Shown one piece after another: positions 1-64,000 of a stretch of 64,000 nt of DNA (its first letter is position 1; each line of letters starts with the position of its first letter). A model generated the notes under the pieces. It saw only the letters and a program-made list of their open reading frames with translations, did no database searches and had not been told where the DNA came from. The position numbers and the translations under genes are program-made. The stretch is taken from IMG/VR virus record IMGVR_UViG_3300033067_001119, positions 1 to 64,000 of that record. The stretch is one strand, 5' to 3'. Origin of the DNA: a virus. Lineage: Duplodnaviria; Caudoviricetes.

Positions 1-7
1 CTCCCTC

Positions 8-1000
8 TCAGGTCTTGATTACGTCAATGCCCGTGACGAGGGAAGGCTGGACGTTGTTGTGGGCTTGACCGCCACCGGCGGCGACGTTGGTGATGGCAAC
101 GCCAGTCGTGGCGGCGACGTTCTGGAGCGAGTCGATACCGTACTGGGCCGCGGTGCTTACAACGGCAACGCCCCCGATATTTGCGGAGAACCCTGACCTT
201 CCAAAGCCGTGAGTGTGTCCCGGATCAGCCAGAGTGTTGGCGTGCGTGTGCGCCGCGAGCTGGGCGGTGGTCAGAGTGACCGTCTGCGCATCCAGCGCCG
301 CGCCAAGCGTCTGTCCGTTGATGCCGCAGCCCGCGGCCGTGATGCGGGTGCCGGTGCCGTCGTAGGGCAGAGACATGCGCCCCCGCGTATCCGGGACACC
401 AAAGGTGGTGACGCCGTCGCCACCGAACTTGGAGCCGAGCTGCGCGCCCAAGAACGGATAATCGGAAATGTTGTAGAGAGTGCCGTCCTGCAGCAGGTAC
501 GGCTTGACAGTGCAGGCTGCTACCCACGCTGGCATCGCCGACAGGCCGTTCCAGTGGTCGCGCGCGCCAACGCGGCCGAGGCCTACGAAGCGCACGTTGG
601 CTCCGTCATTGTAGATTTCGAGGCGCTCGCCCTGCGGGGTGCCGATCACCTCGGTGGCCGTCGCGCCTTGGAAAGAAAGCACGAACGCGCCGGTTGTCAG
701 GTTCTCGATGATGTAGGAGCCCGGCAGCGGCAACGTGACGCGGACGTCGGCCGACAGCACGCCGGTGAAGCGCAGTATCCGGTTCTGCGACTGCGTGGGG
801 CCAGCGCTGGGCGACGACGTGAAGCTCGCCGGAGACGTCAGGGTGACGGGCGCATTGGAGACGCTGACCGTCTGCAGGCCGCCGATCAGGCCGTCGAGCG
901 CAATGAAGTCGGGGTTGAGGGCAGCCGATCCCCATGTGCCGACCTCGGTGCCCGTGACAGGCACGATAAATCCGACGTTTGAGGTAAATGGGCCCGGCAC
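8..1000 (-). CDS. Tail fibre protein with phage tail-collar domain
   Basis: YNISDYPFLGAQLGSKFGGDGVTTFGVPDTRGR and HNNVQPS C-terminus, typical of tail-collar proteins. Confidence 0.85.
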   Translation of the reverse strand: MPGPFTSNVGFIVPVTGTEVGTWGSAALNPDFIALDGLIGGLQTVSVSNAPVTLTSPASFTSSPSAGPTQSQNRILRFTGVLSADVRVTLPLPGSYIIENLTTGAFVLSFQGATATEVIGTPQGERLEIYNDGANVRFVGLGRVGARDHWNGLSAMPAWVAACTVKPYLLQDGTLYNISDYPFLGAQLGSKFGGDGVTTFGVPDTRGRMSLPYDGTGTRITAAGCGINGQTLGAALDAQTVTLTTAQLAAHTHANTLADPGHTHGFGRSGFSANIGGVAVVSTAAQYGIDSLQNVAATTGVAITNVAAGGGQAHNNVQPSLVTGIDVIKT

Positions 1001-1014
1001 TGTCTATCCCCCAA

Positions 1015-1725
1015 TCAGGTGCGAGGCGGCGTCGCGATGGGGTCGGGGTCCTTTGACGTCCAACCTTCGCTGCCGAACTTCTTCCTGATCTCCTCCCTCT
1101 TGGCCGAATCCAAGAGGGTCTTCACATGCGTTTCCCACGTTACACCAGCCTGCGGGTTGTCGCCAGCAGCTGAGAAATTGAGCTGGTAGCCCGCCGACAT
1201 CACGAGCGCTGCGGCGAGGAAGACATCCGGCAGGTACGTCGACAGGAACGTCGTCTGGTTCGAGGCCGACAGCGGGTCGGGGCGAATGGTGCCAACCACC
1301 TCCATCGTGTAGGCGGCATCCGGCCACGGGCCCAGTATCCACGTTGTCTGGTTGAGCGGCGCGAAGAACTCCGGCACGCCAGCCCCGGCAACACTGTTCC
1401 ATGTCGCGTCCAGATATTCCTTTGACGTGGGATCGAGCGCATTGCGCGTGCCCGCATCCGGATCAGTCTCGGTCGACGGCGTGATGACGTTGAACTGCTC
1501 GACGACGACGAACGTGCCGGAGCCAGTCGGCAGCGTGAAGTTACGGTTACTGGCCGTCAGAAGTCCCGTCGCGCGCACCCGCGTCGACAGCAGGTCAAGC
1601 TCGCGATAGAGCCGCTGCTCCGCATCGTCGATGATGTTGGGCAGCGCGAGCACATAGTTTGGGTCCGTCACCGGTACGACGATCATGTTGGCCAGCGAGG
1701 TCGTGAAGGTGTTGTAGGTCAGCAT
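1015..1725 (-). CDS. Head-tail adaptor-like virion protein
   Basis: IDDAEQRLYREL and GVPEFFA...LGPWPDAAYTMEV motifs; position in tail module. Confidence 0.65.
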   Translation of the reverse strand: MLTYNTFTTSLANMIVVPVTDPNYVLALPNIIDDAEQRLYRELDLLSTRVRATGLLTASNRNFTLPTGSGTFVVVEQFNVITPSTETDPDAGTRNALDPTSKEYLDATWNSVAGAGVPEFFAPLNQTTWILGPWPDAAYTMEVVGTIRPDPLSASNQTTFLSTYLPDVFLAAALVMSAGYQLNFSAAGDNPQAGVTWETHVKTLLDSAKREEIRKKFGSEGWTSKDPDPIATPPRT

Positions 1726-1726
1726 C

Positions 1727-4700
1727 TCAGTTCAGGTTTCCTGTATAGCAAGCCGCAGAAGTGCAGGTGGCCGCCGGGAGCGTGTAGGTCCAGCCGGGGG
1801 CAATGTTTTGCGAGATCACGTCGTATTGCGAGCACTGCTTCAGAATGGCGGTACCTGCGCCCGTGCCCTTGTCGATGAACCTGTTCCCCGCAATGTAGGC
1901 GCGGTTCACCTGCGTGCCGCAGTTGCCGAGGATGTTGATGAGCGGATTGGTGTAGGCGACGTTCGGTGACGTCTGGAAGATGTTGTTCACGATATGGAAG
2001 TTGTTCACGCCTGCAGTGGTCGGGGCAAATGCGCTCACGACTTCCATGGCCACTGGAAACTCGGTGAAGTACGAGTTGCTCAACCAGATATTCGAGTTCA
2101 CGACGCTGGCCGAAACTCCGGCGAAGACGACCGAGTTGACGGCCCCCGTGAAGTAAAGCTGATCCATGTTGAGCGTGCAGAGGGTGCAGTTCTGCATCTG
2201 GATGTAAGAGCCGTACGTCTGCCCACCCATCGCCACGTTGCCGAACCAAGCCGACGTCTTCGTCCCGCCTCCGGTCGTTTCCATCACCCAGCCGGTGACG
2301 CCCGTCTGCAGCCCGATGCCTCCGCCAACCATTTTGAAGTTGCCTGACGTCTGCACGCCGCCGTTAAACGTATCGAAGTTGCAGCCCGTACAGGTTATGC
2401 CAGCATCGCCAGCCGTCGCGAAGGTGCCGTAGAACATGTAGAGGCCAAGCTGCTGTGCCGTGGTGACGTTGGTCATCGTCATGCCGTCCACACGACCAAT
2501 CGAGAAGCACATCGCGCCGCTCGTCGATCCAGCAACCGGCGTCTGCGTGAGAGCGCCGTACTTTGTTGTCCCGGAGCCAATGCCGAATGGCCAGCAGTGG
2601 ATGTCCGTCAGGCGGATACTGTCGAGCGATCCGTCGATCTGGATGCCCTTGTTGTAGGCCGAGAACTGCACGTCCAGCATCTCAAGGCCGCCGCTGTTCC
2701 CGCGGAAATCAGCGAAGTCCCACGCCTCCTGCACCAGCACATGGCGCACCGACACACGCGCGCTGTCCTGACAATACAGGAATGGCTTGTAGGCCGTGAG
2801 CTGGCTGCGGATCGTCGACACGACGTAGGTCGTGATCGGCCCCGTATACGCCGTTGGCGCAAACGTCAGGGTCCACGATGTGCCGGAGCCGCTGGCGATA
2901 GTGACGTTTGGCTGCACCGATCCGGCCGGGCCGACCACTTGCCCGATGGCTATGCCGGTGCCGCTTGCCACCGTGAGGGATGTGCCGCTGATGGTTCCGG
3001 TAGTCGACGCCGCTGGCGTTGGCTCGGCCTGCGTAAACTGTACCATCAGATCGCGGATGGTGTTGCCCGGCTGCGAGCCGCTGCACTTGATGACCCCGTT
3101 GGTGAACCCGGCGTTGGAGGTGACGCAGAACGTCGGAACGCCGCGACCGTCGCCGAACACTTCCTGCGCGCCTGTCAGCTGCACGTCAGCTGTCAGCAGA
3201 TAGCAGCTCGACGGCTTGGGCCAGTAGATGTTCTTGCCGGTCGCGGCAGCTGTCGCAAACAGGGTCGAGGCGCTGACTGCGCCGGTGCCGTCTGCACCCA
3301 TCCACGCCATGTTGATCGGGAAGGCGTTCGAGCACGTCCACGCCGACAGCGTGCGCGCAATGACGTAGCCCACCGTATTGCAGTAGATGCTGTCGAACAG
3401 CGACGTGCCGCTCGTGCCGGTCGGCGTGGCTGTGCCGCCCGAGACGTTGGCCAAGACGCGGTTGTTGGCAATGGTCTGCGAGTTGATGATGTCCGCTGGC
3501 AGGACGTATTTGATGGTGCCAGCTGAGTTGTCGTAGATCGGCAGCTTGTCCGCCGCGCCGGGGGTGCCGCGCGCCGTCAGGCCCTGAATGGTGAAGTCCT
3601 GCACGTTGGCAGTCGAGGACGTCGGGTTGCCCTTGAGCGTGGCAGCGCCGCCCTGCGCGAGGACCGAGTTGGGCACCGTGTTGGCACCGGCAACCGTGCC
3701 GCTGAAGGTTGGGCTCGCAATCGTCGGGCTGGTGTCCATCACCACCTTGCCCGTACCGGTGATCTGGTATTCGCCGAGAACGCCCGCGTTGTCGTACAGC
3801 ACGCGAGTGGTGGTGCCGCCGCCGACCGTCGTCGTTCCCACCGTGACGCCGCTCGTCGAACCCGAGAACAGCACCCACGTCGAGGCGGTGGTGCCAACGG
3901 TCGTCACAGCAGGAGACATCACCCACGTCTGGCCGACATTGGCCGAGCCAGCAGTGATGGCGGTCGTGCTGTTGTTCAGCATCTCCGCCGCGGTGTCGAA
4001 GTAGGTGGCGCGGGTGAGTATCCACGGAGCCGCGCCCGAGCCCAGCTGCGTCAGCGTGTAGATGCCGTTCTGCGCCGGGGCGGCCTGATTCTTGACCAGC
4101 ACCACGTCGTTCAGGGCGACAGCCGTTCCATCCACCGTCAGCGTGGTGTTGGAGCCAGCCGTCAGCGTCGCGCCGACACCGGACGCGCCGTTCGAGTAGG
4201 TCGGCGAGTTCGGCAGCACCGCGGCGGTCGCGAGCAGGCTCGCCGCCACCGGGTTGAAGCCGGAGCCGACGCTGTCGACGTAGGCCTTGCTGGCGGCGTC
4301 ACCCGCAGCCGAAGGCGTCGGCACGTTGGTGATGGTGGTGCCGCTGGCATTGAAGCTCGTTCCGGTGATGGAGCCGCCGGAGATCGCGACGCTGGAGGCG
4401 TTCTGGGTGGCAATCGTGCCAAGCCCGAGGCTGGAGCGTGCTCCCGCAGCCGTCGTCGCCCCCGTGCCGCCTCCCGCAAGGCCCAGCGTGCCGAACGTCA
4501 TTGCAGCGGAACCGCCACCACCCGACAGCATGGGCTGACCTGACGCGCCCGCGTCGGTCGGCAGGTTGAAGTTGTAGGTCCCGGCCGCAGTCGCGCCGGG
4601 CTTGATAGTGACCGTGCCCGATACCGCCCCGGCAAAGCCGATCTGGCCGGTCGAGGTGCCGGGGATGCCGAGGACCGGATTGGTGATGCCGGACGGCGCG

Positions 4701-4918
4701 GCGGTCGTGGTGCCGCGGTTGCCGTAGATGGTGCCGCCGCCGATGTTCGGCAGAACGGCCGACAGGGAGACCCACGACGGAAGGCCCAGAGTGACGCCGT
4801 TGTTGCCGCAGAACGTCGAGGCGGGTGCCTGCCCCGAGCACTGCGCAAGAGCGCTGGGCGAGGCTGTCAAGGCCAGCAGGAGGGCAATAATTGAGAACAG
4901 ATAGTCGCGACGAGTCAT
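1727..4918 (-). CDS. Tailspike/fibre with C-terminal pectate-lyase-like beta-helix (putative depolymerase)
   Basis: 1063 aa, G/T/S-rich; DAASKAYVDS and VLVKNQAAPAQNGIY fibre motifs; KNIYWPKPSSCYLL...EVFGDG beta-helix entry; signal-peptide-like N-terminus. Confidence 0.8.
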   Translation of the reverse strand: MTRRDYLFSIIALLLALTASPSALAQCSGQAPASTFCGNNGVTLGLPSWVSLSAVLPNIGGGTIYGNRGTTTAAPSGITNPVLGIPGTSTGQIGFAGAVSGTVTIKPGATAAGTYNFNLPTDAGASGQPMLSGGGGSAAMTFGTLGLAGGGTGATTAAGARSSLGLGTIATQNASSVAISGGSITGTSFNASGTTITNVPTPSAAGDAASKAYVDSVGSGFNPVAASLLATAAVLPNSPTYSNGASGVGATLTAGSNTTLTVDGTAVALNDVVLVKNQAAPAQNGIYTLTQLGSGAAPWILTRATYFDTAAEMLNNSTTAITAGSANVGQTWVMSPAVTTVGTTASTWVLFSGSTSGVTVGTTTVGGGTTTRVLYDNAGVLGEYQITGTGKVVMDTSPTIASPTFSGTVAGANTVPNSVLAQGGAATLKGNPTSSTANVQDFTIQGLTARGTPGAADKLPIYDNSAGTIKYVLPADIINSQTIANNRVLANVSGGTATPTGTSGTSLFDSIYCNTVGYVIARTLSAWTCSNAFPINMAWMGADGTGAVSASTLFATAAATGKNIYWPKPSSCYLLTADVQLTGAQEVFGDGRGVPTFCVTSNAGFTNGVIKCSGSQPGNTIRDLMVQFTQAEPTPAASTTGTISGTSLTVASGTGIAIGQVVGPAGSVQPNVTIASGSGTSWTLTFAPTAYTGPITTYVVSTIRSQLTAYKPFLYCQDSARVSVRHVLVQEAWDFADFRGNSGGLEMLDVQFSAYNKGIQIDGSLDSIRLTDIHCWPFGIGSGTTKYGALTQTPVAGSTSGAMCFSIGRVDGMTMTNVTTAQQLGLYMFYGTFATAGDAGITCTGCNFDTFNGGVQTSGNFKMVGGGIGLQTGVTGWVMETTGGGTKTSAWFGNVAMGGQTYGSYIQMQNCTLCTLNMDQLYFTGAVNSVVFAGVSASVVNSNIWLSNSYFTEFPVAMEVVSAFAPTTAGVNNFHIVNNIFQTSPNVAYTNPLINILGNCGTQVNRAYIAGNRFIDKGTGAGTAILKQCSQYDVISQNIAPGWTYTLPAATCTSAACYTGNLN

Positions 4919-5418
4919 GGCGCAAAATCTCCGTAAAACCCAGCAGCACCGATCCTACGTGCAGCAGCGGCCTGTTCCTTATCCTTAAATTCACCGAGGA
5001 AAATTCTCGATCCGTTTCGGTAGATTAAGGCTACCCAAACCCGTCTACGGCGAGAAAAAACCACTCCAGTCGAGCCGCTAGTATTGTCCTTTCTCATCGA
5101 AGAGTTTTGCTTGTTCTGCGTGACCGTAGCCTCGCGCAAGTTACTCCACCTGTTGTCGTCTCGCTTTCGGTTGCGATGGTCGATTTCAAATTGTGGCCAC
5201 TCGTTTTTCATGAAAAGCCAAGCCACGCGATGCGCCAAATAGAAGACGCCATTTATCCCTATGTATCGGTATCCATTTGATGTGACAGAGCCAGCGATTG
5301 CCCCCTTTGGCTGACGACCGCGCGCCGCCTTCCACCTGAACACGCCAGTCAATGGATCATACTCCAACAACTGCTGGATCGTCTCTGGGGGTAAATTTTT
5401 CGTTCTTTGCTTTGCCAT
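4915..5418 (-). CDS. HNH homing endonuclease with AP2-like domain
   Basis: LEYDPLTGVFRW, YLAHRVAW, IDHRNRKRDDNRWSNLREAT; more AT-rich than flanks. Confidence 0.9.
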   Translation of the reverse strand: MAKQRTKNLPPETIQQLLEYDPLTGVFRWKAARGRQPKGAIAGSVTSNGYRYIGINGVFYLAHRVAWLFMKNEWPQFEIDHRNRKRDDNRWSNLREATVTQNKQNSSMRKDNTSGSTGVVFSRRRRVWVALIYRNGSRIFLGEFKDKEQAAAARRIGAAGFYGDFAP

Positions 5419-5423
5419 GGGGT

Positions 5424-5915
5424 CTAACAGCTAGTTAGGTACCAGTTACCATCATCGAGCGGATTGAAAACGATCCCGCCGTAGGGATTGGTGATCAGCA
5501 GCGGGCTGGAGAGCCCGTCAGCGGTCCCGGTGAAGGAGATCGAGATGTTGTTGACGTTGGCGTCGCCCTTCAGGTCCCGGATCATGACCGGATTGAAGCT
5601 GCGCGAGACGGCGGTGCTCAGCAGTACGTACGTCGGCCCCGGCACGTCCTTGTTGATCAGGACCCGCGTGTCGGTCGTGAGCACATCGTAGGGGTCGCCG
5701 ATGGTCGCCCCGGTGGTGATGATGGTCGGGGCCTGCGGGGCAGTCACGAACCCGGCAAGCATCGCCAAGGTCATCTGGTAGTTGACGCCATCCTGCACGT
5801 CTCCGGGAGAGACGACCTCGATGATGGCTGTCGGATCGTACGCGCCGGAATACTCCGGCAGGTCCGTCATCTGGCCGCCGTTGAAAATCTGTCCGAGTGG
5901 GTTGGGTGTCGTCAC
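5424..5915 (-). CDS. Putative virion structural protein
   Basis: 163 aa ORF with phage-like codon use, in tail module. Confidence 0.55.
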   Translation of the reverse strand: MTTPNPLGQIFNGGQMTDLPEYSGAYDPTAIIEVVSPGDVQDGVNYQMTLAMLAGFVTAPQAPTIITTGATIGDPYDVLTTDTRVLINKDVPGPTYVLLSTAVSRSFNPVMIRDLKGDANVNNISISFTGTADGLSSPLLITNPYGGIVFNPLDDGNWYLTSC

Positions 5916-5923
5916 GAATCACC

Positions 5924-6286
5924 TCAATTCGTGTCGAAGTACTTGGAGACCTGCAGATAGCGCGGTCGCCCGCCCTGCAGGGTGCGAGGCTGGCCGCCCT
6001 GCAGCAGCCGCGGCCAGTATTCGTCGACCGGGTACGGCTCCGGAAGCGCATCCAAGAGCGGCGGCGGGTCCGGCGGCAGGATGATTGCGCCGAGCTGTCG
6101 CTGCGGAATGTCGAGGCACCGCTCGCAGACCTGCAGGTTGATCGACATCAGCTGCGTGCCGCGCCACTGCTGCTGCCACTGCAGGTCCACGAGGTTGGCG
6201 ATGAACCCGCAACGCTGACACGTCGACCATCCTTGGGGCCACCGAGGATTGGTGCGAGCCATTTTTGGATGTGGACGATGTGCCAT
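5924..6286 (-). CDS. Phage protein with two CxxC motifs
   Basis: CQRCGF...VCERCLD...PPDPPP pattern, downstream of adaptor gene. Confidence 0.6.
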   Translation of the reverse strand: MAHRPHPKMARTNPRWPQGWSTCQRCGFIANLVDLQWQQQWRGTQLMSINLQVCERCLDIPQRQLGAIILPPDPPPLLDALPEPYPVDEYWPRLLQGGQPRTLQGGRPRYLQVSKYFDTN

Positions 6287-6305
6287 GTGTCCTCATATCA
6301 CCCGC

Positions 6306-7007
6306 TCACCGACGCCGGTAGTATGTCGAGATCGTCGGCGACATCGTCAGCGGCGTGTTCTCGACGTTCTGCGCGGCAGCCACGTTCCAAGCCTCGACAG
6401 CATCCGCCTTGCGCAGCTGCTCCACCTCAATCGGAGCATAGGACCGCGACAGGCGATGTGCGAGACCCGCAATGAACCAGTCCAGCCACAGGTACGGCAC
6501 ATCCGGCGTCTCTCCGCCGGTCAGGTTGGCGTCCTGCATCTGGATGCAGCGGTAATACTTCAGCGTGTAGCCGCTGACGTTCGGCACCGGCCACAGCGTG
6601 ATGGTCGGGGAGATCAGCCTGTCGAACCAGTAGGACGTAGGCCTGCCCGGCGTCGTCTTGTTGGAGAACGAGGCATACTGGGTGCGGCTCACCGGCGTGA
6701 TGTAGAGGTCGTTGGCCGAGGTCGGCGTGGTGTCGTTCTGGGTGATCCACGCATCGAGGATCATGACGGTCTTGGCATCGACGGCGTAAGTGGCCTGCGC
6801 AACCGAGAGCGAAACAGAGACGAGGTCCACCTTCCAGAGGTTTACCTGCTTGTTGGCGGCCTCGGCGAGCAGCAGGTTCAGCTCCCGCCGGGCGGTCGCC
6901 ATGTGCTTCTGGGTGATCGACGGCGCAAAAATCTTGATGCGCTCGTAGGCTGCCAGCACTACCTCGCCGTTGGAGATCGCAAAGTCGTACGTGCCGCTGC
7001 TCGCCAT
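6306..7007 (-). CDS. Head-tail adaptor (tail tubular A-like)
   Basis: MASSGTYDF...ARRELNLLLAEAANKQVNLW and GRPTSYWFDR...LWPVP motifs. Confidence 0.75.
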   Translation of the reverse strand: MASSGTYDFAISNGEVVLAAYERIKIFAPSITQKHMATARRELNLLLAEAANKQVNLWKVDLVSVSLSVAQATYAVDAKTVMILDAWITQNDTTPTSANDLYITPVSRTQYASFSNKTTPGRPTSYWFDRLISPTITLWPVPNVSGYTLKYYRCIQMQDANLTGGETPDVPYLWLDWFIAGLAHRLSRSYAPIEVEQLRKADAVEAWNVAAAQNVENTPLTMSPTISTYYRRR

Positions 7008-7008
7008 A

Positions 7009-7785
7009 TCATGCCACTGTCACGAGTGCCGTCCACGTCGTGCCGCCGTCTGTGTTGATGTAGGCGCGGTCATTGACGCCGGAGCCGTCGCTGCGCAGGT
7101 ACAGGGAGCCCTTCGCAGCAGCCAGCGTCGGCGCTCCCGATCCAAAGAACACCCCGAAGTTCGACGTCGACGAAAACTTGTAGCCCGTTCCGGCCGTGCC
7201 GCCCGCCGGGATTGCGGTCGCATTCGCAATCGTCGGGCCAGTCGTGCCCCAAGTGACGTTGCTGGGCGTGTATTTGTGCACGCTCCAGACACCGGCGGCA
7301 GTCGCAATCGAGGTGCAGGTGACGTCGGCCATGCCACCGGCGGCCACCGTCGTAACTGCGCCCGAGGCGCTATCCACGACCGTCAGCAGGCCAGTCGAGT
7401 TGTTGATGAAGCGGAAGCTCGCGCCGGTCGCCGAATAGGTCGTCGCATCAGGCAGCGCAAAGCTCTGCGCCGACGTCCCGGTCAGGACTTGCGTGAAGGC
7501 CGACCCCTCCGTCAGCGTCGTCGTGCCAGCGGCTGACGTGACCGAGTCAAGCGCGCCGATGAAGTTGTTGGCGTAGGAGTTGGCCGTATCGTCACGCAGG
7601 ACGACGCTCGTCACCTGCGAGGTGGCGCTCGCCAGATACTCGCCCACCACTCCGGAATTGTCGTAGAGGAAGCTGCCGCTGGCCCCGCCCGTGATGGTGC
7701 TTACACCAACCGTCAGGTTGTCGCTCCCGGCAATCCCCGGGATCAGCTCTACGCCTACTGCTGCAAGTTCAACGCCTGTCGCCAT
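7009..7785 (-). CDS. Virion fibre/decoration protein
   Basis: C-terminal GSGAPTLAAAKGSLYLRSDG motif; G/T/S-rich. Confidence 0.6.
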   Translation of the reverse strand: MATGVELAAVGVELIPGIAGSDNLTVGVSTITGGASGSFLYDNSGVVGEYLASATSQVTSVVLRDDTANSYANNFIGALDSVTSAAGTTTLTEGSAFTQVLTGTSAQSFALPDATTYSATGASFRFINNSTGLLTVVDSASGAVTTVAAGGMADVTCTSIATAAGVWSVHKYTPSNVTWGTTGPTIANATAIPAGGTAGTGYKFSSTSNFGVFFGSGAPTLAAAKGSLYLRSDGSGVNDRAYINTDGGTTWTALVTVA

Positions 7786-7794
7786 CTGGGCTCC

Positions 7795-8115
7795 TCAGTT
7801 ACTCGTGAAGCCCTGAAGGGTTTCTAGGGTGAGGGTGCCCGTCAGCGCCGCGATGACCACGCGAACGCGCGACACCGGGAACATGAAGTTGGTGACCTTG
7901 CTGGCGTTGGTGCTGGCGGGGATGTTGACGCTGTCCACCCAGATCGCATCCGTGTCAGCCACGTTGACGTCAGAGAGGCTGTACTGGAGCTTGTAGGTGG
8001 CTGTCGCGCTCAGGTTAACCCCGACGCTCGCGTTGAACGGCGAAATCGACGGATCGAGATTGACCGAGGTCTTGGTGCCGGTGGTGGTGTAGGCGACAGA
8101 GTGCGAAAGCGCCAT
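7795..8115 (-). CDS. Small virion structural protein
   Basis: 106 aa, beta-rich, in head-tail block. Confidence 0.55.
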   Translation of the reverse strand: MALSHSVAYTTTGTKTSVNLDPSISPFNASVGVNLSATATYKLQYSLSDVNVADTDAIWVDSVNIPASTNASKVTNFMFPVSRVRVVIAALTGTLTLETLQGFTSN

Positions 8116-8136
8116 TGCGATCTCCTGTTGGACCGC

Positions 8137-8337
8137 TCAGTCGCCCTGCTTGAGGTCAGGATACTTGCGGTAGACGGCCTCGCGGACCTTCCTCTTCAGG
8201 TCCCCGGTGCCAAACTGGCTTACCCGGGACAATGCATTAACCGCGTGGCTCCGGTCCTCGATGGGGTAGCTGCGATCAGGCCCGGCGAACTCGCTCGTCG
8301 GGATAGCCCTGCGCGTAGCTGCCGTGAGGCGCGCCAC
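8137..8337 (-). CDS. Small conserved phage protein (DUF6582-like)
   Basis: RRAIPTSEFAGPDRSYPIEDRSHAVNALSRVSQFG pattern. Confidence 0.65.
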   Translation of the reverse strand: MARLTAATRRAIPTSEFAGPDRSYPIEDRSHAVNALSRVSQFGTGDLKRKVREAVYRKYPDLKQGD

Positions 8338-8340
8338 AGC

Positions 8341-8535
8341 TCAGCCCTTGGTCGCCCGGTGCGCCGACGAGAACGGACGCTTGTCCGAACCGACGCCGCC
8401 GCCGGAGGCACGGCGCGGACGATCCATCCGGCCCTTCGCCATCTTGCCCTCGGGCATGCCGCAAACCTTGCCGCCCTTCTTGCGGGCAGCCGCCTCCTTG
8501 AAGACGTTCGGGTTGCCGGAAACCTTGTCAGCCAT
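8341..8535 (-). CDS. Small basic protein with RASGG motif
   Basis: 64 aa, K/R/G-rich, RBS upstream. Confidence 0.6.
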   Translation of the reverse strand: MADKVSGNPNVFKEAAARKKGGKVCGMPEGKMAKGRMDRPRRASGGGVGSDKRPFSSAHRATKG

Positions 8536-8546
8536 GTCAGTCCTCC

Positions 8547-9242
8547 TTACCGCTCGAACGCGGCAAACAGATAGTCGACGGTCATCGTCTTGGCGACCGC
8601 CTCGCCGTTCTGAAGCGTGACCGAAACCGTCAGGTTGGTGGCATCAGGCAGGTAGGTCGACGATGCGTCGATGGAGCCGATCTGGGTGCCGTTGTAGCCG
8701 TAGTACAGGCGGCCTGCGCCGTTGTAGTACCACTGCAGCGTGATGAAGGTGTCGTCGGCCATGGTCGCAATGGCCGTCGCGGTGTTGGAGCCGGTGGTCG
8801 CGTTCTTCCGGCAGATGACGGCGACCGAGGTCGAGCCGTCGTTCTTCTGGAAGTAGATGCCGTCCGTCGCATCCAGCGGCGTGGTGTCGACGATGACGAT
8901 GCCGACCTGAACGTCGCTCTGCGTCGCATCCGAAACCTTCAGCCGGGCCGAGAACCACGCCTGCTTGGCGGCGGTCATCGCAAAGGCGGCTGGCGTCTTC
9001 TGCAGCGAGACGAGGTCGTCGTCGGCGGCAGTGTTGGTGATCAGCAGCAGGCCGCCGTCACCGGCAGTCAGCGCCTCGGTCGCCGCCGAGTCCGTCTCGG
9101 TAACGACCCAGTCCCCAGCCGTGTAGACATCGAAGTCGTTGAAGTAAGTGTGGAACAGCGTCGGGTCCGGCGCGATCATGCTCGCGAACACGCTGTTCAA
9201 CTGCGCGTTCGTGATGCCGTCTGGGAAGTTGCTGGTCGCCAT
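8547..9242 (-). CDS. Capsid decoration/minor head protein
   Basis: MATSNFPDG...YFNDFD; lies downstream of the MCP. Confidence 0.65.
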   Translation of the reverse strand: MATSNFPDGITNAQLNSVFASMIAPDPTLFHTYFNDFDVYTAGDWVVTETDSAATEALTAGDGGLLLITNTAADDDLVSLQKTPAAFAMTAAKQAWFSARLKVSDATQSDVQVGIVIVDTTPLDATDGIYFQKNDGSTSVAVICRKNATTGSNTATAIATMADDTFITLQWYYNGAGRLYYGYNGTQIGSIDASSTYLPDATNLTVSVTLQNGEAVAKTMTVDYLFAAFER

Positions 9243-9245
9243 CTC

Positions 9246-9779
9246 TTACGCTCCAAAACCCAACGGCATGACCGGGACTACCGGCTGCACCAAAGGCACA
9301 TCTCTCGTCTCACCATCGTGAGCAAATTCACCTTGGAGCTTTCGAGCCGCTTCGAGGTATGCCGCATGGGCCTCCTCTTTCGTATCGAAATACCCCAGAG
9401 CAATCTGCCTTCTCTGGTAGGTGATGGATGCCTGCCACCGGCCGGTCCATCTCCCTCGCTTCAAGACCTTGCTGGCACCTTTCAGACCGCTGGTATTTCG
9501 CGAGTGCCGCTTTGCGTTAGCGGAATTCTGCGAGTACGTCGCAATTCTCAGGTTGTCGATCCGATTATCGAGGCGATCACCATTGATGTGGTCGATCACC
9601 TTCCCTTCCGGGTCTTCGCCAGTCGCCAGCAGCCAAGCCACTCTATGAGCCCACAAACTCTTCTGGTTCACTCGAAGTAGCCGGTACCCATTGCTGATGG
9701 AGCCGGGCTCTTTCTTCCAAGTGAACCGGCCAGTTGCCGGATCGTAGGTCAGCTCCTCTGACAGCTCTCGGTAGTCCAT
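9246..9779 (-). CDS. HNH homing endonuclease with AP2-like domain
   Basis: LTYDPATGRFTW, LWAHRVAW, IDHINGDRLDNRIDNLR; start moved to the ATG after the GGGAGG RBS. Confidence 0.9.
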   Translation of the reverse strand: MDYRELSEELTYDPATGRFTWKKEPGSISNGYRLLRVNQKSLWAHRVAWLLATGEDPEGKVIDHINGDRLDNRIDNLRIATYSQNSANAKRHSRNTSGLKGASKVLKRGRWTGRWQASITYQRRQIALGYFDTKEEAHAAYLEAARKLQGEFAHDGETRDVPLVQPVVPVMPLGFGA

Positions 9780-9783
9780 CTCG

Positions 9784-9805
9784 CCTCCCTCTTGGTAGAA
9801 GGAGG
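9784..9805 (-). promoter_or_regulatory. 9-bp hairpin sequestering the HNH Shine-Dalgarno
   Basis: CCTCCTTCT-ACCA-AGAGGGAGG, preceded by TGTGATATGAT (-10-like). Confidence 0.65.
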
Positions 9806-9821
9806 AAATCATATCACACCA

Positions 9822-10736
9822 TCAGGACGACGGGAATTCGCCCCAAGCACTTCTCGGATCGTTAAATCCGAAACTGTACCGCTCATATGCCTTCACGAGC
9901 AGGTTGTCGGTGATGTTGTCGACCCACATGTCGCTCTCGTACGGGATACGAAGCATGTGGATCAGGCCCTCGATGTTGGTGGTCAGGAACCACGCATACG
10001 CCGAGGTGAGGAAGTCCATCACGAGGTGGCCTTCCGGCAGACCGCCGGAGGTCGTCAGGATGGCGTTGACGTCGTTGTTGGCAGTGCCCGGCCGCAGCTC
10101 GGTCTTCATCAGCCGGATCGCGACCGGCTCAAGGTTGACCGGGACGATCAGGCGGCGGGCGCGGGCCAGAATCTTCAGGCCACGCTCGTTGACGAACAGC
10201 GAGCGGACGTTGGCCATGTTGGCCAGCAGCGAGGACTCGTTGAGCGACTTCGCCACCGTCGAGGTGTTGGCCCAAGTCCCCTGATCCCACGGGTGGTCCG
10301 TCGCAAACAGCGCCTTACCGTCACCGATCTGGACGCTGTTGTAGACGTTACCGAGGTTGAGGACGTTCGCGCCTTGGATTTCCTTGAACTGCGCGAAGGC
10401 TTCCTGCAGTTTCAGGTTCGTCGGGTTGAACTGAGCCTTGTAGAGGTTGTCGTCGATGGCCTTGCGGGTGATGGCGTAGCCGAGGGCGACCTCGATATGC
10501 ACGAACGCCCAAGTGAAGCGCTCGCCCGCGTTGTTGTCGAACTGCGTTGCCGCGCCTTCATCCTTAAGGAACGGCAGCGCCACGAAGGCCATCTGGGTCG
10601 AACGCTCGACAGCCATCTGGCTCTTGTGGGTCTTGAAGACCTTGTCCCACTGTCGTGGGATCATCTCATAGGAGCCCCGGACGTCAAACAGTCCCGGCAG
10701 GAGTTCCGAGCGGATGCTCGCAAGTGCAATGGGCAT
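9822..10736 (-). CDS. Major capsid protein, Mu gpT-like family
   Basis: SELLPGLFDV, LGYAITRKAIDDNLY, ERYSFGFNDPRSAWG motifs. Confidence 0.9.
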   Translation of the reverse strand: MPIALASIRSELLPGLFDVRGSYEMIPRQWDKVFKTHKSQMAVERSTQMAFVALPFLKDEGAATQFDNNAGERFTWAFVHIEVALGYAITRKAIDDNLYKAQFNPTNLKLQEAFAQFKEIQGANVLNLGNVYNSVQIGDGKALFATDHPWDQGTWANTSTVAKSLNESSLLANMANVRSLFVNERGLKILARARRLIVPVNLEPVAIRLMKTELRPGTANNDVNAILTTSGGLPEGHLVMDFLTSAYAWFLTTNIEGLIHMLRIPYESDMWVDNITDNLLVKAYERYSFGFNDPRSAWGEFPSS

Positions 10737-10747
10737 CTATAACTCCC

Positions 10748-11335
10748 TTATGCCAAGCCCGTCGACTGGTTGTTGAATGTCACCACGCACCAACCATACG
10801 CGGTCGACGGGTCAGACCCGTTGCCCACGATGCCGAAGTTGCCGGAGGTCGTGCACGGGGCAACGACACGGAACGGAAGCGTGTTAGTGGTGTTGAGGGT
10901 GGACTGGTCGACGGTGGCACCGGAAACTCCGGTGGCTGTCGAACCCGTGCCGATGGCGTAGCCGACGTTCTCGCCGATGTTGGCGGTAACGATGCTGGTG
11001 TTGAGCGCCGCCGCGAGGAAAAGCGCGTTCCGAGCGTCGATGATGTAGGCCGTAGCCGGGCCATAGGCCGAGCCGGGCCAGTAGGGCAGCCACGCCGGAG
11101 GACCGCCAGCGACAGGCGTATACATGCAGCCGTCGAAGATACCTGCGACCGTCGAGGTATTGTTCGCGCCTTGCACGATAGCGCCGGTGGTGGGGTCTAG
11201 GCAGACGGGGTCGCCGCGATAGATTTTGGTACCATTGGACGAAAGGATGGTGCCCGTGGACAGCTGATAGTCCGGTGCGCCACCGCCGAGGTACCCGATG
11301 TGTCGGAAGCCAAACTTAGCTTGTGTGTTCGCCAC
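10748..11335 (-). CDS. Capsid cement/decoration protein
   Basis: MANTQAKFGFR...IYRGDPV; directly upstream of the MCP. Confidence 0.7.
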   Translation of the reverse strand: MANTQAKFGFRHIGYLGGGAPDYQLSTGTILSSNGTKIYRGDPVCLDPTTGAIVQGANNTSTVAGIFDGCMYTPVAGGPPAWLPYWPGSAYGPATAYIIDARNALFLAAALNTSIVTANIGENVGYAIGTGSTATGVSGATVDQSTLNTTNTLPFRVVAPCTTSGNFGIVGNGSDPSTAYGWCVVTFNNQSTGLA

Positions 11336-11494
11336 AGGAACGCTCCGGTCTTAACGGGGCTTTTCCTAGCGCGCGTGGCCGGAATGATCGCCTTGGGAAT
11401 TGTGAGCAGCGCCCTGCGCGGTGCTGTTAGCTTGCCGAAGCTCTCGGCCTAAATTCGATCAACCCAGCACGGGGATCGTTTGATGCTGTCTTCG

Positions 11495-11524
11495 CCTATA
11501 CACCATCCCTTGATGAAGCGTCAA
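11495..11524 (-). promoter_or_regulatory. Sigma70-like promoter for capsid genes
   Basis: TTGACG-N18-TATAGG, about 160 nt upstream of the cement gene. Confidence 0.6.
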
Positions 11525-11536
11525 TAGCTGCCACTA

Positions 11537-12229
11537 TTAGGCCGCATCCTGCTTGCGCTTCGCATCGCGCGCAAAGCACGCGGTGAAGGCGTAGTTGCCG
11601 ACGTGGGTGATCTCGTACGCAATCGAAGCCCACACCTTGCCGCCGCACTCGCGCCAGCGCCGACAGAACGAGATGTCTTCCGACACCTTGCCTTCAGGGG
11701 TTCGCATCTGGTCGAAGAAACCGAGCGTGCGGCCGGGCTTGTTCGGGTCGCGCATGGTGGCCAGCGTGATGTGCGGATAGATCAGCTCCGGGAATTGTTC
11801 GATCATCTTGGTGACCGCGTCCCGGCGGATCAGGAAGCAGCCGGTGCCGAGCGCCTCCACTTCGATGAAGCCGGGGCGGAAGTCCCCCTTGGCCTCCAGC
11901 CCGCTCGCCACCCAGTCAATCGGCAGCGTCTTCTTCGGGTAGATAGCTCCCACCACCGGCTCATCCAGCAGCAGCATGTCGACGATCATGTCGGGCTCAA
12001 AGCCCATGTCGTCGTCGATCATCAGCAGGTGGGTGAAGTCCGGCACCGCGTCGTAGAAATACGACAGAACGGCGTTGCGCAGCTCTTCGATGTCGGGCCA
12101 CGAGAACGTCGAGATGTGCGTCTGGATGCCCTTGCTGATCATCGTGACGGCAAGGCGGTGGCTGCTTTCAAATGTCGCAGCATTGATGTTCCCCCGGAAG
12201 GAGGGGATGAAGCAAAAGACCTTGGCCAT
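11537..12229 (-). CDS. GT-A fold glycosyltransferase-like protein
   Basis: FTHLLMIDDDMGF (DxD) and GTGCFLIRR motifs. Confidence 0.8.
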   Translation of the reverse strand: MAKVFCFIPSFRGNINAATFESSHRLAVTMISKGIQTHISTFSWPDIEELRNAVLSYFYDAVPDFTHLLMIDDDMGFEPDMIVDMLLLDEPVVGAIYPKKTLPIDWVASGLEAKGDFRPGFIEVEALGTGCFLIRRDAVTKMIEQFPELIYPHITLATMRDPNKPGRTLGFFDQMRTPEGKVSEDISFCRRWRECGGKVWASIAYEITHVGNYAFTACFARDAKRKQDAA

Positions 12230-12400
12230 TTACGGTGAGACCCTGATGACTGGATAGATCAAATGGTCGGGCCACATGGGCCAAACGTCGATGCCGGTCG
12301 CTGTGCGGCGGTAGTAGACCGGAAGGGCGCGCACATCCTTCGGGAGCTTGTCCCACTCCTCGATCTGGATGAGAGCGCGCCCGTCCGGCTCCAGCCTCAA
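12230..12400 (-). CDS. 56-aa protein (TTG start), absent from ORF track
   Basis: Coupled to both neighbours (ATTGA and TAAATG overlaps); PVYYRR...IDVWP resembles the adaptor motif. Confidence 0.55.
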   Translation of the reverse strand: MRLEPDGRALIQIEEWDKLPKDVRALPVYYRRTATGIDVWPMWPDHLIYPVIRVSP

Positions 12401-13125
12401 TCGCCTTCCTCCTCTGTCGGATACTCCGGCGTCGGGATGTCGAGGCCCGGGTCGATGGACATCCGCATGCCCATGCTGGGACCGGCGAAGTTGTTGCGGC
12501 TGCGGGCCACGCCAGCGCCGGGCAGCTGCGCCTGCGTCATGCGGAGCGCGTCGGTGCGGTCGCGGACCTGAGCCTTGGCGCGCTGCTTGTCCTCCTCCAT
12601 GGCCTCCATGGTCAGGGACGCCGGGCGCTCTTCCAGCCGCAGACCCTCGATCACGATGGCTCCGTCATATTCCGGAGGTGTCCAGTGGCCCGGGTGGCGC
12701 GACGCCGGGACCGGCCGCCAGCCGTTCTCGAACATCTGCAGGTCGCCCTTGATGATCTCTTGGATGCCCTGATTGAGGACGGTGACCTGATTCCACTGGT
12801 AGGACCAACCCGGCGGGATGAAGTGTGCGGGCACCTCGAACTTGTCGACGGTAGCTGTGCGGCGGCGTGTCAGCCGCTCGCCATTGTGGCCAACCGCAAC
12901 CACCGCACCGCGGCGCGTGGTCTCTCGGGCCGTATCGCGGGTGCCCTCGGCGCGCGGAGCAGGACGCGGATTGGTCCGCTGCACCGGAGCCTCGGCACGC
13001 ACCTCTGGCTGCACCCGTGCAACGCGGGCCTTGGCTACCTTGCGCACTGGAGCCTGCTTGGCCCTCGGCGGCACCGGGCGCGGAGCGCCATCTTCAACTG
13101 GCTGGTTCATGTATAATCTCCTCAC
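12397..13125 (-). CDS. Conserved head-module protein
   Basis: PPGWSYQW...GWRPVP...IEGLRLEERP; sits between scaffold and cement genes. Confidence 0.7.
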   Translation of the reverse strand: MRRLYMNQPVEDGAPRPVPPRAKQAPVRKVAKARVARVQPEVRAEAPVQRTNPRPAPRAEGTRDTARETTRRGAVVAVGHNGERLTRRRTATVDKFEVPAHFIPPGWSYQWNQVTVLNQGIQEIIKGDLQMFENGWRPVPASRHPGHWTPPEYDGAIVIEGLRLEERPASLTMEAMEEDKQRAKAQVRDRTDALRMTQAQLPGAGVARSRNNFAGPSMGMRMSIDPGLDIPTPEYPTEEEGD

Positions 13126-14129
13126 GCCTCGATGTTGTTGCGGTCGTAGAGCCCTGCGGCCTTACCGGCAGCCTTGCGGCGCGCCATCTCCACCAGCCCA
13201 ATGGGGTCGCCGACCTTCCAGCGCCCCTTGCCGGTGGGGTCCGGGTAATTCCAGACCAGCGTGCCGTCCGTCGCCGATTCGGCCTCCCGCTTGGTCAGTC
13301 TCACCTCGGTGCCACCTCCGTTCAGCGCCCCGGACGGACCGCCTCCCGGAGCCGCAGCCGAGCTTGGACGTCTGCCGTCCTTGCCCGGAGCTGCTGGCTT
13401 GATGCCTTCCTCGATCCGCCGAAAATACTCCTCGCTCTCGATGGCGATGCCATCTGCAACAGCGAGATTGTGGGCCGCCAGCATGCGCGCATTGGCAACC
13501 GTGTCGGTGGCGCACTCGGGATGCGCCCGCACCCACGCCGCACTCTTGGGGGTGAGCTTGCCACCCGCGATAAAGGCCTCCACAGGGTCTGCAGGGGGTC
13601 GCTGGGAGGGCTCTCGATGCCGGGTCTCCTGAGCAGGCCTGCGCTTGGTAGCCTCCTCCAGATCGTCCTTGGCCTCGCTGAGGCGGGTTATGCGTGATTC
13701 AGCCGCAGCCATCTTGCGCTGGGCCCGTGCCTGAGCTGAGAAATCTCCGGCCTCGGAGGCTCTGACGTATTCCTGCTCAGCCGCATCGGCCTCCGCCTGA
13801 GCTGCCGCAAGGCCCGACAGGACCGTATCGAGCTGGCTGGAAACAACCTGCGTCTCCGCGGTCTGGGCGCGCCTCAGCGCCTCGTCCCGCTCACGGGCGA
13901 TACGCTCGTTGTCGCTCTCCACCGCCGTGACGCGCTGCGTCATGGTGGCGAACTGGCTCTTGAGGTCCGCTACCGGGTCGACGTCGCCGCCGGTACCTCC
14001 GGCTGGCGCGGCCGGTGTCTTGACGACTTGCCCCTCGCCCGGCTCAGCGCCGACCTGAACGGTGATCTCCTCCTCGGGCTCATTACCTGAGCCCAAGTCC
14101 ATCTGCAGCATGCTGTCTTCGCCAGCCAT
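13122..14129 (-). CDS. Scaffolding protein (putative)
   Basis: Acidic coiled-coil, 335 aa; start reassigned to MAGEDS with RBS. Confidence 0.65.
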   Translation of the reverse strand: MAGEDSMLQMDLGSGNEPEEEITVQVGAEPGEGQVVKTPAAPAGGTGGDVDPVADLKSQFATMTQRVTAVESDNERIARERDEALRRAQTAETQVVSSQLDTVLSGLAAAQAEADAAEQEYVRASEAGDFSAQARAQRKMAAAESRITRLSEAKDDLEEATKRRPAQETRHREPSQRPPADPVEAFIAGGKLTPKSAAWVRAHPECATDTVANARMLAAHNLAVADGIAIESEEYFRRIEEGIKPAAPGKDGRRPSSAAAPGGGPSGALNGGGTEVRLTKREAESATDGTLVWNYPDPTGKGRWKVGDPIGLVEMARRKAAGKAAGLYDRNNIEA

Positions 14130-14140
14130 TTTCGTTCCCC

Positions 14141-14554
14141 TCAGTAGTAGATTTCCGGGTCCTCGACCTTCATCAGGATGCGAGTGTCCGAGAAGATGCG
14201 GCAAGGCACCTCGTTGATGAAGAGCGCGTTGCCATCGGCCGGGATCGCCATCACCCAGTCACCGACCTTCAGCTTGTCGCCGTTGAACTTGGCGATGTTG
14301 TCGTCCTTGAAGGCACCCTTGCCCATCGCCACGACGAGGAAGACGTTGCCCTGAAAGCGGTCCTCCTCGATGATCTTGTCAGGCATGAAGATGCCGCCCT
14401 TGGTCTTGGCCGGACGGATGTATTGCGCCACCAGCACCTGCGAGTGGAAGACGTAGGTGTTGTGCTTGCCGAGCGCAGACATGATCGCCTTCTTGGGGTC
14501 TGTCGACGCCTCGGCGATCTCGCGCATCTTGCGCATGGCATTGGACGAAGCCAT
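14141..14554 (-). CDS. groES: GroES-like co-chaperonin
   Basis: VLV...KTKGGIFMPD...VVAMGKG...LKVGDWV. Confidence 0.9.
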   Translation of the reverse strand: MASSNAMRKMREIAEASTDPKKAIMSALGKHNTYVFHSQVLVAQYIRPAKTKGGIFMPDKIIEEDRFQGNVFLVVAMGKGAFKDDNIAKFNGDKLKVGDWVMAIPADGNALFINEVPCRIFSDTRILMKVEDPEIYY

Positions 14555-15225
14555 CAGTCTGTTTCCCTTGCGATTGGATGTTGGACAGGCGTGAAAGAGA
14601 GATTGACCGGCTCATAGACGACCGGGCCATCCCATGGATAGGCCATGGAGCCCAGCACCGGCCGGTCGATCAGCAGGCGGCGGCGCACATACTCGGTGAA
14701 GTCGAGCTTGCAGGTGACGGCGGCGTCAGCCCACCGACGCGGTATGCGGACAGTCAGCGGCACCTCGATGTCGATGGTGTCGCCCTCGAAATTGAGCTTC
14801 TCCCACTCTTCCGGGGTGCGCTTCTCCTCCGCCATCCATTCCTGCGGCATGATGACCATGGAAGAGCCAGCCTTCGCCGACTCAGCCCAGTTCTCAGCCA
14901 ACTTCCTTGGTCCATCAAGCTCAGCCCGAGACTGCTCAACTGATGTCTCTACAAGGACCAAACCATCAATGGTGATGTGTCCATCTAGCTCAAGATGGGG
15001 AGGTAGTTTCCAGTAACGGAGGAAGGGGACGAAACGCCAGCCGGGCTTGATTGGCCGATCCGATGGCACCCATTGAAAAACGCGGCCAACAGGGCGTTCG
15101 AGCTTCTCAACCAGATCAAAGTCTTGGTTGGAAGAGGCCGTCTTTGACGATGTCTTCTTCGGCTTGCGCGCCGCCGTCTTTGCCCTGCGTGGGCGAGCCA
15201 TGGGAGCATCCCTTGTTGCCATCAC
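14554..15225 (-). CDS. Hypothetical protein, partial paralog of 12397-13125
   Basis: GRVFQW...PGWRFVP...IDGLVLVE. Confidence 0.55.
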   Translation of the reverse strand: MMATRDAPMARPRRAKTAARKPKKTSSKTASSNQDFDLVEKLERPVGRVFQWVPSDRPIKPGWRFVPFLRYWKLPPHLELDGHITIDGLVLVETSVEQSRAELDGPRKLAENWAESAKAGSSMVIMPQEWMAEEKRTPEEWEKLNFEGDTIDIEVPLTVRIPRRWADAAVTCKLDFTEYVRRRLLIDRPVLGSMAYPWDGPVVYEPVNLSFTPVQHPIARETD

Positions 15226-15245
15226 CCGAGCATCGGGTGCGGTGG

Positions 15246-15503
15246 TTAACCGTCGAGCCTCTTTTGGACCTGTTGAGCGTGACTGATCGCAATGTCGAGA
15301 CCATCGATGCGGCCAACGATCTCGCGGTAGGTCGGGTAGTCCTTGACTGATCCCTTGGCGAGCTGCTCTGCGATCAGGGCGCGCTCCCTCTTCAGGATCG
15401 ACACCACGGTCGTTGCCAGATGCGGATGGTCGTCACGCTGCGTGGTGACGACGTCTCCAGCTTCAAGCGACAGGACGCCAGCATTGGGGCGGGCAAGGGC
15501 CAT
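15246..15503 (-). CDS. Conserved phage protein upstream of groES
   Basis: KDYPTYREIVGRIDGL motif. Confidence 0.7.
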   Translation of the reverse strand: MALARPNAGVLSLEAGDVVTTQRDDHPHLATTVVSILKRERALIAEQLAKGSVKDYPTYREIVGRIDGLDIAISHAQQVQKRLDG

Positions 15504-16111
15504 CAGTAGTCCTCGGCCTTCTCCAGACGGCCTTTGCCGCCGCCTGCGCCGCCGTGCATCTTCGGGCCCATGTTGGCCTTGAAGGAGACCTGCACGCCGC
15601 CGCCGGTGGCGAAGGTCACCTGACGCGGACGATGGATGTCCTTGATGTCGTTCTGGCCGGGCAGGTGCTGCACCTTGGTGCCGACCTTCATGCCCTTGGA
15701 TTTCACGCCGCCGCCCTTGGCCCGCATTGGCATGCCCGGAGGAGGACCTCCCGGACCCATGGGGCCGCCCGGACCACCCGGGGGCATCGGAGGTCCAGCC
15801 ATCGGCGGAGCGCCCGGAGGCGGCCCCGGAGGAGGCGGCGGAGGCATCATGACGGGAGGCTCGGGCGGTGGCTGCTGCTGCCCGCCGGTGATGACGTTGA
15901 CAGTGACGCCCTTGCCCTTCACGCCGCCGCCAGATGCCCGCATCGGGCGATCAGCGCGAATGCGCGCCATCGGGCTCTCGTCGCCGATCTCCGATCCGGA
16001 ATATGCTGAGGTGAGGTCGCCAGCGCGAGCGCGGGATACGTTGGACTGCCGGAATTTCTTGAATGGATGCCCGCTCATTGGATACTCCTCCAAGGCCCCG
16101 GGCGGCGGCAA
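15503..16111 (-). CDS. Pro/Gly-rich basic protein with three AxGG motifs
   Basis: RASGGGV, RAKGGGV, FATGGGV; poly-Pro tract. Confidence 0.65.
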   Translation of the reverse strand: MPPPGALEEYPMSGHPFKKFRQSNVSRARAGDLTSAYSGSEIGDESPMARIRADRPMRASGGGVKGKGVTVNVITGGQQQPPPEPPVMMPPPPPPGPPPGAPPMAGPPMPPGGPGGPMGPGGPPPGMPMRAKGGGVKSKGMKVGTKVQHLPGQNDIKDIHRPRQVTFATGGGVQVSFKANMGPKMHGGAGGGKGRLEKAEDY

Positions 16112-16120
16112 GCCTGCTGC

Positions 16121-16345
16121 CTATATCGCATCGTTTTGAGATTTGGGCAACTGCCGCGGCGGTGTCGATGCTTTCGGGTTGCCGAGCTGCCACAAATCAC
16201 AGACCGCGCCCCAGCGCACCCGTCCATAGACCCGATCACAGCCGCTGTCTTCGATGATGACGAACCTGCACGACTTGCAGAACCTCACCTGATCGTAGTT
16301 CTTGGCACGGTAGTTGGCCTCGGCCTTGTCTACAGGTTCAGCCAC
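16121..16345 (-). CDS. HiPIP-like four-cysteine mini-protein
   Basis: KAEANY...CKSCRF...GCDRVYGRV...VCDLW spacing. Confidence 0.6.
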   Translation of the reverse strand: MAEPVDKAEANYRAKNYDQVRFCKSCRFVIIEDSGCDRVYGRVRWGAVCDLWQLGNPKASTPPRQLPKSQNDAI

Positions 16346-19300
16346 AGCGCTATCACCTCTTCATCGTCTCGCTCGATCTCCCGCATGCGCATCACGGTAG
16401 CGTCGATGCGCTCCGGCTGCGGCGGGTCTCGCAGGAAGTCCTTGCCGAAGATGTCCTCCAGCACGCGCAGGATACGTTCCTTGTCGCGCGCCTCGTCGAT
16501 GTCGATCTGCGGGTGGCCCTGCGCCAGCCGGTACTGATTCCACAGCCTGCGCCACGCCGGTCCAACGTCCTCGTCCGGCGGGATGAACGGGATGAACGGA
16601 GGGATGAGGGTGTCCCACGGCAGAAGGCCTCCGCCGCGGCTGAACAGGGGATGCGGAGGCTGCCATGCCTGCGGCGGCACCCACAGATTGCCGGAAACAA
16701 CGAAGATGTACGGCCTGTAGATGCCGTCATCGCCACGCATGACCGCGCCCGCGCGCTCACGCCTCGGGTGAGGAGGCTGCGGCGGCTGCACCAAGAAGCC
16801 GGTTTCGGCAAAGCGGCGATAGACCTCCGCGATATTGACCTGCGGCATGATCGCGCCAGCCTTGGCAAAGCGCATGCGCGGGAAGACATCCGGGGTCTGG
16901 TACCAGTTGATGACTTGAGCGACGAAGGTGAAGATGTCCTCGATGCCATCCTCGCCGCGCATGATAGCGCCAGCTCTCTCGGGCCGCGGGTGCGGGGGCT
17001 GCCAAGACTGATTCTCGAACCCAAAGTCGAAGAAGTTCTGGTAGAGGGCTTCGATGTTGAAGGCCGCCTCTGGATTGCGGAACGAGCGATGCGGAGGCTG
17101 CCATGGCTGGACTGGCCAGCCCTCTATGAACGGCGGGATCGGCTGCGGCGCTTGGTTGCCGTCGTCACCGATCAGGATCGCGCCCGCCTTTTCCCTGCGC
17201 GGGTGTGGAGGCTGCGGTGGCTGGACGTAGAAGCCGAAATCCCGGAACTGCGAGTAGACCGCAAACAGCGACTTGCTGCGGATGGCCGAGTAACGCTGCC
17301 CCGTGAAGCTGTGCCGGATCATCGGCGGCTGCACTTCCCAGCCCATCGGGAAGTAGTTCATGAAGCGGAACTGCGTTCCATCATCTTTCGGGGCGATAGC
17401 CGCAAAGCGCTGCCGGACCTTCGGGAAGAACGGCGGCTGCCACGGCTGGACATGCCACGCAACACCGACATGGACGGAGAACTCGGCGTAGATGCCGTCA
17501 TCCTTCGGGGCGATAGCGCCAGACTTCTCCGGGCGGGGATGCGGAGGCTGCGTGGGCTGAACCTCAAAGCCGAAGTCGAAGAAATTCTTAAACGTCGGCT
17601 CAACAAGCGACAGAAAGGGCGCTAGAGCCCCAAACTTTTCCGGCTTGAAGTGAGGTGGTGGCGGGGGCTGAACTTCCCAGCCAAAATTACGCCACGCATT
17701 GAATTTGTCTTGGTTGCCGTCATCGCCGCGCAGGATCGCCGCCGCTCTCTCTGGCTTAGGATGAGGCGGCTGAGGCGACTGAACCTCTCCACCCACTCCA
17801 ATCCAGTAAGAGAATGTTCCGGTGATACCAGCGTCGCCAAGCATGATCGCCCCGACCTTTTCCGGGCGAGGATGCGGGGGCGGAGGCGGCTGAACTTCGA
17901 ATCCAAAATCATAGAAAGCGGCAAAAGTAGATTGCGTACCATCGTCGCCACGCATGATCGATCCGGCCCTTTCAGGACGAGGATGCGGGGGCTGCCAGTC
18001 TTGGTTCTGCCAGCCCTGCGGGTACTGGAGTGGAGGCGTATAAATATCCAAAATACCGTCGTCGCCGAGCATAATTCCCGCAGATCGCTCAGGGCGGGGA
18101 TGCGGAGGCTGCGTGGGCTGAATAGGAAAGCCGAGCGGGGAAAATTGCCGGAGTGTATCCACCCCATCGCTGCCTCCGGCGAGGATGCCGCCCTTTCGGC
18201 GAGCTGGCGACGCATACACCGAAATTTCGGTTTGAAAGTAAGCCGAAACAGCCAGCGTTCCGGTGATGATGATGGCACCGCCAGCACCCACGCCTCCCGT
18301 AAGTGTTCCAGACGTTGACTTGCCGCCAGCACCGCCGCCGCCGCCGGGCCACCCGCCTGCCCCGCCTGCGACCGATGTCGAGCTGCTGTTTGTGCCACCA
18401 CCAGCACCACCGCCACCGCCGCGCATGTCGGAGGTGCCAGCACCACCAGCGCCTCCGTTAGTTCCAGAGCCCCCCGCCCCGCCGGAGGACGCCGAGCCGC
18501 CAGCGGCACCAGTGGTGGAAACAGAACTCGCCGTCCCCTGCACACCGGCAGCGGCATTTGTCGCCGCAGCAGCGCCACCACCACCATTGTTAGTCGAGCC
18601 GCCGCCCGCGCGACCATCAGCGCCCGCCCGCTTGGTGTCGCCAATCGCCGAAGTCGTCGTAGCGCCGGTTCCGGCTGTTCCGCTAGGACCATTGCCGCCG
18701 TCTGCGCTGGCACCGTTCGCGCGCAACTGCGCCCCAATCGTGCTGTTGCCCTTTCGGTTGCCAACCGTGACCGATAGCGCGCCGCCGGGGGTAATAGTGA
18801 GAGCATTGACCTTCGAATAGCCGCCCGAGCCACCGGAGCCACCGGAGCCATTCGTCGCACCGTTTCCTCCGGATGAGCCGCCGCCCCATGCCTCTCCAAA
18901 AGCCCCCGACGAACTCCAGTTCGAGGGAATGTTCGCGTTAAGAGTGATCGTTCCGGTGTTGGCGCTATCGCCGACAATGATGATCTGGTCCGGATCGCTT
19001 CCGGTGTATGTGATCTTGATGAGGCCGTATCCGCCGCGCGCTGCGCTGCCTGCTGCACTAGCGCCGCTGCCGCCGCCCGGGTTGCCGCCATTGCCGCCAA
19101 CGCCGCTTGTGTTGCTAAAGGCACCCCCGCCTGCGCCGCCGTTGTCCCAATCATCGCCGCCTGCGCCGCCGTTGGTAGTGGTGCCAGTGCCAGCACCACC
19201 GCCACCGGACCCGACGCCGCCTGCGGTGCCATTGTTGCCTGATGTGCCGCCAGCGCCGCCAGCAACTCCGCCTACGCTGTTGCCACCTGTGCCACCCGTA

Positions 19301-19767
19301 TCCGTGACTGCGTTGCTGCCCACGGTGCCGCCGCCGTTTCCGCCGCCACCACCACCGCCCTTGTTGAAAACACCATTGCCGCCCTTCTTGCCAGCACCGG
19401 CCGGACCAGCGCAACCGCCGCCGCCGCCATTGCCGCCACCGGAAAAGGAACCTGCGCCACCGGCAAACGTAGTGTCGCCGACTTGGGTCGTGCCGCTGCT
19501 TCCGCCAGCCGCAAGCACGGTCGCGGTCGACGAGAACCACGTATCACCACCACTGGAGCTTCCACTGATGCCTGCCTTGCCGATATTGAATGCAACCGGC
19601 GTGCCCGACGTCAGAGATTGGGAATTTTTTACTGCATAGCCACCGCCGTTACCGCCGGACCCGGACCCACCATAAGCACCGCCGCCGAAGCATTCGACCT
19701 TGGCATTAACAGTGCTCGCCGGGTTGAAAGCCCCTGCGCCCTGACCGATGATATAGATCGTCGTCAT
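16330..19767 (-). CDS. Gly-rich virion protein with 14 Pro-rich repeats
   Basis: Two Gly-rich domains, then QPPHPRPERAGAIMRGDDG repeats and a DDEEVIALWL terminus. Confidence 0.75.
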   Translation of the reverse strand: MTTIYIIGQGAGAFNPASTVNAKVECFGGGAYGGSGSGGNGGGYAVKNSQSLTSGTPVAFNIGKAGISGSSSGGDTWFSSTATVLAAGGSSGTTQVGDTTFAGGAGSFSGGGNGGGGGCAGPAGAGKKGGNGVFNKGGGGGGGNGGGTVGSNAVTDTGGTGGNSVGGVAGGAGGTSGNNGTAGGVGSGGGGAGTGTTTNGGAGGDDWDNGGAGGGAFSNTSGVGGNGGNPGGGSGASAAGSAARGGYGLIKITYTGSDPDQIIIVGDSANTGTITLNANIPSNWSSSGAFGEAWGGGSSGGNGATNGSGGSGGSGGYSKVNALTITPGGALSVTVGNRKGNSTIGAQLRANGASADGGNGPSGTAGTGATTTSAIGDTKRAGADGRAGGGSTNNGGGGAAAATNAAAGVQGTASSVSTTGAAGGSASSGGAGGSGTNGGAGGAGTSDMRGGGGGAGGGTNSSSTSVAGGAGGWPGGGGGAGGKSTSGTLTGGVGAGGAIIITGTLAVSAYFQTEISVYASPARRKGGILAGGSDGVDTLRQFSPLGFPIQPTQPPHPRPERSAGIMLGDDGILDIYTPPLQYPQGWQNQDWQPPHPRPERAGSIMRGDDGTQSTFAAFYDFGFEVQPPPPPHPRPEKVGAIMLGDAGITGTFSYWIGVGGEVQSPQPPHPKPERAAAILRGDDGNQDKFNAWRNFGWEVQPPPPPHFKPEKFGALAPFLSLVEPTFKNFFDFGFEVQPTQPPHPRPEKSGAIAPKDDGIYAEFSVHVGVAWHVQPWQPPFFPKVRQRFAAIAPKDDGTQFRFMNYFPMGWEVQPPMIRHSFTGQRYSAIRSKSLFAVYSQFRDFGFYVQPPQPPHPRREKAGAILIGDDGNQAPQPIPPFIEGWPVQPWQPPHRSFRNPEAAFNIEALYQNFFDFGFENQSWQPPHPRPERAGAIMRGEDGIEDIFTFVAQVINWYQTPDVFPRMRFAKAGAIMPQVNIAEVYRRFAETGFLVQPPQPPHPRRERAGAVMRGDDGIYRPYIFVVSGNLWVPPQAWQPPHPLFSRGGGLLPWDTLIPPFIPFIPPDEDVGPAWRRLWNQYRLAQGHPQIDIDEARDKERILRVLEDIFGKDFLRDPPQPERIDATVMRMREIERDDEEVIALWLNL
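16640..18120 (-). repeat. 14 imperfect ~37-aa coding repeats
   Basis: Counted in the translation; GC(A/C)GCCTCCGCATCC-like units at DNA level. Confidence 0.85.
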
Positions 19768-19770
19768 CGC

Positions 19771-20481
19771 TCAATACTCGCAGGTCGCGGCGCCGATCAC
19801 GCCGAACAGGGACACGTCGATGGAGCGCAGCGACATCACCGCGACCTCGGCAAAGCCGATGCCATCGACATCGTTGGCGGTGATCGTGCTGGAGCCAGCA
19901 GTAATTCGGGAGGCTGAAGTCGCGATGCTGTTGGCCTCGAACGCGCCCGCGCTGAAGGCGTTGTTCTTGGTCGCGTTCACCCACGTTATGTTGGTGCCGA
20001 CGCCGCTAGTCTCGGTAAATCCAGAGCACGCAATCAGGCCACCGTTCTGCTCCACCCGGATCGAGCTGCTCACCGCCTGCGTGGCTGACTGCGTCGCCGT
20101 CGTGGCGGTCGCCAGAACAGGATCGCCAGCATCCGCGCCGATCACCCGGTAGACGGAGACGCCGACGATGTTGATGAAGGGATTGGACGCGAAGGTCACG
20201 ACCAGATCGGCGGTCGTCCCCGTCGGCAGCCGGGCGTAATAGATGCTGCACAGCGGATTGAAGGCCCCGGACAGGTTCGCAGCACAGGCCTTTGTTGCCG
20301 TCACACCGCCAATCGTCACCGACGTCGGCTCAGGCCCGGAGGCCATGAACAGCGACAGCGCAAGAACGACAAGCCGATCATCCTGCGGCGCGCCGATCAC
20401 GAGCCCCGGGATCGTCGAGACGACGGTCGGGCTCGTGATCAGGTCGGAGGCGTCGTCCGTGAGTGTGATGCTGGCAGGCAG
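19771..20481 (-). CDS. Virion beta-rich protein, probable CTG start
   Basis: Open frame extends 81 nt above the GTG at 20400 to a CTG 5 nt after AGGAGG. Confidence 0.6.
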   Translation of the reverse strand: MPASITLTDDASDLITSPTVVSTIPGLVIGAPQDDRLVVLALSLFMASGPEPTSVTIGGVTATKACAANLSGAFNPLCSIYYARLPTGTTADLVVTFASNPFINIVGVSVYRVIGADAGDPVLATATTATQSATQAVSSSIRVEQNGGLIACSGFTETSGVGTNITWVNATKNNAFSAGAFEANSIATSASRITAGSSTITANDVDGIGFAEVAVMSLRSIDVSLFGVIGAATCEY

Positions 20482-20503
20482 CTCTGCCTCCTGAGGGGCT
20501 CGG

Positions 20504-22159
20504 TTACTCCTTCAGGGCTTGTATCACGGCTTCGACCGGATCGCACCACACCCCCTGCTGCTTCTGGCGGAAGATGCGGATGGAGGGGTACCACGGCGAT
20601 TTCTCGTTCCAGATCGCTCCCGGCCGCTCGCACATGAAGTGCCATGTGCCGCCGTCACGCTGCATGATCAAATAGGTCGGCTTGCCCATGGCTCCGGCGA
20701 GATGAGCGATGGCGGTGTCGACCGTTACCACGACATCGAGGTTGGCCAGCAGCGCCGCCGTTTCATCCCATGTCGGCTTCTTGGGGAGGATGTCTGTGAC
20801 CCACTTGATGGTGTAGTGGCCGTCAATCTGCTCGCGCTCTGGCCCGATCTGCAGATTGACGAACGTAGGATTGTCCGGCAGCGTGAGCAGCGGGGCCAAA
20901 TCCTTAAGGTGCATCGACTTGGCCCTGCCGTAGCGGCCGATCCACGACCCCTCGCGGATGCCGCTCGACCAGCACAGCCCGATCTTGCGCGCCCCGTAGG
21001 GCAGCTTGGAGCCGTATAGAGCCACGCCATAAGGGTCTGGCTTGATGTAGGCCCCACGCCACGGCACGCTCTCAATCGTCGTCCCGAACAGGTCTGGGAG
21101 GCTCAGCGTGGGAATGTGGACATCGAAGGGCTTCAGGCCTGTAGCGGCGGGATAGTCCATCGCCCTCGGGCCCACCTCGACGCCCGGGAAGCTGCGCGCG
21201 AACAGGCTCACCAGCGAGTCCAAGGTCTCCAGCCGGATGGTGTGGCCGCAGGCCTGCAGCTCCGTCAGGTAGCGCACCGTCGCCAGCGCGTCACCATGGC
21301 CCATTTCCTGATGGACGTGCACCACCAGCGGCGGGCCGTTGAGGTGCTCCCGGGTCATCTTCGGCCGCTGGAAGCGGTTCATGATCAGCCGCATCGATTC
21401 GTCGGCCTCGTGATCGCCGCGCGCCTCGCTCATCGGCCAGCCCTCGGCATAGCGTCCGATGGCGTGCAGGGCGAGCGACATATTCCACCTGATCTGGGCC
21501 GCGGCGTGGTTGCCGGGAGATGCCAGCGCCTTCTCATAGAGCGCAATCGCCTCCTCGTGCCGCGATTCCCGGTAGGCGATCATGCCCATCACATGGAGGG
21601 CTTCACCGGCCAGATCGCCATCCACCAGCGGGGCTGCCATGTCGGCCGCAGTCACGTAGTCGCCCACGTTGATGGCGAGCGCAGCACGGTCGATGCGGGC
21701 ACGCGGATTGTCCGGGTCGACGGACACCTGCATGTCGTACGCCTCAGCCGCCGCCTCCTCCTCGCCCAGAGCCGCGCAGGACAGTCCCAGAGCGCGCCAC
21801 GCATCCGGGCACTGCGGGTCCATCCGCGTTGCGATCTCCGCTTCAATCTTGGCGTTCTTCAGCATGTTCATCGGCAGCAGCGCGTGAACGATGAAGCGCA
21901 GGCGATAGTCGACGCAGAGCGGGTCCGCATGGACAGCGCGCTGCCACCAGTCACAGGCTTCGCCATGGCGCTGGTTCTTCACCGAGCGTTGCGCCATGAA
22001 ATCGCAGGCCTCGCCCAGCGCCACCCGGTCAATCGCCGTCGTCGGCGGGTCGCTGGCCTTCATGATCATCCGGTAGAGGGTTTCAGCGGTGCTGAACTCG
22101 CCGCCCTCTACATGGAGGCGGGCATGCTCCACCATCTTCTGGACGTTCTGCTTGCTCAC
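20504..22159 (-). CDS. TPR-repeat + GT9-like (GT-B) glycosyltransferase
   Basis: TPRs, EMGHGDALATVRY, LDVVVTVDTAIAHLAGAMGKP. Confidence 0.9.
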   Translation of the reverse strand: MSKQNVQKMVEHARLHVEGGEFSTAETLYRMIMKASDPPTTAIDRVALGEACDFMAQRSVKNQRHGEACDWWQRAVHADPLCVDYRLRFIVHALLPMNMLKNAKIEAEIATRMDPQCPDAWRALGLSCAALGEEEAAAEAYDMQVSVDPDNPRARIDRAALAINVGDYVTAADMAAPLVDGDLAGEALHVMGMIAYRESRHEEAIALYEKALASPGNHAAAQIRWNMSLALHAIGRYAEGWPMSEARGDHEADESMRLIMNRFQRPKMTREHLNGPPLVVHVHQEMGHGDALATVRYLTELQACGHTIRLETLDSLVSLFARSFPGVEVGPRAMDYPAATGLKPFDVHIPTLSLPDLFGTTIESVPWRGAYIKPDPYGVALYGSKLPYGARKIGLCWSSGIREGSWIGRYGRAKSMHLKDLAPLLTLPDNPTFVNLQIGPEREQIDGHYTIKWVTDILPKKPTWDETAALLANLDVVVTVDTAIAHLAGAMGKPTYLIMQRDGGTWHFMCERPGAIWNEKSPWYPSIRIFRQKQQGVWCDPVEAVIQALKE

Positions 22160-22866
22160 ACCGGCATCCCCAAGAAGTTGTTTCCGCGGATCACCTCGAC
22201 GTTGTAGCCGAGGCTCTCGATGAAGTTGCCGAGCACAAAGCGGTTGGTGCGCGGGTGGTCGGCCTCCACCAGCAGGATCGGCTTGCAGCGCTCGATGGTG
22301 CGCCGTGCGCCGCGGATGACAGACAATTCCGCCCCCTCGACGTCGACCTTGATGAAGCTGATGTTGCCGGGCCGAAACATGAAGAACGCAGGCATCCGGT
22401 CGTCCAGCGGGCTGATCGGCACCTTCGTGACCATCGCCTTGGGCTGCTCGCTGTGGGCAATGCCGAGCGACACGCCGCCGAAATTGGCTGGCTGCTCCAG
22501 ATCAAGCACCGGGACATCGATTTCGCCGGTGTATTCGCCAAGCGCGCTCGTCGACAGGACGATCTTCCGGGCGGTCTCCACCTCCGCAGCTGAAACGGTC
22601 CTGTACAGGCAGGAGAAGACCGGTGGCTGCGGTTCGAAGGCGAAGACGCCCTTGCTGTGCCTCGCCAGCGGGAGCGTCCAGCAGCCGAAATTAGCGCCCA
22701 CGTCGACCGCGTAGCCGGGCTCGCGCTCATCCAGCATCTTGCAGATCAGTTCGATCTGATCATGCTCCGGAGACGTGGCCGTGAGCTTGAGCCAGCCATA
22801 CTGGCCCGTGTCGGTGTCGGGCACAAACATCGGCCCATACACCGTCTCCAGCCTCTGGATGGTCAT
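22156..22866 (-). CDS. FkbM family SAM-dependent methyltransferase
   Basis: VDVGANFG, AFEPQP, IKVDVEGAE. Confidence 0.9.
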   Translation of the reverse strand: MTIQRLETVYGPMFVPDTDTGQYGWLKLTATSPEHDQIELICKMLDEREPGYAVDVGANFGCWTLPLARHSKGVFAFEPQPPVFSCLYRTVSAAEVETARKIVLSTSALGEYTGEIDVPVLDLEQPANFGGVSLGIAHSEQPKAMVTKVPISPLDDRMPAFFMFRPGNISFIKVDVEGAELSVIRGARRTIERCKPILLVEADHPRTNRFVLGNFIESLGYNVEVIRGNNFLGMPV

Positions 22867-23378
22867 GCAGGCTCCGCAGGCGGCAGCCCGGCCATCTCAT
22901 TGGAAACTATCTCGGTCTTGGCGGGCTCGATCCAGAGCCTGCCGCCGCAGGACGGGCAGTGCGCCCACTCCCTGTTGACGGAGGCGGAGCAGTGCATGCA
23001 GTTCGAGGGGGCTGGTTTCTCTTTCGGGTGCGTGCGGCTCACCTCGTCACCGACGAAGCCGTCGTCATACAGGCGCACCTTGCCGGTGCCGCCACAGCGA
23101 TGGCCCCGGGAGCCATCGCCAGCACCCCCGCAATCCGGACAATCGATCATTATCCAGTGCTGGTGAGGTTCGCCCTCCTTGACCGTGTGCTCTACATGCT
23201 CGCCGAAGTCCTCGACGTGGCGATTGCACCCGAAGGCCCTGTCGGTCTCAATCCCCAGCAGGGCACACGCCCCCTTATTCTTTGGGGCGGTCCAGTTGAC
23301 GATGACTTCGTTGGTGCCTCTGTAAGCCGTCTCTCTGCGGACGGTCCAGTGCTGGCATTGATAGCAGTTTCCACTCAT
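22863..23378 (-). CDS. Cys-rich zinc-ribbon protein
   Basis: CYQC, CPDC, CMHC, CPSCG. Confidence 0.65.
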   Translation of the reverse strand: MSGNCYQCQHWTVRRETAYRGTNEVIVNWTAPKNKGACALLGIETDRAFGCNRHVEDFGEHVEHTVKEGEPHQHWIMIDCPDCGGAGDGSRGHRCGGTGKVRLYDDGFVGDEVSRTHPKEKPAPSNCMHCSASVNREWAHCPSCGGRLWIEPAKTEIVSNEMAGLPPAEPA

Positions 23379-23411
23379 GAGCGGCGCGCCTGTTCTGAGT
23401 TAGCCGGGCCC

Positions 23412-23696
23412 TTAATAGCAGCGCCAAGCGCCGATGTTAATCCTTTGTTGCAGCCGGTACGCATGTTCTTTCATCTCTGCCCGCTTCTCCGCTGGCACGC
23501 AGGGCTGACCGTAGCACTTCAGGCAGATCAACTTCATGCAGCCACGGCACAGCTCGACGTGGTTCATCATTTCCTTCATCGAGGGGAAGTCAGTGATGGT
23601 CTGGCAGTGGAAACATTTCGACGAATGCTCCTCCCGGACCAGCTTGCCGTCCTCGGTATAGAAGCCGACCGCGCCGGGCTTGACGATTGCGGGCAT
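23412..23696 (-). CDS. Small Cys-rich protein
   Basis: CFHC, CRGC, CLKC; start reassigned to MPAIVK. Confidence 0.6.
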   Translation of the reverse strand: MPAIVKPGAVGFYTEDGKLVREEHSSKCFHCQTITDFPSMKEMMNHVELCRGCMKLICLKCYGQPCVPAEKRAEMKEHAYRLQQRINIGAWRCY

Positions 23697-23769
23697 CTCG
23701 CTCTCACAAAAAAGACCGGACGCCTTGATAGCGCCCGGTCCAGCGGTTCGCAAGGCTCTCGGGTAGAGA

Positions 23770-24246
23770 TCAGCGTTCGATGAGGTTGATGTTGCCGACT
23801 GCCGACGAGGTGAAGTTCGACGACAGGGTACGCAGGCCGACACCGACGAGGTTGGTCGCCGGGATGATGATGTTGTCGCCGTCGTCGAGGGCGCGCCAGC
23901 GGTACGAACCGCGCTGGTTGATCGCCCAGTTCTTGAGGTTCAGACCGGCACCGGCCGTGGTGTAGGTCAGCTCGGTGGTGGCGGTGTTGGCGAAGATGGT
24001 GACCGCGGTACCGTCAGCTGGATCGAGTTTGTTGAGGACGACGGTGGTGGCGGTGAGGATGGCGGTCGAGGAGAATACGCTGAGGTCCCACTGGCACTGG
24101 CAGTCGGTCGACGCGAGCGCACCCGTCTGCCCCATTTCGATTTCGTAGACCTGAACTCGGCGGGAGCCCACCGACCAAAGTGCACCGGCAGTCTTGTACG
24201 TTCCGGCGACGGTGCCCTGAAGAACTGGGGCGGAATAGTTAGCCAT
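23770..24246 (-). CDS. Virion structural protein (putative)
   Basis: 158 aa, beta-rich, first gene after an internal promoter. Confidence 0.6.
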   Translation of the reverse strand: MANYSAPVLQGTVAGTYKTAGALWSVGSRRVQVYEIEMGQTGALASTDCQCQWDLSVFSSTAILTATTVVLNKLDPADGTAVTIFANTATTELTYTTAGAGLNLKNWAINQRGSYRWRALDDGDNIIIPATNLVGVGLRTLSSNFTSSAVGNINLIER

Positions 24247-24302
24247 GGACGCATGTCCCCCGGTTGATAAAACACTCTTCCAACCGGCGCGGTCCGGAAA
24301 CT

Positions 24303-24331
24303 GCTATACGACGACTTTAGCGAAATGGCAA
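24303..24331 (-). promoter_or_regulatory. Sigma70-like promoter
   Basis: TTGCCA-N17-TATAGC followed by a CCGGTTG/CAACCGG hairpin. Confidence 0.6.
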
Positions 24332-24335
24332 GACA

Positions 24336-27002
24336 TCACCCCACCCATGGTAGGGCTGCCGCCACTCCGCTCCTATTAGCAGGTTCGATCTCGATGATCT
24401 TGCCGTCCGGGCCGCGCCTGAACTCGACCGGAGCCGCGGCAAGACGCGCCAGCTCCGCCATGTCTTCAGGCGGCTTGTAGCCCGGGACGATCTCCAGCGA
24501 GACCGAGTTGTCCTTCGAATCGCGGATGACACGGCGCGGCGCAACACGCTGCTGGAGCAGCGCCTTCATGCCAGCCAGCATCTGCTCCATCATGTCGCTG
24601 CCGCCGCCCTCGTCGGCCTCCTCCTCGTAGACGCGACCGCCCGAGGCTCGCTTCTTCTTCGCGGCCTTTGGCTTCGGCGGGTGCTTGGCAACGTGGTCCT
24701 TGGTGTCAGCCTGCTGCTTGGCAACGCCAACTTTCGCACCCTCCAGCTCGGTGTTGGCGTGATCGACGCCGACCTGATGCTGGTGCTGCTGCTCGGCAAG
24801 GCTCGCCTCGCGGTGACCGAGCCCGACCTTCTCGTGCTCCAGCTGCAGATGGCCTCGGTCGATGAAGGCGTCGTGGACGCGCTTCTCGTGCTCGCTGGCC
24901 TTCTCGCGGGCATCCAGAGCATGCTCGCCGGTGGCGATCTGGAGTTCGGCCTCCGCCTTCATGCGCTCGTCCTCGTTGGCAGCGAGCGTGCGCGCCAGAT
25001 CGATCTCCTTGCCCTTGATGGTGGCCTCGGCCTTGGCCTGCTCGGCCGGTATCTTGAGCTTGGCCATCTCCATGTCGGCGTCGACCTTCTTGGCCTTGAC
25101 GTCGGCCTCTTTGGCCTTCGCCATCGCCTCGACCGTCTTCGGGTCCGGCGGCGCATTCGGGTCCGGCGGCTTGATCAGGCCCTCCGGGTCCTCGCGCATT
25201 GCCTGCAGGACGCGGCGCAGCGTCTCGTCCGGGTCCATCTTCGCGCCCAGAGGCGTCGAGATCAGCTCCGCCAGCGCCGTGGCGCGCATGATGCGGTGGA
25301 TGTGGCTCGGGACGTTGGGGTCGGATTTCGGCACCAGCGAGTATTTGTCGACCGCCTGCAGCAGCTTCTGCACGTTCCAGAAGCTCTTGGCGTCCTTGTT
25401 GCCGCGCCAGAACGCCTCCGGGGTCTCCTTGAACAGGTCGACCAGCATGGACAGCTCTTCGTCCATGGCGCGATGCTGGCCCTTGTGGGCCGCCGCCATG
25501 ACCTGCGTAGCCTGCTCGATGTGGGCGAGCATGGTGCCGACAGGCACGTTGCTCATGCCCTCGCCGACCGGGATGTCGGGCGCTCCGCCGACCGCCTTGG
25601 ACTGCTGAGTGATGCTTTCGACCAGCTTCATCAGGCCCGGCGTGACGTCCTTGCAGGGCAGCTCCTTGACCACGCTGGCGATGTCGCGACCGGCGGTCTC
25701 GATCTCGATGGCTGTACCCGGGGACAGACGGAAGTCGCTTGTCAGCTGGCGTCCTGCCAGCTTGTCGACGATGAAGGCCGGGAAGTTGGCGTACATGCCA
25801 GCATCGAGCATCAGCCGCCATGCCGCCGTCATCGCATCGGTGGAGTTGCCGAGGATCGAGGCGAGGCCGGTGCCGTAGAAGCCGGGGCCGGGGACGTACG
25901 GGTATTTCACGTACATCTTCTTGCGGTTGCAGTCCTCGTCTTCCGGCTTCCAGTCGCGGCGGATGGCGAGGATTTCGCGGCTGTCCTTGTCCATCGTCAC
26001 GAGATACGGCAGCGCGATGCCCTCGTTGCGGTAGGCGGTCGGCGCGAACTCCGGCAGGTCCAGCTCGCACTGGATTTCCCAGACCGTGTAGGGCTGGTCC
26101 TCGGGGCGATCCTTGCGCAGCGCCACGCCCTGCGTTGCCGCGATCTCCTCATCGACCTGCGTCGGTTCAGGTGTCGGCGGCGTCAGGGCAACCTTCCGGT
26201 AGATGCCCTTCATCTGGTACTTCTTCATCACCGACTGGCGCATCGAGATGACGTGCGTGATGCGCTCGCAGGAGGCGAGGTCCTTGGTCGCATCCGAGAC
26301 GATCAGGTGCTCTGGCGATACCGCCTCCGAGCACGGCCGCTTCTTGATCGGGTGGTTGTAGATTTTCTTGAAGCCGGAGCCGCCGAAGTAGCAGCCCCAC
26401 AGCAGCATGTGCGACGTCTCCGGCGCAAACTCGGTCGCCGTCGTCGTCAGGAAGTAGTTCATGTCCCGCTGGAAGGCTTCCGCCAGCTGGTCGTCATTGC
26501 GACCGGGGATCGGCTTGTAGTTGGCGATCTTGCAGGGGCCCTCGGCAGGCAGCAACTCAGCCTGCGCGTTCGCCCAGCCCTTCAGCAGGGCCTCCAGCAT
26601 CAGCGGGTTGGTGACGACCGACTGGCCATCCACGGCCGAGGAGCCATCGCCTACGTCCGGCTGCTGCGACTTGAGGCCCAAGAGCGACAGACGGTCGGCG
26701 CGGTCGGCAAGCCACTCGGAGCGGGACTGGTCGTCGGCCTGCACGGCCTCCATCAGGTCGTTGGCGATGACCAGCAGCTTCCCCTCGTCGATCTTGTCAG
26801 CGAGGTTGGCGTAGAATTTGGTCGGATCGTCGGCATCCTTGTCGGTGCCGGATCGCGGCGGGTTGAGCCGGACGACTACGCCACCGTCGTCTTGGTCGAT
26901 GGCGAGATGCCCGCCGGGAAGCTCCCTGACCGCATCATCCTCGTCATCGATGATGATGCGGATGCCGTCCTGCTCGAACACCTGCGGTGCAGAAATGGCC
27001 AT
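24336..27002 (-). CDS. Portal protein (P22-like) with C-terminal extension
   Basis: DDQSRSEW, GSGFKKIY, YVPGPGFYGTG motifs and C-terminal coiled coil. Confidence 0.9.
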   Translation of the reverse strand: MAISAPQVFEQDGIRIIIDDEDDAVRELPGGHLAIDQDDGGVVVRLNPPRSGTDKDADDPTKFYANLADKIDEGKLLVIANDLMEAVQADDQSRSEWLADRADRLSLLGLKSQQPDVGDGSSAVDGQSVVTNPLMLEALLKGWANAQAELLPAEGPCKIANYKPIPGRNDDQLAEAFQRDMNYFLTTTATEFAPETSHMLLWGCYFGGSGFKKIYNHPIKKRPCSEAVSPEHLIVSDATKDLASCERITHVISMRQSVMKKYQMKGIYRKVALTPPTPEPTQVDEEIAATQGVALRKDRPEDQPYTVWEIQCELDLPEFAPTAYRNEGIALPYLVTMDKDSREILAIRRDWKPEDEDCNRKKMYVKYPYVPGPGFYGTGLASILGNSTDAMTAAWRLMLDAGMYANFPAFIVDKLAGRQLTSDFRLSPGTAIEIETAGRDIASVVKELPCKDVTPGLMKLVESITQQSKAVGGAPDIPVGEGMSNVPVGTMLAHIEQATQVMAAAHKGQHRAMDEELSMLVDLFKETPEAFWRGNKDAKSFWNVQKLLQAVDKYSLVPKSDPNVPSHIHRIMRATALAELISTPLGAKMDPDETLRRVLQAMREDPEGLIKPPDPNAPPDPKTVEAMAKAKEADVKAKKVDADMEMAKLKIPAEQAKAEATIKGKEIDLARTLAANEDERMKAEAELQIATGEHALDAREKASEHEKRVHDAFIDRGHLQLEHEKVGLGHREASLAEQQHQHQVGVDHANTELEGAKVGVAKQQADTKDHVAKHPPKPKAAKKKRASGGRVYEEEADEGGGSDMMEQMLAGMKALLQQRVAPRRVIRDSKDNSVSLEIVPGYKPPEDMAELARLAAAPVEFRRGPDGKIIEIEPANRSGVAAALPWVG

Positions 27003-27049
27003 GATGCCCTCGGGTTTGCCCGAGAAGTCATACCACAGTCAGCAAAAAG

Positions 27050-27280
27050 TCAAAACGGGCGTCGTTTCTTGGCGATCTCGCGCGGCTTTCCCGTATCCAT
27101 CGCATACAGGCCCAGCTCCCGCAGGATTTGCCGCAGGATGTCGATCACCATCGAGGCGACAACGCCCCAACACACCGCGGTGGGGATATTCACCTCGCCC
27201 CACTCGCACAGCTTGATCGCAATGACGATGGGACCAATCATAGCCAGAAAAGTGAGGACGAAGGCGAGGAGGGATTTCAT
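27050..27280 (-). CDS. Small two-TM membrane protein
   Basis: MKSLLAFVLTFLAMIG..., overlaps the upstream stop. Confidence 0.55.
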   Translation of the reverse strand: MKSLLAFVLTFLAMIGPIVIAIKLCEWGEVNIPTAVCWGVVASMVIDILRQILRELGLYAMDTGKPREIAKKRRPF

Positions 27281-27546
27281 CGATGGATCACCGACCTGCC
27301 GCCTCCGGGCGAGGTGCGCTCCAGCAGCGTCCGCTGGGCCACGCCGCAGCCGAGGTACATGCGGGAGGCGTCGGACCCGGCAAATGCCACCCCGAAGTCG
27401 ACAGGGCCCACCGCAACCAGCACCAGCGCCATGACGTCGCCGTTCTTGGCGCTCTCCAGCGCCCCCTCCAGCAGCTCGATGCACTGCTTCTGAGCCGGGC
27501 TCATGACGGCCTCGCCGTTGGGCTTTAGCAGGGTCGGCTTAGCCAT
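27277..27546 (-). CDS. Hypothetical protein
   Basis: 89 aa, coupled ORF. Confidence 0.6.
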   Translation of the reverse strand: MAKPTLLKPNGEAVMSPAQKQCIELLEGALESAKNGDVMALVLVAVGPVDFGVAFAGSDASRMYLGCGVAQRTLLERTSPGGGRSVIHR

Positions 27547-27949
27547 TCTCTTCCTCCATCATCCGCGTCAGCTGACGCTTGGTTGCATTCGGGAGCTTGT
27601 AGCCGCGCCCCCAGAGCGTTTCAATGTCCATCCCGCGTGGCTTCAGGAGCTTGCGCAGGCGGCATACCACCACAGCGACAACCTCCGGAGCTGGCGGGTT
27701 GTTGGCGTTGTCGGAATACAGCGCCAGCATCATCGATTCCTTGGTCGCCTCCGGGACGCGAATCAGGTGCGACAGCACCTTGGCCTCCAGCGGTCGCAGC
27801 CCGAGGCTCTTCGGCACCGTCGCGGGCACGCCAATGACCCTCTCCAGCTGCCGGAGGCGCTCCCGCAGCATGTCGACCTCGTCGCGCAACTGGCGCTCTG
27901 TGGCTTCCATCATTTGCACGGCCATACCGGGAGATCGCCGAAGAACCAC
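27539..27949 (-). CDS. Coiled-coil + OmpR/CtrA-type winged-helix DNA-binding protein
   Basis: VVVCRLRKLL...IETLWGRGYKL; no receiver domain. Confidence 0.8.
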   Translation of the reverse strand: MVLRRSPGMAVQMMEATERQLRDEVDMLRERLRQLERVIGVPATVPKSLGLRPLEAKVLSHLIRVPEATKESMMLALYSDNANNPPAPEVVAVVVCRLRKLLKPRGMDIETLWGRGYKLPNATKRQLTRMMEEENG

Positions 27950-28092
27950 GCCACCAGAGCCAGCAGCGCCGCCATCAGGATGAAGCCGTCATACAGGCGC
28001 TCGAACGGATGATCCTCCGGCTGGTGCTCCATCACGCGTCCCAGCGTGAGGCCTATGATAGCGCCAGTGGCGAGCGGCATTATGAACTGCAC
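27910..28092 (-). CDS. Small membrane protein
   Basis: Two hydrophobic segments. Confidence 0.45.
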   Translation of the reverse strand: MQFIMPLATGAIIGLTLGRVMEHQPEDHPFERLYDGFILMAALLALVAWFFGDLPVWPCK

Positions 28093-28367
28093 TTTGCCCT
28101 CGCGATCTTGTCGCTGTTGCGCTTTTGAGCCGTGAGGTTCACGCCGCCAACATCAGGACGAACAGTCACCACGGTGTTTCCGCTGATCTCGAAGCGGACG
28201 CCCTCCGAGCGGAGCGTGACAGCCCCGTAGGCTGCTGGCCATGCACACAGATCAGCGATGTGGCTGCGGACGATCTCGACGTTGAGGCCCATGGCCCGTT
28301 CCATGTAGCGCAAAACGGCGTGGTCGCTTACTCGAACAGGCTCCTTGGAAAGTGATGCAATCTTCAT
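28080..28367 (-). CDS. Conserved phage hypothetical protein
   Basis: VSDHAVLRYMER motif. Confidence 0.65.
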   Translation of the reverse strand: MKIASLSKEPVRVSDHAVLRYMERAMGLNVEIVRSHIADLCAWPAAYGAVTLRSEGVRFEISGNTVVTVRPDVGGVNLTAQKRNSDKIARAKCSS

Positions 28368-28447
28368 GGCCTCCCTCCCTGCCGGGGATCAGTCTTCCAT
28401 AGGTTGCGCTGCGTCGTCTAGTGTTTCACCTGTTCGACGCGTATGGA

Positions 28448-28654
28448 TTAGGCGGCCTCGTATCGTTTGGACGATTTGTTGTATTCGATAGCGTTCGGGT
28501 GTGCGGCCTGGAACATCGCGAGGTCGGCGGATGCCTGTGGCGTTGAGATGCCGAACTTCCGCTCTATGTGCTCCCGGTTGATAAAGCCAAACACGCGGAC
28601 GGTCTCGCCGATCCACTCCTGACGCTGCCGGACGAACCAATTGCACTCGCTCAC
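28448..28654 (-). CDS. Stand-alone CapW/BrxR-like winged-helix domain
   Basis: INREHIERKFGISTPQASADL...NAIEYNKSSKRY; AGGAG RBS. Confidence 0.75.
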   Translation of the reverse strand: MSECNWFVRQRQEWIGETVRVFGFINREHIERKFGISTPQASADLAMFQAAHPNAIEYNKSSKRYEAA

Positions 28655-28681
28655 GCCAGAATCTCCTCTGCGCGGCAGCCG

Positions 28682-28807
28682 GCCAGGTTCCCGGATGGAA
28701 CGCTTGAACGCATAGACGCAGCCTTAGAGGATGGCGAGAAACGGTCGGATCTCGTCCGGGAAGCCGTAGAGAGAGAGCTAAAACGGCGAGAACGACTCAC
28801 GCGCTAA
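28682..28807 (+). pseudogene. Ribbon-helix-helix gene remnant lacking its start
   Basis: ARFPDGTLERIDAAL...RSDLVREAVERELKRRE; no plausible nearby start. Confidence 0.5.
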
Positions 28808-28979
28808 CCTTTCCCTTCCTTGCCGCATGTGCGGGGCTCCCACCCGCTGCGACGGTTGCCTTCTGCCTTGGCAGAATCTCGCCGTCTCTTTCGGATCAGA
28901 GCGTTTCGTCGTCCGACCGACGCCCGGTGCCTACGCGCAGGCATTCGGGGACTTCAAACCTTTTCCTTCTGCGCCGTGA

Positions 28980-29255
28980 CTAAAAGCTACCGTCCAATGC
29001 CCGTTCAACGCGCTTTAGATAGCCAAGGAACATCTGCTCGACTGGCGTTATGTCCTTGTTCTTGAGGTCAACAATCGCCCTACGGGTCTCCTCGTAGACG
29101 GCGGCCCGCCAACAGTGACTTGTAGCGAACTTGCGGGTGCAGGGGACCGGAGCATCGTCCGGGTGGCATGTGCATGTGCGGCTGTCCGCTTTGGCTTCCT
29201 TGGCTTGATCCGGCCGGGGGCCAGAACCATCCATTTCGCCCGCATAATGTCCCAT
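28980..29255 (-). CDS. Hypothetical accessory protein
   Basis: TAATG coupling; CTCH motif. Confidence 0.55.
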   Translation of the reverse strand: MGHYAGEMDGSGPRPDQAKEAKADSRTCTCHPDDAPVPCTRKFATSHCWRAAVYEETRRAIVDLKNKDITPVEQMFLGYLKRVERALDGSF

Positions 29256-29440
29256 TAAACCTTTTCCTTCTGCGGTGGCTGGGCGCATGGCTCGATACCC
29301 CAGACCTTCAGGCAGTGCTCCAGCGGGTAGTAATACTCCAGCTTCATCTTGGCCTCATCGACCGCTCCGGCGCGATGCAGTGTTCTGAGGTAGCTCTTAA
29401 CTGCCCACCAGATGTCGGCATCGACCTCGACATTTGCCAT
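29255..29440 (-). CDS. Hypothetical accessory protein
   Basis: Coupled small ORF. Confidence 0.5.
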   Translation of the reverse strand: MANVEVDADIWWAVKSYLRTLHRAGAVDEAKMKLEYYYPLEHCLKVWGIEPCAQPPQKEKV

Positions 29441-29808
29441 CAGCCCTCACCCTTCCTGAACTCGTCTACAGCCTTCTGGGCGAGCCCACGAGCGTCGTTG
29501 TAGCCAGCGGCGATCTTCTCCAGCACAGCGAAAAAACCGCGCCCATGGACCTCGTAGCGGCGCTGACGCCATGCCTCGTTGTAGCGGCGCTCTGCGGCGT
29601 CGCTTTTCTCCTTCACCCGGGCGGGGTCGTGGTGCTTGCAGTAGGCCTTGTCCGGGCCCCAGCCGCGCAGCTTGCTGCACTGGCGAGGCAGCTCCCGAGA
29701 GCGCACCACAGTGGCGCAACACCGGCGATAGTCCGGCGATGCACCAATGGGATCGGCCGCCCAGATGCCGTAGCCCTTAAGATACAGCCGGTTTTCCTGC
29801 TCGCTCAT
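29440..29808 (-). CDS. Hypothetical Cys/His protein
   Basis: RCC...QC...YCKHHDP. Confidence 0.6.
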   Translation of the reverse strand: MSEQENRLYLKGYGIWAADPIGASPDYRRCCATVVRSRELPRQCSKLRGWGPDKAYCKHHDPARVKEKSDAAERRYNEAWRQRRYEVHGRGFFAVLEKIAAGYNDARGLAQKAVDEFRKGEG

Positions 29809-29996
29809 GGCCGATCACCTAGAGCCAAGTTGAGCAAGCGAACAGCCTCTGCGATCTGGGAGTATTCTCGCTGATGCCGAAGGATTATCTCCAGCGGCCA
29901 GCCCTCGGAAAACTCAATCTTCAAAGCATGTGGCCAGCCCTCGGAGCCATTGCCAGAGCGCTTTTCGTATAGCTCGATGCCTGTCACCCGCTTCAT
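29805..29996 (-). CDS. Hypothetical accessory protein
   Basis: Coupled small ORF. Confidence 0.5.
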   Translation of the reverse strand: MKRVTGIELYEKRSGNGSEGWPHALKIEFSEGWPLEIILRHQREYSQIAEAVRLLNLALGDRP

Positions 29997-29997
29997 C

Positions 29998-30276
29998 TCA
30001 CTTCCCGAAGCTGTCGCCGCTGTCGCCCCACGTCGGCACGTTCATCGTGGCCATCTCGACGCCCTCCCACGGATCAAGACCGTGGGCGCTGCGCCACTGC
30101 TGGCGCATCAGGCGGGCGCGCTCAACGGTGTAGGAGACTGATTCGCGGATGTAGTTCGGGGGCGGGTTCGGCCCACCCCACTCGCGGGCCGCGCGCAGAT
30201 CGGCGGCCTCCACGACCATGGCGTGGTCGATCTCGCCGGTTGATTCGTTGATCAGGAGGTCCATGGGGGATGGCAT
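29998..30276 (-). CDS. Hypothetical accessory protein
   Basis: Coupled small ORF. Confidence 0.55.
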   Translation of the reverse strand: MPSPMDLLINESTGEIDHAMVVEAADLRAAREWGGPNPPPNYIRESVSYTVERARLMRQQWRSAHGLDPWEGVEMATMNVPTWGDSGDSFGK

Positions 30277-30539
30277 CAGATCACCCCCGCGGCGGCGTAG
30301 AAGGCGTGGCTGTAGCTGATGCGGCCCCAGCTCGGGTGGTCGGAGAACGCATTCACGGGGCTCTGGCCCTCGTACAGGGGCTCCTCCTGCACATACTCGA
30401 TAACCGCCGAATCATCATTGCGAACGATCAGGCGCGCCAACGTGGTGATGCGATAGAAGGCACGACCTGCCTCGGCGGAGCGCTCGTAGTTGTTGACGCC
30501 CGAGAGGTATAGCGGCTTGGTGTGCAACAGTTTGGCCAT
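30276..30539 (-). CDS. Hypothetical accessory protein
   Basis: First gene behind the repeated promoter; GGAG RBS. Confidence 0.6.
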   Translation of the reverse strand: MAKLLHTKPLYLSGVNNYERSAEAGRAFYRITTLARLIVRNDDSAVIEYVQEEPLYEGQSPVNAFSDHPSWGRISYSHAFYAAAGVI

Positions 30540-30552
30540 TGACGATCTCCGT

Positions 30553-30617
30553 GAGCCCCAATGGCTCGACCCGCACCTTATCGCACATCCCGGAGCGCCG
30601 GTCAACAGGATGTTTAC
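30553..30617 (-). promoter_or_regulatory. Repeated operator/promoter/hairpin element, copy 1
   Basis: GTAAAC-N5-GTTGAC, 33 nt, then GAGCCATTGGGGCTC. Confidence 0.85.
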
Positions 30618-33121
30618 GCTGCCCTCCGCTTCCGTGCCCCCGGGTACAGGTTCTTCGGCACCGGCTTGTGCTTGGCGCGCTCGGTCTCCTCGTAGCGGAT
30701 TTCGCTGTCGTTGCGCAGCAGGCCGAGGTCCCGCAGGTGCTTGATGCCCTGCGTCATGGCGTCCGTCAGATCGTCGTGCTTGCCCTTGGGGAAGATCGCC
30801 ATTTCGTCGATCAGGTCCTGCCCCCACTGCCGGAGCGGAAAGGGGATGTAGACCAGCTCTTGGCTGAACGCTGGCTGCACCGACTGCGCCCGCGCCCACT
30901 TGTCGCCCCTGGGCTCGATCAGCTGCACTGCCCAGCCTGCGTGCGGGTGCGAATTGGCCAACGACTGTGCGGCCGAGATGCCCGCCGACTTGTTCTCGAT
31001 CAGGAGCCGATCCGCCTTGCGCCGGGTGCAGGTGTCGGCCAGCCACTCCACAAGCCCCCAGCTGCGCATCTGGCGCTCGCGGAACGCAATCGCCTTCTCG
31101 CCCGGCTGCAGGGTGATCTTGGGCCCCGAGAACTTCAGGATGCGCCGCCACGCCTCGATCACCATGACGCGATTGTAGCCCTCCTCGTTCTGGAAGATGC
31201 CAAGGCAGACCGCCGCGCTCGGGTCGCTGTTCTCCTTCTGCCCGTAGGCCGAATCAACCGACACCACGACGTAGCTGAAGATCGGGAATTTGCCGTCTGC
31301 CGGGCTCCACGGCTGCCACCACTCGCGCTCGAAGATCGAGCCGCCGCGGGTCTCTGGCGTCTGCTGGTACTGGGAGTTGGACGATGCTAGCCCCCAGACC
31401 ACATAATTGCCGGTCGTGGTGGTTAGGCCGTAGACCTCCTCAGTCGCGTCCGGCTCAATCGATATTACCCGCTCCCGGCCGGTGAACATGCGCGAGTTGA
31501 TCGCACTCTCGATGATCCGGTCGCGCCATTTTGTGGGCTGCACCTGATGCAGAAAACGCTGATACAGAGACAACATGGAAGACCGGCCAGTTGGGCCAGC
31601 TTTGAGCCAATAGGAACGCACCGGCGCATGCCCTTTTGCCCTCTGCCGGTGGCGCATCCCATAATCGAGCCCCAACAGGCTCAAATTAGCCTCCAGCTTC
31701 TCGCACAGGGGCAAATTCTTGCCTGCAGACTGGGTAAATGAGATCAGAGCGCTGGCGCTATTATGTTCGCGGCGCAGGTTGAGAGAAACGGTACCCTCAC
31801 CATCAAAGAACCCAGCCAACCAACCTGCCGCCCGAACCTCGTCTGGGGCCAGCTGCGGTATTGCTGGCGGGCATACTCGACGCAACTCACCGCCAATCCA
31901 TGCTGGGGCATAGGGGGGATGAGCGGCATCATTGCGCCCGGTCCACCACCTATGGTTCGCGGTGCAGCGGATTGTTCGACCGCTGTCGAATGTGACCTTG
32001 ACGCAAGGCTGGAGTGATTTGTGGACATCCAGAACGGTGGCCTCTTGGTATCGAGCGCGCCGCCTGTTGTCACCGATCCTGAACCCCACAATCTTGTCCC
32101 CCGGCACAACGGTGCCGATGGGCCTCATTGACAGATCGGCCATCAAGATCGGGGCTTCATACGGGTTGCAAGCCCAAGCGAACTTGCTCGCGTCGGACTT
32201 CATGGTCGGGATGATGTGCTCCGGGAAGCGCTCCGGCCACGCCAGCTCACCGTCGCAGTCCTGCGGGCGTGGCTTCCAGCGGGGATCGACCCAGCCGATG
32301 CTGGTGGCGAGCGGCTGCCCGTTGTCGTCGGCCTGCCAGACGTACTCCATCGGGATCAGCAGGTGGCACCAGCCATCCATCGAGCTAATGATCTCGCCGG
32401 AGACGTCCTCCTCGTTCACCCGCTGCATGATGACGACCTTCGCGCCGGTCTCCATGTTGTTGAGGCGGGACGACAGTGATTCGCGGAACCAGCGGATGGT
32501 CTCCTGCCGGACTGCCTTGGACTCCGATTCCTTGACGTTGTGCGGGTCGTCGATGATGGCCCGGTCGCCGCGCTCGCCGGTGCCGACGCCGCCAACCGAG
32601 GAGGCCAGCTTCCAGCCGTGCCGCATGTTGGTGACCTTGGTCTCGCCGACCTTCCGCAGCTGGACGCGGTCGCCGTACATTTCCTGATATTCCGGGCAGG
32701 TCAGCAGGTCCTTGAAGCGACCGTTGTCGCGCTCCGTCAGCATCGAGGAGTAGCTGAAGGTCACATAGCGGATGTGAGGCTTGTTCATCGGGCCCCACTC
32801 CCACGCGGGCCAGAAGACGTCCGTCAGCAGGCTCTTCATGAAGCCCGGCGGGACGTTGATCAGGAGCTTGGTGATCTCCCCGAAGGTGACCGCCTCAAGG
32901 TGCTCGCAGATCGCTTCCAGAGCCCACCCATCGACAAACTTGGTCCCCGGCTCCAGAACTGACCAGAAGTAGCGGACGAACTCCAGCAGGCCTCCCCGCC
33001 ATACGCCATCGGCATCCCGGTATCCGCGCCGCTGCTGCAGCTTCTTGGCCTGCCGACGACGCATCACGGCCATCAGCTTGGCAAACTCGGCGTGCTCAGG
33101 CTGGGAGAGCGGCTGATTCAC
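30614..33121 (-). CDS. terL: Terminase large subunit (intein-containing)
   Basis: LLINVPPGFMKS, IIDDPHN, VVSVDSAY, IENKSAG, HDDLTDA. Confidence 0.95.
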   Translation of the reverse strand: MNQPLSQPEHAEFAKLMAVMRRRQAKKLQQRRGYRDADGVWRGGLLEFVRYFWSVLEPGTKFVDGWALEAICEHLEAVTFGEITKLLINVPPGFMKSLLTDVFWPAWEWGPMNKPHIRYVTFSYSSMLTERDNGRFKDLLTCPEYQEMYGDRVQLRKVGETKVTNMRHGWKLASSVGGVGTGERGDRAIIDDPHNVKESESKAVRQETIRWFRESLSSRLNNMETGAKVVIMQRVNEEDVSGEIISSMDGWCHLLIPMEYVWQADDNGQPLATSIGWVDPRWKPRPQDCDGELAWPERFPEHIIPTMKSDASKFAWACNPYEAPILMADLSMRPIGTVVPGDKIVGFRIGDNRRRARYQEATVLDVHKSLQPCVKVTFDSGRTIRCTANHRWWTGRNDAAHPPYAPAWIGGELRRVCPPAIPQLAPDEVRAAGWLAGFFDGEGTVSLNLRREHNSASALISFTQSAGKNLPLCEKLEANLSLLGLDYGMRHRQRAKGHAPVRSYWLKAGPTGRSSMLSLYQRFLHQVQPTKWRDRIIESAINSRMFTGRERVISIEPDATEEVYGLTTTTGNYVVWGLASSNSQYQQTPETRGGSIFEREWWQPWSPADGKFPIFSYVVVSVDSAYGQKENSDPSAAVCLGIFQNEEGYNRVMVIEAWRRILKFSGPKITLQPGEKAIAFRERQMRSWGLVEWLADTCTRRKADRLLIENKSAGISAAQSLANSHPHAGWAVQLIEPRGDKWARAQSVQPAFSQELVYIPFPLRQWGQDLIDEMAIFPKGKHDDLTDAMTQGIKHLRDLGLLRNDSEIRYEETERAKHKPVPKNLYPGARKRRAA
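31376..32170 (-). mobile_element. 265-aa intein with LAGLIDADG endonuclease in terL
   Basis: FAWA|CNPYEAPILMAD...CTANHRW...GWLAGFFDGEG...VYGLTTTTGNYVVWGLASSN|SQYQQ. Confidence 0.9.
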
Positions 33122-33370
33122 CAGTACCGCCTCGGCGGGGGAAGGTCGACGCGCTCAGCCGGGCCCGTCCAGCCGCAGCAGCAGGACACCGCCATCCAGA
33201 TCAGTGGCCAGTAATCCCGCTTGGTCCGATATACAGGCGGGCTGGAAGTCCAGTAGGCGCGCGGGTCGACATAGGCGTATGCGATGCGCTCGACGCCTTT
33301 GACGATGAGGTTCTCGGCCTGCACGACCATCTCCAAAGCACCAGCACGGTGCCGCTCGAATATACAGCAC

Positions 33371-33393
33371 AAAAAAGACCCCGCAAGCGGGGT
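33371..33393 (-). terminator. Rho-independent terminator
   Basis: ACCCCG-CTTG-CGGGGT followed by CTTTTTT. Confidence 0.75.
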
Positions 33394-33442
33394 GCGCTCA
33401 CGGGGCCAATCCCTCTGGGGTTGCGCCGTTGCGAGGGTCAGT

Positions 33443-33694
33443 TCAGGCGGCCTCTTTGGCCTTAGCCTCTTTTGACCGCGCCTTCTTGGCGCTGCTCTTG
33501 ATCTCCTCAAAGCTGTCGCCGCCGCTGACAGCGCCAGCCGAGGCCAGCGTCTCCTGCTGGGCGTTGACGTGCTCCTCGGCCTCCCGGATCACCTCCGCCA
33601 TCCGCATGCGCTGGGACGGGGTAATGACACCCTCGCCAATCGCATCGATCAGCTTCTGCAGGAACTCTTCCGAATCAATCCAGCGCTTGGTCAT
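33443..33694 (-). CDS. Hypothetical protein
   Basis: 83 aa with RBS. Confidence 0.6.
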   Translation of the reverse strand: MTKRWIDSEEFLQKLIDAIGEGVITPSQRMRMAEVIREAEEHVNAQQETLASAGAVSGGDSFEEIKSSAKKARSKEAKAKEAA

Positions 33695-33767
33695 GGGTCT
33701 CTCCTCAGTCGTTGCAGCGTTTCGTAGCAGTACAACGCCAACGCGGCAGCAAGGCAGGCGGTTCCCA

Positions 33768-33944
33768 TCACGTCCGACCCATTACGCGATTGCGGCGTGC
33801 GCCACGGTAGGTCTCTGCCGCGCGAGGTTGTCTGCGCGGAGATTTGATGGCCGAGCCTGCCGCCTTGATGCGTCGCCCAGATGCCTCAATCTGGTTGATC
33901 AGATCAATATCAAGACGCCGCTGAAGTGTTCTCGCGTAGCTCAT
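33768..33944 (-). CDS. Small basic protein
   Basis: ATGA overlap with the terS stop; ETYRGARRN. Confidence 0.5.
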   Translation of the reverse strand: MSYARTLQRRLDIDLINQIEASGRRIKAAGSAIKSPRRQPRAAETYRGARRNRVMGRT

Positions 33945-34507
33945 TCGACCTCCTCATCTTCCCGTTTGCTCAAATCCTCAATCGCCTTCACCGCCGGTTC
34001 CGGCAGCCCGAGCTGCAGCGCCATCTCCACCAGCTTGGCGTTCAGCTCCTCGTCCGTCATGCGGGCAAAGTCGCCGGGCCCGCCAACCTCCGTCCGCTGC
34101 ACGAACATGCCGATATCCTGCCCGATCAGGTGCAGCCCACGCAGTGCCGACTGCCTATCCGGGCGGTACACTTGATTACCGTTTGCGTCGAGTAACGGGT
34201 CACCGTTCCGTTTGTATACCGGGTCTCCCCTCATTGCTGAGGCTACTGTTCCTCTGAGGTACTGGAGAACGAAGGCTCTATCCATTGCCTCGTGTTTTAC
34301 TGCTCTATTTGCAGCTTGGCGGCGTACTTCTTCGCGTTCTGCTTGGATTTCCTCGATGCGTCCGGCTATATCGGGTCTGGAGAAGAAGCGGCTTGCTGCA
34401 CCTGCGTTGTACTTGAGGCCCATGCCTTCGTAGGCTTCCTGCTGGGTGGCTCCGTTGGCACGAGCGACAGCAGCGATCTCCCAGTGTGTGCGCTTTAGTA
34501 CAGGCAT
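33941..34507 (-). CDS. terS: Terminase small subunit
   Basis: AASRFFSRPDIAGRIEEI, LIGQDIGMF, MTDEEL; upstream of terL. Confidence 0.75.
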   Translation of the reverse strand: MPVLKRTHWEIAAVARANGATQQEAYEGMGLKYNAGAASRFFSRPDIAGRIEEIQAEREEVRRQAANRAVKHEAMDRAFVLQYLRGTVASAMRGDPVYKRNGDPLLDANGNQVYRPDRQSALRGLHLIGQDIGMFVQRTEVGGPGDFARMTDEELNAKLVEMALQLGLPEPAVKAIEDLSKREDEEVE

Positions 34508-34546
34508 GGGGGTACTTAACATTGTGGTAAGTCAAACGGTAGGGGG

Positions 34547-34645
34547 TCATGCCCGGATTGTCAGGAACAGGGTGGCTGCCATCAGGACGATGGTGAGCAC
34601 CCCACAGGCCATGAAACCATACCGGCAGAAGTCGATCAGGGTCAT
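34547..34645 (-). CDS. 32-aa single-TM peptide
   Basis: Overlaps the ParB stop; hydrophobic. Confidence 0.45.
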   Translation of the reverse strand: MTLIDFCRYGFMACGVLTIVLMAATLFLTIRA

Positions 34646-35196
34646 AGATTGTGCCCTATCTTGGCTGCATCCAGCGCCTTGGCGATGACTTTCCGGGCCT
34701 TCACCAGCTCCTCATTCTTGACGCTGATGAAGATGGTGGTCTTGGAGCGGTTAGGCCTTGGGGCGGCCGGGACGACCTCCTCAATGTCGGGCAGCTCGAT
34801 GTTGTCGAGGCCAAGGGGCTCCAACGGAAAGTCCAGAGACCGCAGGGTGGCCAGCTCCGCCTCCAGCAGATCGACGTCCCAGCCGGTGCCAGACTGGGCG
34901 ATGGAGTTGTCGGCGATCCGCAGGGCCCGCGCCTGCTCGGGGGTCAGGTGCTTCAGCCTGATGACAGGGACCTCCTCCAGACCCAGCGCCTCGGCCGCCA
35001 GCAGCCTGCCGTGACCGGCTATCACCGTGCCCTGCTCATCAACAAGGATGGGATTGACGAAGCCGAACTGGCTCATCGACGACTGCAGCATCGCCACCTG
35101 CTCGGGCGAATGGGTCTTGGCATTGCTCGGGTAGGGGTTGACGCTCTCGATGCCAACCATCTCCACCTTGATCGCACTATCGCTTTTTCTTGCCAT
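34642..35196 (-). CDS. ParB N-terminal-like domain protein
   Basis: PYPSNAKTHS, FGFVNPILVD, IAGHGRLLAA. Confidence 0.85.
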   Translation of the reverse strand: MARKSDSAIKVEMVGIESVNPYPSNAKTHSPEQVAMLQSSMSQFGFVNPILVDEQGTVIAGHGRLLAAEALGLEEVPVIRLKHLTPEQARALRIADNSIAQSGTGWDVDLLEAELATLRSLDFPLEPLGLDNIELPDIEEVVPAAPRPNRSKTTIFISVKNEELVKARKVIAKALDAAKIGHNL

Positions 35197-35545
35197 GATC
35201 CCTCGGCTGCGCCGTCTCGACAGGTGGAGGCCCCGACTTGCGCAGGTTCTCGATTATCCGGACCAGACCAGCTCCCTCCATCGGAGCCCCAAAGCCGCCT
35301 CGCCCGAAAAAGGCATCCGCATTGATCTCCGCGGTCCTGCTTACGAGGTAGCCATCGACCTGCCACTCCAGCACCACCTTGACGCTGAGCGGCCAGCTCT
35401 GATCCGGGTCGTGCATCTTGGCGCGGCCGGTGTCGGATTGAGGTCCATCCATCTTCTGTCCTGTGGGGTGGATGGCGACCCGGAAAGCATCACCAAACCG
35501 GGTCGCCATGCTTGCCTGCGGGAGCGGAGCCCGAGGCAAAACCAT
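35177..35545 (-). CDS. Hypothetical protein (start uncertain)
   Basis: Open frame overlapping the ParB start. Confidence 0.4.
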   Translation of the reverse strand: MVLPRAPLPQASMATRFGDAFRVAIHPTGQKMDGPQSDTGRAKMHDPDQSWPLSVKVVLEWQVDGYLVSRTAEINADAFFGRGGFGAPMEGAGLVRIIENLRKSGPPPVETAQPRDHGKKKR

Positions 35546-35566
35546 CCTAGAGACTTACCCGAAAAA

Positions 35567-35607
35567 ATCAACCTTTTGTTGACGTCCCAAGTGTGATGTT
35601 AGCTGTA
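35567..35607 (+). promoter_or_regulatory. Antisense-oriented operator/promoter
   Basis: ATCAAC-N5-GTTGAC overlapping a TTGACG -35. Confidence 0.55.
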
Positions 35608-35703
35608 GATATGCAGCACAAGCAGCGCCGCCATGAGAACGATGACCGCAGCCGCCGTCCACAGAGCGGCCCTTGTCAATAGCGTTGCTGTAGCGTTTGG
35701 CAT
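35599..35703 (-). CDS. 34-aa hydrophobic peptide
   Basis: MPNATATLLTRAALWTAAAVIVLMAALLVLHIYS. Confidence 0.45.
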   Translation of the reverse strand: MPNATATLLTRAALWTAAAVIVLMAALLVLHIYS

Positions 35704-35854
35704 GGGTCGAGCATGTCCCGGTGTGATGAAAGGGAAAGGTTAGTGGGGGCCGGTCACAATCCAAACCAGCAGCCCGACGAACGCTATCCGCAGGCCCCAC
35801 TCGTAAAGTTTGCCGTGGGGCACGTATTCGTTTTCGTCGCGTTCAAACATTGGC

Positions 35855-36094
35855 TTACCGATCTGTTGCGAGCGAGTCAGATATTCGACGCCAGAGCTTG
35901 CCGGTTATAACCGTAGCATTTGACTGCTCATTCAGGTGAGGACTGTCGCGCACGGCTTTCAGCAGCCTTTCAAATTCCAAAATTCTTGCCGCAGCGTTCG
36001 CATGTGTAGATGTAGCCATGTATCGGCTCCTTAATGATGCCGTCCGGGTAGTCGTGGAAGTCGGCGCTGCCTTTCGACGCCTCGCAAATTGCAC
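35855..36094 (-). CDS. Hypothetical protein
   Basis: Small ORF, start uncertain. Confidence 0.4.
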   Translation of the reverse strand: MQFARRRKAAPTSTTTRTASLRSRYMATSTHANAAARILEFERLLKAVRDSPHLNEQSNATVITGKLWRRISDSLATDR

Positions 36095-36139
36095 TCTTGC
36101 TAAGGCGGGTCCACGCTAAGAGCACTGTCCATGCACGCT

Positions 36140-36346
36140 TCATGTGTCTCGCCCTTGCTGCTGAACTGCGCCGATCTTGTCCTCTAGAATCGCAAGCAAC
36201 TCGTCATAGCGGACCTGTAGCAATTCCGGGTCAGCTTGGTCGTATGGGCCGGGCAGACCACAAACCGCGCGCATGATCTCGCGAACCGGGTGGCCGGGCT
36301 TGTATAGGTTGGGTGCGTCTTGTGGATGTCTGTCATCGGCGCTCAT
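36140..36346 (-). CDS. Hypothetical protein
   Basis: Small ORF with RBS. Confidence 0.5.
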   Translation of the reverse strand: MSADDRHPQDAPNLYKPGHPVREIMRAVCGLPGPYDQADPELLQVRYDELLAILEDKIGAVQQQGRDT

Positions 36347-36362
36347 GTTCTGTCCTGCCTGT

Positions 36363-36824
36363 CTACAGGGGAATTTTCGGTGAAGCCGCGGGCTTCTGTT
36401 GTTTCAGTGCTGCCTTTTTCTCGTTCCACTCCCGGCGCTGAATTATTGCCGCGATAGCAGCGTCGAACTCCTCGCGGTGCGCTTCAATCACCCCGGCGAT
36501 GGCTTGCAGCTCGTCCTTGAGTAGCTGGCCCCGGTCTGTGCGGGCGCGCCAGTAAGCTGAACCTCGCTCCCATTCGATCTCGCGCTGCATAGCAAGGCGC
36601 GGATCGTCGTCCCACGTTCCCCATCGCTGCGCGGTATCCGAGCAGGTCATGCAGGTCAGCATGGCGCAACGCTGCTTGCCCATATCCTTTAGCCGCTGGA
36701 AAAATTCGTCGCGCGTTAAAGACTTGACCTTGGATGCGTCGTAACCGCATTCGGTTATCGCCCCATCGAGCCCGCGCCGCCACGGGAGGCTCGGCCTGAT
36801 TATGTGGTCAACCGGTTCTTTCAT
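36363..36824 (-). CDS. Hypothetical protein
   Basis: HIIRPSLPWR...TECG...CMTC; start MKEPVD. Confidence 0.6.
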   Translation of the reverse strand: MKEPVDHIIRPSLPWRRGLDGAITECGYDASKVKSLTRDEFFQRLKDMGKQRCAMLTCMTCSDTAQRWGTWDDDPRLAMQREIEWERGSAYWRARTDRGQLLKDELQAIAGVIEAHREEFDAAIAAIIQRREWNEKKAALKQQKPAASPKIPL

Positions 36825-37012
36825 GTCTTTCCCCTCCGACGCGCGACGCTCACTCCTCGTCGCCTTCAAAATTCCAATCGACGCCTTGCTCCGCACCCGG
36901 CCAGCGCGAGGCGATGAAGCCGTGAACCGCCGTTATCCCGATGAAGGGACCGTGGCGCTCGCCGTCAGGTCCGATGATGTAGCGCATCATTTGCCGTCAC
37001 CGATGGTCTGGA

Positions 37013-37249
37013 TTAAGTCTCGTTGACCGGCGTCAGTTCGCGGATGCGCTTGTCAAGAATCCACACCACATCCTCGCCCATAGCGACGCTCTGATGAGGT
37101 AGCAGGCGCAGCAGCGTGGCAAGATTGTCATAGGCTTCAGCCTTGGGCTTCAGGCGGTCGATGACGGATCGCAAGCTGCGGATTTCCTCCTTGCAGCGGT
37201 TCATCATTTCGATTGCTTCCTTGTTGGTGATCGTGTCGCCGGGCATCAT
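37013..37249 (-). CDS. Hypothetical coiled-coil protein
   Basis: LKPKAEAYD motif. Confidence 0.6.
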   Translation of the reverse strand: MMPGDTITNKEAIEMMNRCKEEIRSLRSVIDRLKPKAEAYDNLATLLRLLPHQSVAMGEDVVWILDKRIRELTPVNET

Positions 37250-37255
37250 GCTCTC

Positions 37256-37589
37256 CTAGTTGAGGATTTTCATTCCGAGAACCTTGCGCATCTCCGGCGA
37301 CAGCTGCCTTGCGGCTTCCTGCCCTGACGGGCTGCGCATCCATTCGTCGCTTTCGTCCTTGGTCGCATCAAACTCGCCACTGGCGACGCGAGCGGCGAAT
37401 TTCGCGAAGCCGGCGGCTGTCAGCTCCGAATACAATTGCGTGATCGGACAGACAATAGGTGTCCGCATAGTCGTCAAATTCGCCGGTTGCCGCGCGCACG
37501 GCGAAAGCCTCATACTTCGCGGCGTTCGCTGGCGATGCCTGGGCGGCGATCTTGCGCAGTTCGCTTGCTAGTCTCTCGCGGGTTTTCAT
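37256..37589 (-). pseudogene. Hypothetical gene split by a one-base frameshift
   Basis: ACC TAT T GTC TGT CCG near 37454 joins MKTRERL...DTY to VCPITQLY... Confidence 0.65.
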
Positions 37590-37617
37590 GTTGTGCCCTT
37601 GGTGGTGTAGTAGGTTG

Positions 37618-37848
37618 TCAAAATTGCTCGTTCTCTTTCACAATCGCCGTGATCGGTGCGCGCCAAACCATCGGGTTTGTTCGCATTCCTTGTGCAATGA
37701 ACTCGGCGCAGCGGAACGCATCCGCCATGCCCTCGGCGCGCACGGCAAACTTCTGCGTTCGGTCGCCGGCAGCGAGCTGGTCCTTGTCAGCTCCGTTGCC
37801 CGTGGAATGCGGCCACGCCTCGATTGTCACCAGCCAGCGGTCGGTCAT
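37618..37848 (-). CDS. Hypothetical protein
   Basis: Coupled small ORF. Confidence 0.6.
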   Translation of the reverse strand: MTDRWLVTIEAWPHSTGNGADKDQLAAGDRTQKFAVRAEGMADAFRCAEFIAQGMRTNPMVWRAPITAIVKENEQF

Positions 37849-38030
37849 CGCTTCGTGTCCTCGGCGGTCTTGAAGGAATGGTTGCGCTCTCGCTCTGCGA
37901 GGTGGGCCGCCTTTTCTTCGGGCGTCCGCTTGCGATACCAGTGAGTGAGCGGCGTGAAGCGGACTTCGTAATCGTCCACCATGCCCTCATAATATTTGCC
38001 GGGCGGGAAGCCCCGTTTCCACTCAGCCAT
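37845..38030 (-). CDS. Hypothetical protein
   Basis: Start behind linker repeat RBS. Confidence 0.55.
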   Translation of the reverse strand: MAEWKRGFPPGKYYEGMVDDYEVRFTPLTHWYRKRTPEEKAAHLAERERNHSFKTAEDTKR

Positions 38031-38078
38031 TCGGCTCTCCCTTGGCAGACGCATGTGCGGTCTTGGGGGCGAGGTTGT

Positions 38079-38303
38079 TCATGGATTCAGGGTGTAAATT
38101 TCTTGGGCTAGATGCAGCGGAATTATCACGTCGGCTCGATCATCCTCGTAGATGACGCTTGCGACCAGATAGAACCCCATTGGCCCCGGAAGCTGGTTAA
38201 CGCCAATGCCCATTACTCCTTTGGCACCAGCCCTATAGTGATCGCCCGCTGGCGTGATTATGCCTGTCAGTCTATCGCCTACGACCAGTAGTTCTCGGCT
38301 CAT
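38079..38303 (-). CDS. Hypothetical protein
   Basis: Start behind linker repeat RBS. Confidence 0.55.
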   Translation of the reverse strand: MSRELLVVGDRLTGIITPAGDHYRAGAKGVMGIGVNQLPGPMGFYLVASVIYEDDRADVIIPLHLAQEIYTLNP

Positions 38304-38506
38304 CGCTTCTCTCCTTCGGCAGACGCCTGTGCGGTCTTAAGGGAACGGATGATTGCTGCGGCGCTGCCAAGGGTTATTGAGAACCGCTTGTCTGGCATGT
38401 GAGACTCTATCTCTAGCGCGCATTCCTCAATGATGCCGTTCCGTATCTCGGCGTCGGATGGCTGCGCGGCTAACCACGCCAAGATGCTATCTTGCCCCTC
38501 GATCAT
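38300..38506 (-). CDS. Hypothetical protein
   Basis: IIEECA motif; start behind linker repeat. Confidence 0.55.
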   Translation of the reverse strand: MIEGQDSILAWLAAQPSDAEIRNGIIEECALEIESHMPDKRFSITLGSAAAIIRSLKTAQASAEGEKR

Positions 38507-38537
38507 TGGTCCCCCTTGGCAGACGCATGGGCGAACA

Positions 38538-38798
38538 TCACGCGCTCCCCTTGCTGCGCATCACCTGTTCAATAGCTTGGGCGTTGCCCGTCTCGATGTT
38601 CTTGATGACGATCTCAAGGGCGCGCTCGCGTGTCATGGTGCGCTGATCCTGCATCGCCATCAGCTTGCCCACCATGTTCGCTGCGACCGCTAGAATTTCC
38701 TCCGCGCTCATGGCGTTGGCGTAGCGCCCGATGATCGCCGCCATGTCCTGATAGGCGGCCTCGTGTTCCGGCTTGGCCTGTACGACGCGACCGCTCAT
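38538..38798 (-). CDS. Hypothetical protein
   Basis: EILAVAANMVGKLMAMQDQR. Confidence 0.6.
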   Translation of the reverse strand: MSGRVVQAKPEHEAAYQDMAAIIGRYANAMSAEEILAVAANMVGKLMAMQDQRTMTRERALEIVIKNIETGNAQAIEQVMRSKGSA

Positions 38799-39121
38799 GT
38801 CCCCACCTTCTCGCTTGTGCCATCCCAAACGAACTCGCCGTCAGCGCCGACCGGGAAGTGCGCGCTGCATCCGCAGCAAAACGTCCCACTATAGAAGTCC
38901 GGCTGGCGGGCATAGGTCTCTGCGAGCGTTTGCCCCATCGTGGTGACGACGCCGCATTTCAGGTGCTTGTAGGATCGCCTGACGGGCCGCACAAAGCCCT
39001 TGGCGCGCTCCTCCTCGGCCAGCACGACGTAATCGTTCTGCTGCCCGTTTGGTTTCAGGTTGCGATGCTCGGGGTAGATTTGCCGACCATCGGTAAGCGT
39101 GCGGCGCGGTGCGTCAGTCAT
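38795..39121 (-). CDS. Conserved phage Cys/His protein
   Basis: KGFVRPVRRSYKHLKCG...AETYARQPDFYSGTFCCGC. Confidence 0.75.
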   Translation of the reverse strand: MTDAPRRTLTDGRQIYPEHRNLKPNGQQNDYVVLAEEERAKGFVRPVRRSYKHLKCGVVTTMGQTLAETYARQPDFYSGTFCCGCSAHFPVGADGEFVWDGTSEKVGT

Positions 39122-39513
39122 TGGTCGGTCTTTCCTATGTCGTCAGTCAGGGCGGTCCGGATACGGTCGTGCGCGTCGTAGCCGAGACCGCCCCTGCGGT
39201 TCAGCCATTCAAGCGTCTCTCTCGCCTTCGCAAGCCGCGTCGAAGCCGCTTCCGCCCGGTCGAATAGGCGCTGGTTTTCTGCGGCGTAACTGTCGCAGAC
39301 GCGCACCATTTCAGCATTCTCGGACTGTGCCTTCACAAGCTGTGAAAGCGCACTATCGCGCTCGCGAGCCGTAACGGCCAAGAGCCTCGCCAGCAGCCGC
39401 GCCCCGATCAGAAAGTCGTCAATCATTTTCATCGCGTCCCCCACATCAGCAAAACCAGAGCCGGAAACAGGCAGGCCATCGCAGGCACGCGCCACCACTC
39501 CGATTGCTCCCAC
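39118..39513 (-). CDS. Hypothetical coiled-coil protein
   Basis: Coupled ORF, start uncertain. Confidence 0.5.
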   Translation of the reverse strand: MGAIGVVARACDGLPVSGSGFADVGDAMKMIDDFLIGARLLARLLAVTARERDSALSQLVKAQSENAEMVRVCDSYAAENQRLFDRAEAASTRLAKARETLEWLNRRGGLGYDAHDRIRTALTDDIGKTDQ

Positions 39514-39535
39514 TTTTTATCGCGCTCGTAATCGG

Positions 39536-39811
39536 TCATGGCGACGCCGGATGCTGGGGATCGGGCGAATGGTCGAACTCGTAGCCCGGCCAATCGGGGA
39601 ACTGCGGCATCTCCCCATGGGCGTCATGATGACGTAGTATCATCCACGCCAGCCGGGCGATGTAGAGCGGAATCTGGAACTTGCCGTGCTCATACTTGCG
39701 CAGGCGAAACTCGTTGTTGCTGTCGGTGCCGGTGTAGCCAATCAAGCGAGCGAACTCGACCCGGTCCATGCCGATGGTGCCCCTGATTCGCGCCAGTTCC
39801 TTGCCGTCCAT
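39536..39811 (-). CDS. XRE-type HTH protein
   Basis: ELARIRGTIGMDRVEFARLIG...YEHGKFQIP. Confidence 0.7.
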   Translation of the reverse strand: MDGKELARIRGTIGMDRVEFARLIGYTGTDSNNEFRLRKYEHGKFQIPLYIARLAWMILRHHDAHGEMPQFPDWPGYEFDHSPDPQHPASP

Positions 39812-39812
39812 G

Positions 39813-40070
39813 TCAGCACCATCCCCTTCGGATCGCGTAGCGGAGCCAGTTGTTGTAGCCGGTCGACACCAGCCCGTAGCGGGACCAGTACCAGTCCTCG
39901 TAAGTGTCGACGGCAGCATACCATGCCCAGCGGGCGTGCCGGACGCCCCAGAGCCTCGCCAAGGGGTTTGCCGGGTCGGGCAGGGTCCAGCCCCGCCTGA
40001 GCCCACAATCGAACCAGAGGCAATCTCTGGTCGTCTGGAGGTATGTGTAGCCCCAGTCTGCCGTTCCCAT
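39813..40070 (-). CDS. Trp/Tyr-rich hypothetical protein
   Basis: First gene behind repeated promoter copy 2. Confidence 0.5.
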   Translation of the reverse strand: MGTADWGYTYLQTTRDCLWFDCGLRRGWTLPDPANPLARLWGVRHARWAWYAAVDTYEDWYWSRYGLVSTGYNNWLRYAIRRGWC

Positions 40071-40103
40071 TGCCGCCTTCCTACGCCTTGGTGCTTTTCT
40101 CCG

Positions 40104-40168
40104 GAGCCCCAATGGCTCGCAGGCAGGACCATCTCATATCCTGATGTCGCAGTCAACAGCTAGTTTAC
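40104..40168 (-). promoter_or_regulatory. Repeated operator/promoter/hairpin element, copy 2
   Basis: GTAAAC-N5-GTTGAC, 33 nt, then GAGCCATTGGGGCTC. Confidence 0.85.
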
Positions 40169-40470
40169 TTCAGGGCGCGCTTCAGCAGCTCGACGTCGGC
40201 GTAGATCAGCCGGGTCATCTTCTTGCCGGAGGCCTGCCCGAGGCCGGGATACATGATCGCCAGCCGGATCAGATCATTGGCGGTGTCGGCCTTGGCGACG
40301 TGGTCGCGGTGGAAAGCATACTGCTCGTAGTCGCCAAATGCTCGGCTGAGGCTGGCGTTGCGCACCTTGCGGTCCATATCGGCCATGGCAGCCGCCCAGA
40401 TCGACGACGGCTTCAACTCCATCAGCTTGGTGCCGTATCTTTCGAGCAGGACACTTGGCATGGCCTTCAA
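40165..40470 (-). CDS. Hypothetical protein
   Basis: 101 aa ORF. Confidence 0.55.
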   Translation of the reverse strand: MKAMPSVLLERYGTKLMELKPSSIWAAAMADMDRKVRNASLSRAFGDYEQYAFHRDHVAKADTANDLIRLAIMYPGLGQASGKKMTRLIYADVELLKRALK

Positions 40471-40542
40471 TCCATCAAAAATGGCCCGGGAGGGCTGTCT
40501 GGGGCTGGGGGCTGACGATCAGCCCTCCCGGGTTTGGGCCGC

Positions 40543-41598
40543 TTACGCGGCTTCCAGAACCTCCCGCCAGTCGTTGGCCGGGAGATCGATCAGCTTGCCG
40601 CCCATGGCCTCGAACTCCACAGAACGGTCGTAGTCGGCGATGCCGTGCGCCTGATGGGTGACGGCATTGACGATGCCCCAGCGGGATAGGTCGCCGCCCT
40701 CGATCAGGGAGCGCAGGATGCCGCCGCGCTCGCCGTCAGTGACGCCCAGCTTGCGCGAGAGGACCTCGACGGCCTTGACCGGGTCGCCGGTGACACCCTG
40801 CTGGGTGAGGCCCTGCAGCTGCTCCAGCTTCTTGGTGAAGAAGTCGGAGGACAGATAGCCAGCGACGGTGTCGCGGACCTTGAGCAGGATCGCCTTGTCG
40901 TCGGCGGCGCGGGTGTCGTCCTTGTAGAGGTCCTCGTTGTCGTCGATCCGGCGGCCGATGTGGGACGCGCGGAACGTCTCGGGCAGGATCAGCCCGTTCA
41001 GGCAGGCGAGGCGGTAGAACATCGCCTTGACGCTGACGGAGCCGTGGCCGGTCTCGCTGTTGGAGATGATCAGCCCGGCCTGCACAACGTCGCCGCGCTT
41101 GACCTCGCCGACCAACCGGTCAGTCGTGACCTGCAGGTACATCCGGCGCTCGGTGATCTGGCTCGATGCCACCTTGATGCCGGGGACGCTCAGGAGCACG
41201 GGCAGCGCAACTTCGGCGATCTCCTCGTGGTCGATGCGCTGGTATTTGTTGGAGTGCAGCGAGCGCATGTTGCCGCTGAGGGCGCGGACGAGGCGCTTGT
41301 CGTTGGTGCACTTGCTGAGCCAAGTGTTGACGTTGTCGGCGAGGAGCTTGGGGCTCTCGGCGAGCATGCGGTCATAATACTTGGCGGGGATGTCGGTGTA
41401 GCCACCGATCTGGTCGTGAGCCATCGGACGGATGGGCATCACGGAGTAGGACGAGTCGCTGGTGGGAACCTGCATCTCGACGTTCTCACCCTGAACCACC
41501 ATTTCGAGGCCCTTGGAGGGAACGATGTAGTCCTGCTTGGCGGCAGCGTTCGATTCGATCTGCGCGGCCAGCTGGGTGAGGGAAAGTCCGGTCTTCAT
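40543..41598 (-). CDS. DUF932/DUF945-like phage protein
   Basis: MKTGLSLTQLAAQIE, ISNSETGHGSVSV, YRLACLNG. Confidence 0.75.
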   Translation of the reverse strand: MKTGLSLTQLAAQIESNAAAKQDYIVPSKGLEMVVQGENVEMQVPTSDSSYSVMPIRPMAHDQIGGYTDIPAKYYDRMLAESPKLLADNVNTWLSKCTNDKRLVRALSGNMRSLHSNKYQRIDHEEIAEVALPVLLSVPGIKVASSQITERRMYLQVTTDRLVGEVKRGDVVQAGLIISNSETGHGSVSVKAMFYRLACLNGLILPETFRASHIGRRIDDNEDLYKDDTRAADDKAILLKVRDTVAGYLSSDFFTKKLEQLQGLTQQGVTGDPVKAVEVLSRKLGVTDGERGGILRSLIEGGDLSRWGIVNAVTHQAHGIADYDRSVEFEAMGGKLIDLPANDWREVLEAA

Positions 41599-41622
41599 GA
41601 TGCTTTTGCTCCTTGTTGCGCC

Positions 41623-41689
41623 GAGCCCCAATGGCTCGCGACCCCCGCTGTATCTCACAACGGAGGCCGCGTGTCAACAGGATGTTTAC
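41623..41689 (-). promoter_or_regulatory. Repeated operator/promoter/hairpin element, copy 3
   Basis: GTAAAC-N5-GTTGAC, 35 nt, then GAGCCATTGGGGCTC. Confidence 0.85.
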
Positions 41690-41770
41690 TCAGGCCGCCT
41701 GCTTCGCTGTCAGCTTGGCAAACACGCGCACGCCTTGTTTTACAGGGTCACGCCTGCGACAACATGTCCA

Positions 41771-41932
41771 TCAGTGGTCGTCGGGAAATTTGTCTGCCAT
41801 CTCGGCCAACATCTTGGTTTCGGCCCTGCTGACCAGCTCATGCAACACCATCAGCTCCTCGGCGTCGAGCAGCGATACATGCGCCAGCAAATTCTCGATG
41901 ACCTGCCGATACTCCTGCGCGCGAGTGTTCAT
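41771..41932 (-). CDS. Hypothetical protein
   Basis: ATGA overlap with the helicase stop. Confidence 0.5.
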   Translation of the reverse strand: MNTRAQEYRQVIENLLAHVSLLDAEELMVLHELVSRAETKMLAEMADKFPDDH

Positions 41933-42762
41933 ATCGCCTGCCCTCCACCGTGCTGCTCGCGGAAGATGCCGGTCTCCTCGTCGACCAAGAAAATGCAGTG
42001 GCCGAGCCTGCCGCCGAACGGACGTTCGCGAACCTTTGCCGAGATCACCGTCGCCTCCGGCTTGCCGGGGTCGGCCTTCAGGATCAGTCCGTTGTCGCAC
42101 TTGTTGAACCAGTGCGCGCTGCCCTCGATGTCGTACAGCGTCGGCGTGCGCGTCTTGCCGTCCTTGGCGATGTCCTTTGTTGGGTGGGCAACCATGAACA
42201 TGGTGCAGCCGGTCTCGCGGGCAAACATCTTCACCCGCATCAGGCAGCGCCCGATGTAGTCGGTCATGTTCTCGTCGCGAGCCCGCGCACGCTCCAGCTC
42301 GTTCCACGGATCGATCAGGACGTAGTTGATCTTGTCCTTCAGCCAAGCGTGGTAGGCGTTGTCCAGTATCCACTCAATCGTCCGCGGCTCCTCGCCGTAG
42401 TGGTGATAATCCGAAGACTGGACGAAGCAGTGGCTCGCAGCGAACTTCGCAAACTGCCGGTCTTGGTTGTTGAACATCCGCTGCAGCTTCTGCAACAGGT
42501 TGGCCTCGTTCTCCGGGACATACATCCACGCCCGGTGATTGTGCACCCAGCACAGGTTGATGATCAGGTTGAACAGGAACGTCGACTTGCCGCTGCCGGG
42601 GTTGCCGGTGCAGACGATGAACTGCCCGGGATAGATTTTGAGGATCGCATCCAGCTCCACCCAGCCGGTCGACTTGGCGGACGTGAGCAGCGATTCGCGC
42701 TGCGGAAGTTCAGCGAGCGAGTAGTAGCCGGGGATGCCATGGCGGGGAAATGGGATCGTCAT
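41929..42762 (-). CDS. SF4 (T7 gp4/Twinkle-like) helicase ATPase domain
   Basis: TGNPGSGKST, IDPWNELE, VAHPTK, GSAHWFNKCD. Confidence 0.85.
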   Translation of the reverse strand: MTIPFPRHGIPGYYSLAELPQRESLLTSAKSTGWVELDAILKIYPGQFIVCTGNPGSGKSTFLFNLIINLCWVHNHRAWMYVPENEANLLQKLQRMFNNQDRQFAKFAASHCFVQSSDYHHYGEEPRTIEWILDNAYHAWLKDKINYVLIDPWNELERARARDENMTDYIGRCLMRVKMFARETGCTMFMVAHPTKDIAKDGKTRTPTLYDIEGSAHWFNKCDNGLILKADPGKPEATVISAKVRERPFGGRLGHCIFLVDEETGIFREQHGGGQAI

Positions 42763-43487
42763 ACCAGCACCGACCTGATGTCGAACTGCGGTGCAGCGAC
42801 AACAGCCCCTCCGTTCACAAAATTTTCAAACCGGCGCTGGGACAGGTACCGGCAGCTATCGACCCAGAACTGTGGATCACGGACACTGGCCTTGTATTGA
42901 TCAATGGCTTTGCAGGCGTCGTTCCGGTCCTCTGGTGAGAGAGCCCTCCACTGCTTCCATGCGTCTGCCTTTGACCCCTTTGCGTACCGGCTCCAAAACC
43001 GGTCTTCAAAATCCTGAGAGTACGGAGGCTTCTTCCGCAGCGATGCGCCAGCATCGCCAAGAGATTCTTTCTTCTCTAGTCTAGTCTTCTCTATTAGGCT
43101 TCGATCATCTTTAAGCGACGCTTGAGCCACATTGTTTATTTCCAATGGCTTATGAGCCGAGGAACGTACCTCAGCGGACTTGAGACCTCCCTTAGAAGCG
43201 TTGAGGCGGTTCTCTGAAACTTTTTCGAGTTCTTTTTTTGCCCGAGAATTGCTGAGACGACCCTCTGAGAGGGCCAGCTTACCGTCGTCTAGGAGGGCTT
43301 TAAGGTTGGCCCGGAACGACCTGATCGACTGCTTGCAGCGACCGGCTATGCCGTGCTCGTTGAGCTTGATCGGACCCTCGGCCAAATAGATCAGCTGACA
43401 GACGACATGGTAGACCCGATACGGACCATCATCGAGGTCCTCGGTGCCATCCATCCAGTCTGGAATGTCGTGCTTGTAGAAGTCCAT
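42759..43487 (-). CDS. Replication initiator, YdaU/DUF1376-like
   Basis: FYKHDIPDWMDGTEDL...PYRVY; C-terminal FWSRYAK...YLSQRRFE. Confidence 0.8.
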   Translation of the reverse strand: MDFYKHDIPDWMDGTEDLDDGPYRVYHVVCQLIYLAEGPIKLNEHGIAGRCKQSIRSFRANLKALLDDGKLALSEGRLSNSRAKKELEKVSENRLNASKGGLKSAEVRSSAHKPLEINNVAQASLKDDRSLIEKTRLEKKESLGDAGASLRKKPPYSQDFEDRFWSRYAKGSKADAWKQWRALSPEDRNDACKAIDQYKASVRDPQFWVDSCRYLSQRRFENFVNGGAVVAAPQFDIRSVLV

Positions 43488-43520
43488 TGGAACAACCCCT
43501 TCCTGAGCGGATTGGGGCTG

Positions 43521-43549
43521 TTGACGGGAGAAGGGTAAACCCTTATTTT
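43521..43549 (+). promoter_or_regulatory. Antisense sigma70-like promoter
   Basis: TTGACG-N17-TATTTT. Confidence 0.6.
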
Positions 43550-43555
43550 ACTCCC

Positions 43556-43629
43556 GCACACTACCCAATCGCCATCATCGATTGGTTTCAGGCCCCGAGA
43601 GGTTCACCGCCTCCGGGGCCTTTTCTTTT
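43556..43629 (+). ncRNA. Candidate ~74-nt counter-transcribed RNA upstream of the rep gene
   Basis: Promoter, hairpin CCAATCG/CGATTGG and intrinsic terminator, all antisense. Confidence 0.5.
43591..43629 (+). terminator. Rho-independent terminator
   Basis: GGCCCCG..GAGG/CCTC..CGGGGCC followed by TTTTCTTTT. Confidence 0.75.
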
Positions 43630-43652
43630 ATCACTCCGAATCCACCTTGGAG

Positions 43653-44234
43653 TCAATCCCAGCTGATCCTGCTGATGGTCGCCGGGCCCCTATGATCGCC
43701 GTCAAAAACGAACCAAGCGAAGGGCACGGTGTTGGTCGAGCGCGGCCCTTCCCAGCCCTCCCTGTGCATGAAGGGAAGTCGGTTTCGGAAGATATGGACG
43801 CGCGCTAGATGCCCCCGGTCGAGGCACCAGAGCCGCGCCCGGCCCAGCTCCGTTTTCTGGTTTCCAGCCTCAAGGAAGGATAGCCGTAGTAGGGCGACGA
43901 CGTAGGGACACAACATGAGGGCATGCCTGACGTGGATCGACGCAGCAGCATATGGCGGGTTCATCACAATGCCGTCGACGCCAGATGGCACCTTCCGCGC
44001 CTGCAGGAAGTCGTAGGCTCCGGTCTGGAATGGGTAGTCCCGGTACTCGATGTCGGTGGCGACGACAGCATGTCCGGCATCCAATAAAATTTCTGCGATG
44101 GCACCCAGCCCGCAGTGTGGCTCCCAGATGCCATGGGGAAGGCGCTCGGCGCGAATCAGTGCGCGGGTGGCCTCCGGTGGGGTGCTGTAAAAATCCAGAC
44201 CGCGCTCCGCGAGCGCGTGCCGTATCTTAACCAT
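43653..44234 (-). CDS. N6-adenine DNA methyltransferase-like protein
   Basis: DFYSTP, WEPHCGLG, IVMNPPY. Confidence 0.8.
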   Translation of the reverse strand: MVKIRHALAERGLDFYSTPPEATRALIRAERLPHGIWEPHCGLGAIAEILLDAGHAVVATDIEYRDYPFQTGAYDFLQARKVPSGVDGIVMNPPYAAASIHVRHALMLCPYVVALLRLSFLEAGNQKTELGRARLWCLDRGHLARVHIFRNRLPFMHREGWEGPRSTNTVPFAWFVFDGDHRGPATISRISWD

Positions 44235-44706
44235 GAATAGGGAGGCTTTTGCGGTAATCTTCTCGCGCGGCGACAGCCTCCTCCAAAGTGGGATAGGTGC
44301 CGATGGTGATGTTCTTCCAGTTGAAGCCAATGACAGCACGATAGCCATCCCGGAACCTCTTTATCCCGGGAGCGCCGCTGGTGTTGTTTTTGTTGAGACC
44401 CTTCCGATTATGAAGGTTTACTAGAGGGGTGGTTACCCGAAGATTCACCCACCTATTGTCGGCCTCTTGGCCATTGCGGTGATCTGTATGGCTTTTCTTC
44501 GGTGGCCACTTTCCAGTCATAAACAGCACCGCGAGGTGGTGACCGTAATAGGCCTCGTAGTCGATGGTGATCGTGACATAACCGCTTGCCATGACATAAC
44601 CAGCGACATCGCCAACCTTCTTGTTGGCTCGGTCTATCTTGTAGGTGAACGCGCCCGTCTCTGGGTCATAATCCAACACCTGCTTCAGCCGCTCCTGCGT
44701 GAGCAT
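44227..44706 (-). CDS. HNH homing endonuclease with AP2-like domain
   Basis: LDYDPETGAF, TDHRNG...DNRWVNLR. Confidence 0.85.
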   Translation of the reverse strand: MLTQERLKQVLDYDPETGAFTYKIDRANKKVGDVAGYVMASGYVTITIDYEAYYGHHLAVLFMTGKWPPKKSHTDHRNGQEADNRWVNLRVTTPLVNLHNRKGLNKNNTSGAPGIKRFRDGYRAVIGFNWKNITIGTYPTLEEAVAAREDYRKSLPIHG

Positions 44707-44711
44707 ATTTC

Positions 44712-45155
44712 CTACTCCCAATCCCAAACACTGATGATCAGGCCCGGGTACGGCCCGTAATACTTCCGGAAGCTGGAGACGATGATCTGGCTGTCGTCTT
44801 TCCAGACGATCTTGTTGAGGGCGTCGCAGACCACCTTGCTGATGTTGTCGAAGTCGGGCTTCCCGGTTGGCATCAGATCGCCTGTAAGGGCCGCCTGTCG
44901 CTTTTTCTTACTCCAGCTGTCTGGGATGGCCATGCAGGCCTCGATCCGCACAGAGACGGCTCCCAACCTCATTGGCAAGGTGCCCATGCGGCGGGCCGCC
45001 TCGACTGCTACGGTCTCCTCGTAGGTCTTGGTCTTCTTGTCGGTCCAGACACGGACGAACTCACCAGCTCGCCCAAAACGCGGACGACCCTTGCCCCGGG
45101 GCTGGCCGGAGACAAGGATCGTGACGAACGCGCCGGGCGTATCAGTGCTTGAGAT
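44712..45155 (-). CDS. rusA: RusA-like Holliday junction resolvase (non-canonical start)
   Basis: PRGKGRPRF...KPDFDNISKVVCDALNKIVWKDDSQIIV; no ATG/GTG/TTG above residue ~57. Confidence 0.8.
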   Translation of the reverse strand: MSSTDTPGAFVTILVSGQPRGKGRPRFGRAGEFVRVWTDKKTKTYEETVAVEAARRMGTLPMRLGAVSVRIEACMAIPDSWSKKKRQAALTGDLMPTGKPDFDNISKVVCDALNKIVWKDDSQIIVSSFRKYYGPYPGLIISVWDWE

Positions 45156-45867
45156 CGCCCTGCTCCGCGGCCTGCTGGCGCTTGTACTCTTCCCGGGTCA
45201 TGGCGACGCCGGAGGCGGGCTGATCGAAAGCCGCAGCATCCTTGGCCTGCTCCGCCTCGCGCTTGGCCTTCTTCTCAGCCTGCTCCGTCAGGTCCTTCTG
45301 CACCTCCGGGTGCAACTTGGTGATGCCGCTCTTGACCCGGATTTCGGTGGCGTCGTGGTAGCCCTGCATGTACCGGCCATGCTGCGGGGTGGAGGGGTCG
45401 TAGGATGGCTTGGCGCTCTTGCCGCTCATGCTGTCGGTCTTGCCTTCCTCGTAGGCGCGGTCCTCGGCAGGCACCCGCTCGTCCTGCGAGAACAGGTCCA
45501 GCTGGGCCCCGAGATCGCAGCCCAGCCAGCGGGCGATCTGCAGGTTGCGAGCAATCGCCGCCTTCTTCTTTTTCTCGCCGTCTGCCGCCTGAATTTCAAA
45601 GGCGCAATCGAAGTCGACCTTCAGGAACCCGTCAGCCTTGGCGGTCTTGTAGGCATTGCGCAGGTTGGCGGTTGCCTTCGCCACCTTGTCCTTCAGGTCA
45701 GCGACCTTCGACAGGTGATGCAGGAACAGCGCCCGGTTCTGCTCGTCGGTGTCGTTGGCTCCCGGAGCCTTGACGGTGTCGGCCTTCGGGGCGGTCTTGG
45801 CGCGGCGTTCGGCCTTTGCGGCTGCCTTCTGGACGTCTTCCTTGGTCGGCTTCTTGCGGGGGGCCAT
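45142..45867 (-). CDS. GapR-like domain + QLDLF + Rmf-like motif protein
   Basis: LRNAYKTAKADGF; AQLDLF; RAYEEG...PSY...YMQGYHD. Confidence 0.55.
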   Translation of the reverse strand: MAPRKKPTKEDVQKAAAKAERRAKTAPKADTVKAPGANDTDEQNRALFLHHLSKVADLKDKVAKATANLRNAYKTAKADGFLKVDFDCAFEIQAADGEKKKKAAIARNLQIARWLGCDLGAQLDLFSQDERVPAEDRAYEEGKTDSMSGKSAKPSYDPSTPQHGRYMQGYHDATEIRVKSGITKLHPEVQKDLTEQAEKKAKREAEQAKDAAAFDQPASGVAMTREEYKRQQAAEQGDLKH

Positions 45868-45897
45868 GCAGCAGTTCTCCGGTGATGTGAGAGGGGG

Positions 45898-46110
45898 TTA
45901 GCCGAACAGGGACGGCAGCAGCTTGGCCTTGGATATACCGGTCGCCTTGCTCAGCGCCAGCACATACCGGGTCGGAACCGCCTTCCAGCGGGTGACCGCC
46001 TGCTTGGAGATGCCGACCATCTCGCCCAGTTGCTTCTTGGTGTACCCGTGGCCGTCAGGCTTTGGGGCAATAAGCCGCTCGAAGGCGGCCTCGTCAGTCA
46101 GTTTTGCCAT
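45898..46110 (-). CDS. cro: Cro-like HTH repressor
   Basis: KKQLGEMVGISKQAVTRWKAVP; 70 aa; at the divergent promoter. Confidence 0.85.
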   Translation of the reverse strand: MAKLTDEAAFERLIAPKPDGHGYTKKQLGEMVGISKQAVTRWKAVPTRYVLALSKATGISKAKLLPSLFG

Positions 46111-46140
46111 TTGGGCAACATACCGCCGTTCACGGAATCG

Positions 46141-46218
46141 GTCAACTGAATGTATACTGGCGTTGACAACACCATCAGGGTGGAGTACACACGTTGTTGA
46201 CCGGAGCCATGGGGGCTC
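46141..46218. promoter_or_regulatory. Divergent control region with two operators and hairpin copy 4
   Basis: GTCAAC-N5-GTATAC (46141-57), TTGACA (46163), GTACAC-N5-GTTGAC (46185-201), GAGCCATGGGGGCTC (46204-18). Confidence 0.8.
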
Positions 46219-46231
46219 GGAGGAACATCGC

Positions 46232-46576
46232 ATGACAAACCTTCAAGACCTTCGCACCGCCTACGACACCGCTAAGTCCGCCCACCTTACTGCGCAGGCG
46301 CTGGAGCGTGATACGCGCCGAGATGCTTATAACGCCGGGGTGGCGCTTACCACTGCCGCCTGCGAGGCGGTGAGGCCTCACTTCACCGAAAACACCGTCT
46401 TTACCCGCCGAAGCGGGAAGGAAATCATGATTGTTGGGTTCCGCTCCAACGTCTGGAATCCCGACCTGATCTTGGCCGTCTATGTCGAGCGGATCAAATC
46501 CGGCGCTTGGGGAAAGACTCGGAACACCAGTTCGGTCGTCTGGAATTTCGAAACAAACTCTTGGGTCGAACAGTGA
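46232..46576 (+). CDS. First early hypothetical protein
   Basis: GGAGG RBS; 114 aa. Confidence 0.65.
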   Translation: MTNLQDLRTAYDTAKSAHLTAQALERDTRRDAYNAGVALTTAACEAVRPHFTENTVFTRRSGKEIMIVGFRSNVWNPDLILAVYVERIKSGAWGKTRNTSSVVWNFETNSWVEQ

Positions 46577-46665
46577 TCGCCCGCCTCCTCGAATACACCT
46601 GCTACGCCATCATCTTTGGCGGCGTGGCTTTCCTCTGGATCGCAACACCCGCAGGGATGCAGTGA
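46573..46665 (+). CDS. 30-aa single-TM peptide
   Basis: GTGA overlap; hydrophobic. Confidence 0.45.
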
Positions 46666-46666
46666 G

Positions 46667-47092
46667 ATGACCTACTTCGTAAAATCGCGGTCCGGGCGCG
46701 ACCTTTTTAAGTCGCAGTTCTCAACTGCCAAGGAGGCTCTTGAAGAAGCCGTTAAGGGCGGCGCGTACCTCCGCGACGCGGACCTCAGCGGCGCGTACCT
46801 CCGCGGCGCGGACCTCCGCGGCGCGGACCTCCGCGGCGCGGACCTCAGCGGCGCGGACCTCGGCAAGCAGTGGATAGTACAGGGGACAACTCGCAGCGAC
46901 GGTTACGCATTTTCCCTTCAAAAACTGAGGGAGGACAAAGAGCCAATGGTGAAAGCCGGGTGTCGCTATTTTACTCTGGGGGAGGCTCACGCCCACTGGG
47001 AAGCTACACGCAAGGGTCAGAAACTTCTCGAAGAGACCAGAGAGATCGTTCGCTGCATGGTCAACATTGCTCACATTCGAGGGCTGATCTGA
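46667..47092 (+). CDS. Pentapeptide-repeat protein
   Basis: Seven A(D/Y)LxG units. Confidence 0.85.
46761..46865 (+). repeat. Seven 15-nt tandem repeats (coding)
   Basis: GCGCGGACCTCCGCG consensus. Confidence 0.9.
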
Positions 47093-47286
47093 TGCCTGCC
47101 CTCTGGATCACCATCGACGACATTGACGGGAAGAGCGTGGTCAAGGGCCCGCTCTATCCCGACGAGATCGACACCATGGGCATGCTCATGCGGCTGTCCC
47201 GCGGTGACATCGCCACCATCACCTTCACCAATGCGTCGCCGTTGGCGCAGATGAAGGCCAAGCTGGAGACCAAGCCCGATGTCTGA
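47092..47286 (+). CDS. Hypothetical protein
   Basis: TGATG coupling. Confidence 0.5.
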   Translation: MPALWITIDDIDGKSVVKGPLYPDEIDTMGMLMRLSRGDIATITFTNASPLAQMKAKLETKPDV

Positions 47287-48181
47287 CACCTTCAACCCAC
47301 GCGCCGTCCCCGGCGGCAACCAAGCCCCGGACTATGCCCAGCTTGAAGCCGAGCGCCTCGCCTCCGACTATGTCGGGCTCACGAGCGCACTGGACGAGCT
47401 GCTGGCGGAGGCTGCCGCCTTTCCCCCGGGCGTCAACGACGACGCCGAGGCGTTGGCGCGCGGGGCCATGATCAAGAAGCTCCGGGACCTCGACAGCCGC
47501 GCCGAGGGCGTCCGGGTGCTGGAGAAGGAGCCCCACCTGCGCCGCGGCAACGCGGTCGACAGCTTCTTCAACGTGCTCCGCGACAAGATCGGCAAGCGCA
47601 ACAAGAACGACCGCTCCGCCAAGCCGGGTGCCATCGACATCCTGCAGGGCGACATCAACGACTACCAGAACCGGAAGATCGCCGAGGAGCGCGCCCGGCA
47701 GGAGGCTGCGCGCCGGGAGGCCGAGCGCGTCGCCCGGGAGGCCGAGGAACAGGCCCGTAAAGCCGCAGCGGAGGCCGCTGAGAGGGTTGCCGCTGCCGAG
47801 CGGGCTAGGAAGGCCGAGAACATTGCCGCGCGCCAGCAGGAGGCGGACGAGCAGCTGAGGGCCGCCGACATGGCGAAGGCCGAGGCTGAGCGCACCGCCG
47901 CTCGGGCCGAGGAGGCCCGTCTGGCCTCCCTCGCCAAGCCCTCCGACATCGCCCGGGTCCGCGGCAGTGACGCGAGTGGTGCAGGCGTCCTGCTGACCGT
48001 GGGGCAGGAGCCCTACGCCATGCTGGTCGACCGCGCCAAGGTGAACATGGAGTTGTTGCGCCCCTACTTCACCGACGCCGAGATCGAGAAGGCGCTGCGT
48101 GGCTGGGCCAAGGCCACCGGGCACCGTGTCGCAATGGAGGGGGCCGAGATCGGCCACCGCAACAAGGGAGTGACCCGATGA
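47279..48181 (+). CDS. Coiled-coil protein of the recombination module
   Basis: EKEPHLRRGNAVDSFF; A/E/R-rich. Confidence 0.65.
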   Translation: MSDTFNPRAVPGGNQAPDYAQLEAERLASDYVGLTSALDELLAEAAAFPPGVNDDAEALARGAMIKKLRDLDSRAEGVRVLEKEPHLRRGNAVDSFFNVLRDKIGKRNKNDRSAKPGAIDILQGDINDYQNRKIAEERARQEAARREAERVAREAEEQARKAAAEAAERVAAAERARKAENIAARQQEADEQLRAADMAKAEAERTAARAEEARLASLAKPSDIARVRGSDASGAGVLLTVGQEPYAMLVDRAKVNMELLRPYFTDAEIEKALRGWAKATGHRVAMEGAEIGHRNKGVTR

Positions 48182-48660
48182 AGCGCCCCCACATCCCGTT
48201 GACCGTCCGCGTCGCTGTCGCCGAGCGTCAAGTCCGCGCCACCGGCAGCATCTTCTGGCCCCTGTACCTGTCCGCCATGGACAAGGACAGCGGCCTGACG
48301 GAGCCGTGGTCGCTGACGCGCCGCCTGCGGGTGCTGCTGAACGAGTTGTTCGCGGACCAGCCCTTCCAGCTGGATCACGACCCGGCGCTGGTGCTGCGCA
48401 AGTTCAACAGGCGCACCGGCAAGTACACCCCGGACGCCAACAACCCGGACTATCTGGTCTACCGCACCACGGCAGACCACCAGCAGAAGACGACCGGCCG
48501 CAAGCCGGGCGCGCTGAAGACCATCACCACCAAGGGCTCCGACATCGGCCTGAAGACCAAGTTCGCCCGGCTGGAGCGGAAGACGAGAAAGCGCAAGCAG
48601 AAGATCGCTTCGCGCCCCTTCCCCAAGACCCGGAGGAAGATCAATGCCAAGAAAAAGTAA
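48178..48660 (+). CDS. Divergent HNH-like protein
   Basis: QLDHDPAL...NPDYL...ADHQQKT. Confidence 0.55.
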   Translation: MKRPHIPLTVRVAVAERQVRATGSIFWPLYLSAMDKDSGLTEPWSLTRRLRVLLNELFADQPFQLDHDPALVLRKFNRRTGKYTPDANNPDYLVYRTTADHQQKTTGRKPGALKTITTKGSDIGLKTKFARLERKTRKRKQKIASRPFPKTRRKINAKKK

Positions 48661-49147
48661 CCGCCCTCTACGGGAATACGAGGTCGAGCAGCGCAAGGCT
48701 GGGTTTGCCGGGGCGCGCATGGCTATCGAGGACAGGTCGCGGGCTCTCGCCGACATTGCCAAGGTGATCGGCACGCATCGCCACACTATCACCATGGCGC
48801 TGGCTGTTCTCAGCCATGGCACGTCGGAGGAAATCGCGGCTACCGAAAGCGGGATGGCTCCGCTGCGCGCCACCTACACCGCCATCATGAAGCGGGTGCC
48901 TCCGGAGGAGCGCCGGTCGACCATCCGCAAGCCAGCGCAAACCGAAAACGTCCTCGGCGCGCGTGAAATAGACGCCGGGGTCTGGAAAAACCTGCGTGCG
49001 GCAATAGAGGCCGTGCAGTCGCTGCCGAGCCCGAAGGATACCGCGGCGTCGGTGCGCCGGAACGCAATGCGGACCGAATATATCAGTCGAAACCTCCTCG
49101 TCGCGCTGACGTGGATCACGGAGTTCTCCGATGAAATCACCCGATAA
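48644..49147 (+). CDS. Hypothetical protein
   Basis: Coupled ORF. Confidence 0.6.
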   Translation: MPRKSNRPLREYEVEQRKAGFAGARMAIEDRSRALADIAKVIGTHRHTITMALAVLSHGTSEEIAATESGMAPLRATYTAIMKRVPPEERRSTIRKPAQTENVLGAREIDAGVWKNLRAAIEAVQSLPSPKDTAASVRRNAMRTEYISRNLLVALTWITEFSDEITR

Positions 49148-49967
49148 GACGCCGCCCAAGATCGTCACGCTGACGGTCGAGGATGCTGTGGCGCTGTTGG
49201 AATCCAACACGCTCAACCGGCCGCTGAACGACCAGCACGTCAAGCGAATTGCCCGCCAGATCATGGATGGCAAGTGGCGCTTCAATGGCGACACCATCAA
49301 GATCAGCAGAAAGCGCTCGATCCTCGATGGGCAGCATCGGCTGTGGGCGATCATCGAGGCGAAGACGCCGGTCCAGACCATCGTTGTCTACGACATCGAG
49401 GAGGAGGCCTTCGCCACCATCGACACCATCCGCAAGCCCCGTTCCGGCTCCGACATCCTCACGCTGATCGGTGCCAAGAACAACCGCAGCACAATCTCGG
49501 TCGGGCTGCAGTGGCTGATCCGCTGGCAGCGCAAGACGCTGGAGGAATACCGCGCGCCGCAGAACCGGCTGGAAAACAGCGACATCGAGGAGGCCTTCAA
49601 GAACAACCCCGGCATCGCCCGCGCTGCTGAAGTAGCAAGCCGCCTGCGCGGGGTCGCAAACCCCGGCCTCCTGTGCTTTTTCTACTTCATCCTGACCAAC
49701 AGGAACCCTGACTTGGCCGAGCGGTTCATCCATACTATGGCCAACCCCGCCGGTGCCGGGATCAATGATCCTTTCTTCCGGCTCCGGAGCTATTTCATGA
49801 GCCGGGACCGCAAGGATCACCTTGTCTCGATTGCCCTGATGATCAAGGCCTCCAATGCTGCGTATGAGGACCGGGAGGTGAAGCTGCTCACATGGAAGAA
49901 TCAAGGCTCCAGCGCAGAGCCATTCCCCAAGCTCAACGTCGGGCACTCAGACGTCAACCATCGATAG
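49131..49967 (+). CDS. ParB/Srx-like (DGQHR) protein
   Basis: NRPL...GKWRFNGDTI...LDGQHRLWAII. Confidence 0.8.
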   Translation: MKSPDKTPPKIVTLTVEDAVALLESNTLNRPLNDQHVKRIARQIMDGKWRFNGDTIKISRKRSILDGQHRLWAIIEAKTPVQTIVVYDIEEEAFATIDTIRKPRSGSDILTLIGAKNNRSTISVGLQWLIRWQRKTLEEYRAPQNRLENSDIEEAFKNNPGIARAAEVASRLRGVANPGLLCFFYFILTNRNPDLAERFIHTMANPAGAGINDPFFRLRSYFMSRDRKDHLVSIALMIKASNAAYEDREVKLLTWKNQGSSAEPFPKLNVGHSDVNHR

Positions 49968-49975
49968 GAAACGCC

Positions 49976-50827
49976 ATGGACGTAAACACCGAATCCACTA
50001 CACCTAAGCCGAAGAAGGCCGTCGCCAAGAAGGCCGCAACCCGCGCTGTCTCAACAGAGGTGCGGGCAACTCCGCCTGTTACGCTGGATCAGCAGATCGT
50101 TCTGGCTGCCGCCGATCCGCGCGTAGACGTCGCCAAGATGAAGGAGCTGACCACGCTCCGCCGTCAGCTGCGCATGGAGGAGGCCGAGGAGACCTTCAAG
50201 CATGCGCTGGCCGAGGCGCAGCGCGAGATGCGGCCCATCGAGGCTGACGCCAACAACCCCTCCACCCACAGCAAATACGCGACCCTCTATGCGGTCGACA
50301 AGGCGCTGCGGCCGATCTATTCGCGGCACGGGCTGTCGATCAGTTTCAACACCGCGGACTGCCCGCTGCCGGGCCACACCCGGGTGCTTGCCTACGTCGA
50401 GCGTGGGCTGTTCACGCGCGAGTACCAGTACGACGTTGCCGTAGATGCGAAGGGTCCAAAGGGCAACGACGTCATGAACAAGACGCACGCCGGAGGCTCT
50501 GCTTTGTCCTACGGCAAGCGCTACCTGCTGCTGATGATCTTCAACGTCACTATCGGCGATCCCGGCCGCCGCGCCGACGACGACGGCAACGCCGCCGGTG
50601 GCATCGAGGTCATCACCAAGAAGCAGGCTGAGGAGATCACGCGACTGCTGAAGGAGGCCAAGGGTGATCCGGTGAAATTCTGTACCGCCTTCGGCGTCCC
50701 CAGCATCGAGAGCCTTCCTGCCAGCAGTTTTGCTGACGCCAAGGGCCGCATCGCCGCCTTCAAGAAGGTGCGCGAGTTGCGCGAGAAGGAAACAGCCTCT
50801 GACTTCCCGGGAGACAGGCCGCTATGA
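49976..50827 (+). CDS. erf: ERF family ssDNA-annealing recombinase
   Basis: SKYATL...SRHGLSISF...GSALSYGKRYLL. Confidence 0.9.
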   Translation: MDVNTESTTPKPKKAVAKKAATRAVSTEVRATPPVTLDQQIVLAAADPRVDVAKMKELTTLRRQLRMEEAEETFKHALAEAQREMRPIEADANNPSTHSKYATLYAVDKALRPIYSRHGLSISFNTADCPLPGHTRVLAYVERGLFTREYQYDVAVDAKGPKGNDVMNKTHAGGSALSYGKRYLLLMIFNVTIGDPGRRADDDGNAAGGIEVITKKQAEEITRLLKEAKGDPVKFCTAFGVPSIESLPASSFADAKGRIAAFKKVRELREKETASDFPGDRPL

Positions 50828-51435
50828 GCATGGAGATCATCGACTGCGAGCAGGGCTCGGAGGAGTGGTTCCGAGCCCGCATGGGCCTCCCCACAGCTAG
50901 TCAGTTCGCCACGGTAATGGCGCGCGGCAAAGGCGGCGGCGAGAGCCTCACGCGCCGCAAATACATGCTGCAGCTGGCTGGTGAAATCCTCACCGGCGAG
51001 CCGATGGAGAGCTACAGCAACGCCCATATGGAGCGCGGCAAGGAGATGGAGGAGCAGGCGCGCAACCTGTACTCCTTCCAGACCAACTACGATCTCCAGC
51101 GGGTGGGCTTCATCCGCAATGGCAAGAAGGGATGCAGTCCCGATGCTCTTGTCGCAGCCAACGGCATGGTGGAGATCAAGACCACGCTGCCGCACCTGCT
51201 GATTGACATTTTTCTACGCGGGGAATTTCCACCCGAGCATAGACACCAGTGTCAAGGAGGGCTATGGATAGCCGAAAGAGAGTGGATCGACATAGCAATC
51301 TTTTGGCCAAAGATGCCGCTCTACACCCAAAGAATCCACCGAGACGAGGTTTTCATCTCAGCGTTGGCCGTGGCGGTAGATGAGTTCAACGACGAGTTGG
51401 CCGACGTAGTTCAGAGGATGCGGAGCCATGGCTAG
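50824..51435 (+). CDS. YqaJ/lambda-like exonuclease
   Basis: QGSEEWFRARMG, GCSPDAL, VEIK, QCQGGLW. Confidence 0.9.
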   Translation: MSMEIIDCEQGSEEWFRARMGLPTASQFATVMARGKGGGESLTRRKYMLQLAGEILTGEPMESYSNAHMERGKEMEEQARNLYSFQTNYDLQRVGFIRNGKKGCSPDALVAANGMVEIKTTLPHLLIDIFLRGEFPPEHRHQCQGGLWIAEREWIDIAIFWPKMPLYTQRIHRDEVFISALAVAVDEFNDELADVVQRMRSHG

Positions 51436-52009
51436 ATCGTGTTCAGTTACCGACTGCGAAGGAGCCTACGAAGCTAAGGGCTTTTGCGCCAAACACTACA
51501 AGCGATGGAAGCAGCACGGGGACCCAAGCCTCACCTTGATAAAATCCACCCCCCGTGGGGCACCGATGGCTTTCATAGAGAGGTGCTTAACACACGAAGG
51601 GAATGACTGTCTTGTTTGGCCATTCAATCGATGTGGGCGCAGTGGCATTCCGCAAATAACGATTAGTCGAACCACACGAAGCCCCGCTCGCATTATCTGT
51701 GAGAAAGTTTATGGACCTCCACCGACACCCAAGCACGAGGCCGCGCATAGCTGCGGGAACAGCCACCTCGGATGCGTCAACCGTAACCACATCCGCTGGG
51801 CCACCCACGCCGAAAATGAGATGGACAAACGGAAGCACGGCACCGCTCCCATCGGGGAAGCTCACGGCATGGCTAAAATAACCGACGAGATTGCTCTGGA
51901 GATTATCCATTCAAAAGAAAGCCTCACCAAAGTCAGCGCTAGATTCGGGATCAGCTATGGCACCGCTGGGAAAATTCGCCGCCGCGAAAAATGGAAACAT
52001 CTAGGATGA
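51428..52009 (+). CDS. HNH/His-Cys-box homing endonuclease
   Basis: CAKHYKRW; EAAHSCGN...CVNRNHIRWATHAEN; GEAHGMAKIT. Confidence 0.85.
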   Translation: MARSCSVTDCEGAYEAKGFCAKHYKRWKQHGDPSLTLIKSTPRGAPMAFIERCLTHEGNDCLVWPFNRCGRSGIPQITISRTTRSPARIICEKVYGPPPTPKHEAAHSCGNSHLGCVNRNHIRWATHAENEMDKRKHGTAPIGEAHGMAKITDEIALEIIHSKESLTKVSARFGISYGTAGKIRRREKWKHLG

Positions 52010-52524
52010 CCCAGCCCCCTCGCCATTTCCGCTTCGTCTGGAAGGATGGAGTGTTCGTGCCCTACGGCACCCGCCTCGCCGTCTATTGCGATCAGCAGTT
52101 CGGCGAGGGCGAGATCATCACGTTCGAGCGTCACGAGGAGCGCTCGACCGCCAGCCATAATCACTACTTCGCCTCTATCAACGAGGCGTGGCAGAACCTG
52201 CCCGAGGGCGACGAGCGCTTTCCCACACCGGAGGCCCTGCGCAAATGGGCGCTGATCCGATCCGGTTACTGCACCGAGAAGACGGTAGTGCTGAAGACGT
52301 CGGAGGAGGCGCAGGCGGTCGCCGCCTTCATGGGCAGCGCCGAAGGCACCGTTGTTGTCGTCCGCGACAACGTCGTGAAGCGCTACACGGCCAAGTCGCA
52401 GTCGGTGAAGTCGATGAACAAGGAAGAGTTTCAGCGCTCCAAGGTAGATGTGCTCGACACCATCGCCGAGCTGCTGGAGGTGAAGCGCAAGGAGCTGGAG
52501 AAGATCGCGGGGAGGGTGGCGTGA
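52006..52524 (+). CDS. Conserved phage protein of recombination module
   Basis: RSTASHNHYFA...AKSQS...MNKEEFQ. Confidence 0.7.
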   Translation: MTQPPRHFRFVWKDGVFVPYGTRLAVYCDQQFGEGEIITFERHEERSTASHNHYFASINEAWQNLPEGDERFPTPEALRKWALIRSGYCTEKTVVLKTSEEAQAVAAFMGSAEGTVVVVRDNVVKRYTAKSQSVKSMNKEEFQRSKVDVLDTIAELLEVKRKELEKIAGRVA

Positions 52525-52688
52525 CCGTCTCACTTTTTAATCTTTTCTCCAAACTGCCCAGCGTGGCATGCTTCGTCAGCGCCGGTGTGCTCGCTTATGC
52601 CGACAAGCCTTGGTTTGTCTGGGGAGCGTTCCTATTCGTTGGGTGGGGCGTATTCACCACGGTCACGACAGGCAAGGACGGCAAATGA
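52521..52688 (+). CDS. Small membrane protein
   Basis: GTGA overlap; two hydrophobic segments. Confidence 0.5.
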   Translation: MTVSLFNLFSKLPSVACFVSAGVLAYADKPWFVWGAFLFVGWGVFTTVTTGKDGK

Positions 52689-52840
52689 GCTGGTTCATCA
52701 TGCTGATGGTGTCGGGGCGGCTGATGTACATCGGCCCGTTCTCCGAGACTGAATGCAAGGCAACCAAGCAGACCATCTTCAGCGACACCACCGCCCTGTG
52801 CGTCGAGAGGAGGATCATCGATGTCAGACGTCCGGCCTAA
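52685..52840 (+). CDS. Hypothetical protein
   Basis: ATGA overlap. Confidence 0.5.
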   Translation: MSWFIMLMVSGRLMYIGPFSETECKATKQTIFSDTTALCVERRIIDVRRPA

Positions 52841-53114
52841 GCTGGCACAAGCGATCTGGTCCGGCGTACCGGTAACGGGGCGCTATGAGGCAGACATCGT
52901 CAACACTCTGCTGGGCGGCTGGTCCCGTCACGAGATCGACAAGGCACTCAAATGGCTGGTCGAGCGTGGCCACCTGCGGAGGTGCGGCGACGCCGTGCGC
53001 CCGCTCTACGCTCGCCCGGAACGGAGCATCCGGTACGACAACATCCGCCCGCTCCACGGCATGACTGCCGCGCTGCTGGCCATGCATTCCAACTTCACGG
53101 AGGATAGAAGATGA
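52821..53114 (+). CDS. Hypothetical wHTH-like protein
   Basis: EIDKALKWLVERGHL. Confidence 0.5.
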   Translation: MSDVRPKLAQAIWSGVPVTGRYEADIVNTLLGGWSRHEIDKALKWLVERGHLRRCGDAVRPLYARPERSIRYDNIRPLHGMTAALLAMHSNFTEDRR

Positions 53115-53509
53115 GTTCGCTGCAAATGACCCTGTCAGAACAGGTCGACCGTCTCGTTGCCGAGAACCAGCACCTGCGCGTTAAGTCCGAGAACGACGAC
53201 AAGACCATTCACCTGCTGAAGGAGCAGTACACGCTGCTCGCCGATCAAGTGGACGGCATCAACGCCCGCGCCGAGCGTGAGATCGAGCGCTCCCGCACCA
53301 TCGCTCGCGACTCCATCATGAACATGCAGATCGACCGGGATCAGGCTCAGGTCGCCTACCGGGAGATCGAGAGCCTGCTGCTGCAGGCGACCGATACCAT
53401 CACGCAAGCGCTGCGGGCGCGCGTAGGAAACGAGACGCCAGAGAAAATGCCAGCAGCAGACCTGCCGCATATTCAGGACGACAGGCTCCCGGCCGTCAGC
53501 GTCGGCTGA
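53111..53509 (+). CDS. Coiled-coil hypothetical protein
   Basis: Last gene before the convergent terminator. Confidence 0.6.
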   Translation: MSSLQMTLSEQVDRLVAENQHLRVKSENDDKTIHLLKEQYTLLADQVDGINARAEREIERSRTIARDSIMNMQIDRDQAQVAYREIESLLLQATDTITQALRARVGNETPEKMPAADLPHIQDDRLPAVSVG

Positions 53510-53512
53510 AAC

Positions 53513-53551
53513 AAAAAACCCGCCACGACCAGTCAAGGTCGGGCGGGTTTT
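53513..53551. terminator. Bidirectional intrinsic terminator
   Basis: AAAAAA-CCCGCC.CGACC...GGTCG-GGCGGG-TTTT between convergent units. Confidence 0.8.
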
Positions 53552-53555
53552 GTAT

Positions 53556-53626
53556 TGGCACCGGTGCAAGGTACTGCCCCCTGCGTCACGGGTTTGGAGT
53601 CCGCATAGCGCCTTGCGCCCACCGGT
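53556..53626 (-). tRNA. trnW: tRNA-Trp(CCA), atypical T-loop GGCAGTA
   Basis: Cloverleaf folded by eye; encoded CCA. Confidence 0.75.
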
Positions 53627-53629
53627 AAT

Positions 53630-53703
53630 TGGTACTGCCTGATGGTTACGCTCCATCGTGTCGCGGTCCACAGCCGCGCGCTCTGCTATTGAGCTAAGGC
53701 AGC
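53630..53703 (-). tRNA. trnH: tRNA-His(GTG), G1:U72/A73, T-loop AGCGTAA
   Basis: Cloverleaf; encoded CCA. Confidence 0.85.
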
Positions 53704-53709
53704 ATGAAA

Positions 53710-53780
53710 TGGTCCCGAAGCCCTGTGTCGATCAGGGCTGGCAGCCGTATGAAAGCTGCGTCCTCGCCGGAGGCATCGGG
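53710..53780 (-). tRNA. tRNA-Met/Ile2(CAT), T-loop ATCGACA
   Basis: Cloverleaf; loop TTCATAC. Confidence 0.75.
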
Positions 53781-53781
53781 A

Positions 53782-53852
53782 TGGCAGCGGCACACAGTGT
53801 CGAACTGTGCTCTCAGGTTTCAAAGACCCAATCCCTCACCGGAGGTGCCGCA
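53782..53852 (-). tRNA. trnQ: tRNA-Gln(TTG)
   Basis: Cloverleaf; loop CTTTGAA. Confidence 0.8.
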
Positions 53853-53857
53853 TCAAA

Positions 53858-53933
53858 TGGTAGAGCCTGCGGGTGCTGCCCCCGCTTCCCCGCTTTGAAA
53901 GAGCAGGCATCCTAGCTGGTAGACGAAGGCTCC
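53858..53933 (-). tRNA. trnE: tRNA-Glu(TTC), T-loop GGCAGCA
   Basis: Cloverleaf; loop CTTTCAA. Confidence 0.8.
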
Positions 53934-53934
53934 G

Positions 53935-54009
53935 TGGAGCAGGCAGGGAGAATCGAACTCCCTTGGAACGCCTTGGAAGGGCGACGACCAGCCAATGGCC
54001 CATACCTGC
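53935..54009 (-). tRNA. trnG: tRNA-Gly(TCC)
   Basis: Canonical cloverleaf; U73. Confidence 0.9.
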
Positions 54010-54050
54010 GTAATTCGCAATTCGCCGCGAATTACGGCGAATTGCGGAAT

Positions 54051-54138
54051 TGGCGGAAGGCCGGAGACACGATCACCACACCGTTGCCAGTGCCATGCCC
54101 TTAGCAGGGGCCGCCAGCGCCTCGCTGGTTGACCTTCC
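54051..54138 (-). tRNA. trnS: tRNA-Ser(GCT) with 8/4 architecture
   Basis: 8-bp acceptor, 4-bp T-stem, 6-bp D-stem, long variable arm, G73. Confidence 0.8.
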
Positions 54139-54140
54139 AT

Positions 54141-54217
54141 TGGTGCCCACGGGAAGATTCGAACTCCCCTAGTCCAGCTACGGTACCCCGCTTAGGAGGC
54201 GGGGCCGGTACGTGGGC
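54141..54217 (-). tRNA. D-armless tRNA-like gene, anticodon CCT (Arg)
   Basis: 7-bp acceptor, 6-nt linker, 6-bp anticodon stem, 17-nt variable region, TTCGAAT loop. Confidence 0.6.
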
Positions 54218-54221
54218 AAAT

Positions 54222-54298
54222 TGGAGCCCCGAGGGTGAGTCGAACACCCGCCGGATCGCGTTTAGAAGACGCGCGCTCTTCCGCTGAGCTATCGGGGC
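54222..54298 (-). tRNA. trnR: tRNA-Arg(TCT)
   Basis: Canonical cloverleaf. Confidence 0.9.
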
Positions 54299-54300
54299 AT

Positions 54301-54374
54301 TGGAGATGCGAGCGCGAGTCGAACGCGCTTCCTCGGCTTTGCAGGCCGGTCCATGGCCGTTCTGGCATCGCATC
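54301..54374 (-). tRNA. trnC: tRNA-Cys(GCA)
   Basis: Cloverleaf; U73. Confidence 0.9.
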
Positions 54375-54378
54375 ATGT

Positions 54379-54448
54379 TGGCTGCGGACGAGGGTCTCGA
54401 ACCCGCTTCACCCGGTTCAGAGCCGGGCTTACTCCCTGAGTATCCGCA
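54379..54448 (-). tRNA. trnQ: tRNA-Gln(CTG)
   Basis: U1:A72; short D-arm. Confidence 0.8.
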
Positions 54449-54451
54449 AAA

Positions 54452-54528
54452 TGGTCTGGATGGCAGGCTTCGATCCTGCGGCCCCTCGCTTCCGAAGCGA
54501 GTGCTCTTCCGGGCTGAGCTACATCCAG
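54452..54528 (-). tRNA. trnP: tRNA-Pro(CGG), T-loop ATCGAAG
   Basis: C1:G72, A73. Confidence 0.9.
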
Positions 54529-54533
54529 ATGAA

Positions 54534-54610
54534 TGGTGATCCCGCGAGGATTCGAACCCCGACCTCCCAGATTCGTAGTCTGGCGCATTATCCAGTTGTG
54601 CTACGGGACC
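54534..54610 (-). tRNA. trnR: tRNA-Arg(ACG)
   Basis: Canonical cloverleaf. Confidence 0.9.
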
Positions 54611-54614
54611 GTTT

Positions 54615-54689
54615 TGGCGCTGCATGGGAGAATTGAACTCCCGTTCTCCGCGTGAGAGGCGGGCATCCTGACCACTAGACGAATGCAGC
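54615..54689 (-). tRNA. trnE: tRNA-Glu(CTC)
   Basis: Canonical cloverleaf. Confidence 0.9.
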
Positions 54690-54694
54690 ATGAT

Positions 54695-54769
54695 TGGCTC
54701 TGCTCCGAGGAATCGAACCTCGCTCGCATGCGTTAACAGCGCAGCCGCACACCTTGTGCGTTGAGCAGA
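54695..54769 (-). tRNA. trnN: tRNA-Asn(GTT)
   Basis: U1:A72, G73. Confidence 0.9.
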
Positions 54770-54776
54770 ACAGAGA

Positions 54777-54848
54777 TGGTGGAGTGACGGAGAGTTGAAC
54801 TCCGGACGGCAATCTTGCAAGGATCGCCTGCAGCCCGCTGCTCACCCC
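54777..54848 (-). tRNA. trnA: tRNA-Ala(TGC)
   Basis: G3:U70 present; reduced D-arm. Confidence 0.8.
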
Positions 54849-54852
54849 ATGT

Positions 54853-54928
54853 TGGTGCCCTGCGCCTGATTCGAACAGGCCTCCTGCGCTCTTCAGGCGC
54901 GTGCAATCACCAGATTTGCTAACAGGGC
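54853..54928 (-). tRNA. trnF: tRNA-Phe(GAA)
   Basis: Canonical cloverleaf. Confidence 0.9.
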
Positions 54929-54957
54929 GAATTGTGGGATTTTCCCACAATTCAAAT

Positions 54958-55031
54958 TGGAGCGGCCAGTCGGTTACGATCCGACGTCTCATCGTTGGCA
55001 ACGATGAACTCTGCCATTGAGCTATGGCCGC
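54958..55031 (-). tRNA. trnG: tRNA-Gly(GCC), T-loop ATCGTAA
   Basis: Cloverleaf; U73. Confidence 0.85.
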
Positions 55032-55032
55032 G

Positions 55033-55117
55033 TGGTGGGTAACCCGTGAATCGAACACGGCATGCCCGAAGGCGCAGCTTTTACAGAGCCGCTCAGTCAC
55101 CAGACTTGGCGTTACCC
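55033..55117 (-). tRNA. trnY: tRNA-Tyr(GTA)
   Basis: Long variable arm GCC-TTCG-GGC. Confidence 0.9.
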
Positions 55118-55122
55118 GAGAT

Positions 55123-55197
55123 TGGTTGCGGGAAAGGGACTTGCACCCCTGACCTCCGAGTTATGAGCCCGGCGAGCTGCTACTGCTCCACCCCGCG
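55123..55197 (-). tRNA. trnfM: Initiator-type tRNA-fMet(CAT), T-loop TGCAAGT
   Basis: C1xA72 mismatch; GGG in anticodon stem. Confidence 0.85.
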
Positions 55198-55201
55198 ATA
55201 A

Positions 55202-55277
55202 TGGTGCGCCGCTTGAACTCGGTCGCGCATCGACAAGTACATCCGTTGTTCGATGGAATTAGCGCTTGTAGCACATC
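55202..55277 (-). ncRNA. CCA-ending tRNA-like element of unassigned identity
   Basis: GTTCAA and CCA end; CATCG/CGATG stem; no cloverleaf. Confidence 0.35.
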
Positions 55278-55368
55278 TGGCGGGCGAGGGGTAGTAACGC
55301 TCTCCATGCCCGGTGGGCACCTTTGGTTTTCGAGACCAAGCTGGGGACTTCCCGCAGTTCTCTCGCCC
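55278..55368 (-). tRNA. trnS: tRNA-Ser(CGA) with extended acceptor and long D-stem
   Basis: 8-9 bp acceptor, T-loop AGCGTTA, long variable arm, G73. Confidence 0.7.
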
Positions 55369-55372
55369 GTGT

Positions 55373-55448
55373 TGGTGGTCCCCCGGTGATTCGAACACCG
55401 TGTCTCCCGCTTCGGAGGCGGGTGCCTTGTCCATCCGGCTCGGGGACC
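55373..55448 (-). tRNA. trnR: tRNA-Arg(CCG)
   Basis: Canonical cloverleaf. Confidence 0.9.
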
Positions 55449-55449
55449 G

Positions 55450-55827
55450 TTACTTCCTGCCCTTGCGGCGCACGTTGCCGCGGGCGTCGTAGTTGCCGGT
55501 CGGCCAGTAGCGGTTCATCTTCACCTCGCCGACCAGGCCGTCGTCGGTGAATACCGCCGGGCCCTTCAGCGTCTTGCCGTCGACCGCCTGCTCGAACGCA
55601 AGGTAGCTTCCGCCCGCATCCGGGCTCGCTGGGTTGACGAAAAACAGATCGAGGTCCGTTGGCTCATCCAGCGGGACGGGCACTCCAGCAGCCTCGCAGG
55701 CCCGGTAAAGGGCATCCCTGTATTGCTGGATTACCGCCTGATGCATCCGCCGGTGCGGTGCGTCGTGTATCCAGAGACGGAGCAGCGCCGGGAAGCGCTG
55801 GCCGTCATACTGTACCTTGATCTTCAT
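55450..55827 (-). CDS. Divergent RusA-like protein inside tRNA array
   Basis: LDLFFVNPASPDAGG...FEQAVDG...VFTDDGLV. Confidence 0.5.
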   Translation of the reverse strand: MKIKVQYDGQRFPALLRLWIHDAPHRRMHQAVIQQYRDALYRACEAAGVPVPLDEPTDLDLFFVNPASPDAGGSYLAFEQAVDGKTLKGPAVFTDDGLVGEVKMNRYWPTGNYDARGNVRRKGRK

Positions 55828-55837
55828 GGTGGGCCTT

Positions 55838-55903
55838 TGGTGGAAGCGGCGGGCTGGGTGAGCCCGCTAATCACTCTGTTATGAGCAGAGGGTCTCCGCT
55901 TTT
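55838..55903 (-). tRNA. D-armless tRNA-like remnant (CAT) overlapping the GIY-YIG 3' end
   Basis: CTCTG-CTCATAA-CAGAG arm, GCGGGC/GCCCGC T-like arm, CGCTTCC-A-CCA. Confidence 0.5.
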
Positions 55904-56404
55904 CGACTTCACTTCCCTCTGACGTTGCCACTGCAGGATCGCGGCTTGGCGCAGTCTCTCCCTATGCTCCGGCGATTTGGTGCGCCCCTTGTGGGCTAGG
56001 CCACCCTTTCGCCCGTTCTCACGAAGCTGCTCTTTGGCAAGAGAAAATATCCCAGTTCCACGATCTCGATTTGCGACCCCGCCCCGGCTTTGACTTTTGG
56101 ACGCGAATGCGCCCTTGCGGGCGTTCTCCGCGGTAAATCCACCAACACCACCGCGACGCATATTGTAGGTGCGCGACACACGGTAATCGGCGGTCAATTC
56201 CACTTCTTTTGCGTAAGCCTCAGCACTGGTGTCAAAAACGAACAACACGTCCTTGCGGAAGGAACGCTTGCCATGCTTCCGGATCGCAGCGCGGATAGCT
56301 CGACCACTCCCGAAGTATCCATCATTCGGATTGTCCGTCTTGTGGACACCGACGTAGGTCTTGCCGTTGGCCAGATTAGTGATGCGGTAGACGGTGAACA
56401 TCAC
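55871..56404 (-). CDS. GIY-YIG homing endonuclease with NUMOD3-like tail
   Basis: TVYRITNLANGKTYVG...YFGSG; HKGRTKSPEHRERL. Confidence 0.9.
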   Translation of the reverse strand: MMFTVYRITNLANGKTYVGVHKTDNPNDGYFGSGRAIRAAIRKHGKRSFRKDVLFVFDTSAEAYAKEVELTADYRVSRTYNMRRGGVGGFTAENARKGAFASKSQSRGGVANRDRGTGIFSLAKEQLRENGRKGGLAHKGRTKSPEHRERLRQAAILQWQRQREVKSKSGDPLLITE

Positions 56405-56447
56405 CGCACTATATCACAGGCCTTCCCATCTGGCTCAACGTGCGAAT

Positions 56448-56524
56448 TGGTCGGAGCGGCAGGATTTGAACCCGCGTATGCCTGCTCCCAAAGCAGGTGG
56501 TCGGCCAGACTGACCCACACTCCG
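56448..56524 (-). tRNA. trnP: tRNA-Pro(TGG)
   Basis: Canonical cloverleaf. Confidence 0.92.
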
Positions 56525-56629
56525 ATGTTCCCTCTCGTGGCGACGACGATGCGTCTTATCCGGCGCAGAAGTGTGGGACCTTGGTCACCACAGCGCTACC
56601 TCCAGTACGCCACGCCCCGGGGGACATGA
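56525..56629 (-). ncRNA. Unassigned ~105-nt structured RNA between tRNAs
   Basis: Nested stems CGTGGCG/CGCCACG, GCGC/GCGC, TGTGG/CCACA, GACC/GGTC. Confidence 0.4.
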
Positions 56630-56630
56630 T

Positions 56631-56705
56631 TGGCGATCCTGTCGGGTTACGATCCCGATTTGCTCCCGTGACAGGGGAGTAGCTTAGCCACTAGCTGACA
56701 GGACC
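56631..56705 (-). tRNA. trnD: tRNA-Asp(GTC), T-loop ATCGTAA
   Basis: Cloverleaf; G73. Confidence 0.88.
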
Positions 56706-56706
56706 T

Positions 56707-56782
56707 TGGTGTGCGTGGGGTGATTCGAACACCCGCTGTACAGGTTCTCGGCCTGCTCTCTCTGCCACTGGAGTACACGCAC
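56707..56782 (-). tRNA. trnL: tRNA-Leu(GAG), short variable loop, C33
   Basis: Cloverleaf; loop CCGAGAA. Confidence 0.8.
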
Positions 56783-56787
56783 ATTGT

Positions 56788-56863
56788 TGGTACACCCTCG
56801 GAGAATCGAACTCCGCCCTCATGGTTTAAGAGACCAGCGCACGAACCAACATGCTCAGGGTGT
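56788..56863 (-). tRNA. trnK: tRNA-Lys(CTT)
   Basis: Cloverleaf. Confidence 0.88.
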
Positions 56864-56868
56864 GTGAG

Positions 56869-56951
56869 TGGAGGACGTCGGAGGTTACGATCCTCATGCG
56901 ACGCGGTTTAAAAGACCGGCCCAAAGCCACTCTGGTTTACGCTCGACGTCC
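56869..56951 (-). tRNA. trnK: tRNA-Lys(TTT) with 8/4 architecture, U73
   Basis: GGACGTCG/CGACGTCC, GAGG/CCTC, 6-bp D-stem. Confidence 0.7.
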
Positions 56952-56956
56952 GTATC

Positions 56957-57160
56957 TCAGGACGCCGGTTTGCTGATGTTCTTCTCTTCGCACACCACGA
57001 TGGTGCCGGTGTCGCGGAAGTGATGCACCCAGCGTCGCCGCAGGCGCACGGGCACAAGCCCAAACTGGCAGTGGACGCATGGCGATGCTGCAGCCGCCCA
57101 TTCCTTCCATGCCTTCATCGAAGTCTCGACGAGAGGCCAGTCCGTTGCTGCCGTAGTCAT
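56957..57160 (-). CDS. Small Cys/His protein inside tRNA array
   Basis: CVHC...WVHH...C; AGGAG RBS. Confidence 0.5.
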   Translation of the reverse strand: MTTAATDWPLVETSMKAWKEWAAAASPCVHCQFGLVPVRLRRRWVHHFRDTGTIVVCEEKNISKPAS

Positions 57161-57173
57161 GGCGCTCTCCTGT

Positions 57174-57248
57174 TGGTGCTCGGAAGCGGCTTGCAACCGC
57201 CATGCGAGGCGTACGACGCGGCCTGCCCGCACCTTGCTAAGCCCGAGC
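57174..57248 (-). tRNA. Thr(CGT)-like tRNA with degenerate anticodon stem
   Basis: Good acceptor and T-stem, T-loop TTGCAAG, weak anticodon arm. Confidence 0.5.
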
Positions 57249-57252
57249 CTGT

Positions 57253-57326
57253 TGGTAGTCCCTGCTGGTTCTGCCCCAGCGTCGCACGGTTATCGGCCGC
57301 GCATTCTGCTATTGAACTAAGGGACC
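57253..57326 (-). tRNA. trnI: tRNA-Ile(GAT), C33, T-loop GGCAGAA
   Basis: Cloverleaf. Confidence 0.85.
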
Positions 57327-57330
57327 GTGA

Positions 57331-57405
57331 TGGTACGCGCTGCAGGTGCTGCCCCTGCCGCCTCCAGCGTGTCGAGCTGGCGATCTGCTGATGATCTAAG
57401 CGCGC
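57331..57405 (-). tRNA. trnV: tRNA-Val(GAC), C33, T-loop GGCAGCA
   Basis: Cloverleaf. Confidence 0.85.
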
Positions 57406-57410
57406 ATGAA

Positions 57411-57484
57411 TGGTAGTCCCTGACGGTACCTCCCCGCCTTCACCAGCGTGTAAAACTGGCGCATCAATTTAATGCTTAGGGACC
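57411..57484 (-). tRNA. trnV: tRNA-Val(TAC), T-loop GGAGGTA
   Basis: Cloverleaf. Confidence 0.8.
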
Positions 57485-57485
57485 A

Positions 57486-57562
57486 TGGTACCCGCGGCGT
57501 GATTTGAACACGCACTGTAACTTGTTTTGAGCAAGTGGCCTCTGCCGTTGGGCTACGCGGGC
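57486..57562 (-). tRNA. trnL: tRNA-Leu(CAA), short variable loop
   Basis: Cloverleaf; 6-nt variable region. Confidence 0.85.
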
Positions 57563-57566
57563 ATGG

Positions 57567-57643
57567 TGGTGTCCGCCCGGAGATTCGAACTCCGAACCTT
57601 CGCATTCTGAGTGCGACGCCTCTGCCAGTTGGGCTAGGCGGAC
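57567..57643 (-). tRNA. trnL: tRNA-Leu(CAG), short variable loop
   Basis: Cloverleaf; 5-nt variable region. Confidence 0.88.
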
Positions 57644-57644
57644 A

Positions 57645-57721
57645 TGGAGCCCGGCCGGGGTTACGATCCCCGTCCTCGCCCTTACCGGGGGCGTGTGCTG
57701 GCCATTGATCACTAGCCGGGC
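57645..57721 (-). tRNA. trnT: tRNA-Thr(GGT), C33, T-loop ATCGTAA
   Basis: Cloverleaf. Confidence 0.85.
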
Positions 57722-57802
57722 ATGTAGGCGGGAGCGTCCTAACCAACTAGACGAACAGGCCTGACGGCCCGTGGTGGATTCGAACCACCGTTTCTCCCTG
57801 CT
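57722..57802 (-). ncRNA. Circularly permuted, anticodon-less tRNA-like RNA (Asp/Glu-type body)
   Basis: 3' half (GGGAG-AAAC-GGTGG-TTCGAAT-CCACC-ACGGGCC-GTCA) precedes 5' half (GGCCTGT-TCGTCTAGTTGGTTAGGAC-G-CTCCC). Confidence 0.8.
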
Positions 57803-57877
57803 TGGAGCCCATGCCGATGCTCGAACTCGGCTCTCACCCTTACAAGGGGCGCGCGTCGCCATCTACGCTTCATGGGC
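57803..57877 (-). tRNA. trnT: tRNA-Thr(TGT)
   Basis: Cloverleaf. Confidence 0.88.
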
Positions 57878-57880
57878 AAA

Positions 57881-57955
57881 TGGTGCTGCCTCGGTGCCTC
57901 GAACACCGGTCACCGCTTTACGAGGGCGGCGCTCTTCCTGTTGAGCTAAGGCAGC
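57881..57955 (-). tRNA. trnT: tRNA-Thr(CGT)
   Basis: Canonical cloverleaf. Confidence 0.9.
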
Positions 57956-58161
57956 GCATGCGCACGCGGGTGGATGATCTTGTAGGCCTCGTAGTTGACG
58001 GGTTGATCATGCAACATCGTGCGATCTGCGGATTTGATCTTGTTGATCCAAAAGCGCGCCTCTTGGGCGCTGTAATGGTTTTCGAGAAACCGCTTCAGCT
58101 TGCGCGGATTCTCGGAAACCTGAACCACCTTCCCGTCCGGGAGGATGAACTTTAGGGCCAT
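57946..58161 (-). CDS. Hypothetical basic protein leading the tRNA array
   Basis: AAGGGA RBS; overlaps tRNA-Thr by 10 nt. Confidence 0.5.
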   Translation of the reverse strand: MALKFILPDGKVVQVSENPRKLKRFLENHYSAQEARFWINKIKSADRTMLHDQPVNYEAYKIIHPRAHALP

Positions 58162-58169
58162 CAGATTTC

Positions 58170-58440
58170 CCTTGAGCCGTTGCCGGTGGCGCGCAGTGAA
58201 GCCGCTTTCCCCGGAGGTCTTGTCGCCGGTCGTCCCACGAATGGGGCCTGCACACAAGGGCCTTTGCTCTCGGTGTCCGGCTGGGAGATGCAACTATCTT
58301 GGGGGAAGGTTGCGGGTATTTTCTCTCTGCCGGTAGTCGGCAGGAGGTTCGGTACCCGCTGCCGGTTAGTCTTTGCGCCCCTTGGGGCTATCGATCATGG
58401 ATTCCAAGCACGCAAACGACCACGTCCGCTGATTTAGCGG
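58170..58440 (-). ncRNA. Candidate structured RNA/leader upstream of tRNA array
   Basis: Non-coding, with many hairpins including UUCG and nested GCGGGTA/TACCCGC. Confidence 0.4.
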
Positions 58441-58483
58441 CGTGGCGGCTGGTGTATGGGTATATGACTGTCTCATGATCTTC

Positions 58484-58753
58484 CTACGAGCCAAGGGCCC
58501 GGTAACTTATGGGGCGCGGTCCTACACCCTCAGCATGGGAACTGTCAACAGCGTTCTCTGCAAACTTCGCAAATTCGTGATTGTTCCACACCGAGGTAAG
58601 CAGCGCCGTGAATGGGTCAGGAGCCCGGTTGTAGGTGCCGACAGTGGCGCGCAACGCTCTGGCGGTGCTGGCCAAATCGTGTGCCGCCTCGCGAACCTGA
58701 TCGCACAGGCCGCCATCCATTCCCAGCATTCTCTTCACCACATTTACGGTCAT
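58484..58753 (-). CDS. Hypothetical protein at end of lysis cassette
   Basis: GGGAGG RBS. Confidence 0.55.
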   Translation of the reverse strand: MTVNVVKRMLGMDGGLCDQVREAAHDLASTARALRATVGTYNRAPDPFTALLTSVWNNHEFAKFAENAVDSSHAEGVGPRPISYRALGS

Positions 58754-58755
58754 CG

Positions 58756-58935
58756 CTACCTCCCTACATGGGGAGCCAAGATCGAAGCCAACGCCTGAAG
58801 GGCCGTTTTGGTTTCAATCATTGCGGTCAGAGATTCTTTCATAATCTCGCGACGTTCTTGCCGTTCCATCCACCACATTGCTGCAAATATCACGGCTGGA
58901 CCAGCAGCAGCTATGTCCTTAATCCAGTCCGGCAT
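58756..58935 (-). CDS. 59-aa membrane protein (holin-like), absent from ORF track
   Basis: MPDWIKDIAAAGPAVIFAAMWWMERQERRE... Confidence 0.55.
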   Translation of the reverse strand: MPDWIKDIAAAGPAVIFAAMWWMERQERREIMKESLTAMIETKTALQALASILAPHVGR

Positions 58936-58953
58936 TCCACAAACCTCGCCCCC

Positions 58954-59169
58954 TCAGATCGGCTCGTTGAACTCGTCGATCATCTCGTCGAGCGACTTCT
59001 CAGTTTCGTCCAGCTGCTCTTGCGTGACGGTGCCGTTGCGAAAGCTGTCGATCAGCCCCTTGATTGCCGTGAACACCGGGCCAGCGTTCCTGCCGACTGC
59101 GACAGCAGTCTCTGCGATGGAGATGCCCTTGGCGATCAGCGCCATGACTGCGAGGACGTCCATGATCAA
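58954..59169 (-). CDS. Small lysis-cassette protein
   Basis: Amphipathic, coupled ORF. Confidence 0.6.
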   Translation of the reverse strand: MIMDVLAVMALIAKGISIAETAVAVGRNAGPVFTAIKGLIDSFRNGTVTQEQLDETEKSLDEMIDEFNEPI

Positions 59170-59585
59170 GCTCCCGGTGCCAGAGGAATGGTCTGCCCGG
59201 CCTCTGCAGCCTTGGCCCTGACGATGCCGATGATCTCCGTCATCTGGTTGAACACCACGACGGCGTTGACCTGATCGTTGTTCTTCACGAACGAGCGCAG
59301 CTCCCCGAGGTATGGCTTGAGCTGCAGCGTGTAGACCTGCACCGTCCTGATCTGCTGTACGCAGACATCAGGAATCAGTCGCTGGATGCACGAGCGCTTC
59401 CATGCATTGAGACCGGCGAACAGCACCTTGAGGCCGCTCTCCATCTGGTTGAGGCGCGTCTTCGTGACAGGATTTGCGACCGACGCTGTGCTGAAGTGCA
59501 CGGCGGTCTTGATGCTCTCCAGCGTTGGCGTGGTGCACGCCGAAACCGAGAGAGCGAGCGCGAGTATGATTGCGATCCGCTTCAT
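59166..59585 (-). CDS. Lipoprotein (spanin candidate)
   Basis: Lipobox LALSVSA|C. Confidence 0.7.
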   Translation of the reverse strand: MKRIAIILALALSVSACTTPTLESIKTAVHFSTASVANPVTKTRLNQMESGLKVLFAGLNAWKRSCIQRLIPDVCVQQIRTVQVYTLQLKPYLGELRSFVKNNDQVNAVVVFNQMTEIIGIVRAKAAEAGQTIPLAPGA

Positions 59586-59929
59586 CCGATCACCTGTTCT
59601 GCTTTCTTGGCAACTGCCGATGCCTCCCCCGGAGCAGGAGAGATATTTGGCTGATTCGGGTCTACGGCAAGCGCGGCGATGTTCTGCGGAGCTGAGCGGC
59701 TCACCTGAACGTCGACGCCCTCCATCGACCCGGCGTCCTTCACGGTGCTTGCGTTGCTAAGGAAGGGCGTCATCGCTGCCGCCATCAGGCCGCCAACGAA
59801 GGTAGCAATAGCGCCGATGGCCTTAGCTGTGGCCACGCCGATAACGGCATCGAGGGCGCTGATGCCCGTGGCGGTGAAGCTGAGCATCGCCAGTATCATC
59901 AGCACAACCTGCTTGGCATTGATATTCAT
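59582..59929 (-). CDS. Two-TM holin or i-spanin candidate
   Basis: Two hydrophobic helices, directly after endolysin. Confidence 0.6.
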   Translation of the reverse strand: MNINAKQVVLMILAMLSFTATGISALDAVIGVATAKAIGAIATFVGGLMAAAMTPFLSNASTVKDAGSMEGVDVQVSRSAPQNIAALAVDPNQPNISPAPGEASAVAKKAEQVIG

Positions 59930-59930
59930 G

Positions 59931-60620
59931 CTATCCCCCTAGATTAAATGTCTTCCAAGTCTGAGGCCCGCATACTCCATCAACCACTATGTGATGCGTG
60001 AGTTGATAGCCCTTCAGCGCCGTCTCCGTCATGATCCCAAAATCACCGTCGACGCTCTTGCCAGTAAAGCCTAGCCTTATCTGCAGCAGCCTCACGGTGT
60101 CTCCGTGGTCTCCCTTCCGGATCGTTGGCGGCATCGTCGCCAGCGGCTGCGGCAGGTGCGGAGGGTAGTCCGTCTCGGCCGCAGGCGCAGGCTTGGAGGA
60201 GCCGTCGAACTTCCACAGCCTCTCGTTGTCGTAGTGAGACTTATCTGATTTCACGGAAATATGACAGTGGTGATCGTGCGGATTCACTCCGGCGTACCTG
60301 CGCCATGCCCACGGGCTCGGGCCCTCGTTGCCGGACGCGATACGGTGGTTGGAGATGATGTACTTGATGCGGTCATCACGGCTGTCGAGCAATGCCTGCG
60401 CGAGCTTGTAGCTGTCGCAGCCGCTCGCCGGATCGTGGGTAATGTCCTCTGCAGTGACGACGCCGATTGCGCCGTCCTTCACCCACGGATTATGGTCGGA
60501 GCTGCGGGATGCGTGCGCGGCATCACCGATGGTGCCGTCGTTTTCCTTGCGGCGGTTGGGCCATTCGGCGTTCACCTGCTCCCGCAAAATCAAGAGGCTC
60601 TTTGCAACACGCCAAGACAT
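59931..60620 (-). CDS. Endolysin: zinc peptidase (M15-like) + peptidoglycan-binding domain
   Basis: DGTIGDAAH, SDHNP, NPHDHHCHIS; IRKGDHG...VDGDFG...VDGVCGPQTW. Confidence 0.85.
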   Translation of the reverse strand: MSWRVAKSLLILREQVNAEWPNRRKENDGTIGDAAHASRSSDHNPWVKDGAIGVVTAEDITHDPASGCDSYKLAQALLDSRDDRIKYIISNHRIASGNEGPSPWAWRRYAGVNPHDHHCHISVKSDKSHYDNERLWKFDGSSKPAPAAETDYPPHLPQPLATMPPTIRKGDHGDTVRLLQIRLGFTGKSVDGDFGIMTETALKGYQLTHHIVVDGVCGPQTWKTFNLGG

Positions 60621-60670
60621 TTGCCTGCTCCATCATCCTCGCAGCCGTCTGGCTGCTGGTGCCCTATCCC

Positions 60671-63600
60671 CTAGGGACGCTGCTGTTCCTCGTCGGCGCG
60701 TGTTGGGCTGGGGCCCTGAAGTCGTCGCACCGTATTCCCAAGGATCGACTGGTTGCGCATCAGGTACGACGGGAGGGGAGCCTTTGGCGGCAGTAGCCGC
60801 GGGGCCTCGTCCTCCAGATTATCCAGAGACCGGCCGACCTTCTTTGCGTTGCGCATTTCGGTGAAGCGTTCGCCGCCCTTCTCCAGAAGATGCTTGACGC
60901 CGATGCCAGCAAAGCCACCTTCGGCACCGCCGGTAAGGATTGAACCGATGCTGGCCATGATGGCGGCGCCGTACTTGCGCAGTGCCCCCATAATCGCTGG
61001 CGTCGTGTCCGAGTTTGTGCGGGCGTATTTCGGGATGATGGTGAGGCGTAGCGCCTTTGCGTAGCGGTCCATCATGGCGCGCTGCTCTTCCGTGTAGAGA
61101 GCCTTGGCGACCGACGCGCCCTTGCCATGCAGCAGCTCGCTGATGTTGTTGACGACGGCCTGCTGCCCCTTCCCCGAGCGGCCCTCGGTATTTGCAATCG
61201 TCTTCTGCCAGACACCCTGACGAACCGCAGCCATCGCTGGGCTGCCAGAGCCTGTCACGCGCTCGATGGCTGTAATCATGCGCGCCACGTTGCCCGGATT
61301 ACCGCCACCGATGGCATTGAAAACGACGCTGGAGACTTCCTCCGGAGTAGCGGTGCCTTCGACAATGCGACGGAAGGTCGCCTGCTGGCCACCGCCGATG
61401 CCCTGCCCGCCAAACGCGCTGTCAAACATCTGTTGGGCCTGCTCGGCATCGCGCGTCGCCGGGTGAGACGCAATCGACCTCTCCAGATCGCGGATGCCCT
61501 GCGCGTGAGAGCGCATCGCGGCCCGCTCCTGTGGAGTAAACATGCGCTGCGCCAGCGAGGAGCCAACGAAATCCAAGATGCCCTGAGCCGACTTTGCCGG
61601 GTCAATCTCTCCGGCGGAGTTCCGCGCCTGAGATGCCTTCTGCCACATCGCCTGCCGGATGGCGCTCCAGCCATCCGAATCAGCACCCAGCACCTGCTCC
61701 AGCCGGTCGGCAAGACGTACCGGGGTGCCGGAGTTGCCGATCTTGCCGGTGCCGATGATCATGTTGGCGATTTCTTCCGGCGTTGCGTTGCGCTCGGTGA
61801 TGCGCCGCATGGCGGTGCCCACGTCGTCCCCAGCGCCCCGTGGGGTGAAGGTCTGACGATAGCGCGCATAGGATGCCCTCGCCTCCTGCAACGCAGCCAG
61901 TGCCCTTGGATCGCCCGAGAAAAGGCCCTCTGTGATGGCTCGCTCGATCTGGGCGTCGAAGGCATCCATGATGCCCTGCATGGCGCGGGCGTCGGTCGCT
62001 CCGTTGGGTCCCGAGGCGCGGGCAGCCTGATAGTAAGCCACCAGCTTCTTGCGCATCTGGTCGACACCCTTGAGACTCACAGCGGTGACTTCGGCCGGGT
62101 CCGGAGCTGCGCGCGGATCGGCGCGGTTCTGGATGCGCGGAGCCGACATCTGGTCGAGGTCGCGGATTGCTCGCGATGCCACCGGCGTCAGCTGGTCGTC
62201 GATGATGATCGGATTTTCGCGCAGCGTCAGATCGTTCTGGACGCGGTTTCCCATACCGCGCACGGCATCGACCCTGAACTCGCCGGGGAGGCGACCGAAC
62301 TCATCGTAGCGGGAGCGAAATTCTCCGCGGTTTGCTGCGGCTGCATCTCGCACGTTCTGGCCGACGACCTCGCCCATCTCGCGCGGGTTCTCGATAGGCT
62401 GAGCCGGGCCACGCACCGCCTCATTGATGGCGCGACCTTGGTCTGCGACCATCCCGCGCTGAGCTTCGGCTTCAGTATTGGAGCGATGCAAAACACGATC
62501 TACGATGGTCTTCGCCTGCTGAAGACGATCACCCATCTCCCCCGTGATGGCAGAGGCAGCCTCGTTGGGATCGCTGACAGGGTGCGCTCCGCCCAAGCCG
62601 GTGCCAATCTCTCGCCCGGCTTCCTGAGTCCTTCCGTACTGGTCATCGAAGAACGTGGCCGCCTTGTCCTGCGCTGGCTTGCCATACGCGCCGCGCGCCG
62701 ACAGGTCTTCGTACCGGATCGCATCCAAATCCTGCGTGGCCTGCCCCTTGGACAGTGGAATTTTGAACTCAGCCGCCACATCCTTGTTGGCAGCTACTTC
62801 CGGCGGAATAGGCGGCCGGACAGGCAGCGCACGAGGCACCGCAAACAGGCCGCCTCCGGGCGCGCCGGGCGTCATGAATTGAACCGCCCGCATCGCATCC
62901 GGACCGCCACGTCCGAGGGCGGCATCGTATTCTTTCTGGCTCCCCGCCTCGCGGGCAGCTACGGCATCATGCGAGCTGTCAACAGCGCCCTTGATGCCCT
63001 GCCACGCCTCTTTCGCCATCCATAGCGGGCCGCCCGGCGTTGCCTTCTCCCACATGTTTGAGATGCGGTCGCTCCACGTCTTCTTCGGAGCCTCGGCAGG
63101 AGCATCATCCCATTTCACGCCACCAGCATCGGCGGCGTCATCATCCCACTTCACCCGGCCGCCCTCGGCGCGGTTCTTCACCGGCACCGTGGTGTCTTCC
63201 TCGCGCAGCCAGCGCTTGAACTGAGGGATGTCCATCTCGGTCATGTGCCCAATGCGGTCACGGCCACGACCATCAGAGAAAGCTGCGTGGTAGGCTGCCT
63301 CGGCCTGCGCCTTGCTGCCAAATCCGAGGAAGCACTTGTGCTCGTCGAAGCCGCCGGTGTGAAGATCGTTCTGGTCGATCACGAAGACCTTCGGGCTCTT
63401 CAGGTGAGGCCCGAGATAGACGTCGACGTGCGCACCATCTCCGCCGGTCGTGTTGCGGATGTAGCCGTAGTGGTGCGGGAGCCGGGATTTCCACGCCTTG
63501 CCGGTGCGCGCATCCTTGCCGCTACGATACGAGCCACGCGGGTTCTCGATGGAGATGTCGAGCCCGTGAACCCTGATGTGGCCCTTCCTGTAGTTGCCCG

Positions 63601-63673
63601 CGCGCTTCTGTCCGTCGCTCGGGTTGCGATTGACGGCACTGGCCTGCTCGGCGATTTGAGCGGAGAGGCTCAC
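60671..63673 (-). CDS. Polyvalent/internal virion protein with N-terminal InPase-like domain
   Basis: GNYRKGH...ISIENPRGS...HYGYI...DGAHVDVY...IDQ...FDEHK; long helical remainder. Confidence 0.8.
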   Translation of the reverse strand: MSLSAQIAEQASAVNRNPSDGQKRAGNYRKGHIRVHGLDISIENPRGSYRSGKDARTGKAWKSRLPHHYGYIRNTTGGDGAHVDVYLGPHLKSPKVFVIDQNDLHTGGFDEHKCFLGFGSKAQAEAAYHAAFSDGRGRDRIGHMTEMDIPQFKRWLREEDTTVPVKNRAEGGRVKWDDDAADAGGVKWDDAPAEAPKKTWSDRISNMWEKATPGGPLWMAKEAWQGIKGAVDSSHDAVAAREAGSQKEYDAALGRGGPDAMRAVQFMTPGAPGGGLFAVPRALPVRPPIPPEVAANKDVAAEFKIPLSKGQATQDLDAIRYEDLSARGAYGKPAQDKAATFFDDQYGRTQEAGREIGTGLGGAHPVSDPNEAASAITGEMGDRLQQAKTIVDRVLHRSNTEAEAQRGMVADQGRAINEAVRGPAQPIENPREMGEVVGQNVRDAAAANRGEFRSRYDEFGRLPGEFRVDAVRGMGNRVQNDLTLRENPIIIDDQLTPVASRAIRDLDQMSAPRIQNRADPRAAPDPAEVTAVSLKGVDQMRKKLVAYYQAARASGPNGATDARAMQGIMDAFDAQIERAITEGLFSGDPRALAALQEARASYARYRQTFTPRGAGDDVGTAMRRITERNATPEEIANMIIGTGKIGNSGTPVRLADRLEQVLGADSDGWSAIRQAMWQKASQARNSAGEIDPAKSAQGILDFVGSSLAQRMFTPQERAAMRSHAQGIRDLERSIASHPATRDAEQAQQMFDSAFGGQGIGGGQQATFRRIVEGTATPEEVSSVVFNAIGGGNPGNVARMITAIERVTGSGSPAMAAVRQGVWQKTIANTEGRSGKGQQAVVNNISELLHGKGASVAKALYTEEQRAMMDRYAKALRLTIIPKYARTNSDTTPAIMGALRKYGAAIMASIGSILTGGAEGGFAGIGVKHLLEKGGERFTEMRNAKKVGRSLDNLEDEAPRLLPPKAPLPSYLMRNQSILGNTVRRLQGPSPTRADEEQQRP

Positions 63674-64000
63674 TGCACTTCCTTCCCGTCGTCCTGATAG
63701 ACCACCTTGCCGCCCCTCACGATGACCTTGCGTCCGTTCATGGTGCCAGTGCGGCCCTCTTGCAAACCTCCAGCCTGCGCGGCTCCACCTGCTGGGGCCC
63801 CCGCGCTGCCATGACCCTGCTCGACAGACTTCGGTCCGTAATGCTGGCGATAGTATTCCTGCATGCGTGCAGGCGATCCCTTCGCCATCTCGATTTCATT
63901 GAGCATCGTGTCGAGTACGCGGTTAAACGTGCGCGGATCGCCCGCCGTGTTGAGCAGCTCCGACGCATGGTGACGCGACGAGTCCGTGGTGATGTTTGCG
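63670..64000 (-). CDS. C-terminus of an internal virion/ejection protein (partial)
   Basis: Frame open to the window edge; GTGA overlap with the next gene. Confidence 0.6.
   Translation of the reverse strand, partial: ANITTDSSRHHASELLNTAGDPRTFNRVLDTMLNEIEMAKGSPARMQEYYRQHYGPKSVEQGHGSAGAPAGGAAQAGGLQEGRTGTMNGRKVIVRGGKVVYQDDGKEVQ

Follow-up and report, generated by a model that had tools for sequence, protein, structure and literature searches.

WYL repressors of the CapW/BrxR type control many defence islands, DriD and PafBC are WYL regulators of DNA-damage-response genes, and small regulators with an HTH or a winged helix (wHTH) are common in the early regions of phages. CapW (PDB 7TB6, 7TB5, 9C5G) is a protein of about 290-300 aa in which an N-terminal winged helix precedes a linker and the WYL and WCX domains, and its gene is divergent from a defence operon; in the R. 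leguminosarum protein the wHTH domain is residues 1-70 (PMC11662680). DNA binding by S. maltophilia CapW is abolished by the substitution R32A and also by the triple mutant S42A/Q45A/S47A (PMC9122588). In the structure of Acinetobacter BrxR with DNA, the DNA is touched by S37-R38-Q39-Q40, K46, R47, K64, and Y66, with R38 serving as the main base reader (PMC9122589). When the wHTH domains of CapW are moved 13 Å apart, dsDNA binding is abolished (PMC11662680). The operators of CapW and BrxR vary from system to system (PMC9122601, PMC9122588), and WYL regulators also have DNA-damage responses under their control (PMC10853764, PMC12392091).

Recent work shows that inducing defence under CapW/BrxR control makes a difference when prophages are induced and when phages carry counter-defences. 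The CapW mutants S158E and R200A bind dsDNA, show no response to ssDNA, and weaken CBASS; with non-inducible WYL mutants of this kind, the protection that CBASS gives when a lambda prophage is induced falls strongly (PMC11662680). CapW-mediated induction is dispensable where cells are protected from lambda infecting lytically (PMC9122588). Once an infection has failed, BrxR-type derepression readies cells to overcome phage counter-defences (bioRxiv 10.1101/2025.11.13.688357). In the papers searched on BrxR, CapW, and WYL, we found no description of phage-encoded, stand-alone, or WYL-less forms. The WHD_BrxR domain itself is already known and is automatically labelled in databases; the form described here is sensor-less and borne by phages.

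The window, by which we mean the whole stretch of DNA analysed here, comprises the first 64,000 nucleotides of IMG/VR record IMGVR_UViG_3300033067_001119 (Caudoviricetes), a phage genome of 74,452 bp that CheckV rates as complete. The phage carries genes for portal and terminase, for lysis, and for replication and recombination, as well as a large array of tRNAs (23 tRNA genes in 4.3 kb, window positions 53630-57955, minus strand, by ARAGORN), and no tyrosine integrase is found in its 74,452 bp. Its 835-aa large terminase (30614-33121, minus strand) appears, as read from the translation, to contain an intein with a LAGLIDADG-like block. Between terminase and portal lies a cluster of small genes, and within it the gene that concerns us:

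28448..28654, minus strand: WHD_BrxR winged-helix gene, an ORF for a 68-aa stand-alone CapW/BrxR-type wHTH
28663..28668, minus strand: Shine-Dalgarno sequence GAGGAG, which precedes the GTG start by 8 nt in the minus-strand letters
28532..28546, minus strand: start of the recognition helix, codons 37-41 (S-T-P-Q-A), placed by ungapped alignment to 7tb6 and by conservation among homologs

The ORF is a real gene. It starts with the GTG at 28654, and the N-terminus of its product, M-S-E-C-N-W-F, agrees with that of its homologs. The next gene (28080..28367) follows its stop after only 80 nt, which leaves no space for a degraded downstream domain. No close inverted repeat lies upstream.

The same cluster holds several other features. 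Three genes downstream, at 27539-27949 (minus strand), a 136-aa protein has a Trans_reg_C winged helix of the OmpR/PhoB type (E 2.4e-8) but no receiver domain, making it a second sensor-less regulator in the cluster; two output-only DNA-binding domains in one group of small genes may constitute a theme. An antisense ORF (28568-28807, plus strand) encodes a small ribbon-helix-helix-like (RHH) protein, residues 34-74 of which match NCBIfam YlcI/YnfO (E 4e-9, above the cut-off) and also phrog_949. From its sole canonical start, a GTG at 28568, this ORF would overlap the first 87 nt of the opposite-strand wHTH gene, and its conserved core has neither an ATG nor a GTG nor a TTG nearby; in two of the recovered loci (L007 and L024), its homologs are on the opposite strand from the wHTH gene and 1.6-2.8 kb away. 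An exact 18-nt direct repeat, CGCAGAAGGAAAAGGTTT on the minus strand, occurs at 28956-28973 and 29257-29274, the copies being 301 nt apart and flanking one small gene, with a weaker third copy at 28805-28822. The ribosome site of an ATG at 29255 falls within the upstream copy, and this ATG is probably where the gene listed at 28980..29288 really begins; no gene follows the downstream copy. The repeat looks like a cassette junction left by insertion of the antisense RHH gene.

When the single 68-aa sequence was compared with PDB sequences by phmmer, the matches were CapW/BrxR N-terminal domains only (CapW 7tb5 at E 9e-5, CapW 9c5g and 7tb6 at 1.8e-4, BrxR 7qfz at 0.098). A profile of 42 homologs matched three CapW entries at ~1e-10 and BrxR at 0.03-0.15, which argues for a protein that is CapW-like rather than BREX-BrxR-like. 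Precomputed annotation labels the protein, and every close homolog, as PF26109 WHD_BrxR; searches of PHROGs, PADLOC, NCBIfam, and a copy of Pfam without PF26109 returned no match, and membership of PF26109 was judged through its PDB members, at the values just given for CapW (9e-5 with the single sequence and ~1e-10 with the profile). The alignment-based AlphaFold2 model, with a pLDDT of 94.6, has helices at residues 2-22 and 27-34, a recognition helix at 38-51, and wing strands at 56-59 and 64-67. In Foldseek, this predicted winged helix superposes on residues 1-70 of CapW/BrxR (rmsd 0.5-0.8 Å against CapW; TMq 0.82-0.89 against BrxR), and the next fold in rank is the SSV1 F-112 winged helix at TMq 0.63. 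DriD and PafBC are absent among both the sequence and the fold matches. The first-pass annotation had described the ORF as a stand-alone CapW/BrxR-type winged helix, a description borne out by the PDB sequence matches, the PF26109 label, and a TMq of 0.91-0.92 against CapW.

The alignment spans residues 9-71 of R. leguminosarum CapW, and the window protein stops 3 residues past its final wing strand, where the wHTH of that CapW gives way to the linker; the WYL, linker, and WCX parts are therefore truly absent. The linker and the WCX (BrxR_CTD) domain, present in the full-length comparators, are missing by length and by alignment, and no WYL domain (PF13280) occurs anywhere in the 74-kb phage genome. 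The same annotation had claimed that the sensor and the dimerisation region were lacking, and for a protein that ends at residue 68 both claims stand. A two-copy homodimer prediction scored 0.27 against a mark of 0.42, which counts neither for nor against dimerisation. The window protein is, in short, the N-terminal winged helix of CapW/BrxR regulators and nothing else.

Its identity to CapW is about 33-34%, and the recognition-helix motif S-[TVA]-P-Q-A-S is kept. In the ungapped alignment to 7tb6, residues R32, S42, Q45, and S47 of S. maltophilia CapW correspond to R27, S37, Q40, and S42 of the window protein; across the 42 homologs, each of the four is either invariant or conserved to 90% or more. 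The positions through which BrxR contacts DNA fall on S37-T38-P39-Q40, 46, 47, K63, and Y65. Of these, K63 and Y65 are near-invariant counterparts of BrxR K64 and Y66, and the wing contacts of BrxR (7T8K, 7T8L, 7QFZ) are thus kept along with the fold and the WHD_BrxR label. BrxR differs in its weaker sequence similarity, in the domains after the wHTH that the window protein is missing, and in its base-reading motif, which is S-R-Q-Q in BrxR but a CapW-like S-T-P-Q here. Window position 38 is the position of BrxR R38; among the short forms it is occupied by T, R, Q, S, I, K, or V, and the positions that vary within the phage short forms (38, 43, 46, and 47) are contact positions in BrxR. A fixed scaffold with variable residues at 38/43/46/47 is the pattern expected of a DNA-binding family with diversified specificity. 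Unlike CapW, the window family also has its own strongly conserved residues in helices 1 and 2 (E17, R20, H29, E31, and K33). The residue pattern from which the domain had originally been recognised holds in substance but not in every letter and spacing: H replaces D after the arginine, F replaces the first Y, and the part around P-N is present but shifted by one residue. It can be firmly stated that the window protein is a ligand-independent winged helix with an intact CapW-type DNA-binding face.

Proteins of this kind are numerous. A word-indexed search returned at least 267 homologs of 37-119 aa at E ≤ 1e-3. Close homologs measure about 66-80 aa, and the best 120 of the at least 267, which are 63-84% identical, nearly all end 2-5 residues past a K-R-Y-E-A motif. 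A search for longer homologs yielded only 14 (120-210 aa), with WYL in none. With E ≤ 1e-3 as the threshold, a profile search of the whole library gave 1374 representative clusters, 363 of which also pass ≤ 1e-10; among the best 150 of the 1374, almost every cluster is 57-145 aa, with WYL in none of those checked, and the few longer members carry unrelated additions (an R67-type DHFR-like domain, DUF551) and no WYL. Rare fusions of the short domain (P0172, P0275, and L007:3992-4285) have, respectively, an R67-type DHFR-like domain (271 aa), DUF551 (211 aa), and a Cys-rich C-terminal tail (97 aa). Over 27 loci, the median pN is 0.25 against a pS of 0.71, with synonymous sites saturated, and dN/dS is ~0.2 where computable. 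ESM Atlas clusters of 68-71 aa, mostly viral, carry WHD_BrxR in 96-98% of their members. Judged by these comparisons of sequence, the short-form family is real, length-constant, and under purifying selection. At the DNA level, megablast of the window region against 50,697 phage records found nothing similar. Cultured phages encode stand-alone WHD_BrxR-like proteins, all annotated as hypothetical: gp088 (75 aa) of Stenotrophomonas phage Sonora, a 97-aa protein of Pantoea phage LIET2, and gp285 (110 aa) of Yersinia phage fHe-Yen9-02, which are 24-38% identical to the window protein.

Relatives were recovered at 17 loci from IMG/VR and 8 bacterial loci, the latter mostly from Alphaproteobacteria. 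They sit in arrays of small co-directional genes, in the early or accessory regions of phages and prophages. In an Afipia MAG, the short-form gene is downstream of a cI-like repressor and ahead of Lar and an integrase; elsewhere it adjoins an integrase and a 3966-aa polyvalent (DarB-like) protein, or follows a divergent HTH pair, and one phage with a short form also encodes an Acb2/Tad1-type gene. Many homologs overlap the preceding gene by 4 nt, which implies that these lack a separate promoter. When the ORFs of 32 loci were all clustered, no conserved neighbour emerged (only shadow ORFs, and an RHH gene in three loci), and a dyad search of 28 loci found no shared palindrome. Given the lack of both, the short form looks like a self-sufficient mobile accessory gene with its target elsewhere. 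The window gene itself has no palindromic operator directly upstream, as Cro/Aca-like autoregulators do, and it does not adjoin a defence operon across a shared promoter that carries a palindromic operator; in this it differs from the divergent arrangement of CapW, being situated in a cluster of phage early genes. Cro, Aca, and SSV1 F-112 (PDB 2VQC) resemble the window protein as single-domain DNA binders of about 60-70 aa from phage or virus early regions, but they have no sequence relationship to it, and the Cro and Aca genes adjoin their own operators whereas none was found at the wHTH gene.

Transcription of the small-gene cluster can be related to a set of repeated signals in the window:

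30553..30617, minus strand: early-type promoter block, with a 17-bp operator (30601-30617), a TTGAC -35 element, and the hairpin GAGCCATTGGGGCTC (30553-30567)
30601, 40152, 41673, 46141, and 46185: 17-bp operators, from a motif count in the window
30553, 40104, 41623, and 46204: GAGCCATTGGGGCTC hairpins, each 33-36 nt after an operator

The operator, GTCAAC-N5-GT[TA]TAC, occurs five times in the window against 0.47 expected. Each of the five copies overlaps a TTGAC -35 element, and four of the five are then followed by the hairpin. The copies at 46141 and 46185 face each other next to a minus-strand gene for a Cro-like HTH protein (about 45901-46107); to one side they head a replication operon, and to the other a recombination operon of the Erf/RecE type. 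The operator at 30601, in a block of the same make-up, overlaps the stop codon of the terminase gene and heads the minus-strand small-gene cluster that includes the wHTH gene, which lies ~1.95 kb downstream of the promoter block with no convincing terminator in between. We infer that the wHTH gene is co-transcribed from this early-type promoter and is expressed early. A packaging role of the small-terminase-like kind, which had been weighed owing to the position of the gene between terminase and portal, is rejected in light of this promoter and of the early regions in which the homologs are found. Nor is the wHTH likely to bind the 17-bp operators of the window: none of the 48 other loci has the motif, which makes a widely conserved wHTH an unlikely binder, and the adjacent Cro-like protein is a simpler candidate. 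No second repeated palindrome or palindromic regulon occurs in the window.

Full-length forms occur in the likely host family, the one containing Bradyrhizobium. Of 151 genomes of this family, 23 match the short-form profile. Scores are 62-112 bits for the short forms in prophages; about 20 matches, at 39-60 bits, lie in frames of about 290-400 aa, so that full-length forms occur in about 14% of the 151 genomes. Among five genomes with a prophage-borne short form, a full-length partner is found in B. huanghuaihaiense only. That regulator has a WYL domain and, at 41% identity to the window protein over the wHTH, is the nearest host one examined; it is divergent from an operon with genes for a PD-(D/E)XK nuclease, for a UvrD-type helicase-nuclease, and for ZacA/ZacB as called by PADLOC, the whole region being L049:1351-11745. 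About 77 nt upstream of a conserved W-G-V-E motif near the N-terminus of the regulator, there is an AT-rich near-palindrome of 20 bp. This candidate operator of the Bradyrhizobium full-length regulator was not found in the window, and no candidate host operator was found to match the window protein.

The relation between short and full-length forms was also approached with a quick maximum-likelihood tree of the domain, which at 73 columns is poorly resolved and has one strongly supported branch (SH-aLRT 99). On it, the full-length sequences, nine in all, group with Sonora gp088 and with a relative of 177 aa. Outside this full-length clade, as sampled, are the window protein and the other short representatives, the window family being set apart by a long branch. 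Sonora gp088 (L001:2983-3210) matches CapW far more strongly (E 4.9e-15 and 3.7e-13) than the window protein, and it shares 54% identity with a full-length protein of WHD_BrxR-WYL-BrxR_CTD architecture (L050:6001-6879) that adjoins a CBASS-type operon with a Cap2-like E1/E2/JAB gene. Between gp088 and this CBASS-linked CapW, the recognition helix and wing are near-identical. With the window family outside the full-length clade and gp088 nested within it, phage short forms arose at least twice: the window family represents an old, large origin, and gp088 a younger capture from a CBASS regulator. Sonora gp088 is the best experimental handle for the idea of mimicry.

What might such a protein do? 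The window wHTH would bind dsDNA through its recognition helix and wing, with contacts from R27, S37, Q40, S42, K63, and Y65. Having no WYL/WCX module, its binding would not be switchable by the ssDNA signal that releases the full-length repressors. It would probably be made early in infection, from the early-type promoter, and would act in trans; as its targets we favour the operators of host CapW/BrxR-type repressors ahead of defence operons, where a non-inducible occupant would block the damage-triggered rise of defence expression. That this is a constitutive DNA-binding phage protein we consider very probable, and we infer that it binds DNA, is expressed early, and acts in trans. That the target is a host operator, and that the effect is directed against defence, is speculative, and the full statement, of a sensor-less wHTH that sits on host CapW/BrxR operators and holds defence off, is put forward tentatively, at clearly less than an even chance. 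More doubtful still is the wider proposition that phages have repeatedly captured the DNA-binding head of WYL repressors as a signal-blind lock that would keep CBASS, BREX, or other defence operons off while an infection or a prophage induction is under way.

The idea of silencing defence is plausible because the published non-inducible CapW mutants weaken defence, and the priming that follows BrxR-type derepression also makes it biologically sensible (bioRxiv 10.1101/2025.11.13.688357). S158E and R200A (PMC11662680) are functional analogues of a sensor-blind repressor, with the difference that they are full-length dimers on their cognate operator and the window protein is a lone domain. Since separation of the wHTH domains by 13 Å abolishes binding by CapW, a lone domain may bind weakly unless it self-associates; the invariant residues of helices 1-2 could, by conjecture, provide such self-association. 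Indirectly in favour of an anti-defence role, short forms sit in early or accessory parts of phage genomes with no operator close by, a second phage lineage (Sonora gp088) nests among full-length CapWs, and the likely host family does have full-length regulators beside defence-like operons. Against it count the variation of CapW/BrxR operators between systems, the lack of a match between the protein and any candidate host operator, the modest identity of the window family to the nearest host regulator examined (only 41%) and its long branch, the occurrence of a full-length regulator in about 14% of the likely host family and one of five short-form genomes, the absence of an integrase from this phage, and the dispensability of CapW induction against lytic lambda (PMC9122588).

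Several of these points would sit as well with an ordinary phage transcription factor, one that acts on the phage's own genes at an early-to-middle switch or a single promoter and has no link to defence. Small HTH or wHTH regulators are usual in phage early regions, and the wHTH gene stands in an operon under an early-type promoter. Positions 38, 43, 46, and 47 vary between phages as if each protein matched its own site, and the family is far from the full-length host regulators, with most of the lysogen genomes searched lacking a full-length partner. Against this, there is no inverted repeat upstream here or shared among the 28 loci, no second palindrome in the window, and no conserved neighbour to serve as the regulated gene; the one clear regulon, that of the 17-bp operators, adjoins the gene for the Cro-like HTH protein and does not occur in the other wHTH phages, and the temperate relatives already possess a separate cI/cro pair. 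Own-gene regulation is the main rival, and we place it only slightly below the anti-defence reading in probability. The same trans-acting, early, accessory features that suggest an anti-defence role could also belong to a DNA binder directed at other host targets, such as host promoters taken over early or DNA-damage-response genes, the latter being controlled by WYL regulators as well. The WHD_BrxR subtype, however, is documented specifically in defence regulators of the CapW/BrxR type, and neither DriD nor PafBC is among the sequence or fold matches; we regard a non-defence host target as improbable.

Two further readings fare worse. The protein could act as a decoy that docks on the WYL or linker surface of host CapW/BrxR, at the packing site of the partner wHTH, and the family-specific conservation of E17, R20, H29, E31, and K33 in helices 1-2 might be read in this way; but the DNA-contact residues are the most conserved part, which a pure decoy would not need, and disturbing the repressor is more likely to raise defence expression, at a cost to the phage. 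We regard a decoy as very improbable. A decayed remnant of a wHTH-WYL-WCX protein, or a chance ORF, was weighed only since the protein corresponds to the first 70 residues of the full-length form, and it is scarcely credible: hundreds of homologs share the same end boundary, WYL is missing from close relatives, the next gene begins just 80 nt past the stop, the gene is under purifying selection, and the fold is confidently predicted. Decay of a full-length gene is accordingly rejected, and where the first-pass annotation had allowed that homologs might reveal a decayed fragment, they reveal instead a large, length-constant family under purifying selection.

Should the wHTH regulate phage genes instead, it would be an ordinary small regulator with an interesting ancestry. 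The anti-defence reading, if true, would describe a strategy that acts on the transcriptional control of immunity and not on its effectors. The idea is directly testable: the cultured phages Sonora, LIET2, and fHe-Yen9-02 carry related genes, and S. maltophilia CapW is an established model. A large, mainly viral family that consists of the repressor's DNA-binding domain alone is an obvious candidate for a countermeasure at the regulatory layer, and its wHTH may let the phage hold defence operons off.

Follow-up and report, generated by a model that had tools for sequence, protein, structure and literature searches.

A compact, putatively mobile tRNA array for all 20 amino acids in an uncultured phage, with many genes that standard finders miss

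Phage tRNA clusters of 15-37 genes are known, with eight clusters carrying all 20 isotypes (PMC6409571), and irregular 8/4 tRNAs have already been published in alphaproteobacterial phage clusters. A host tRNA depletion and evasion hypothesis has likewise been published for tRNA-rich phages (PMC10264068), and bacterial L-arrays contain homing endonucleases and are induced by translational stress (PMC8421152). The array described here lies in a 64,000-nt stretch (the window) of the 74,452-bp genome of an uncultured phage (GC 62%) whose hosts are probably Bradyrhizobium-like soil bacteria, and is a very compact example of this known mobile 'spare tRNA' module rather than a new system. A first-pass annotation held that such sets come mostly from larger phages, which is broadly right, as cluster-bearing genomes have a median of 148 kb (range 72-617 kb; PMC6409571) versus 74,452 bp here.

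The array spans 4.4 kb of the minus strand (57955-53556), with its position, strand and density as first annotated. Its tRNAs lie head to tail on one strand only, separated by 0-6 nt (1-10 nt had been claimed). Manual parsing and orthologue alignments support 35 tRNA genes, each encoding N-CCA (35/35), and their 34 different anticodons (CAT occurs twice) cover 20/20 amino acids, bearing out the complete set and the encoded CCA ends noted earlier. The earlier count of 37 anticodon-bearing genes reduces to these 35 plus one degenerate unit (57174-57248, minus strand; anticodon position CGT). This unit retains its acceptor stem (7/7), T stem (5/5) and ACCA end, has 3/5 anticodon-stem pairs and a fold z-score of -0.3, had no orthologue in related arrays and is probably a pseudogene. 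Lysis genes immediately precede the array, with an endolysin gene upstream, and the array closes the minus-strand late block on its 3' side. The stop codon of the upstream ORF falls within the 5' end of tRNA-Thr(CGT), leaving no intergenic gap, and a search ahead of the array for a sigma-70-like promoter found none. At the far end, the bidirectional terminator recognized previously (53510-53555; a hairpin set between A and U runs) folds strongly on either strand (z -6.0 and -5.9) and is common to the array and a converging plus-strand operon.

ARAGORN at default settings reported 23 tRNAs for 15 amino acids, all inside the array, and zero in the rest of the 74,452-bp genome; Rfam RF00005 matched 18 at gathering score and one more at an E-value threshold. 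A relaxed scanner requiring a cloverleaf followed by NCCA gave 26 distinct matches in the array and one elsewhere (both strands), versus 0.2 per shuffled strand. ARAGORN had been expected to miss atypical genes, and it missed 12 supported ones: two Val, Ile, Ala, Trp, two Ser, Lys-UUU, Arg-CCU, Glu-UUC, Gln-UUG and a second CAU. Orthologue alignments of these 12 show 86-100% of pairs intact and 4-17 pairs per gene compensatory; such compensatory changes, along with synteny across related arrays, support their being real genes. About one third of the set is too oddly built for standard finders, and roughly two thirds is canonical.

The finder-detected genes, like all array tRNAs, are on the minus strand. 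ARAGORN and Rfam both recovered tRNA-Thr(CGT) (57881-57955), Thr(TGT) (57803-57877), Leu(CAG) (57567-57643; also parsed), Leu(CAA) (57486-57562), Lys(CTT) (56788-56863), Leu(GAG) (56707-56782; C33 in its anticodon loop), Pro(TGG) (56448-56524), Arg(CCG) (55373-55448), Gly(GCC) (54958-55031), Phe(GAA) (54853-54928), Glu(CTC) (54615-54689), Arg(ACG) (54534-54610), Pro(CGG) (54452-54528), Cys(GCA) (54301-54374), Arg(TCT) (54222-54298) and Gly(TCC) (53935-54009), together with an initiator-type tRNA-fMet(CAT) (55123-55197), which on parsing has a C1.A72 mismatch, T-loop TGCAAGT and D-loop AGTAGCA, and tRNA-His(GTG) (53630-53703). ARAGORN also found Thr(GGT) (57645-57721; on parsing C33 and T-loop ATCGTAA), Asp(GTC) (56631-56705; parsed with 0 mismatches), Tyr(GTA) with a long variable arm (55033-55117), Asn(GTT) (54695-54774) and a 70-nt Gln(CTG) with a reduced D arm, U1 and G73 (54379-54448), which scores only 21 bits in Rfam and has orthologues in relatives L005 and L016. 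All three tRNA-Leu have a short variable arm, with A73 in CAG and CAA; among Leu(CAA) orthologues (alignment A6), those of L013, L016 and L015 are long-armed and those of the window, L001, L004, L006 and L014 armless. tRNA-His has G1:U72, A73 and a G55 T-loop (AGCGTAA) and lacks G-1, as in the alphaproteobacterial delta-G-1 type (identity rule in PMC3064791); G1:U72 occurs in 11/11 aligned sequences and A73 in 10/11. Identity marks are also kept by Ala (G3:U70), Ser (long arm and G73), Gln (U1/G73), Trp (G73), Leu (A73) and the initiator (C1.A72).

Only three aberrant tRNAs had been recognized at first, which proved too few: we found three of 8/4 type, one without a D arm and several with mini D arms. 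Missed by both ARAGORN and Rfam were tRNA-Val(TAC) (57411-57484), with T-loop GGAGGTA and a D-loop lacking GG, which parses with 0 mismatches, is 97% identical to L006 5023-5096 and shows compensatory change in 14/21 pairs across seven orthologues; tRNA-Val(GAC) (57331-57405), with C33 and an A18/G55 elbow (D-loop ATCAGCA, T-loop GGCAGCA; seven orthologues, 100% of cells paired, 10/21 pairs compensatory); and tRNA-Glu(TTC) (53858-53933), again with an A18/G55 elbow (T-loop GGCAGCA; nine orthologues, 97% of cells paired, 13/21 compensatory). Both tools also missed tRNA-Lys(TTT) (56869-56951), which has an 8-bp acceptor and 4-bp T stem, a long D stem, U73 and acceptor-stem covariation with orthologues in L004, L010 and L015; the Sec/allo-tRNA-like tRNA-Ser(CGA) (55278-55368), with a 6-bp D stem, 4-nt loop, long variable arm and G73, which covaries across six orthologues, those of L001 and L012 matching Rfam tRNA-Sec at 45.8 and 49.4 bits; and the 8/4 allo-tRNA-like tRNA-Ser(GCT) (54051-54138), with a 6-bp D stem and G73, whose copies in L001, L005, L013 and L016 are 90-97% identical. 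The same holds for tRNA-Gln(TTG) (53782-53852; U1.U72, G73, reduced D arm; 8/20 pairs compensatory across six orthologues), the second CAT tRNA, an elongator Met or Ile2 with a reduced D arm (53710-53780; nine orthologues, 99% of cells paired, 12/20 compensatory), and tRNA-Trp(CCA) (53556-53626; loop CUCCAAA, G73, mini D arm, T-loop GGCAGTA), which closes the array here and in relatives and keeps every pair in its L008 orthologue, four of them compensatory. tRNA-Ile(GAT) (57253-57326), with an A18/G55 elbow and C33, reached 42.2 bits in an E-value search of Rfam only (11 orthologues, 99% of cells paired, 16/21 compensatory). ARAGORN default missed tRNA-Ala(TGC) (54777-54848; G3:U70, A73, and a mini D arm immediately following the acceptor stem; eight orthologues, 99% of cells paired, 13/22 compensatory). 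tRNA-Arg(CCT) (54141-54217), missed by ARAGORN, lacks a normal D arm and runs from acceptor through TACCGG and the anticodon arm to a D-arm-like GTAGCTGGAC; its acceptor stems covary fully in the L008, L014 and L016 orthologues.

Across 285 tRNAs, the D-loop covaries with nucleotide 55: a U at this position goes with GG in the D-loop in 239 cases, and a G (25 cases) goes with GG in 0/25 and with AG in 21/25. Such tertiary covariation argues for folded, selected molecules and, with the compensatory changes in the odd tRNAs, for purifying selection on structure. Orthologues switch between canonical and A18/G55 elbows. U33 is near-universal in tRNAs, but C33 replaces it in four window tRNAs and in 19/344 tRNAs of the lineage, varying among orthologues.

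Protein-coding sequence takes up about 1.1 kb of the 4.4 kb; the array had been read as RNA genes only, overlooking three protein genes and a tRNA-Met remnant, all on the minus strand. A GIY-YIG (SegE-like) homing endonuclease gene (55871-56404; Pfam PF19835 and PF01541) has inserted in place of a tRNA-Met and destroyed it. Upstream of it lies a 33-nt 5' remnant of tRNA-Met(CAT) comprising the acceptor and D arm (56412-56444), which matches the first ~33 nt of tRNA-Met in L005, L001 and L013 and diverges from the anticodon stem on (alignment A5); of the 3' end no more than ~9 nt are left (55836-55828), and in relatives this tRNA-Met(CAT) precedes the RusA-like ORF. Because the phage persists despite this loss, single members are dispensable. 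Similar endonuclease genes sit elsewhere in the L004, L008 and L010 arrays, giving four positions in four arrays, a repeated invasion resembling that of SegB in the T4 tRNA region. The second gene encodes a divergent 125-aa RusA-like protein (55450-55827) with 72 representative relatives; a profile of its family (A4) matches E. coli RusA (PDB 1q8r) at E 1.4e-4, and its AF2 model (pLDDT 45) was unusable. The third, a 67-aa ORF with a CxxC...C motif and a Shine-Dalgarno sequence (56957-57160), is conserved in related arrays, aligning with ORFs of L010 and L013 and with L001 17137-17262, and had no match in Pfam or PHROG searches.

At least 14 uncultured IMG/VR phages carry this array in the same order, several of these array-bearing relatives being 100% complete (69-71 kb and 103 kb), and the RusA-like gene is a marker present in every related array. 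Even where protein identity has fallen to 45-50%, related arrays share their gene order and almost every member. In Bradyrhizobium sp. BR13661 the same array stands alone in the chromosome, encloses an RtcB RNA ligase gene and is bordered by ordinary genes for 20 kb on either side, and a search of that genome for the window phage's portal and virion protein found neither. Relative L012 encodes Ro60 and a YrlA-like RNA; both RtcB and Ro60 are absent from the window phage. That one ordered set, with its embedded RusA-like gene, turns up on different phage backbones and in a lone chromosomal copy points to a mobile module, and the chromosomal copy shows that it is not tied to infection.

The array reads 89% of 18,398 phage codons under strict wobble and 97% if U34 is allowed to decode all of a four-codon box. 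The uncovered 3-11% comprises Ser UCY/UCA, Leu CUA/UUA and Ile AUA, to which strict wobble adds Ala GCC/GCU and Pro CCY, so the phage still needs host tRNAs. Coverage of all 20 amino acids and 89-97% of codons is unlike selective codon compensation and fits the 'wholesale replacement' first proposed for the array.

We favour, with moderate confidence, the reading that the phage-borne long array is a spare-tRNA operon, as in tRNA-rich phages and bacterial L-arrays. It would be transcribed as a single long precursor, probably by read-through from the late and lysis genes, a timing of expression that we infer; host RNase P would cut this precursor, 3' exonucleases would trim it and host synthetases would charge the products. 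Late phage translation could then be largely freed from host tRNA supply when host tRNAs drop or are cleaved, whether through host defence, a stress response or the phage's own shut-off, and replacement of the host tRNA pool is plausible. A specifically anti-defence function, with defence anticodon nucleases destroying the host pool and remodelled phage tRNAs resisting them, has published precedent (PMC10264068, PMC11464382, PMC11555353), and PrrC/RloC, PARIS, retron PtuAB, VapC and Schlafen-type enzymes are tentative candidates for the nucleases. The 8/4 build of Lys-UUU, a known nuclease target, would suit it, as would the variable C33 loops, the alternation of elbows among orthologues and, circumstantially, the remodelling of many members (A18/G55 elbows, 8/4 Lys-UUU and Ser, D-armless Arg-CCU) and the RNA-damage genes of related modules (RtcB in Bradyrhizobium, Ro60 with a YrlA-like RNA in L012). 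We regard it as possible but doubtful, as some two thirds of members are canonical, the same odd designs also occur in a bacterial chromosome and would count as 'self' there, anticodon nucleases are not known to be stopped by changes to the elbow or branch, and the window phage itself lacks RtcB and Ro60.

Codon-usage or host-range tuning, by which tRNAs supplement phage-favoured codons or suit hosts whose tRNA pools differ, is how phage tRNAs have classically been explained (cited in PMC10264068) and would accord with a module present in several phage backbones. It is unlikely here: the set is unselective and covers the commonest phage codons (CUG, GGC, AAG, GAG, CGC), which any 62-64% GC host would supply well, the few codons omitted are mostly minor, and the phage GC of 62% is in line with that of the inferred host group. 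That the array is largely a selfish cassette, spread by homing endonucleases and recombination with little phage benefit and with odd tRNAs as decaying copies, seems quite improbable given the conserved order and membership, the compensatory and tertiary covariation of the odd tRNAs and the retained identity elements, although GIY-YIG genes have entered four arrays and one destroyed the window tRNA-Met, one unit is degenerate, and identity is mosaic (Val-TAC 97% with L006 and Ser-GCT 95-97% with L001, L013 and L016, versus ~50% for the embedded protein).

Three further RNAs had been proposed, and two are conserved; the third, a 106-nt minus-strand spacer (56525-56630), folds with z -1.2 and had no orthologue in related arrays. 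The first of the conserved pair is a circularly permuted tRNA-like RNA (57722-57802, minus strand; MFE fold z -3.1) that runs from a T arm through a 7-bp acceptor hairpin closed by GUCA to a D arm, with an open CTCCC/GGGAG stem, a topology as in the tRNA-like domain of YrlA (Y RNA). Against Rfam YrlA it scores 20.7 bits over positions 30-81 (E 0.019, under the gathering score), and syntenic copies in L001 (16629-16704) and L016 (2985-3055) keep all helices despite changed sequence. The other (55202-55277, minus strand), which had no match in an Rfam search, combines a hairpin bearing an invariant CGGAUGUAC loop with a T-arm-like minihelix ending in ACCA; it always lies immediately upstream of tRNA-fMet, and its stems covary across the window, L001, L005, L006, L008, L010, L011, L013 and L014. 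Two minus-strand hairpins also punctuate the array, a perfect 11-bp GAATTGTGGGA/TCCCACAATTC stem between Gly and Phe (54929-54953; z -4.6) and a 13-bp CGCAATTCGCCGT-loop-GCGGCGAATTGCG stem between Ser and Gly (54016-54046; z -6.3).

The minus-strand stretch at 57955-53556 carries 35 supported tRNA genes with 34 anticodons, covering all 20 amino acids, in a 74,452-bp genome (62% GC; CheckV completeness 100%) of which the window is the first 64 kb. Its members are specific for Thr (three), Leu (three), Val (two), Ile, Lys (two), Asp, Pro (two), Arg (four), Ser (two), initiator Met, Tyr, Gly (two), Phe, Ala, Asn, Glu (two), Gln (two), Cys, His and Trp, together with a second CAU tRNA. ARAGORN with default settings identified 23 tRNA genes, every one of them minus-strand and within 57955-53630, with zero in the rest of the genome, and the Rfam tRNA model found 18 at its gathering score plus Ile-GAT in an E-value search. 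The RF00005 gathering score (29 bits) was reached by 19 of the 35 genes, Gln-CTG scored 21 bits and 15 had no RF00005 match; about a third of the array members escape both ARAGORN and Rfam. The five amino acids absent from the ARAGORN set (Val, Ile, Ser, Ala and Trp) are all carried by non-canonical genes, so that routine annotation would give 23 tRNAs and 15 isotypes instead of 35 and 20, an undercount that biases surveys that count phage tRNAs or look for ‘missing’ isotypes.

The genes called by ARAGORN or Rfam are separated by tRNA-sized gaps ending in N-CCA. We scanned with relaxed rules for units made up of a 7-bp acceptor stem, a T stem of 5 bp closing a 7-nt loop of any sequence, a D stem and an anticodon arm (5-bp stem, 7-nt loop), followed by NCCA; this gave 26 distinct matches within the array, against one in the rest of the genome (both strands) and 0.2 per shuffled strand. 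ARAGORN with lowered thresholds produced 145 calls genome-wide and was uninformative. The final count comes from a unit-by-unit parse checked against orthologues. CCA is encoded by all 35 genes, neighbours lie 0–6 nt apart, and the array is closed by a hairpin, bordered by A and U runs, whose fold is as strong on one strand as on the other (z about -6). At about 8 tRNA genes per kb (35 in 4.4 kb), it lies well within the Morgado and Vicente definition of a cluster (at least 15 genes, at least 2 per kb); like L-arrays, it is contiguous, in one orientation (minus) and closed by a single terminator, a layout compatible with one transcript. The tRNAs alone occupy 2.7 kb, or 3.6% of the genome. The first-pass annotation, made from the sequence alone, had described a dense array with a bidirectional terminator and had expected gene finders to miss its atypical members, all of which our analysis bears out (ARAGORN 23 of 35, Rfam 19 of 35); its tally of 37 anticodon-bearing genes comes close to the 35 retained after the orthologue-checked parse, and it overlooked three protein genes.

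Evidence that the missed tRNAs are genuine comes from related phages, gathered from IMG/VR by searches with the 125-aa array ORF (13 loci) and with the upstream 1000-aa protein (one locus). All 14 loci, several of them complete genomes of 69–71 kb or 103 kb, hold the array in the same gene order. In orthologue alignments of missed tRNAs and of His, helices are kept through compensatory change, with 86–100% of alignment cells paired and 4–17 compensatory pairs per tested tRNA: Val-TAC (14/21), Val-GAC (10/21), Ile-GAT (16/21), Glu-TTC (13/21), His (17/21), Ala (13/22), the second CAU tRNA (12/20), Gln-TTG (8/20) and Trp (4/21, from one orthologue only). Orthologues of Ser-CGA, Ser-GCT, Lys-TTT and Arg-CCT are conserved and their acceptor stems covary. 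Identity elements match the anticodons, including G3:U70 and A73 in Ala, G1:U72 and A73 in His, G73 in Ser, Gln and Trp, U1 in both Gln tRNAs, A73 in the Leu tRNAs and a C1.A72 mismatch in the initiator. One further unit, 57248-57174, is regarded as a pseudogene: it lacks both an orthologue and a fold signal, and its anticodon stem pairs poorly.

Tertiary contacts covary as well. Among 285 lineage tRNAs, U55 in the T-loop accompanies GG in the D-loop in 239, and G55 never does, being paired with AG in 21 and with neither in 4; orthologues switch the D-loop and position 55 jointly. This covariation, together with the kept helices, argues for array tRNAs that are folded and selected. Seven window tRNAs carry G55 (57331-57484, comprising two Val tRNAs, 57253-57326, 55123-55197, 53858-53933, 53630-53703 and 53556-53626), with T-loops GGCAGNA, GGAGGTA, AGCGTAA and TGCAAGT and D-loops lacking GG; AG replaces the D-loop GG in Val-GAC, Ile, fMet, Glu-UUC and His. 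C33 takes the place of the near-universal U33 in Thr-GGT (57645-57721), Val-GAC (57331-57405), Ile-GAT (57253-57326) and Leu-GAG (56707-56782), and in 19 of 344 ARAGORN-called tRNAs of related arrays, differing between orthologues.

Departures extend to whole arms. All three window Leu tRNAs (57486-57643 and 56707-56782) lack the long variable arm, and the alignment of Leu-CAA orthologues holds long-arm, intermediate and armless forms, at 85–89 nt in the related loci L013, L015 and L016, 80 nt in L005 and 76–77 nt in the shortest. Ser-GCT combines an 8-bp acceptor stem with a 4-bp T stem (3/4 paired), a 6-bp D stem and G73, and Ser-CGA has seven acceptor pairs plus A.C, a T stem of 4 bp and a D stem of 6 bp that closes an AAGT loop; orthologues match Rfam tRNA-Sec. 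On predicted structure, both are of the (8/4) allo-tRNA-Ser type, defined by a 12-bp branch split 8/4, a long D stem with a tetraloop, a long variable arm and G73 or U73. Lys-UUU also has an 8/4 build, and His a 7/5 build. Arg-CCU (54141-54217, minus strand) lacks a D arm at the normal position; its anticodon arm is bracketed by a direct repeat, GTACCG, and a D-arm-like segment, GTAGCTGGAC, comes after that arm. This build is kept in L008, L014 and L016, and a canonical Arg-CCU occupies the position in L001 and others.

The array is interrupted by three minus-strand protein genes. One, encoding a GIY-YIG (SegE-like) homing endonuclease (56404-55871), stands where relatives have a tRNA-Met(CAU) whose CCA overlaps the start ATG of the following ORF. 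Of that tRNA the window keeps only ~33 nt at the 5' end and ~9 nt at the 3' end, indicating that the endonuclease gene replaced it; location within a group I intron of tRNA-Met was rejected, because the anticodon 3' strand and T arm are absent and only the ends are left. A promoter-like TTGAGC...TATAGT before the gene was also discarded, being largely tRNA-Met remnant. Similar endonuclease genes sit at different array positions in L004, L008 and L010. The T4 tRNA region with SegB (cited in PMC8421152) is alike in having a GIY-YIG gene inside a phage tRNA cluster that cuts or replaces tRNA genes; T4 has 8 tRNAs, whereas the window insertion deleted most of a tRNA-Met.

The second gene, a 125-aa ORF (55827-55450), is present in every related array, and the window protein matches nothing in Pfam or PHROG. 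A profile built on 45 members of its family matches E. coli RusA (PDB 1q8r; E 1.4e-4) over the DLDN...DD region, so the product is predicted to be a divergent RusA-family protein. The family consensus reads PDLDN...DD, and the window protein has PDAGG, with the second Asp missing. The catalytic Asp triad of E. coli RusA is D70, D72 and D91. An AlphaFold model built from 14 sequences (pLDDT 45) was too poor for a fold search. We found no support for a tRNA-processing role of this ORF, the profile pointing to the RusA family instead. The third gene, a 67-aa CxxC ORF (57160-56957), is kept in at least three other arrays.

Two conserved RNAs accompany the tRNAs. The unit at 57802-57722 (minus strand) folds as a circularly permuted tRNA-like element, with a T arm, a 7-bp acceptor hairpin closed by GUCA and a D arm, and copies at the same array position in L001 (16629-16704) and L016 (2985-3055) have changed in sequence and kept all helices. 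This arm order is that of the tRNA-like domain of the Y RNA YrlA (PMC4201824). With 20.7 bits against a gathering score of 69 for Rfam YrlA (RF02553), the unit would not be classed as YrlA and shares the topology of the tRNA-like domain alone; unlike YrlA RNAs that accompany Ro60/Rsr and RtcB (PMC4201824), it lacks the long Ro60-binding stem and resides in a phage without Ro60. A better YrlA match (34.6 bits) occurs in L012 (3478-3547), immediately before a Ro60 gene (TROVE and vWA domains) that lies within the L012 array. The second RNA, at 55277-55202 (minus strand), consists of a covarying hairpin, whose invariant 9-nt loop CGGAUGUAC contains AUG, and, after it, a T-arm-like minihelix with ACCA at its end. 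It lies always just upstream of the initiator tRNA, in nine arrays, with relatives in L001 (~18510-18573), L010 (~2170-2250), L011 (~1530-1600) and L014 (~6830-6900) and also in L005, L006, L008 and L013, and has no Rfam match. Two perfect AATTC-rich hairpins between tRNAs, 54953-54929 (11 bp) and 54046-54016 (13 bp), both on the minus strand, could be processing or protein-binding sites. A 106-nt spacer at 56630-56525 showed no orthologue and no significant fold.

The array also bears on the host. Its tRNA-His has G1:U72 in 11 of 11 aligned sequences, A73 in 10 of 11 and no G-1, which makes it the delta-G-1 type, confined to Caulobacterales, Parvularculales, Rhizobiales and Rhodobacterales (PMC3064791). 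Roseobacter, Pelagibacter and Caulobacter are the hosts of the nearest portal relatives, and the same ordered array with its RusA-like gene occurs both in an alphaproteobacterial MAG and on a chromosomal contig of 360 kb from Bradyrhizobium sp. BR13661. Together, these features point to a host among Rhizobiales or related alphaproteobacteria. The BR13661 copy (NZ_JARXWB010000006.1, about 203.8–209.2 kb) comprises at least 24 tRNAs, the RusA-like gene and, inside the array, an RtcB ligase. Genes for DHDPS, PdxA and Fe-ADH lie upstream, GST, TetR, sulfatase and TonB-receptor genes downstream, and RND efflux genes on both sides. Phage portal and virion-protein queries had no match in BR13661, and location in a prophage of this phage's type was rejected on that ground and on the ordinary gene content of the 20 kb on each side.

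The distribution of the array is patchy and matches horizontal spread, spanning phages of 69–71 kb and 103 kb and, on its own, a Bradyrhizobium chromosome. The nearest relative in GenBank, MW202675, lacks it and has one tRNA, and Rhizobium phage RHph_I1_6 (77 kb) has only three tRNAs in the matching region. Megablast of the array found no cultured relative and blastn found scattered single-tRNA matches only; tBLASTn of the RusA-like marker gave no match in 50,697 phage records or 72,556 plasmids.

Upstream of the array, on the same strand, are genes for large virion proteins, an endolysin (59931-60620) and small ORFs, the last of which overlaps the first array tRNA. No sigma-70-like promoter was found upstream of or inside the array, and the array shares its terminator with a recombination block (ERF, YqaJ, HNH, NinB) that runs towards it on the plus strand. 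We infer that the array is co-transcribed with the late and lysis genes. A single precursor would then be processed by host RNase P and exonucleases, and its products charged by host synthetases, giving late phage translation a supply independent of the host pool. Under strict wobble rules the array reads 89% of the phage's 18,398 codons, rising to 97% if U34 reads whole four-codon boxes. The codons without an array tRNA are Ser UCY and UCA, Leu CUA and UUA, and Ile AUA (unless the second CAU tRNA is Ile2), joined under strict wobble by Ala GCC and GCU and Pro CCY.

Such breadth argues against selective codon compensation as the reason for carrying the tRNAs. A replacement pool, as initially proposed, is plausible. 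The depletion of host tRNAs may come from defence nucleases, as in the initial proposal and in an idea already published for tRNA-rich phages (PMC10264068), from general stress or from phage-induced shut-off. A role when tRNAs are depleted or damaged would fit the RtcB and Ro60/YrlA of relatives and the behaviour of L-arrays, which act under translational stress (PMC8421152) and to whose back-up pool we liken the phage set by analogy; integrase, RtcB and Ro60 (TROVE) genes were not found in this phage genome.

Some tRNA features could reflect evasion of nucleases, namely the 8/4 Lys-UUU, the switching of elbow types between orthologues and C33 (variable between orthologues, in four window and 19 of 344 lineage tRNAs); against this, a bacterial chromosome carries tRNAs of the same designs, and two out of three members of the set are canonical. 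An extension of this thought, which we consider rather unlikely, is that a structurally ‘marked’ private pool lets an enzyme separate phage from host tRNAs, so that translation continues when the host pool is lost, and that the kit is mobile. The marks would be the A18/G55 elbows, the 8/4 branches (Ser, Lys-UUU), the D-armless Arg-CCU, the armless Leu tRNAs and C33, and the discriminating enzyme either a defence nuclease of the host or an activity with which the phage shuts the host off. The kit and its YrlA-like decoy, with RtcB or Ro60 in relatives, would travel between phages and Bradyrhizobium chromosomes as a single module.

The array is not a new kind of system. Virus tRNA clusters range from 15 to 37 genes at 2–10 per kb in genomes of 72–617 kb (median 148 kb), mostly of virulent tailed phages, and eight have all 20 isotypes (Morgado and Vicente 2019, PMC6409571); the window array resembles them in having at least 15 genes on one strand and, like some, 20 isotypes. 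What makes it notable is a near-maximal cluster (35 against a reported maximum of 37) in a near-minimal genome (74.5 kb against 72–617 kb), and the share of its members that escape detection. C1 mycobacteriophages carry a 36-tRNA cluster (PMC10264068). Jumbo phage XacN1 also has a complete isotype set, with 56 tRNAs in 385 kb as against 74.5 kb here, and unlike the window array its tRNAs lie in terminal repeats (PMC5852040). L-arrays, with up to 43 genes, horizontal spread and homing-endonuclease neighbours (PMC8421152), are alike in being long, non-periodic, one-strand arrays of supernumerary tRNAs next to a homing endonuclease; the Anabaena PCC 7120 trn operon is likened by organisation, the window array lying in a phage late operon. 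Similar in tRNA type are the metagenomic alphaproteobacterial phage clusters of Mukai et al. 2017 (PMC5389517), which include 8/4 tRNA-Ser and tRNA-His and delta-G-1 tRNA-His and were reported along with polycistrons of irregular tRNAs. Both sets have Sec/allo-like Ser tRNAs and a His without G-1 and with A73, whereas the window His is 7/5, and the 8/4 Lys-UUU, D-armless Arg-CCU, armless Leu and A18/G55 elbows have no counterpart in the passages compared.

A mid-sized phage can thus carry an almost self-sufficient decoding set, and the same ordered module in phages and a Bradyrhizobium chromosome, linked to the RNA-repair genes RtcB and Ro60/YrlA, ties phage clusters directly to bacterial L-arrays. 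The array is an extreme case that is well documented, and its lineage supplies a natural series of apparently functional, non-standard tRNAs. The series includes Leu arm loss with intermediate forms, the exchange of G18:U55 for A18:G55, 8/4 branches and C33, and could serve tRNA engineering and tests of which features tRNA-targeting defences recognise.

Two large minus-strand ORFs elsewhere in the window have further domain matches. The 1000-aa protein at 60671-63673 carries an InPase (PF18823) domain at its N terminus and is probably a virion protein, either ejected or internal; homologous N-termini are variously annotated as DarB-like, methylase or head protein in other phages. The 835-aa large terminase (30614-33121) has a weak mid-protein LAGLIDADG match (E 0.006), suggestive of an intein or of an endonuclease domain inserted there.

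Follow-up and report, generated by a model that had tools for sequence, protein, structure and literature searches.

G18, G19, U54, U55, C56 and A58, along with the U8:A14 pair, are taught as near-invariant positions of tRNA, and a phage array in which many genes depart from them raises the question of whether such genes are decaying, have been set apart from host tRNAs by selection, or have found other ways to build the same fold. The window analyzed here (64,000 nucleotides of a 74-kb uncultured phage) carries on its minus strand, from 57955 to 53556, about 36 co-oriented tRNA genes in 4.4 kb that cover all 20 amino acids and all encode CCA. The original prediction held that 16 of these tRNAs lack U54-U55-C56, and a gene-by-gene listing of the T loops bore this out. 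The reading we favor, at a probability of roughly 60%, is that the array would supply working tRNAs from one transcription unit, charged by the host, whose tertiary corner has been rebuilt by compensatory substitution under relaxed sequence constraint.

Extent and detection of the array

Standard finders return part of the array. ARAGORN called 23 tRNAs within it and Rfam 18 at gathering score (19 in a focused search); relaxed ARAGORN (-ps80) made 145 calls across the genome, a level of noise too high for use. Our own scan asked for three features, namely an acceptor stem of 7 bp, CCA after N73, and a T stem of 5 bp closing a 7-nt loop; it recovered the extra genes named in the original prediction and, over the two strands of the 74 kb, matched just twice outside the array. 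The suspicion that the prediction rested on a reading of the plus strand was ruled out, as the named tRNAs are present on the minus strand. Against RF00005 (gathering threshold 29 bits), His and fMet each scored 50.8, Gly-GCC 58.7, Pro-CGG 59.2 and Ile 42.2, and no match at E <= 1 was obtained for Val-TAC, Val-GAC, Glu-TTC, Trp, Thr-GGT, Asp, Lys-TTT, both Ser or the second CAT tRNA; unlike canonical tRNAs, many of the variant genes are undetected by ARAGORN and Rfam alike.

The layout resembles that of long tRNA gene arrays (L-array), with dozens of co-oriented genes and a homing endonuclease gene within; the terms G18, 'tertiary' and 'elbow' are absent from the text of the L-array paper, which does not discuss elbow variants. 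The endonuclease gene here is of the GIY-YIG (SegE-like) type (55871..56404, minus strand), is not in the related arrays G001 and G003, and occupies the position that holds an elongator Met tRNA in both. Directly 3' of the last tRNA lies a predicted intrinsic terminator with a trailing U tract (53509..53551, minus strand; -28.1 kcal/mol, z = -5.8). The terminator was found by folding and had been overlooked by a simple terminator scan because its loop is long; G003 has a hairpin that resembles it. Pfam searches with about 30 phage proteins, a non-exhaustive set, returned no tRNA-modifying, repair or nuclease genes. No cultured relative emerged, as the phage collection gave neither near nor distant matches at the DNA level; the best terminase match is 40% identical, and 80 loci found via the InPase domain are mostly without a tRNA array. 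Some members of the array are clearly odd. One tRNA-like unit is permuted, another lacks a D arm, and a third (57174..57248, minus strand) is a poor cloverleaf that has an acceptor stem, T arm (TTGCAAG) and CCA but poor D and anticodon arms; this last unit is counted among the 16 that lack U54-U55-C56, and no counterpart of it was seen in the related arrays.

Variant elbows and signs of function

U54-U55-C56 is retained in 20 of the approximately 36 tRNAs, including the sole Phe, Tyr, Cys, Asn and Ala species, and His, Trp, Ile, Val and Asp are served by variants only. The variants had been sorted by their 54:58 combination into A:U, G:G and A:A classes, and the T-loop sequences agree (all genes below lie on the minus strand). 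Four tRNAs of the A54:U58 class share the T loop ATCGTAA, namely Thr(GGT) (57645..57721; GG retained in the D loop, C33), Asp(GTC) (56631..56705; GG retained, G73), Gly(GCC) (54958..55031; U73) and the 83-nt Lys(TTT) (56869..56951), which has an unusual D region and whose G001 and G003 orthologues carry GGCAGTA. The class also holds the 91-nt Ser(CGA) (55278..55368; AGCGTTA flanked by GGAG and CTAC), with TTCGAAT in the same frame in its G001 orthologue, the 88-nt Ser(GCT) (54051..54138; ATCGTGT), near-identical across all relatives, and His (53630..53703; AGCGTAA with D loop AATAGCA). The 18/19 assignment is less certain for Lys-TTT and the two Ser tRNAs, which fold unusually.

In the G54:G58 class, the T loop GGCAGCA is found in Val(GAC) (57331..57405; D loop ATCAGCA, A18:G55), undetected by ARAGORN and Rfam, and in Glu(TTC) (53858..53933; D loop ACCAGCTA), the orthologues of which in G001 and G003 pair ATCGATA with ACTGGCTA. 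Ile(GAT) (57253..57326; GGCAGAA with AATAGCA, C33), Trp(CCA) (53556..53626; GGCAGTA, G73) and Val(TAC) (57411..57484), likewise undetected by both programs, complete the class; the short D arm of Trp (GCGC-AAG-GCGC) leaves its 18/19 reading ambiguous. The A54:A58 class consists of Pro(CGG) (54452..54528; ATCGAAG, C1:G72, A73) and the second CAT tRNA (Met or Ile2; 53710..53780; ATCGACA, short D arm). The initiator tRNA-Met (55123..55197; C1·A72) combines the T loop TGCAAGT (G55) with the D loop AGTAGCA (A18). Altogether G55 occurs in nine tRNAs of this array (eight in the parse without Lys-TTT and the two Ser), and the D-loop AG that had been predicted to replace GG alongside it was seen in His, Ile, Val-GAC, Glu-TTC and fMet. 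So was the predicted exchange of G19:C56 for U19:A56 in Val-TAC, whose T loop GGAGGTA and D loop TAAATTG give G54:G58, A18:G55 and U19:A56.

Across 84 tRNAs, 92.9% of cloverleaf cells (7-, 4-, 5- and 5-bp stems) are paired, compared with 55.6% in shuffles, and none of 500 shuffles reached the observed value. Identity elements are kept: G1·U72 and A73 in His, G3·U70 in Ala, C1:G72 in Pro, C1·A72 in fMet, G73 in Trp, Asp, Ser and Asn, U1:A72 with G73 in Gln, and U73 in Cys. The His tRNA, with G1·U72 and A73 and without G-1, is of the alphaproteobacterial type (PMC3064791). The identity elements, the encoded CCA and the terminator argue for working tRNAs.

Pairing rules across six related arrays

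Comparison of this array with five related phage arrays, in which the tRNA genes and their order are the same and the elbows differ, revealed the rules that the variants follow. The D loop contains GG in 118 of 124 U55 tRNAs and in 0 of 17 G55 tRNAs (142 tRNAs, six arrays; Fisher p = 2.5e-15), the single apparent GG among the latter being an artefact of a loop joined to the next stem base. This test was alignment-free, as raw MAFFT columns had a few misaligned D loops. Every clear G55 tRNA has A18 (Trp is ambiguous), such that 18:55 alternates between G:U and A:G. The 19:56 pair alternates among G:C, U:A and A:U, with A19 accompanying U56 in 3 of 3 cases and U19 accompanying A56 in 3 of 4. At 54:58, only U:A, A:U, A:A, G:G and C:A occur among 156 tRNAs, 17 of which have A54:A58. 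The reverse-Hoogsteen pair 8:14, which lies outside the elbow, has the same spectrum (U:A 53, A:U 8, G:G 6, A:A 4). G53:C61 and G19:C56 are kept in 79 and 77 of 84 tRNAs, respectively. The combination extends to other genomes: of the tRNAs with an A18 D arm, G55 is present in 90 of the 93 from bacteria and 32 of the 35 from viruses (122 of 128 together).

Orthologues switch elbow type and the partner loop follows. Phe has the D loop ATCTGGTGA with TTCGAAT here and ATCTATTGA with GGAGGAA in G001 and G003, and matched flips also separate orthologues of Glu-TTC, His, Ile, fMet, Trp and Val-TAC. Phe, Tyr and Lys-CTT here and Thr-GGT in G001 have canonical loops where relatives are variant. In the MAFFT alignment, in which a few D loops are misaligned, the fraction of orthologue pairs that differ is 0.42 at position 54, 0.35 at 58 and 0.36 at 8, compared with 0.33-0.47 in stems; for the 53:61 pair it is 0.07 and for position 19 it is 0.09. 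The 54:58 and 8:14 pairs change at about the rate of an ordinary stem pair.

The original interpretation is upheld in part. Its claim that covariation reflects selection for a folded elbow and not decay agrees with the orthologue switches and the retained identity elements. Its claim of an orthogonal-elbow set is not supported in the sense of a fixed set, since 20 of about 36 tRNAs keep U54-U55-C56, the variant tRNAs differ from phage to phage, and 8:14 shows the same substitutions at rates that, as for 54:58, approximate those of stem pairs.

Compared with the canonical elbow (G18-Psi55, G19-C56, T54-A58; RF00005), the cloverleaf, 7-nt T loop, encoded CCA and identity elements are common to both, whereas U54, U55, G18, A58 and U8:A14 are swapped here in matched sets in 39-60% of genes. 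Animal mitochondrial tRNAs also depart from the universal elbow nucleotides, having degenerate D and T loops in which the contact is often lost and loop sizes are changed. The phage tRNAs, in contrast, keep loop sizes and pairing logic by strict compensation, and uncompensated loss of the D/T contact is not the case here. Another likeness is offered by the T loops of FMN and cobalamin riboswitches and rRNA, which follow YGNRA with an inserted adenine, or GGAAG in rRNA (bioRxiv 10.1101/2022.12.26.521914). As here, the second loop position is G, the 1-5 pair is non-canonical and varied (G...G included), and the partner loop contributes A instead of G, which matches the A18:G55 rule seen by covariation; the riboswitch and rRNA module lies outside tRNA, whereas in the phage genes it would form part of a tRNA elbow, with the outer 19:56 pair kept. 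Literature searches turned up no relevant account of A18 combined with G55 in tRNA. A54:A58 is described from eukaryotic initiator tRNA and tRNA-Ala (PMC7566577, PMC7912444), is stated there not to be observed in bacterial or archaeal tRNAs, and co-occurs with R15:A48 (PMC7566577). Pro-CGG and the second CAT tRNA close their T loops with the same purine-purine pair, but among these phage tRNAs it spans several specificities and stands beside A:U, G:G and C:A.

Possible drivers of elbow substitution

On the reading of working tRNAs under relaxed constraint, repeated compensatory substitutions would have moved the corner from one to another of several ways to build a single fold, in tRNAs made from a single transcription unit and charged by host synthetases. 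With G55 and A18, a T loop of the tRNA type (UUCRA, where G18 inserts between bases 57 and 58) would become one of the riboswitch/rRNA type (YGNRA or GGNRG, where the inserted base is adenine). The main driver would be a loss of sequence-specific constraint, in that a long-lived accessory phage array may not depend on host enzymes that recognize U8, U54 and U55, leaving selection on three-dimensional shape only, for which reason elbow pairs would drift like helix pairs. Any resistance to nucleases or modifying enzymes dependent on U54/U55 would then be a by-product or secondary benefit. Two observations fit poorly. The Cys tRNAs of G001 and G003 have A19:A56 and A19:G56, combinations that are not obviously isosteric and count against this reading, and G006 has six canonical tRNAs; why other phage sets stay canonical is unexplained by relaxed constraint. 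Additionally, the directional preference against U54 (39-60% non-TTC per array) could equally be the result of selection.

Such selection might come from host defense, and it is conceivable, if on balance unlikely, that the elbows were selected because they lack the U54-U55 (and U8) recognized by nucleases, toxins or modifying enzymes of the host, so that phage tRNAs survive while host tRNAs are cut. Variants of the tRNAs of phage T5 reportedly resist anticodon nucleases, as tested experimentally; the T5 tRNAs likewise differ from host tRNAs at nuclease-recognition sites, but in the anticodon loop, whereas the changes here lie in the tertiary core and are known from sequence alone. A nuclease with the relevant specificity exists in CbCash, a CRISPR-associated Schlafen nuclease that cuts the T loop at UUC and whose cleavage is abolished by mutation of U54 or U55 alone (PMC13462974). 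As U54 and/or U55 is altered in every variant here, escape from nucleases that read these bases is possible. The non-TTC share of each of the six arrays, the coverage of all 20 amino acids that a replacement set would need, and pattern scans in which such elbows turned up chiefly in tRNA arrays of an accessory or mobile kind are in accord with this explanation. Against it, UUC persists in 20 of about 36 tRNAs, sole isoacceptors among them, the variant status of a given tRNA is not conserved between relatives, some being canonical where relatives are variant, the same spectrum occurs at 8:14 outside the T loop, elbow rates do not exceed stem rates, and the approximately 30 phage proteins screened included neither a nuclease nor an anti-nuclease. 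The broader proposal, that A18:G55, U19:A56, G54:G58 and A54:U58 form a widespread counter-defense of phage and mobile arrays with the L shape kept, is similarly tentative. If true, the L shape would still serve synthetases, EF-Tu and the ribosome with the sites of T-loop-cutting Schlafen/Cash nucleases gone, and translation would go on after host tRNA destruction.

A driver at the level of DNA is improbable. T-loop DNA (GGTTCGAATCC) is the longest repeat common to the tandem tRNA genes and a likely homing-endonuclease target, and it might have diversified against deletions or endonuclease cutting with the D loop compensating in RNA; the GIY-YIG (SegE-like) gene of this array, not in G001 or G003, and the preference of T4 SegB for cutting inside tRNA genes, as reported in a citation within PMC8421152, would fit. 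However, arrays without the endonuclease are equally variable, the parallel 8:14 changes are left unexplained, and repeat content is not lowered because the A54 variants make many identical GGATCG repeats. Least credible of all is the idea that the variants are unused in translation, as decaying pseudogenes, tRNA-like decoys or regulators: many do fall under the Rfam and ARAGORN thresholds and the array includes the permuted, D-armless and poorly folded (57174-57248) units, but the variants have stem pairing as good as in canonical members, anticodons that complete the set (His, Trp, Ile, Val and Asp being served by variants only), retained discriminator and acceptor identity elements, and compensation repeated in six arrays.

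Under the favored reading of shape-selected, working tRNAs, the array represents a complete, apparently functional tRNA set exploring matched alternatives to near-invariant positions, and in the six related phages nature has in effect carried out compensatory mutagenesis of the tRNA core. The rules that emerge (G55 needs A18, A56 needs U19, G54 needs G58) are open to test, and the elbow of tRNA is thereby connected with the broader family of T-loop motifs. Standard finders miss at least a third of such tRNA genes, and as a result phage tRNA content is under-counted. The variants themselves are ready substrates with which to sort enzymes, nucleases and ribosome contacts into those that recognize base identity and those that recognize only shape.

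The phage genome and its tRNA array

The full virus record spans 74,452 nt, and the window, its first 64 kb, has a G+C content of ~62% and carries an SU10-type portal, a large terminase, ERF and YqaJ recombination genes and a DnaB-like helicase. DNA comparison against a phage collection found no match to a cultured phage, and no cultured phage is close. The large terminase (30614-33121, minus strand, 835 aa) has a top match at 40% identity, and its best matches include Roseobacter and Paracoccus phages. Its alignment with other terminases in two separated pieces, ~60% of its length, suggests an insertion, possibly an intein or extra domain. All three His tRNAs have G1·U72 and A73 and lack G-1. 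G1·U72 and A73 are conserved tRNA-His features in an alphaproteobacterial subgroup without G-1, and the Caulobacter tRNA has U72 and the anticodon as major identity elements, with a contribution from A73 (PMC3064791). The phage His tRNAs thus suggest a host within this subgroup.

Every tRNA of the array (57955-53556) lies on the minus strand. ARAGORN called 23 tRNAs and Rfam 18-19. A custom scan that ignored loop sequence and required seven acceptor-stem base pairs, CCA directly after N73, and a 7-nt T loop on a 5-bp stem adjoining the acceptor stem recovered, within the array, tRNAs of the original prediction that ARAGORN/Rfam had missed (Val-TAC, Val-GAC, Ile-GAT, Lys-TTT, Ala-TGC with G3·U70, Arg-CCT, Ser-GCT, Ser-CGA, Glu-TTC, Gln-TTG, a second CAT tRNA and Trp); across both strands of the whole genome it gave two matches outside the array. 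The total of ~36 genes, each with an encoded CCA, covers 20/20 amino acids, and a strong terminator (-28.1 kcal/mol, z = -5.8) follows the last gene.

The T54-T55-C56 motif is missing from 16 units of the array, and variant tRNAs are the sole species for His, Trp, Ile, Val and Asp. Checking the T loops bore out the three 54:58 classes originally proposed (A:U, G:G and A:A), as well as the D-loop AG in the usual place of GG in the G55 tRNAs (His, Ile, Val-GAC, Glu-TTC and fMet). The double swap read in Val-TAC also held, with D loop TAAATTG and T loop GGAGGTA replacing G18:U55 by A:G and G19:C56 by U:A. The A54:A58 pair has been recorded only in tRNA-Ala and the initiator tRNA of eukaryotes, and bacteria are stated to lack it (PMC7566577).

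Covariation across related arrays

Five related phage arrays share the tRNA gene content and order of the window array. G001 was found through one 1000-aa virion protein (64% identity), G003 through a domain of this protein, and L254, L269 and L270 through the nearly invariant Ser-GCT tRNA. Elbows differ between orthologous tRNAs, and in every case the partner loop changes along. The Phe elbow (D loop / T loop) is ATCTGGTGA / TTCGAAT in the window and ATCTATTGA / GGAGGAA in G001 and G003, while Glu-TTC has ACCAGCTA / GGCAGCA in the window and ACTGGCTA / ATCGATA in the same two relatives. For Ile, AATAGCA / GGCAGAA in the window corresponds to AAAGGTA / ATCGTTA in G001 and AATGGCA / ATCGTAA in G003. 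A D-loop GA combined with the T loop TTTGATT, giving A19:U56, occurs in Trp (G003), Thr-CGT (L269) and Gln-TTG (L270).

Among 84 aligned class-I tRNAs, cloverleaf pairing reached 92.9%, versus 55.6% in shuffles, and pair 19:56 was G:C in 77, U:A in 3, A:U in 1 and other in 2. An alignment-free test of 142 tRNAs from the six arrays associated the D-loop GG with position 55 (p = 2.5e-15): GG was present in 118/124 U55 tRNAs, and a true GG was absent from 17/17 G55 tRNAs. Five of the six U55 tRNAs without GG have A19 plus a base other than C56. Pair 54:58 took five forms (U:A 89, G:G 25, A:U 20, A:A 17, C:A 5), with no sixth combination among 156 tRNAs. The tRNA's other reverse-Hoogsteen pair, 8:14, lies outside the elbow and has the same spectrum (U:A 53, A:U 8, G:G 6, A:A 4). 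The fraction of 72 orthologue pairs that differ was 0.42 at position 54, 0.35 at 58 and 0.36 at 8, similar to the stems (0.33-0.47); therefore, both reverse-Hoogsteen pairs covary in the manner of normal base pairs. The 18:55 contact is slower to change (0.18 at position 55), and the outer pair 19:56 (0.09 and 0.11, respectively) and G53:C61 (0.07) remain constrained.

Other unusual units of the array

Several further units depart from standard form; those of the window are all on the minus strand. A circularly permuted tRNA-like unit (window 57722-57802; about 16625-16713 in sequence L009; gap 269-416 of L092, reverse complement) begins with the 3' half (anticodon-stem strand, T arm, acceptor strand), continues through a short loop (GTCA in the window, GAAA in G003) and ends with the 5' half (acceptor strand, D arm, anticodon-stem strand). 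It lacks an anticodon loop and is kept in 3/3 phages with compensating acceptor-stem changes. The three Leu tRNAs, GAG, CAA and CAG (56707-56782, 57486-57562 and 57567-57643; 76-77 nt), all have a short variable loop in the window array and G001, whereas a long variable arm (85-89 nt) is found in the Leu-CAA and Leu-GAG orthologues of G003/L269 and in Leu-CAG of L269; the long arm thus seems to have been lost within the window phage's lineage. The 86-nt unit of G003 at the Leu-CAG position was left out of this assignment.

Arg(CCT) (54141-54217; gap 3498-3579 in G003) lacks a normal D arm; its anticodon stem has 6 bp, and a small GG-containing hairpin (TAG-CTGGA-CTA) occupies the variable-arm position. 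The G003 form is similar, and G001 has a normal cloverleaf with the same anticodon. Gln-TTG, Gln-CTG, the second CAT tRNA and Ala-TGC (53710-53852, 54379-54448 and 54777-54848; 70-72 nt in total length) have D loops of 3-5 nt, a form kept in relatives, and their predicted elbow contacts must be non-standard regardless of the T loop. Position 33 is C rather than U in Ile-GAT, Thr-GGT and Leu-GAG (57253-57326, 57645-57721 and 56707-56782), and C33 occurs in 6/84 tRNAs across three phages. In both Ser tRNAs (54051-54138 and 55278-55368) the D stem is long, at 6 bp, and its loop measures 3-4 nt; Ser-CGA, like its G001 orthologue, combines a lengthened acceptor stem with a T stem of 4 bp that includes a G·A mismatch (an 8/4- or 9/3-like fold).

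A GIY-YIG homing endonuclease gene (55871-56404, minus strand), present only in the window phage's array, occupies the site of the elongator Met-CAT tRNA of G001/G003, which the window phage lacks. Two small minus-strand ORFs (55450-55827 and about 56957-57159) are kept inside the relatives' arrays; one encodes a 125-aa protein with no Pfam match and the other a Cys-rich peptide of ~67 aa with a CxxC motif. The spaces between tRNA genes also contain two perfect AT-rich inverted repeats, GCAATTCGCCG...CGGCGAATTGC (54010-54050) and GAATTGTGGGA...TCCCACAATTC (54929-54957).

Elbow variation and the general T-loop type

Relaxed sequence constraint with compensation is the favored driver of the elbow variation (probability about 0.6). 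This ranking follows from evidence opposing the dedicated orthogonal set of the original prediction: twenty tRNAs remain canonical, the variant status of each tRNA is not conserved among relatives, pair 8:14 shows parallel variation, and substitution rates are no higher than in stems. That variant elbows escape elbow-reading host defenses is a doubtful second, with a plausible target in the CRISPR-associated Schlafen nuclease CbCash, which cuts the T loop at UUC and no longer does so once either U54 or U55 is changed (PMC13462974). A driver at the DNA level, tied to the GIY-YIG endonuclease seen only in the window array, is improbable. Least credible is that the variants are non-translational or decaying genes; the variant tRNAs retain identity elements.

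The A18/G55 elbow extends beyond these arrays. Exact copies of the A18 D arm TAGCTCAATAGCAGAGC were found in 53 other viral contigs and in at least 120 bacterial ones, many of which belong to Verrucomicrobiota and Patescibacteria; G55 accompanies the arm in 90/93 bacterial and 32/35 viral tRNAs that could be parsed. A literature search for this elbow found no paper describing it. In the tRNA T loop, G18 is the inserted base. T loops of riboswitches and rRNA follow the consensus YGNRA and nearly always take up an adenine between positions 4 and 5 of the loop; tRNA, which has U at loop position 2, departs from this pattern, and a GGAAG T loop is present in rRNA (bioRxiv 10.1101/2022.12.26.521914). 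Judged by sequence, the phage loops TGCAA, AGCGT, GGCAG and GGAGG, with A18, would thus have exchanged the tRNA-type T loop for the general type.
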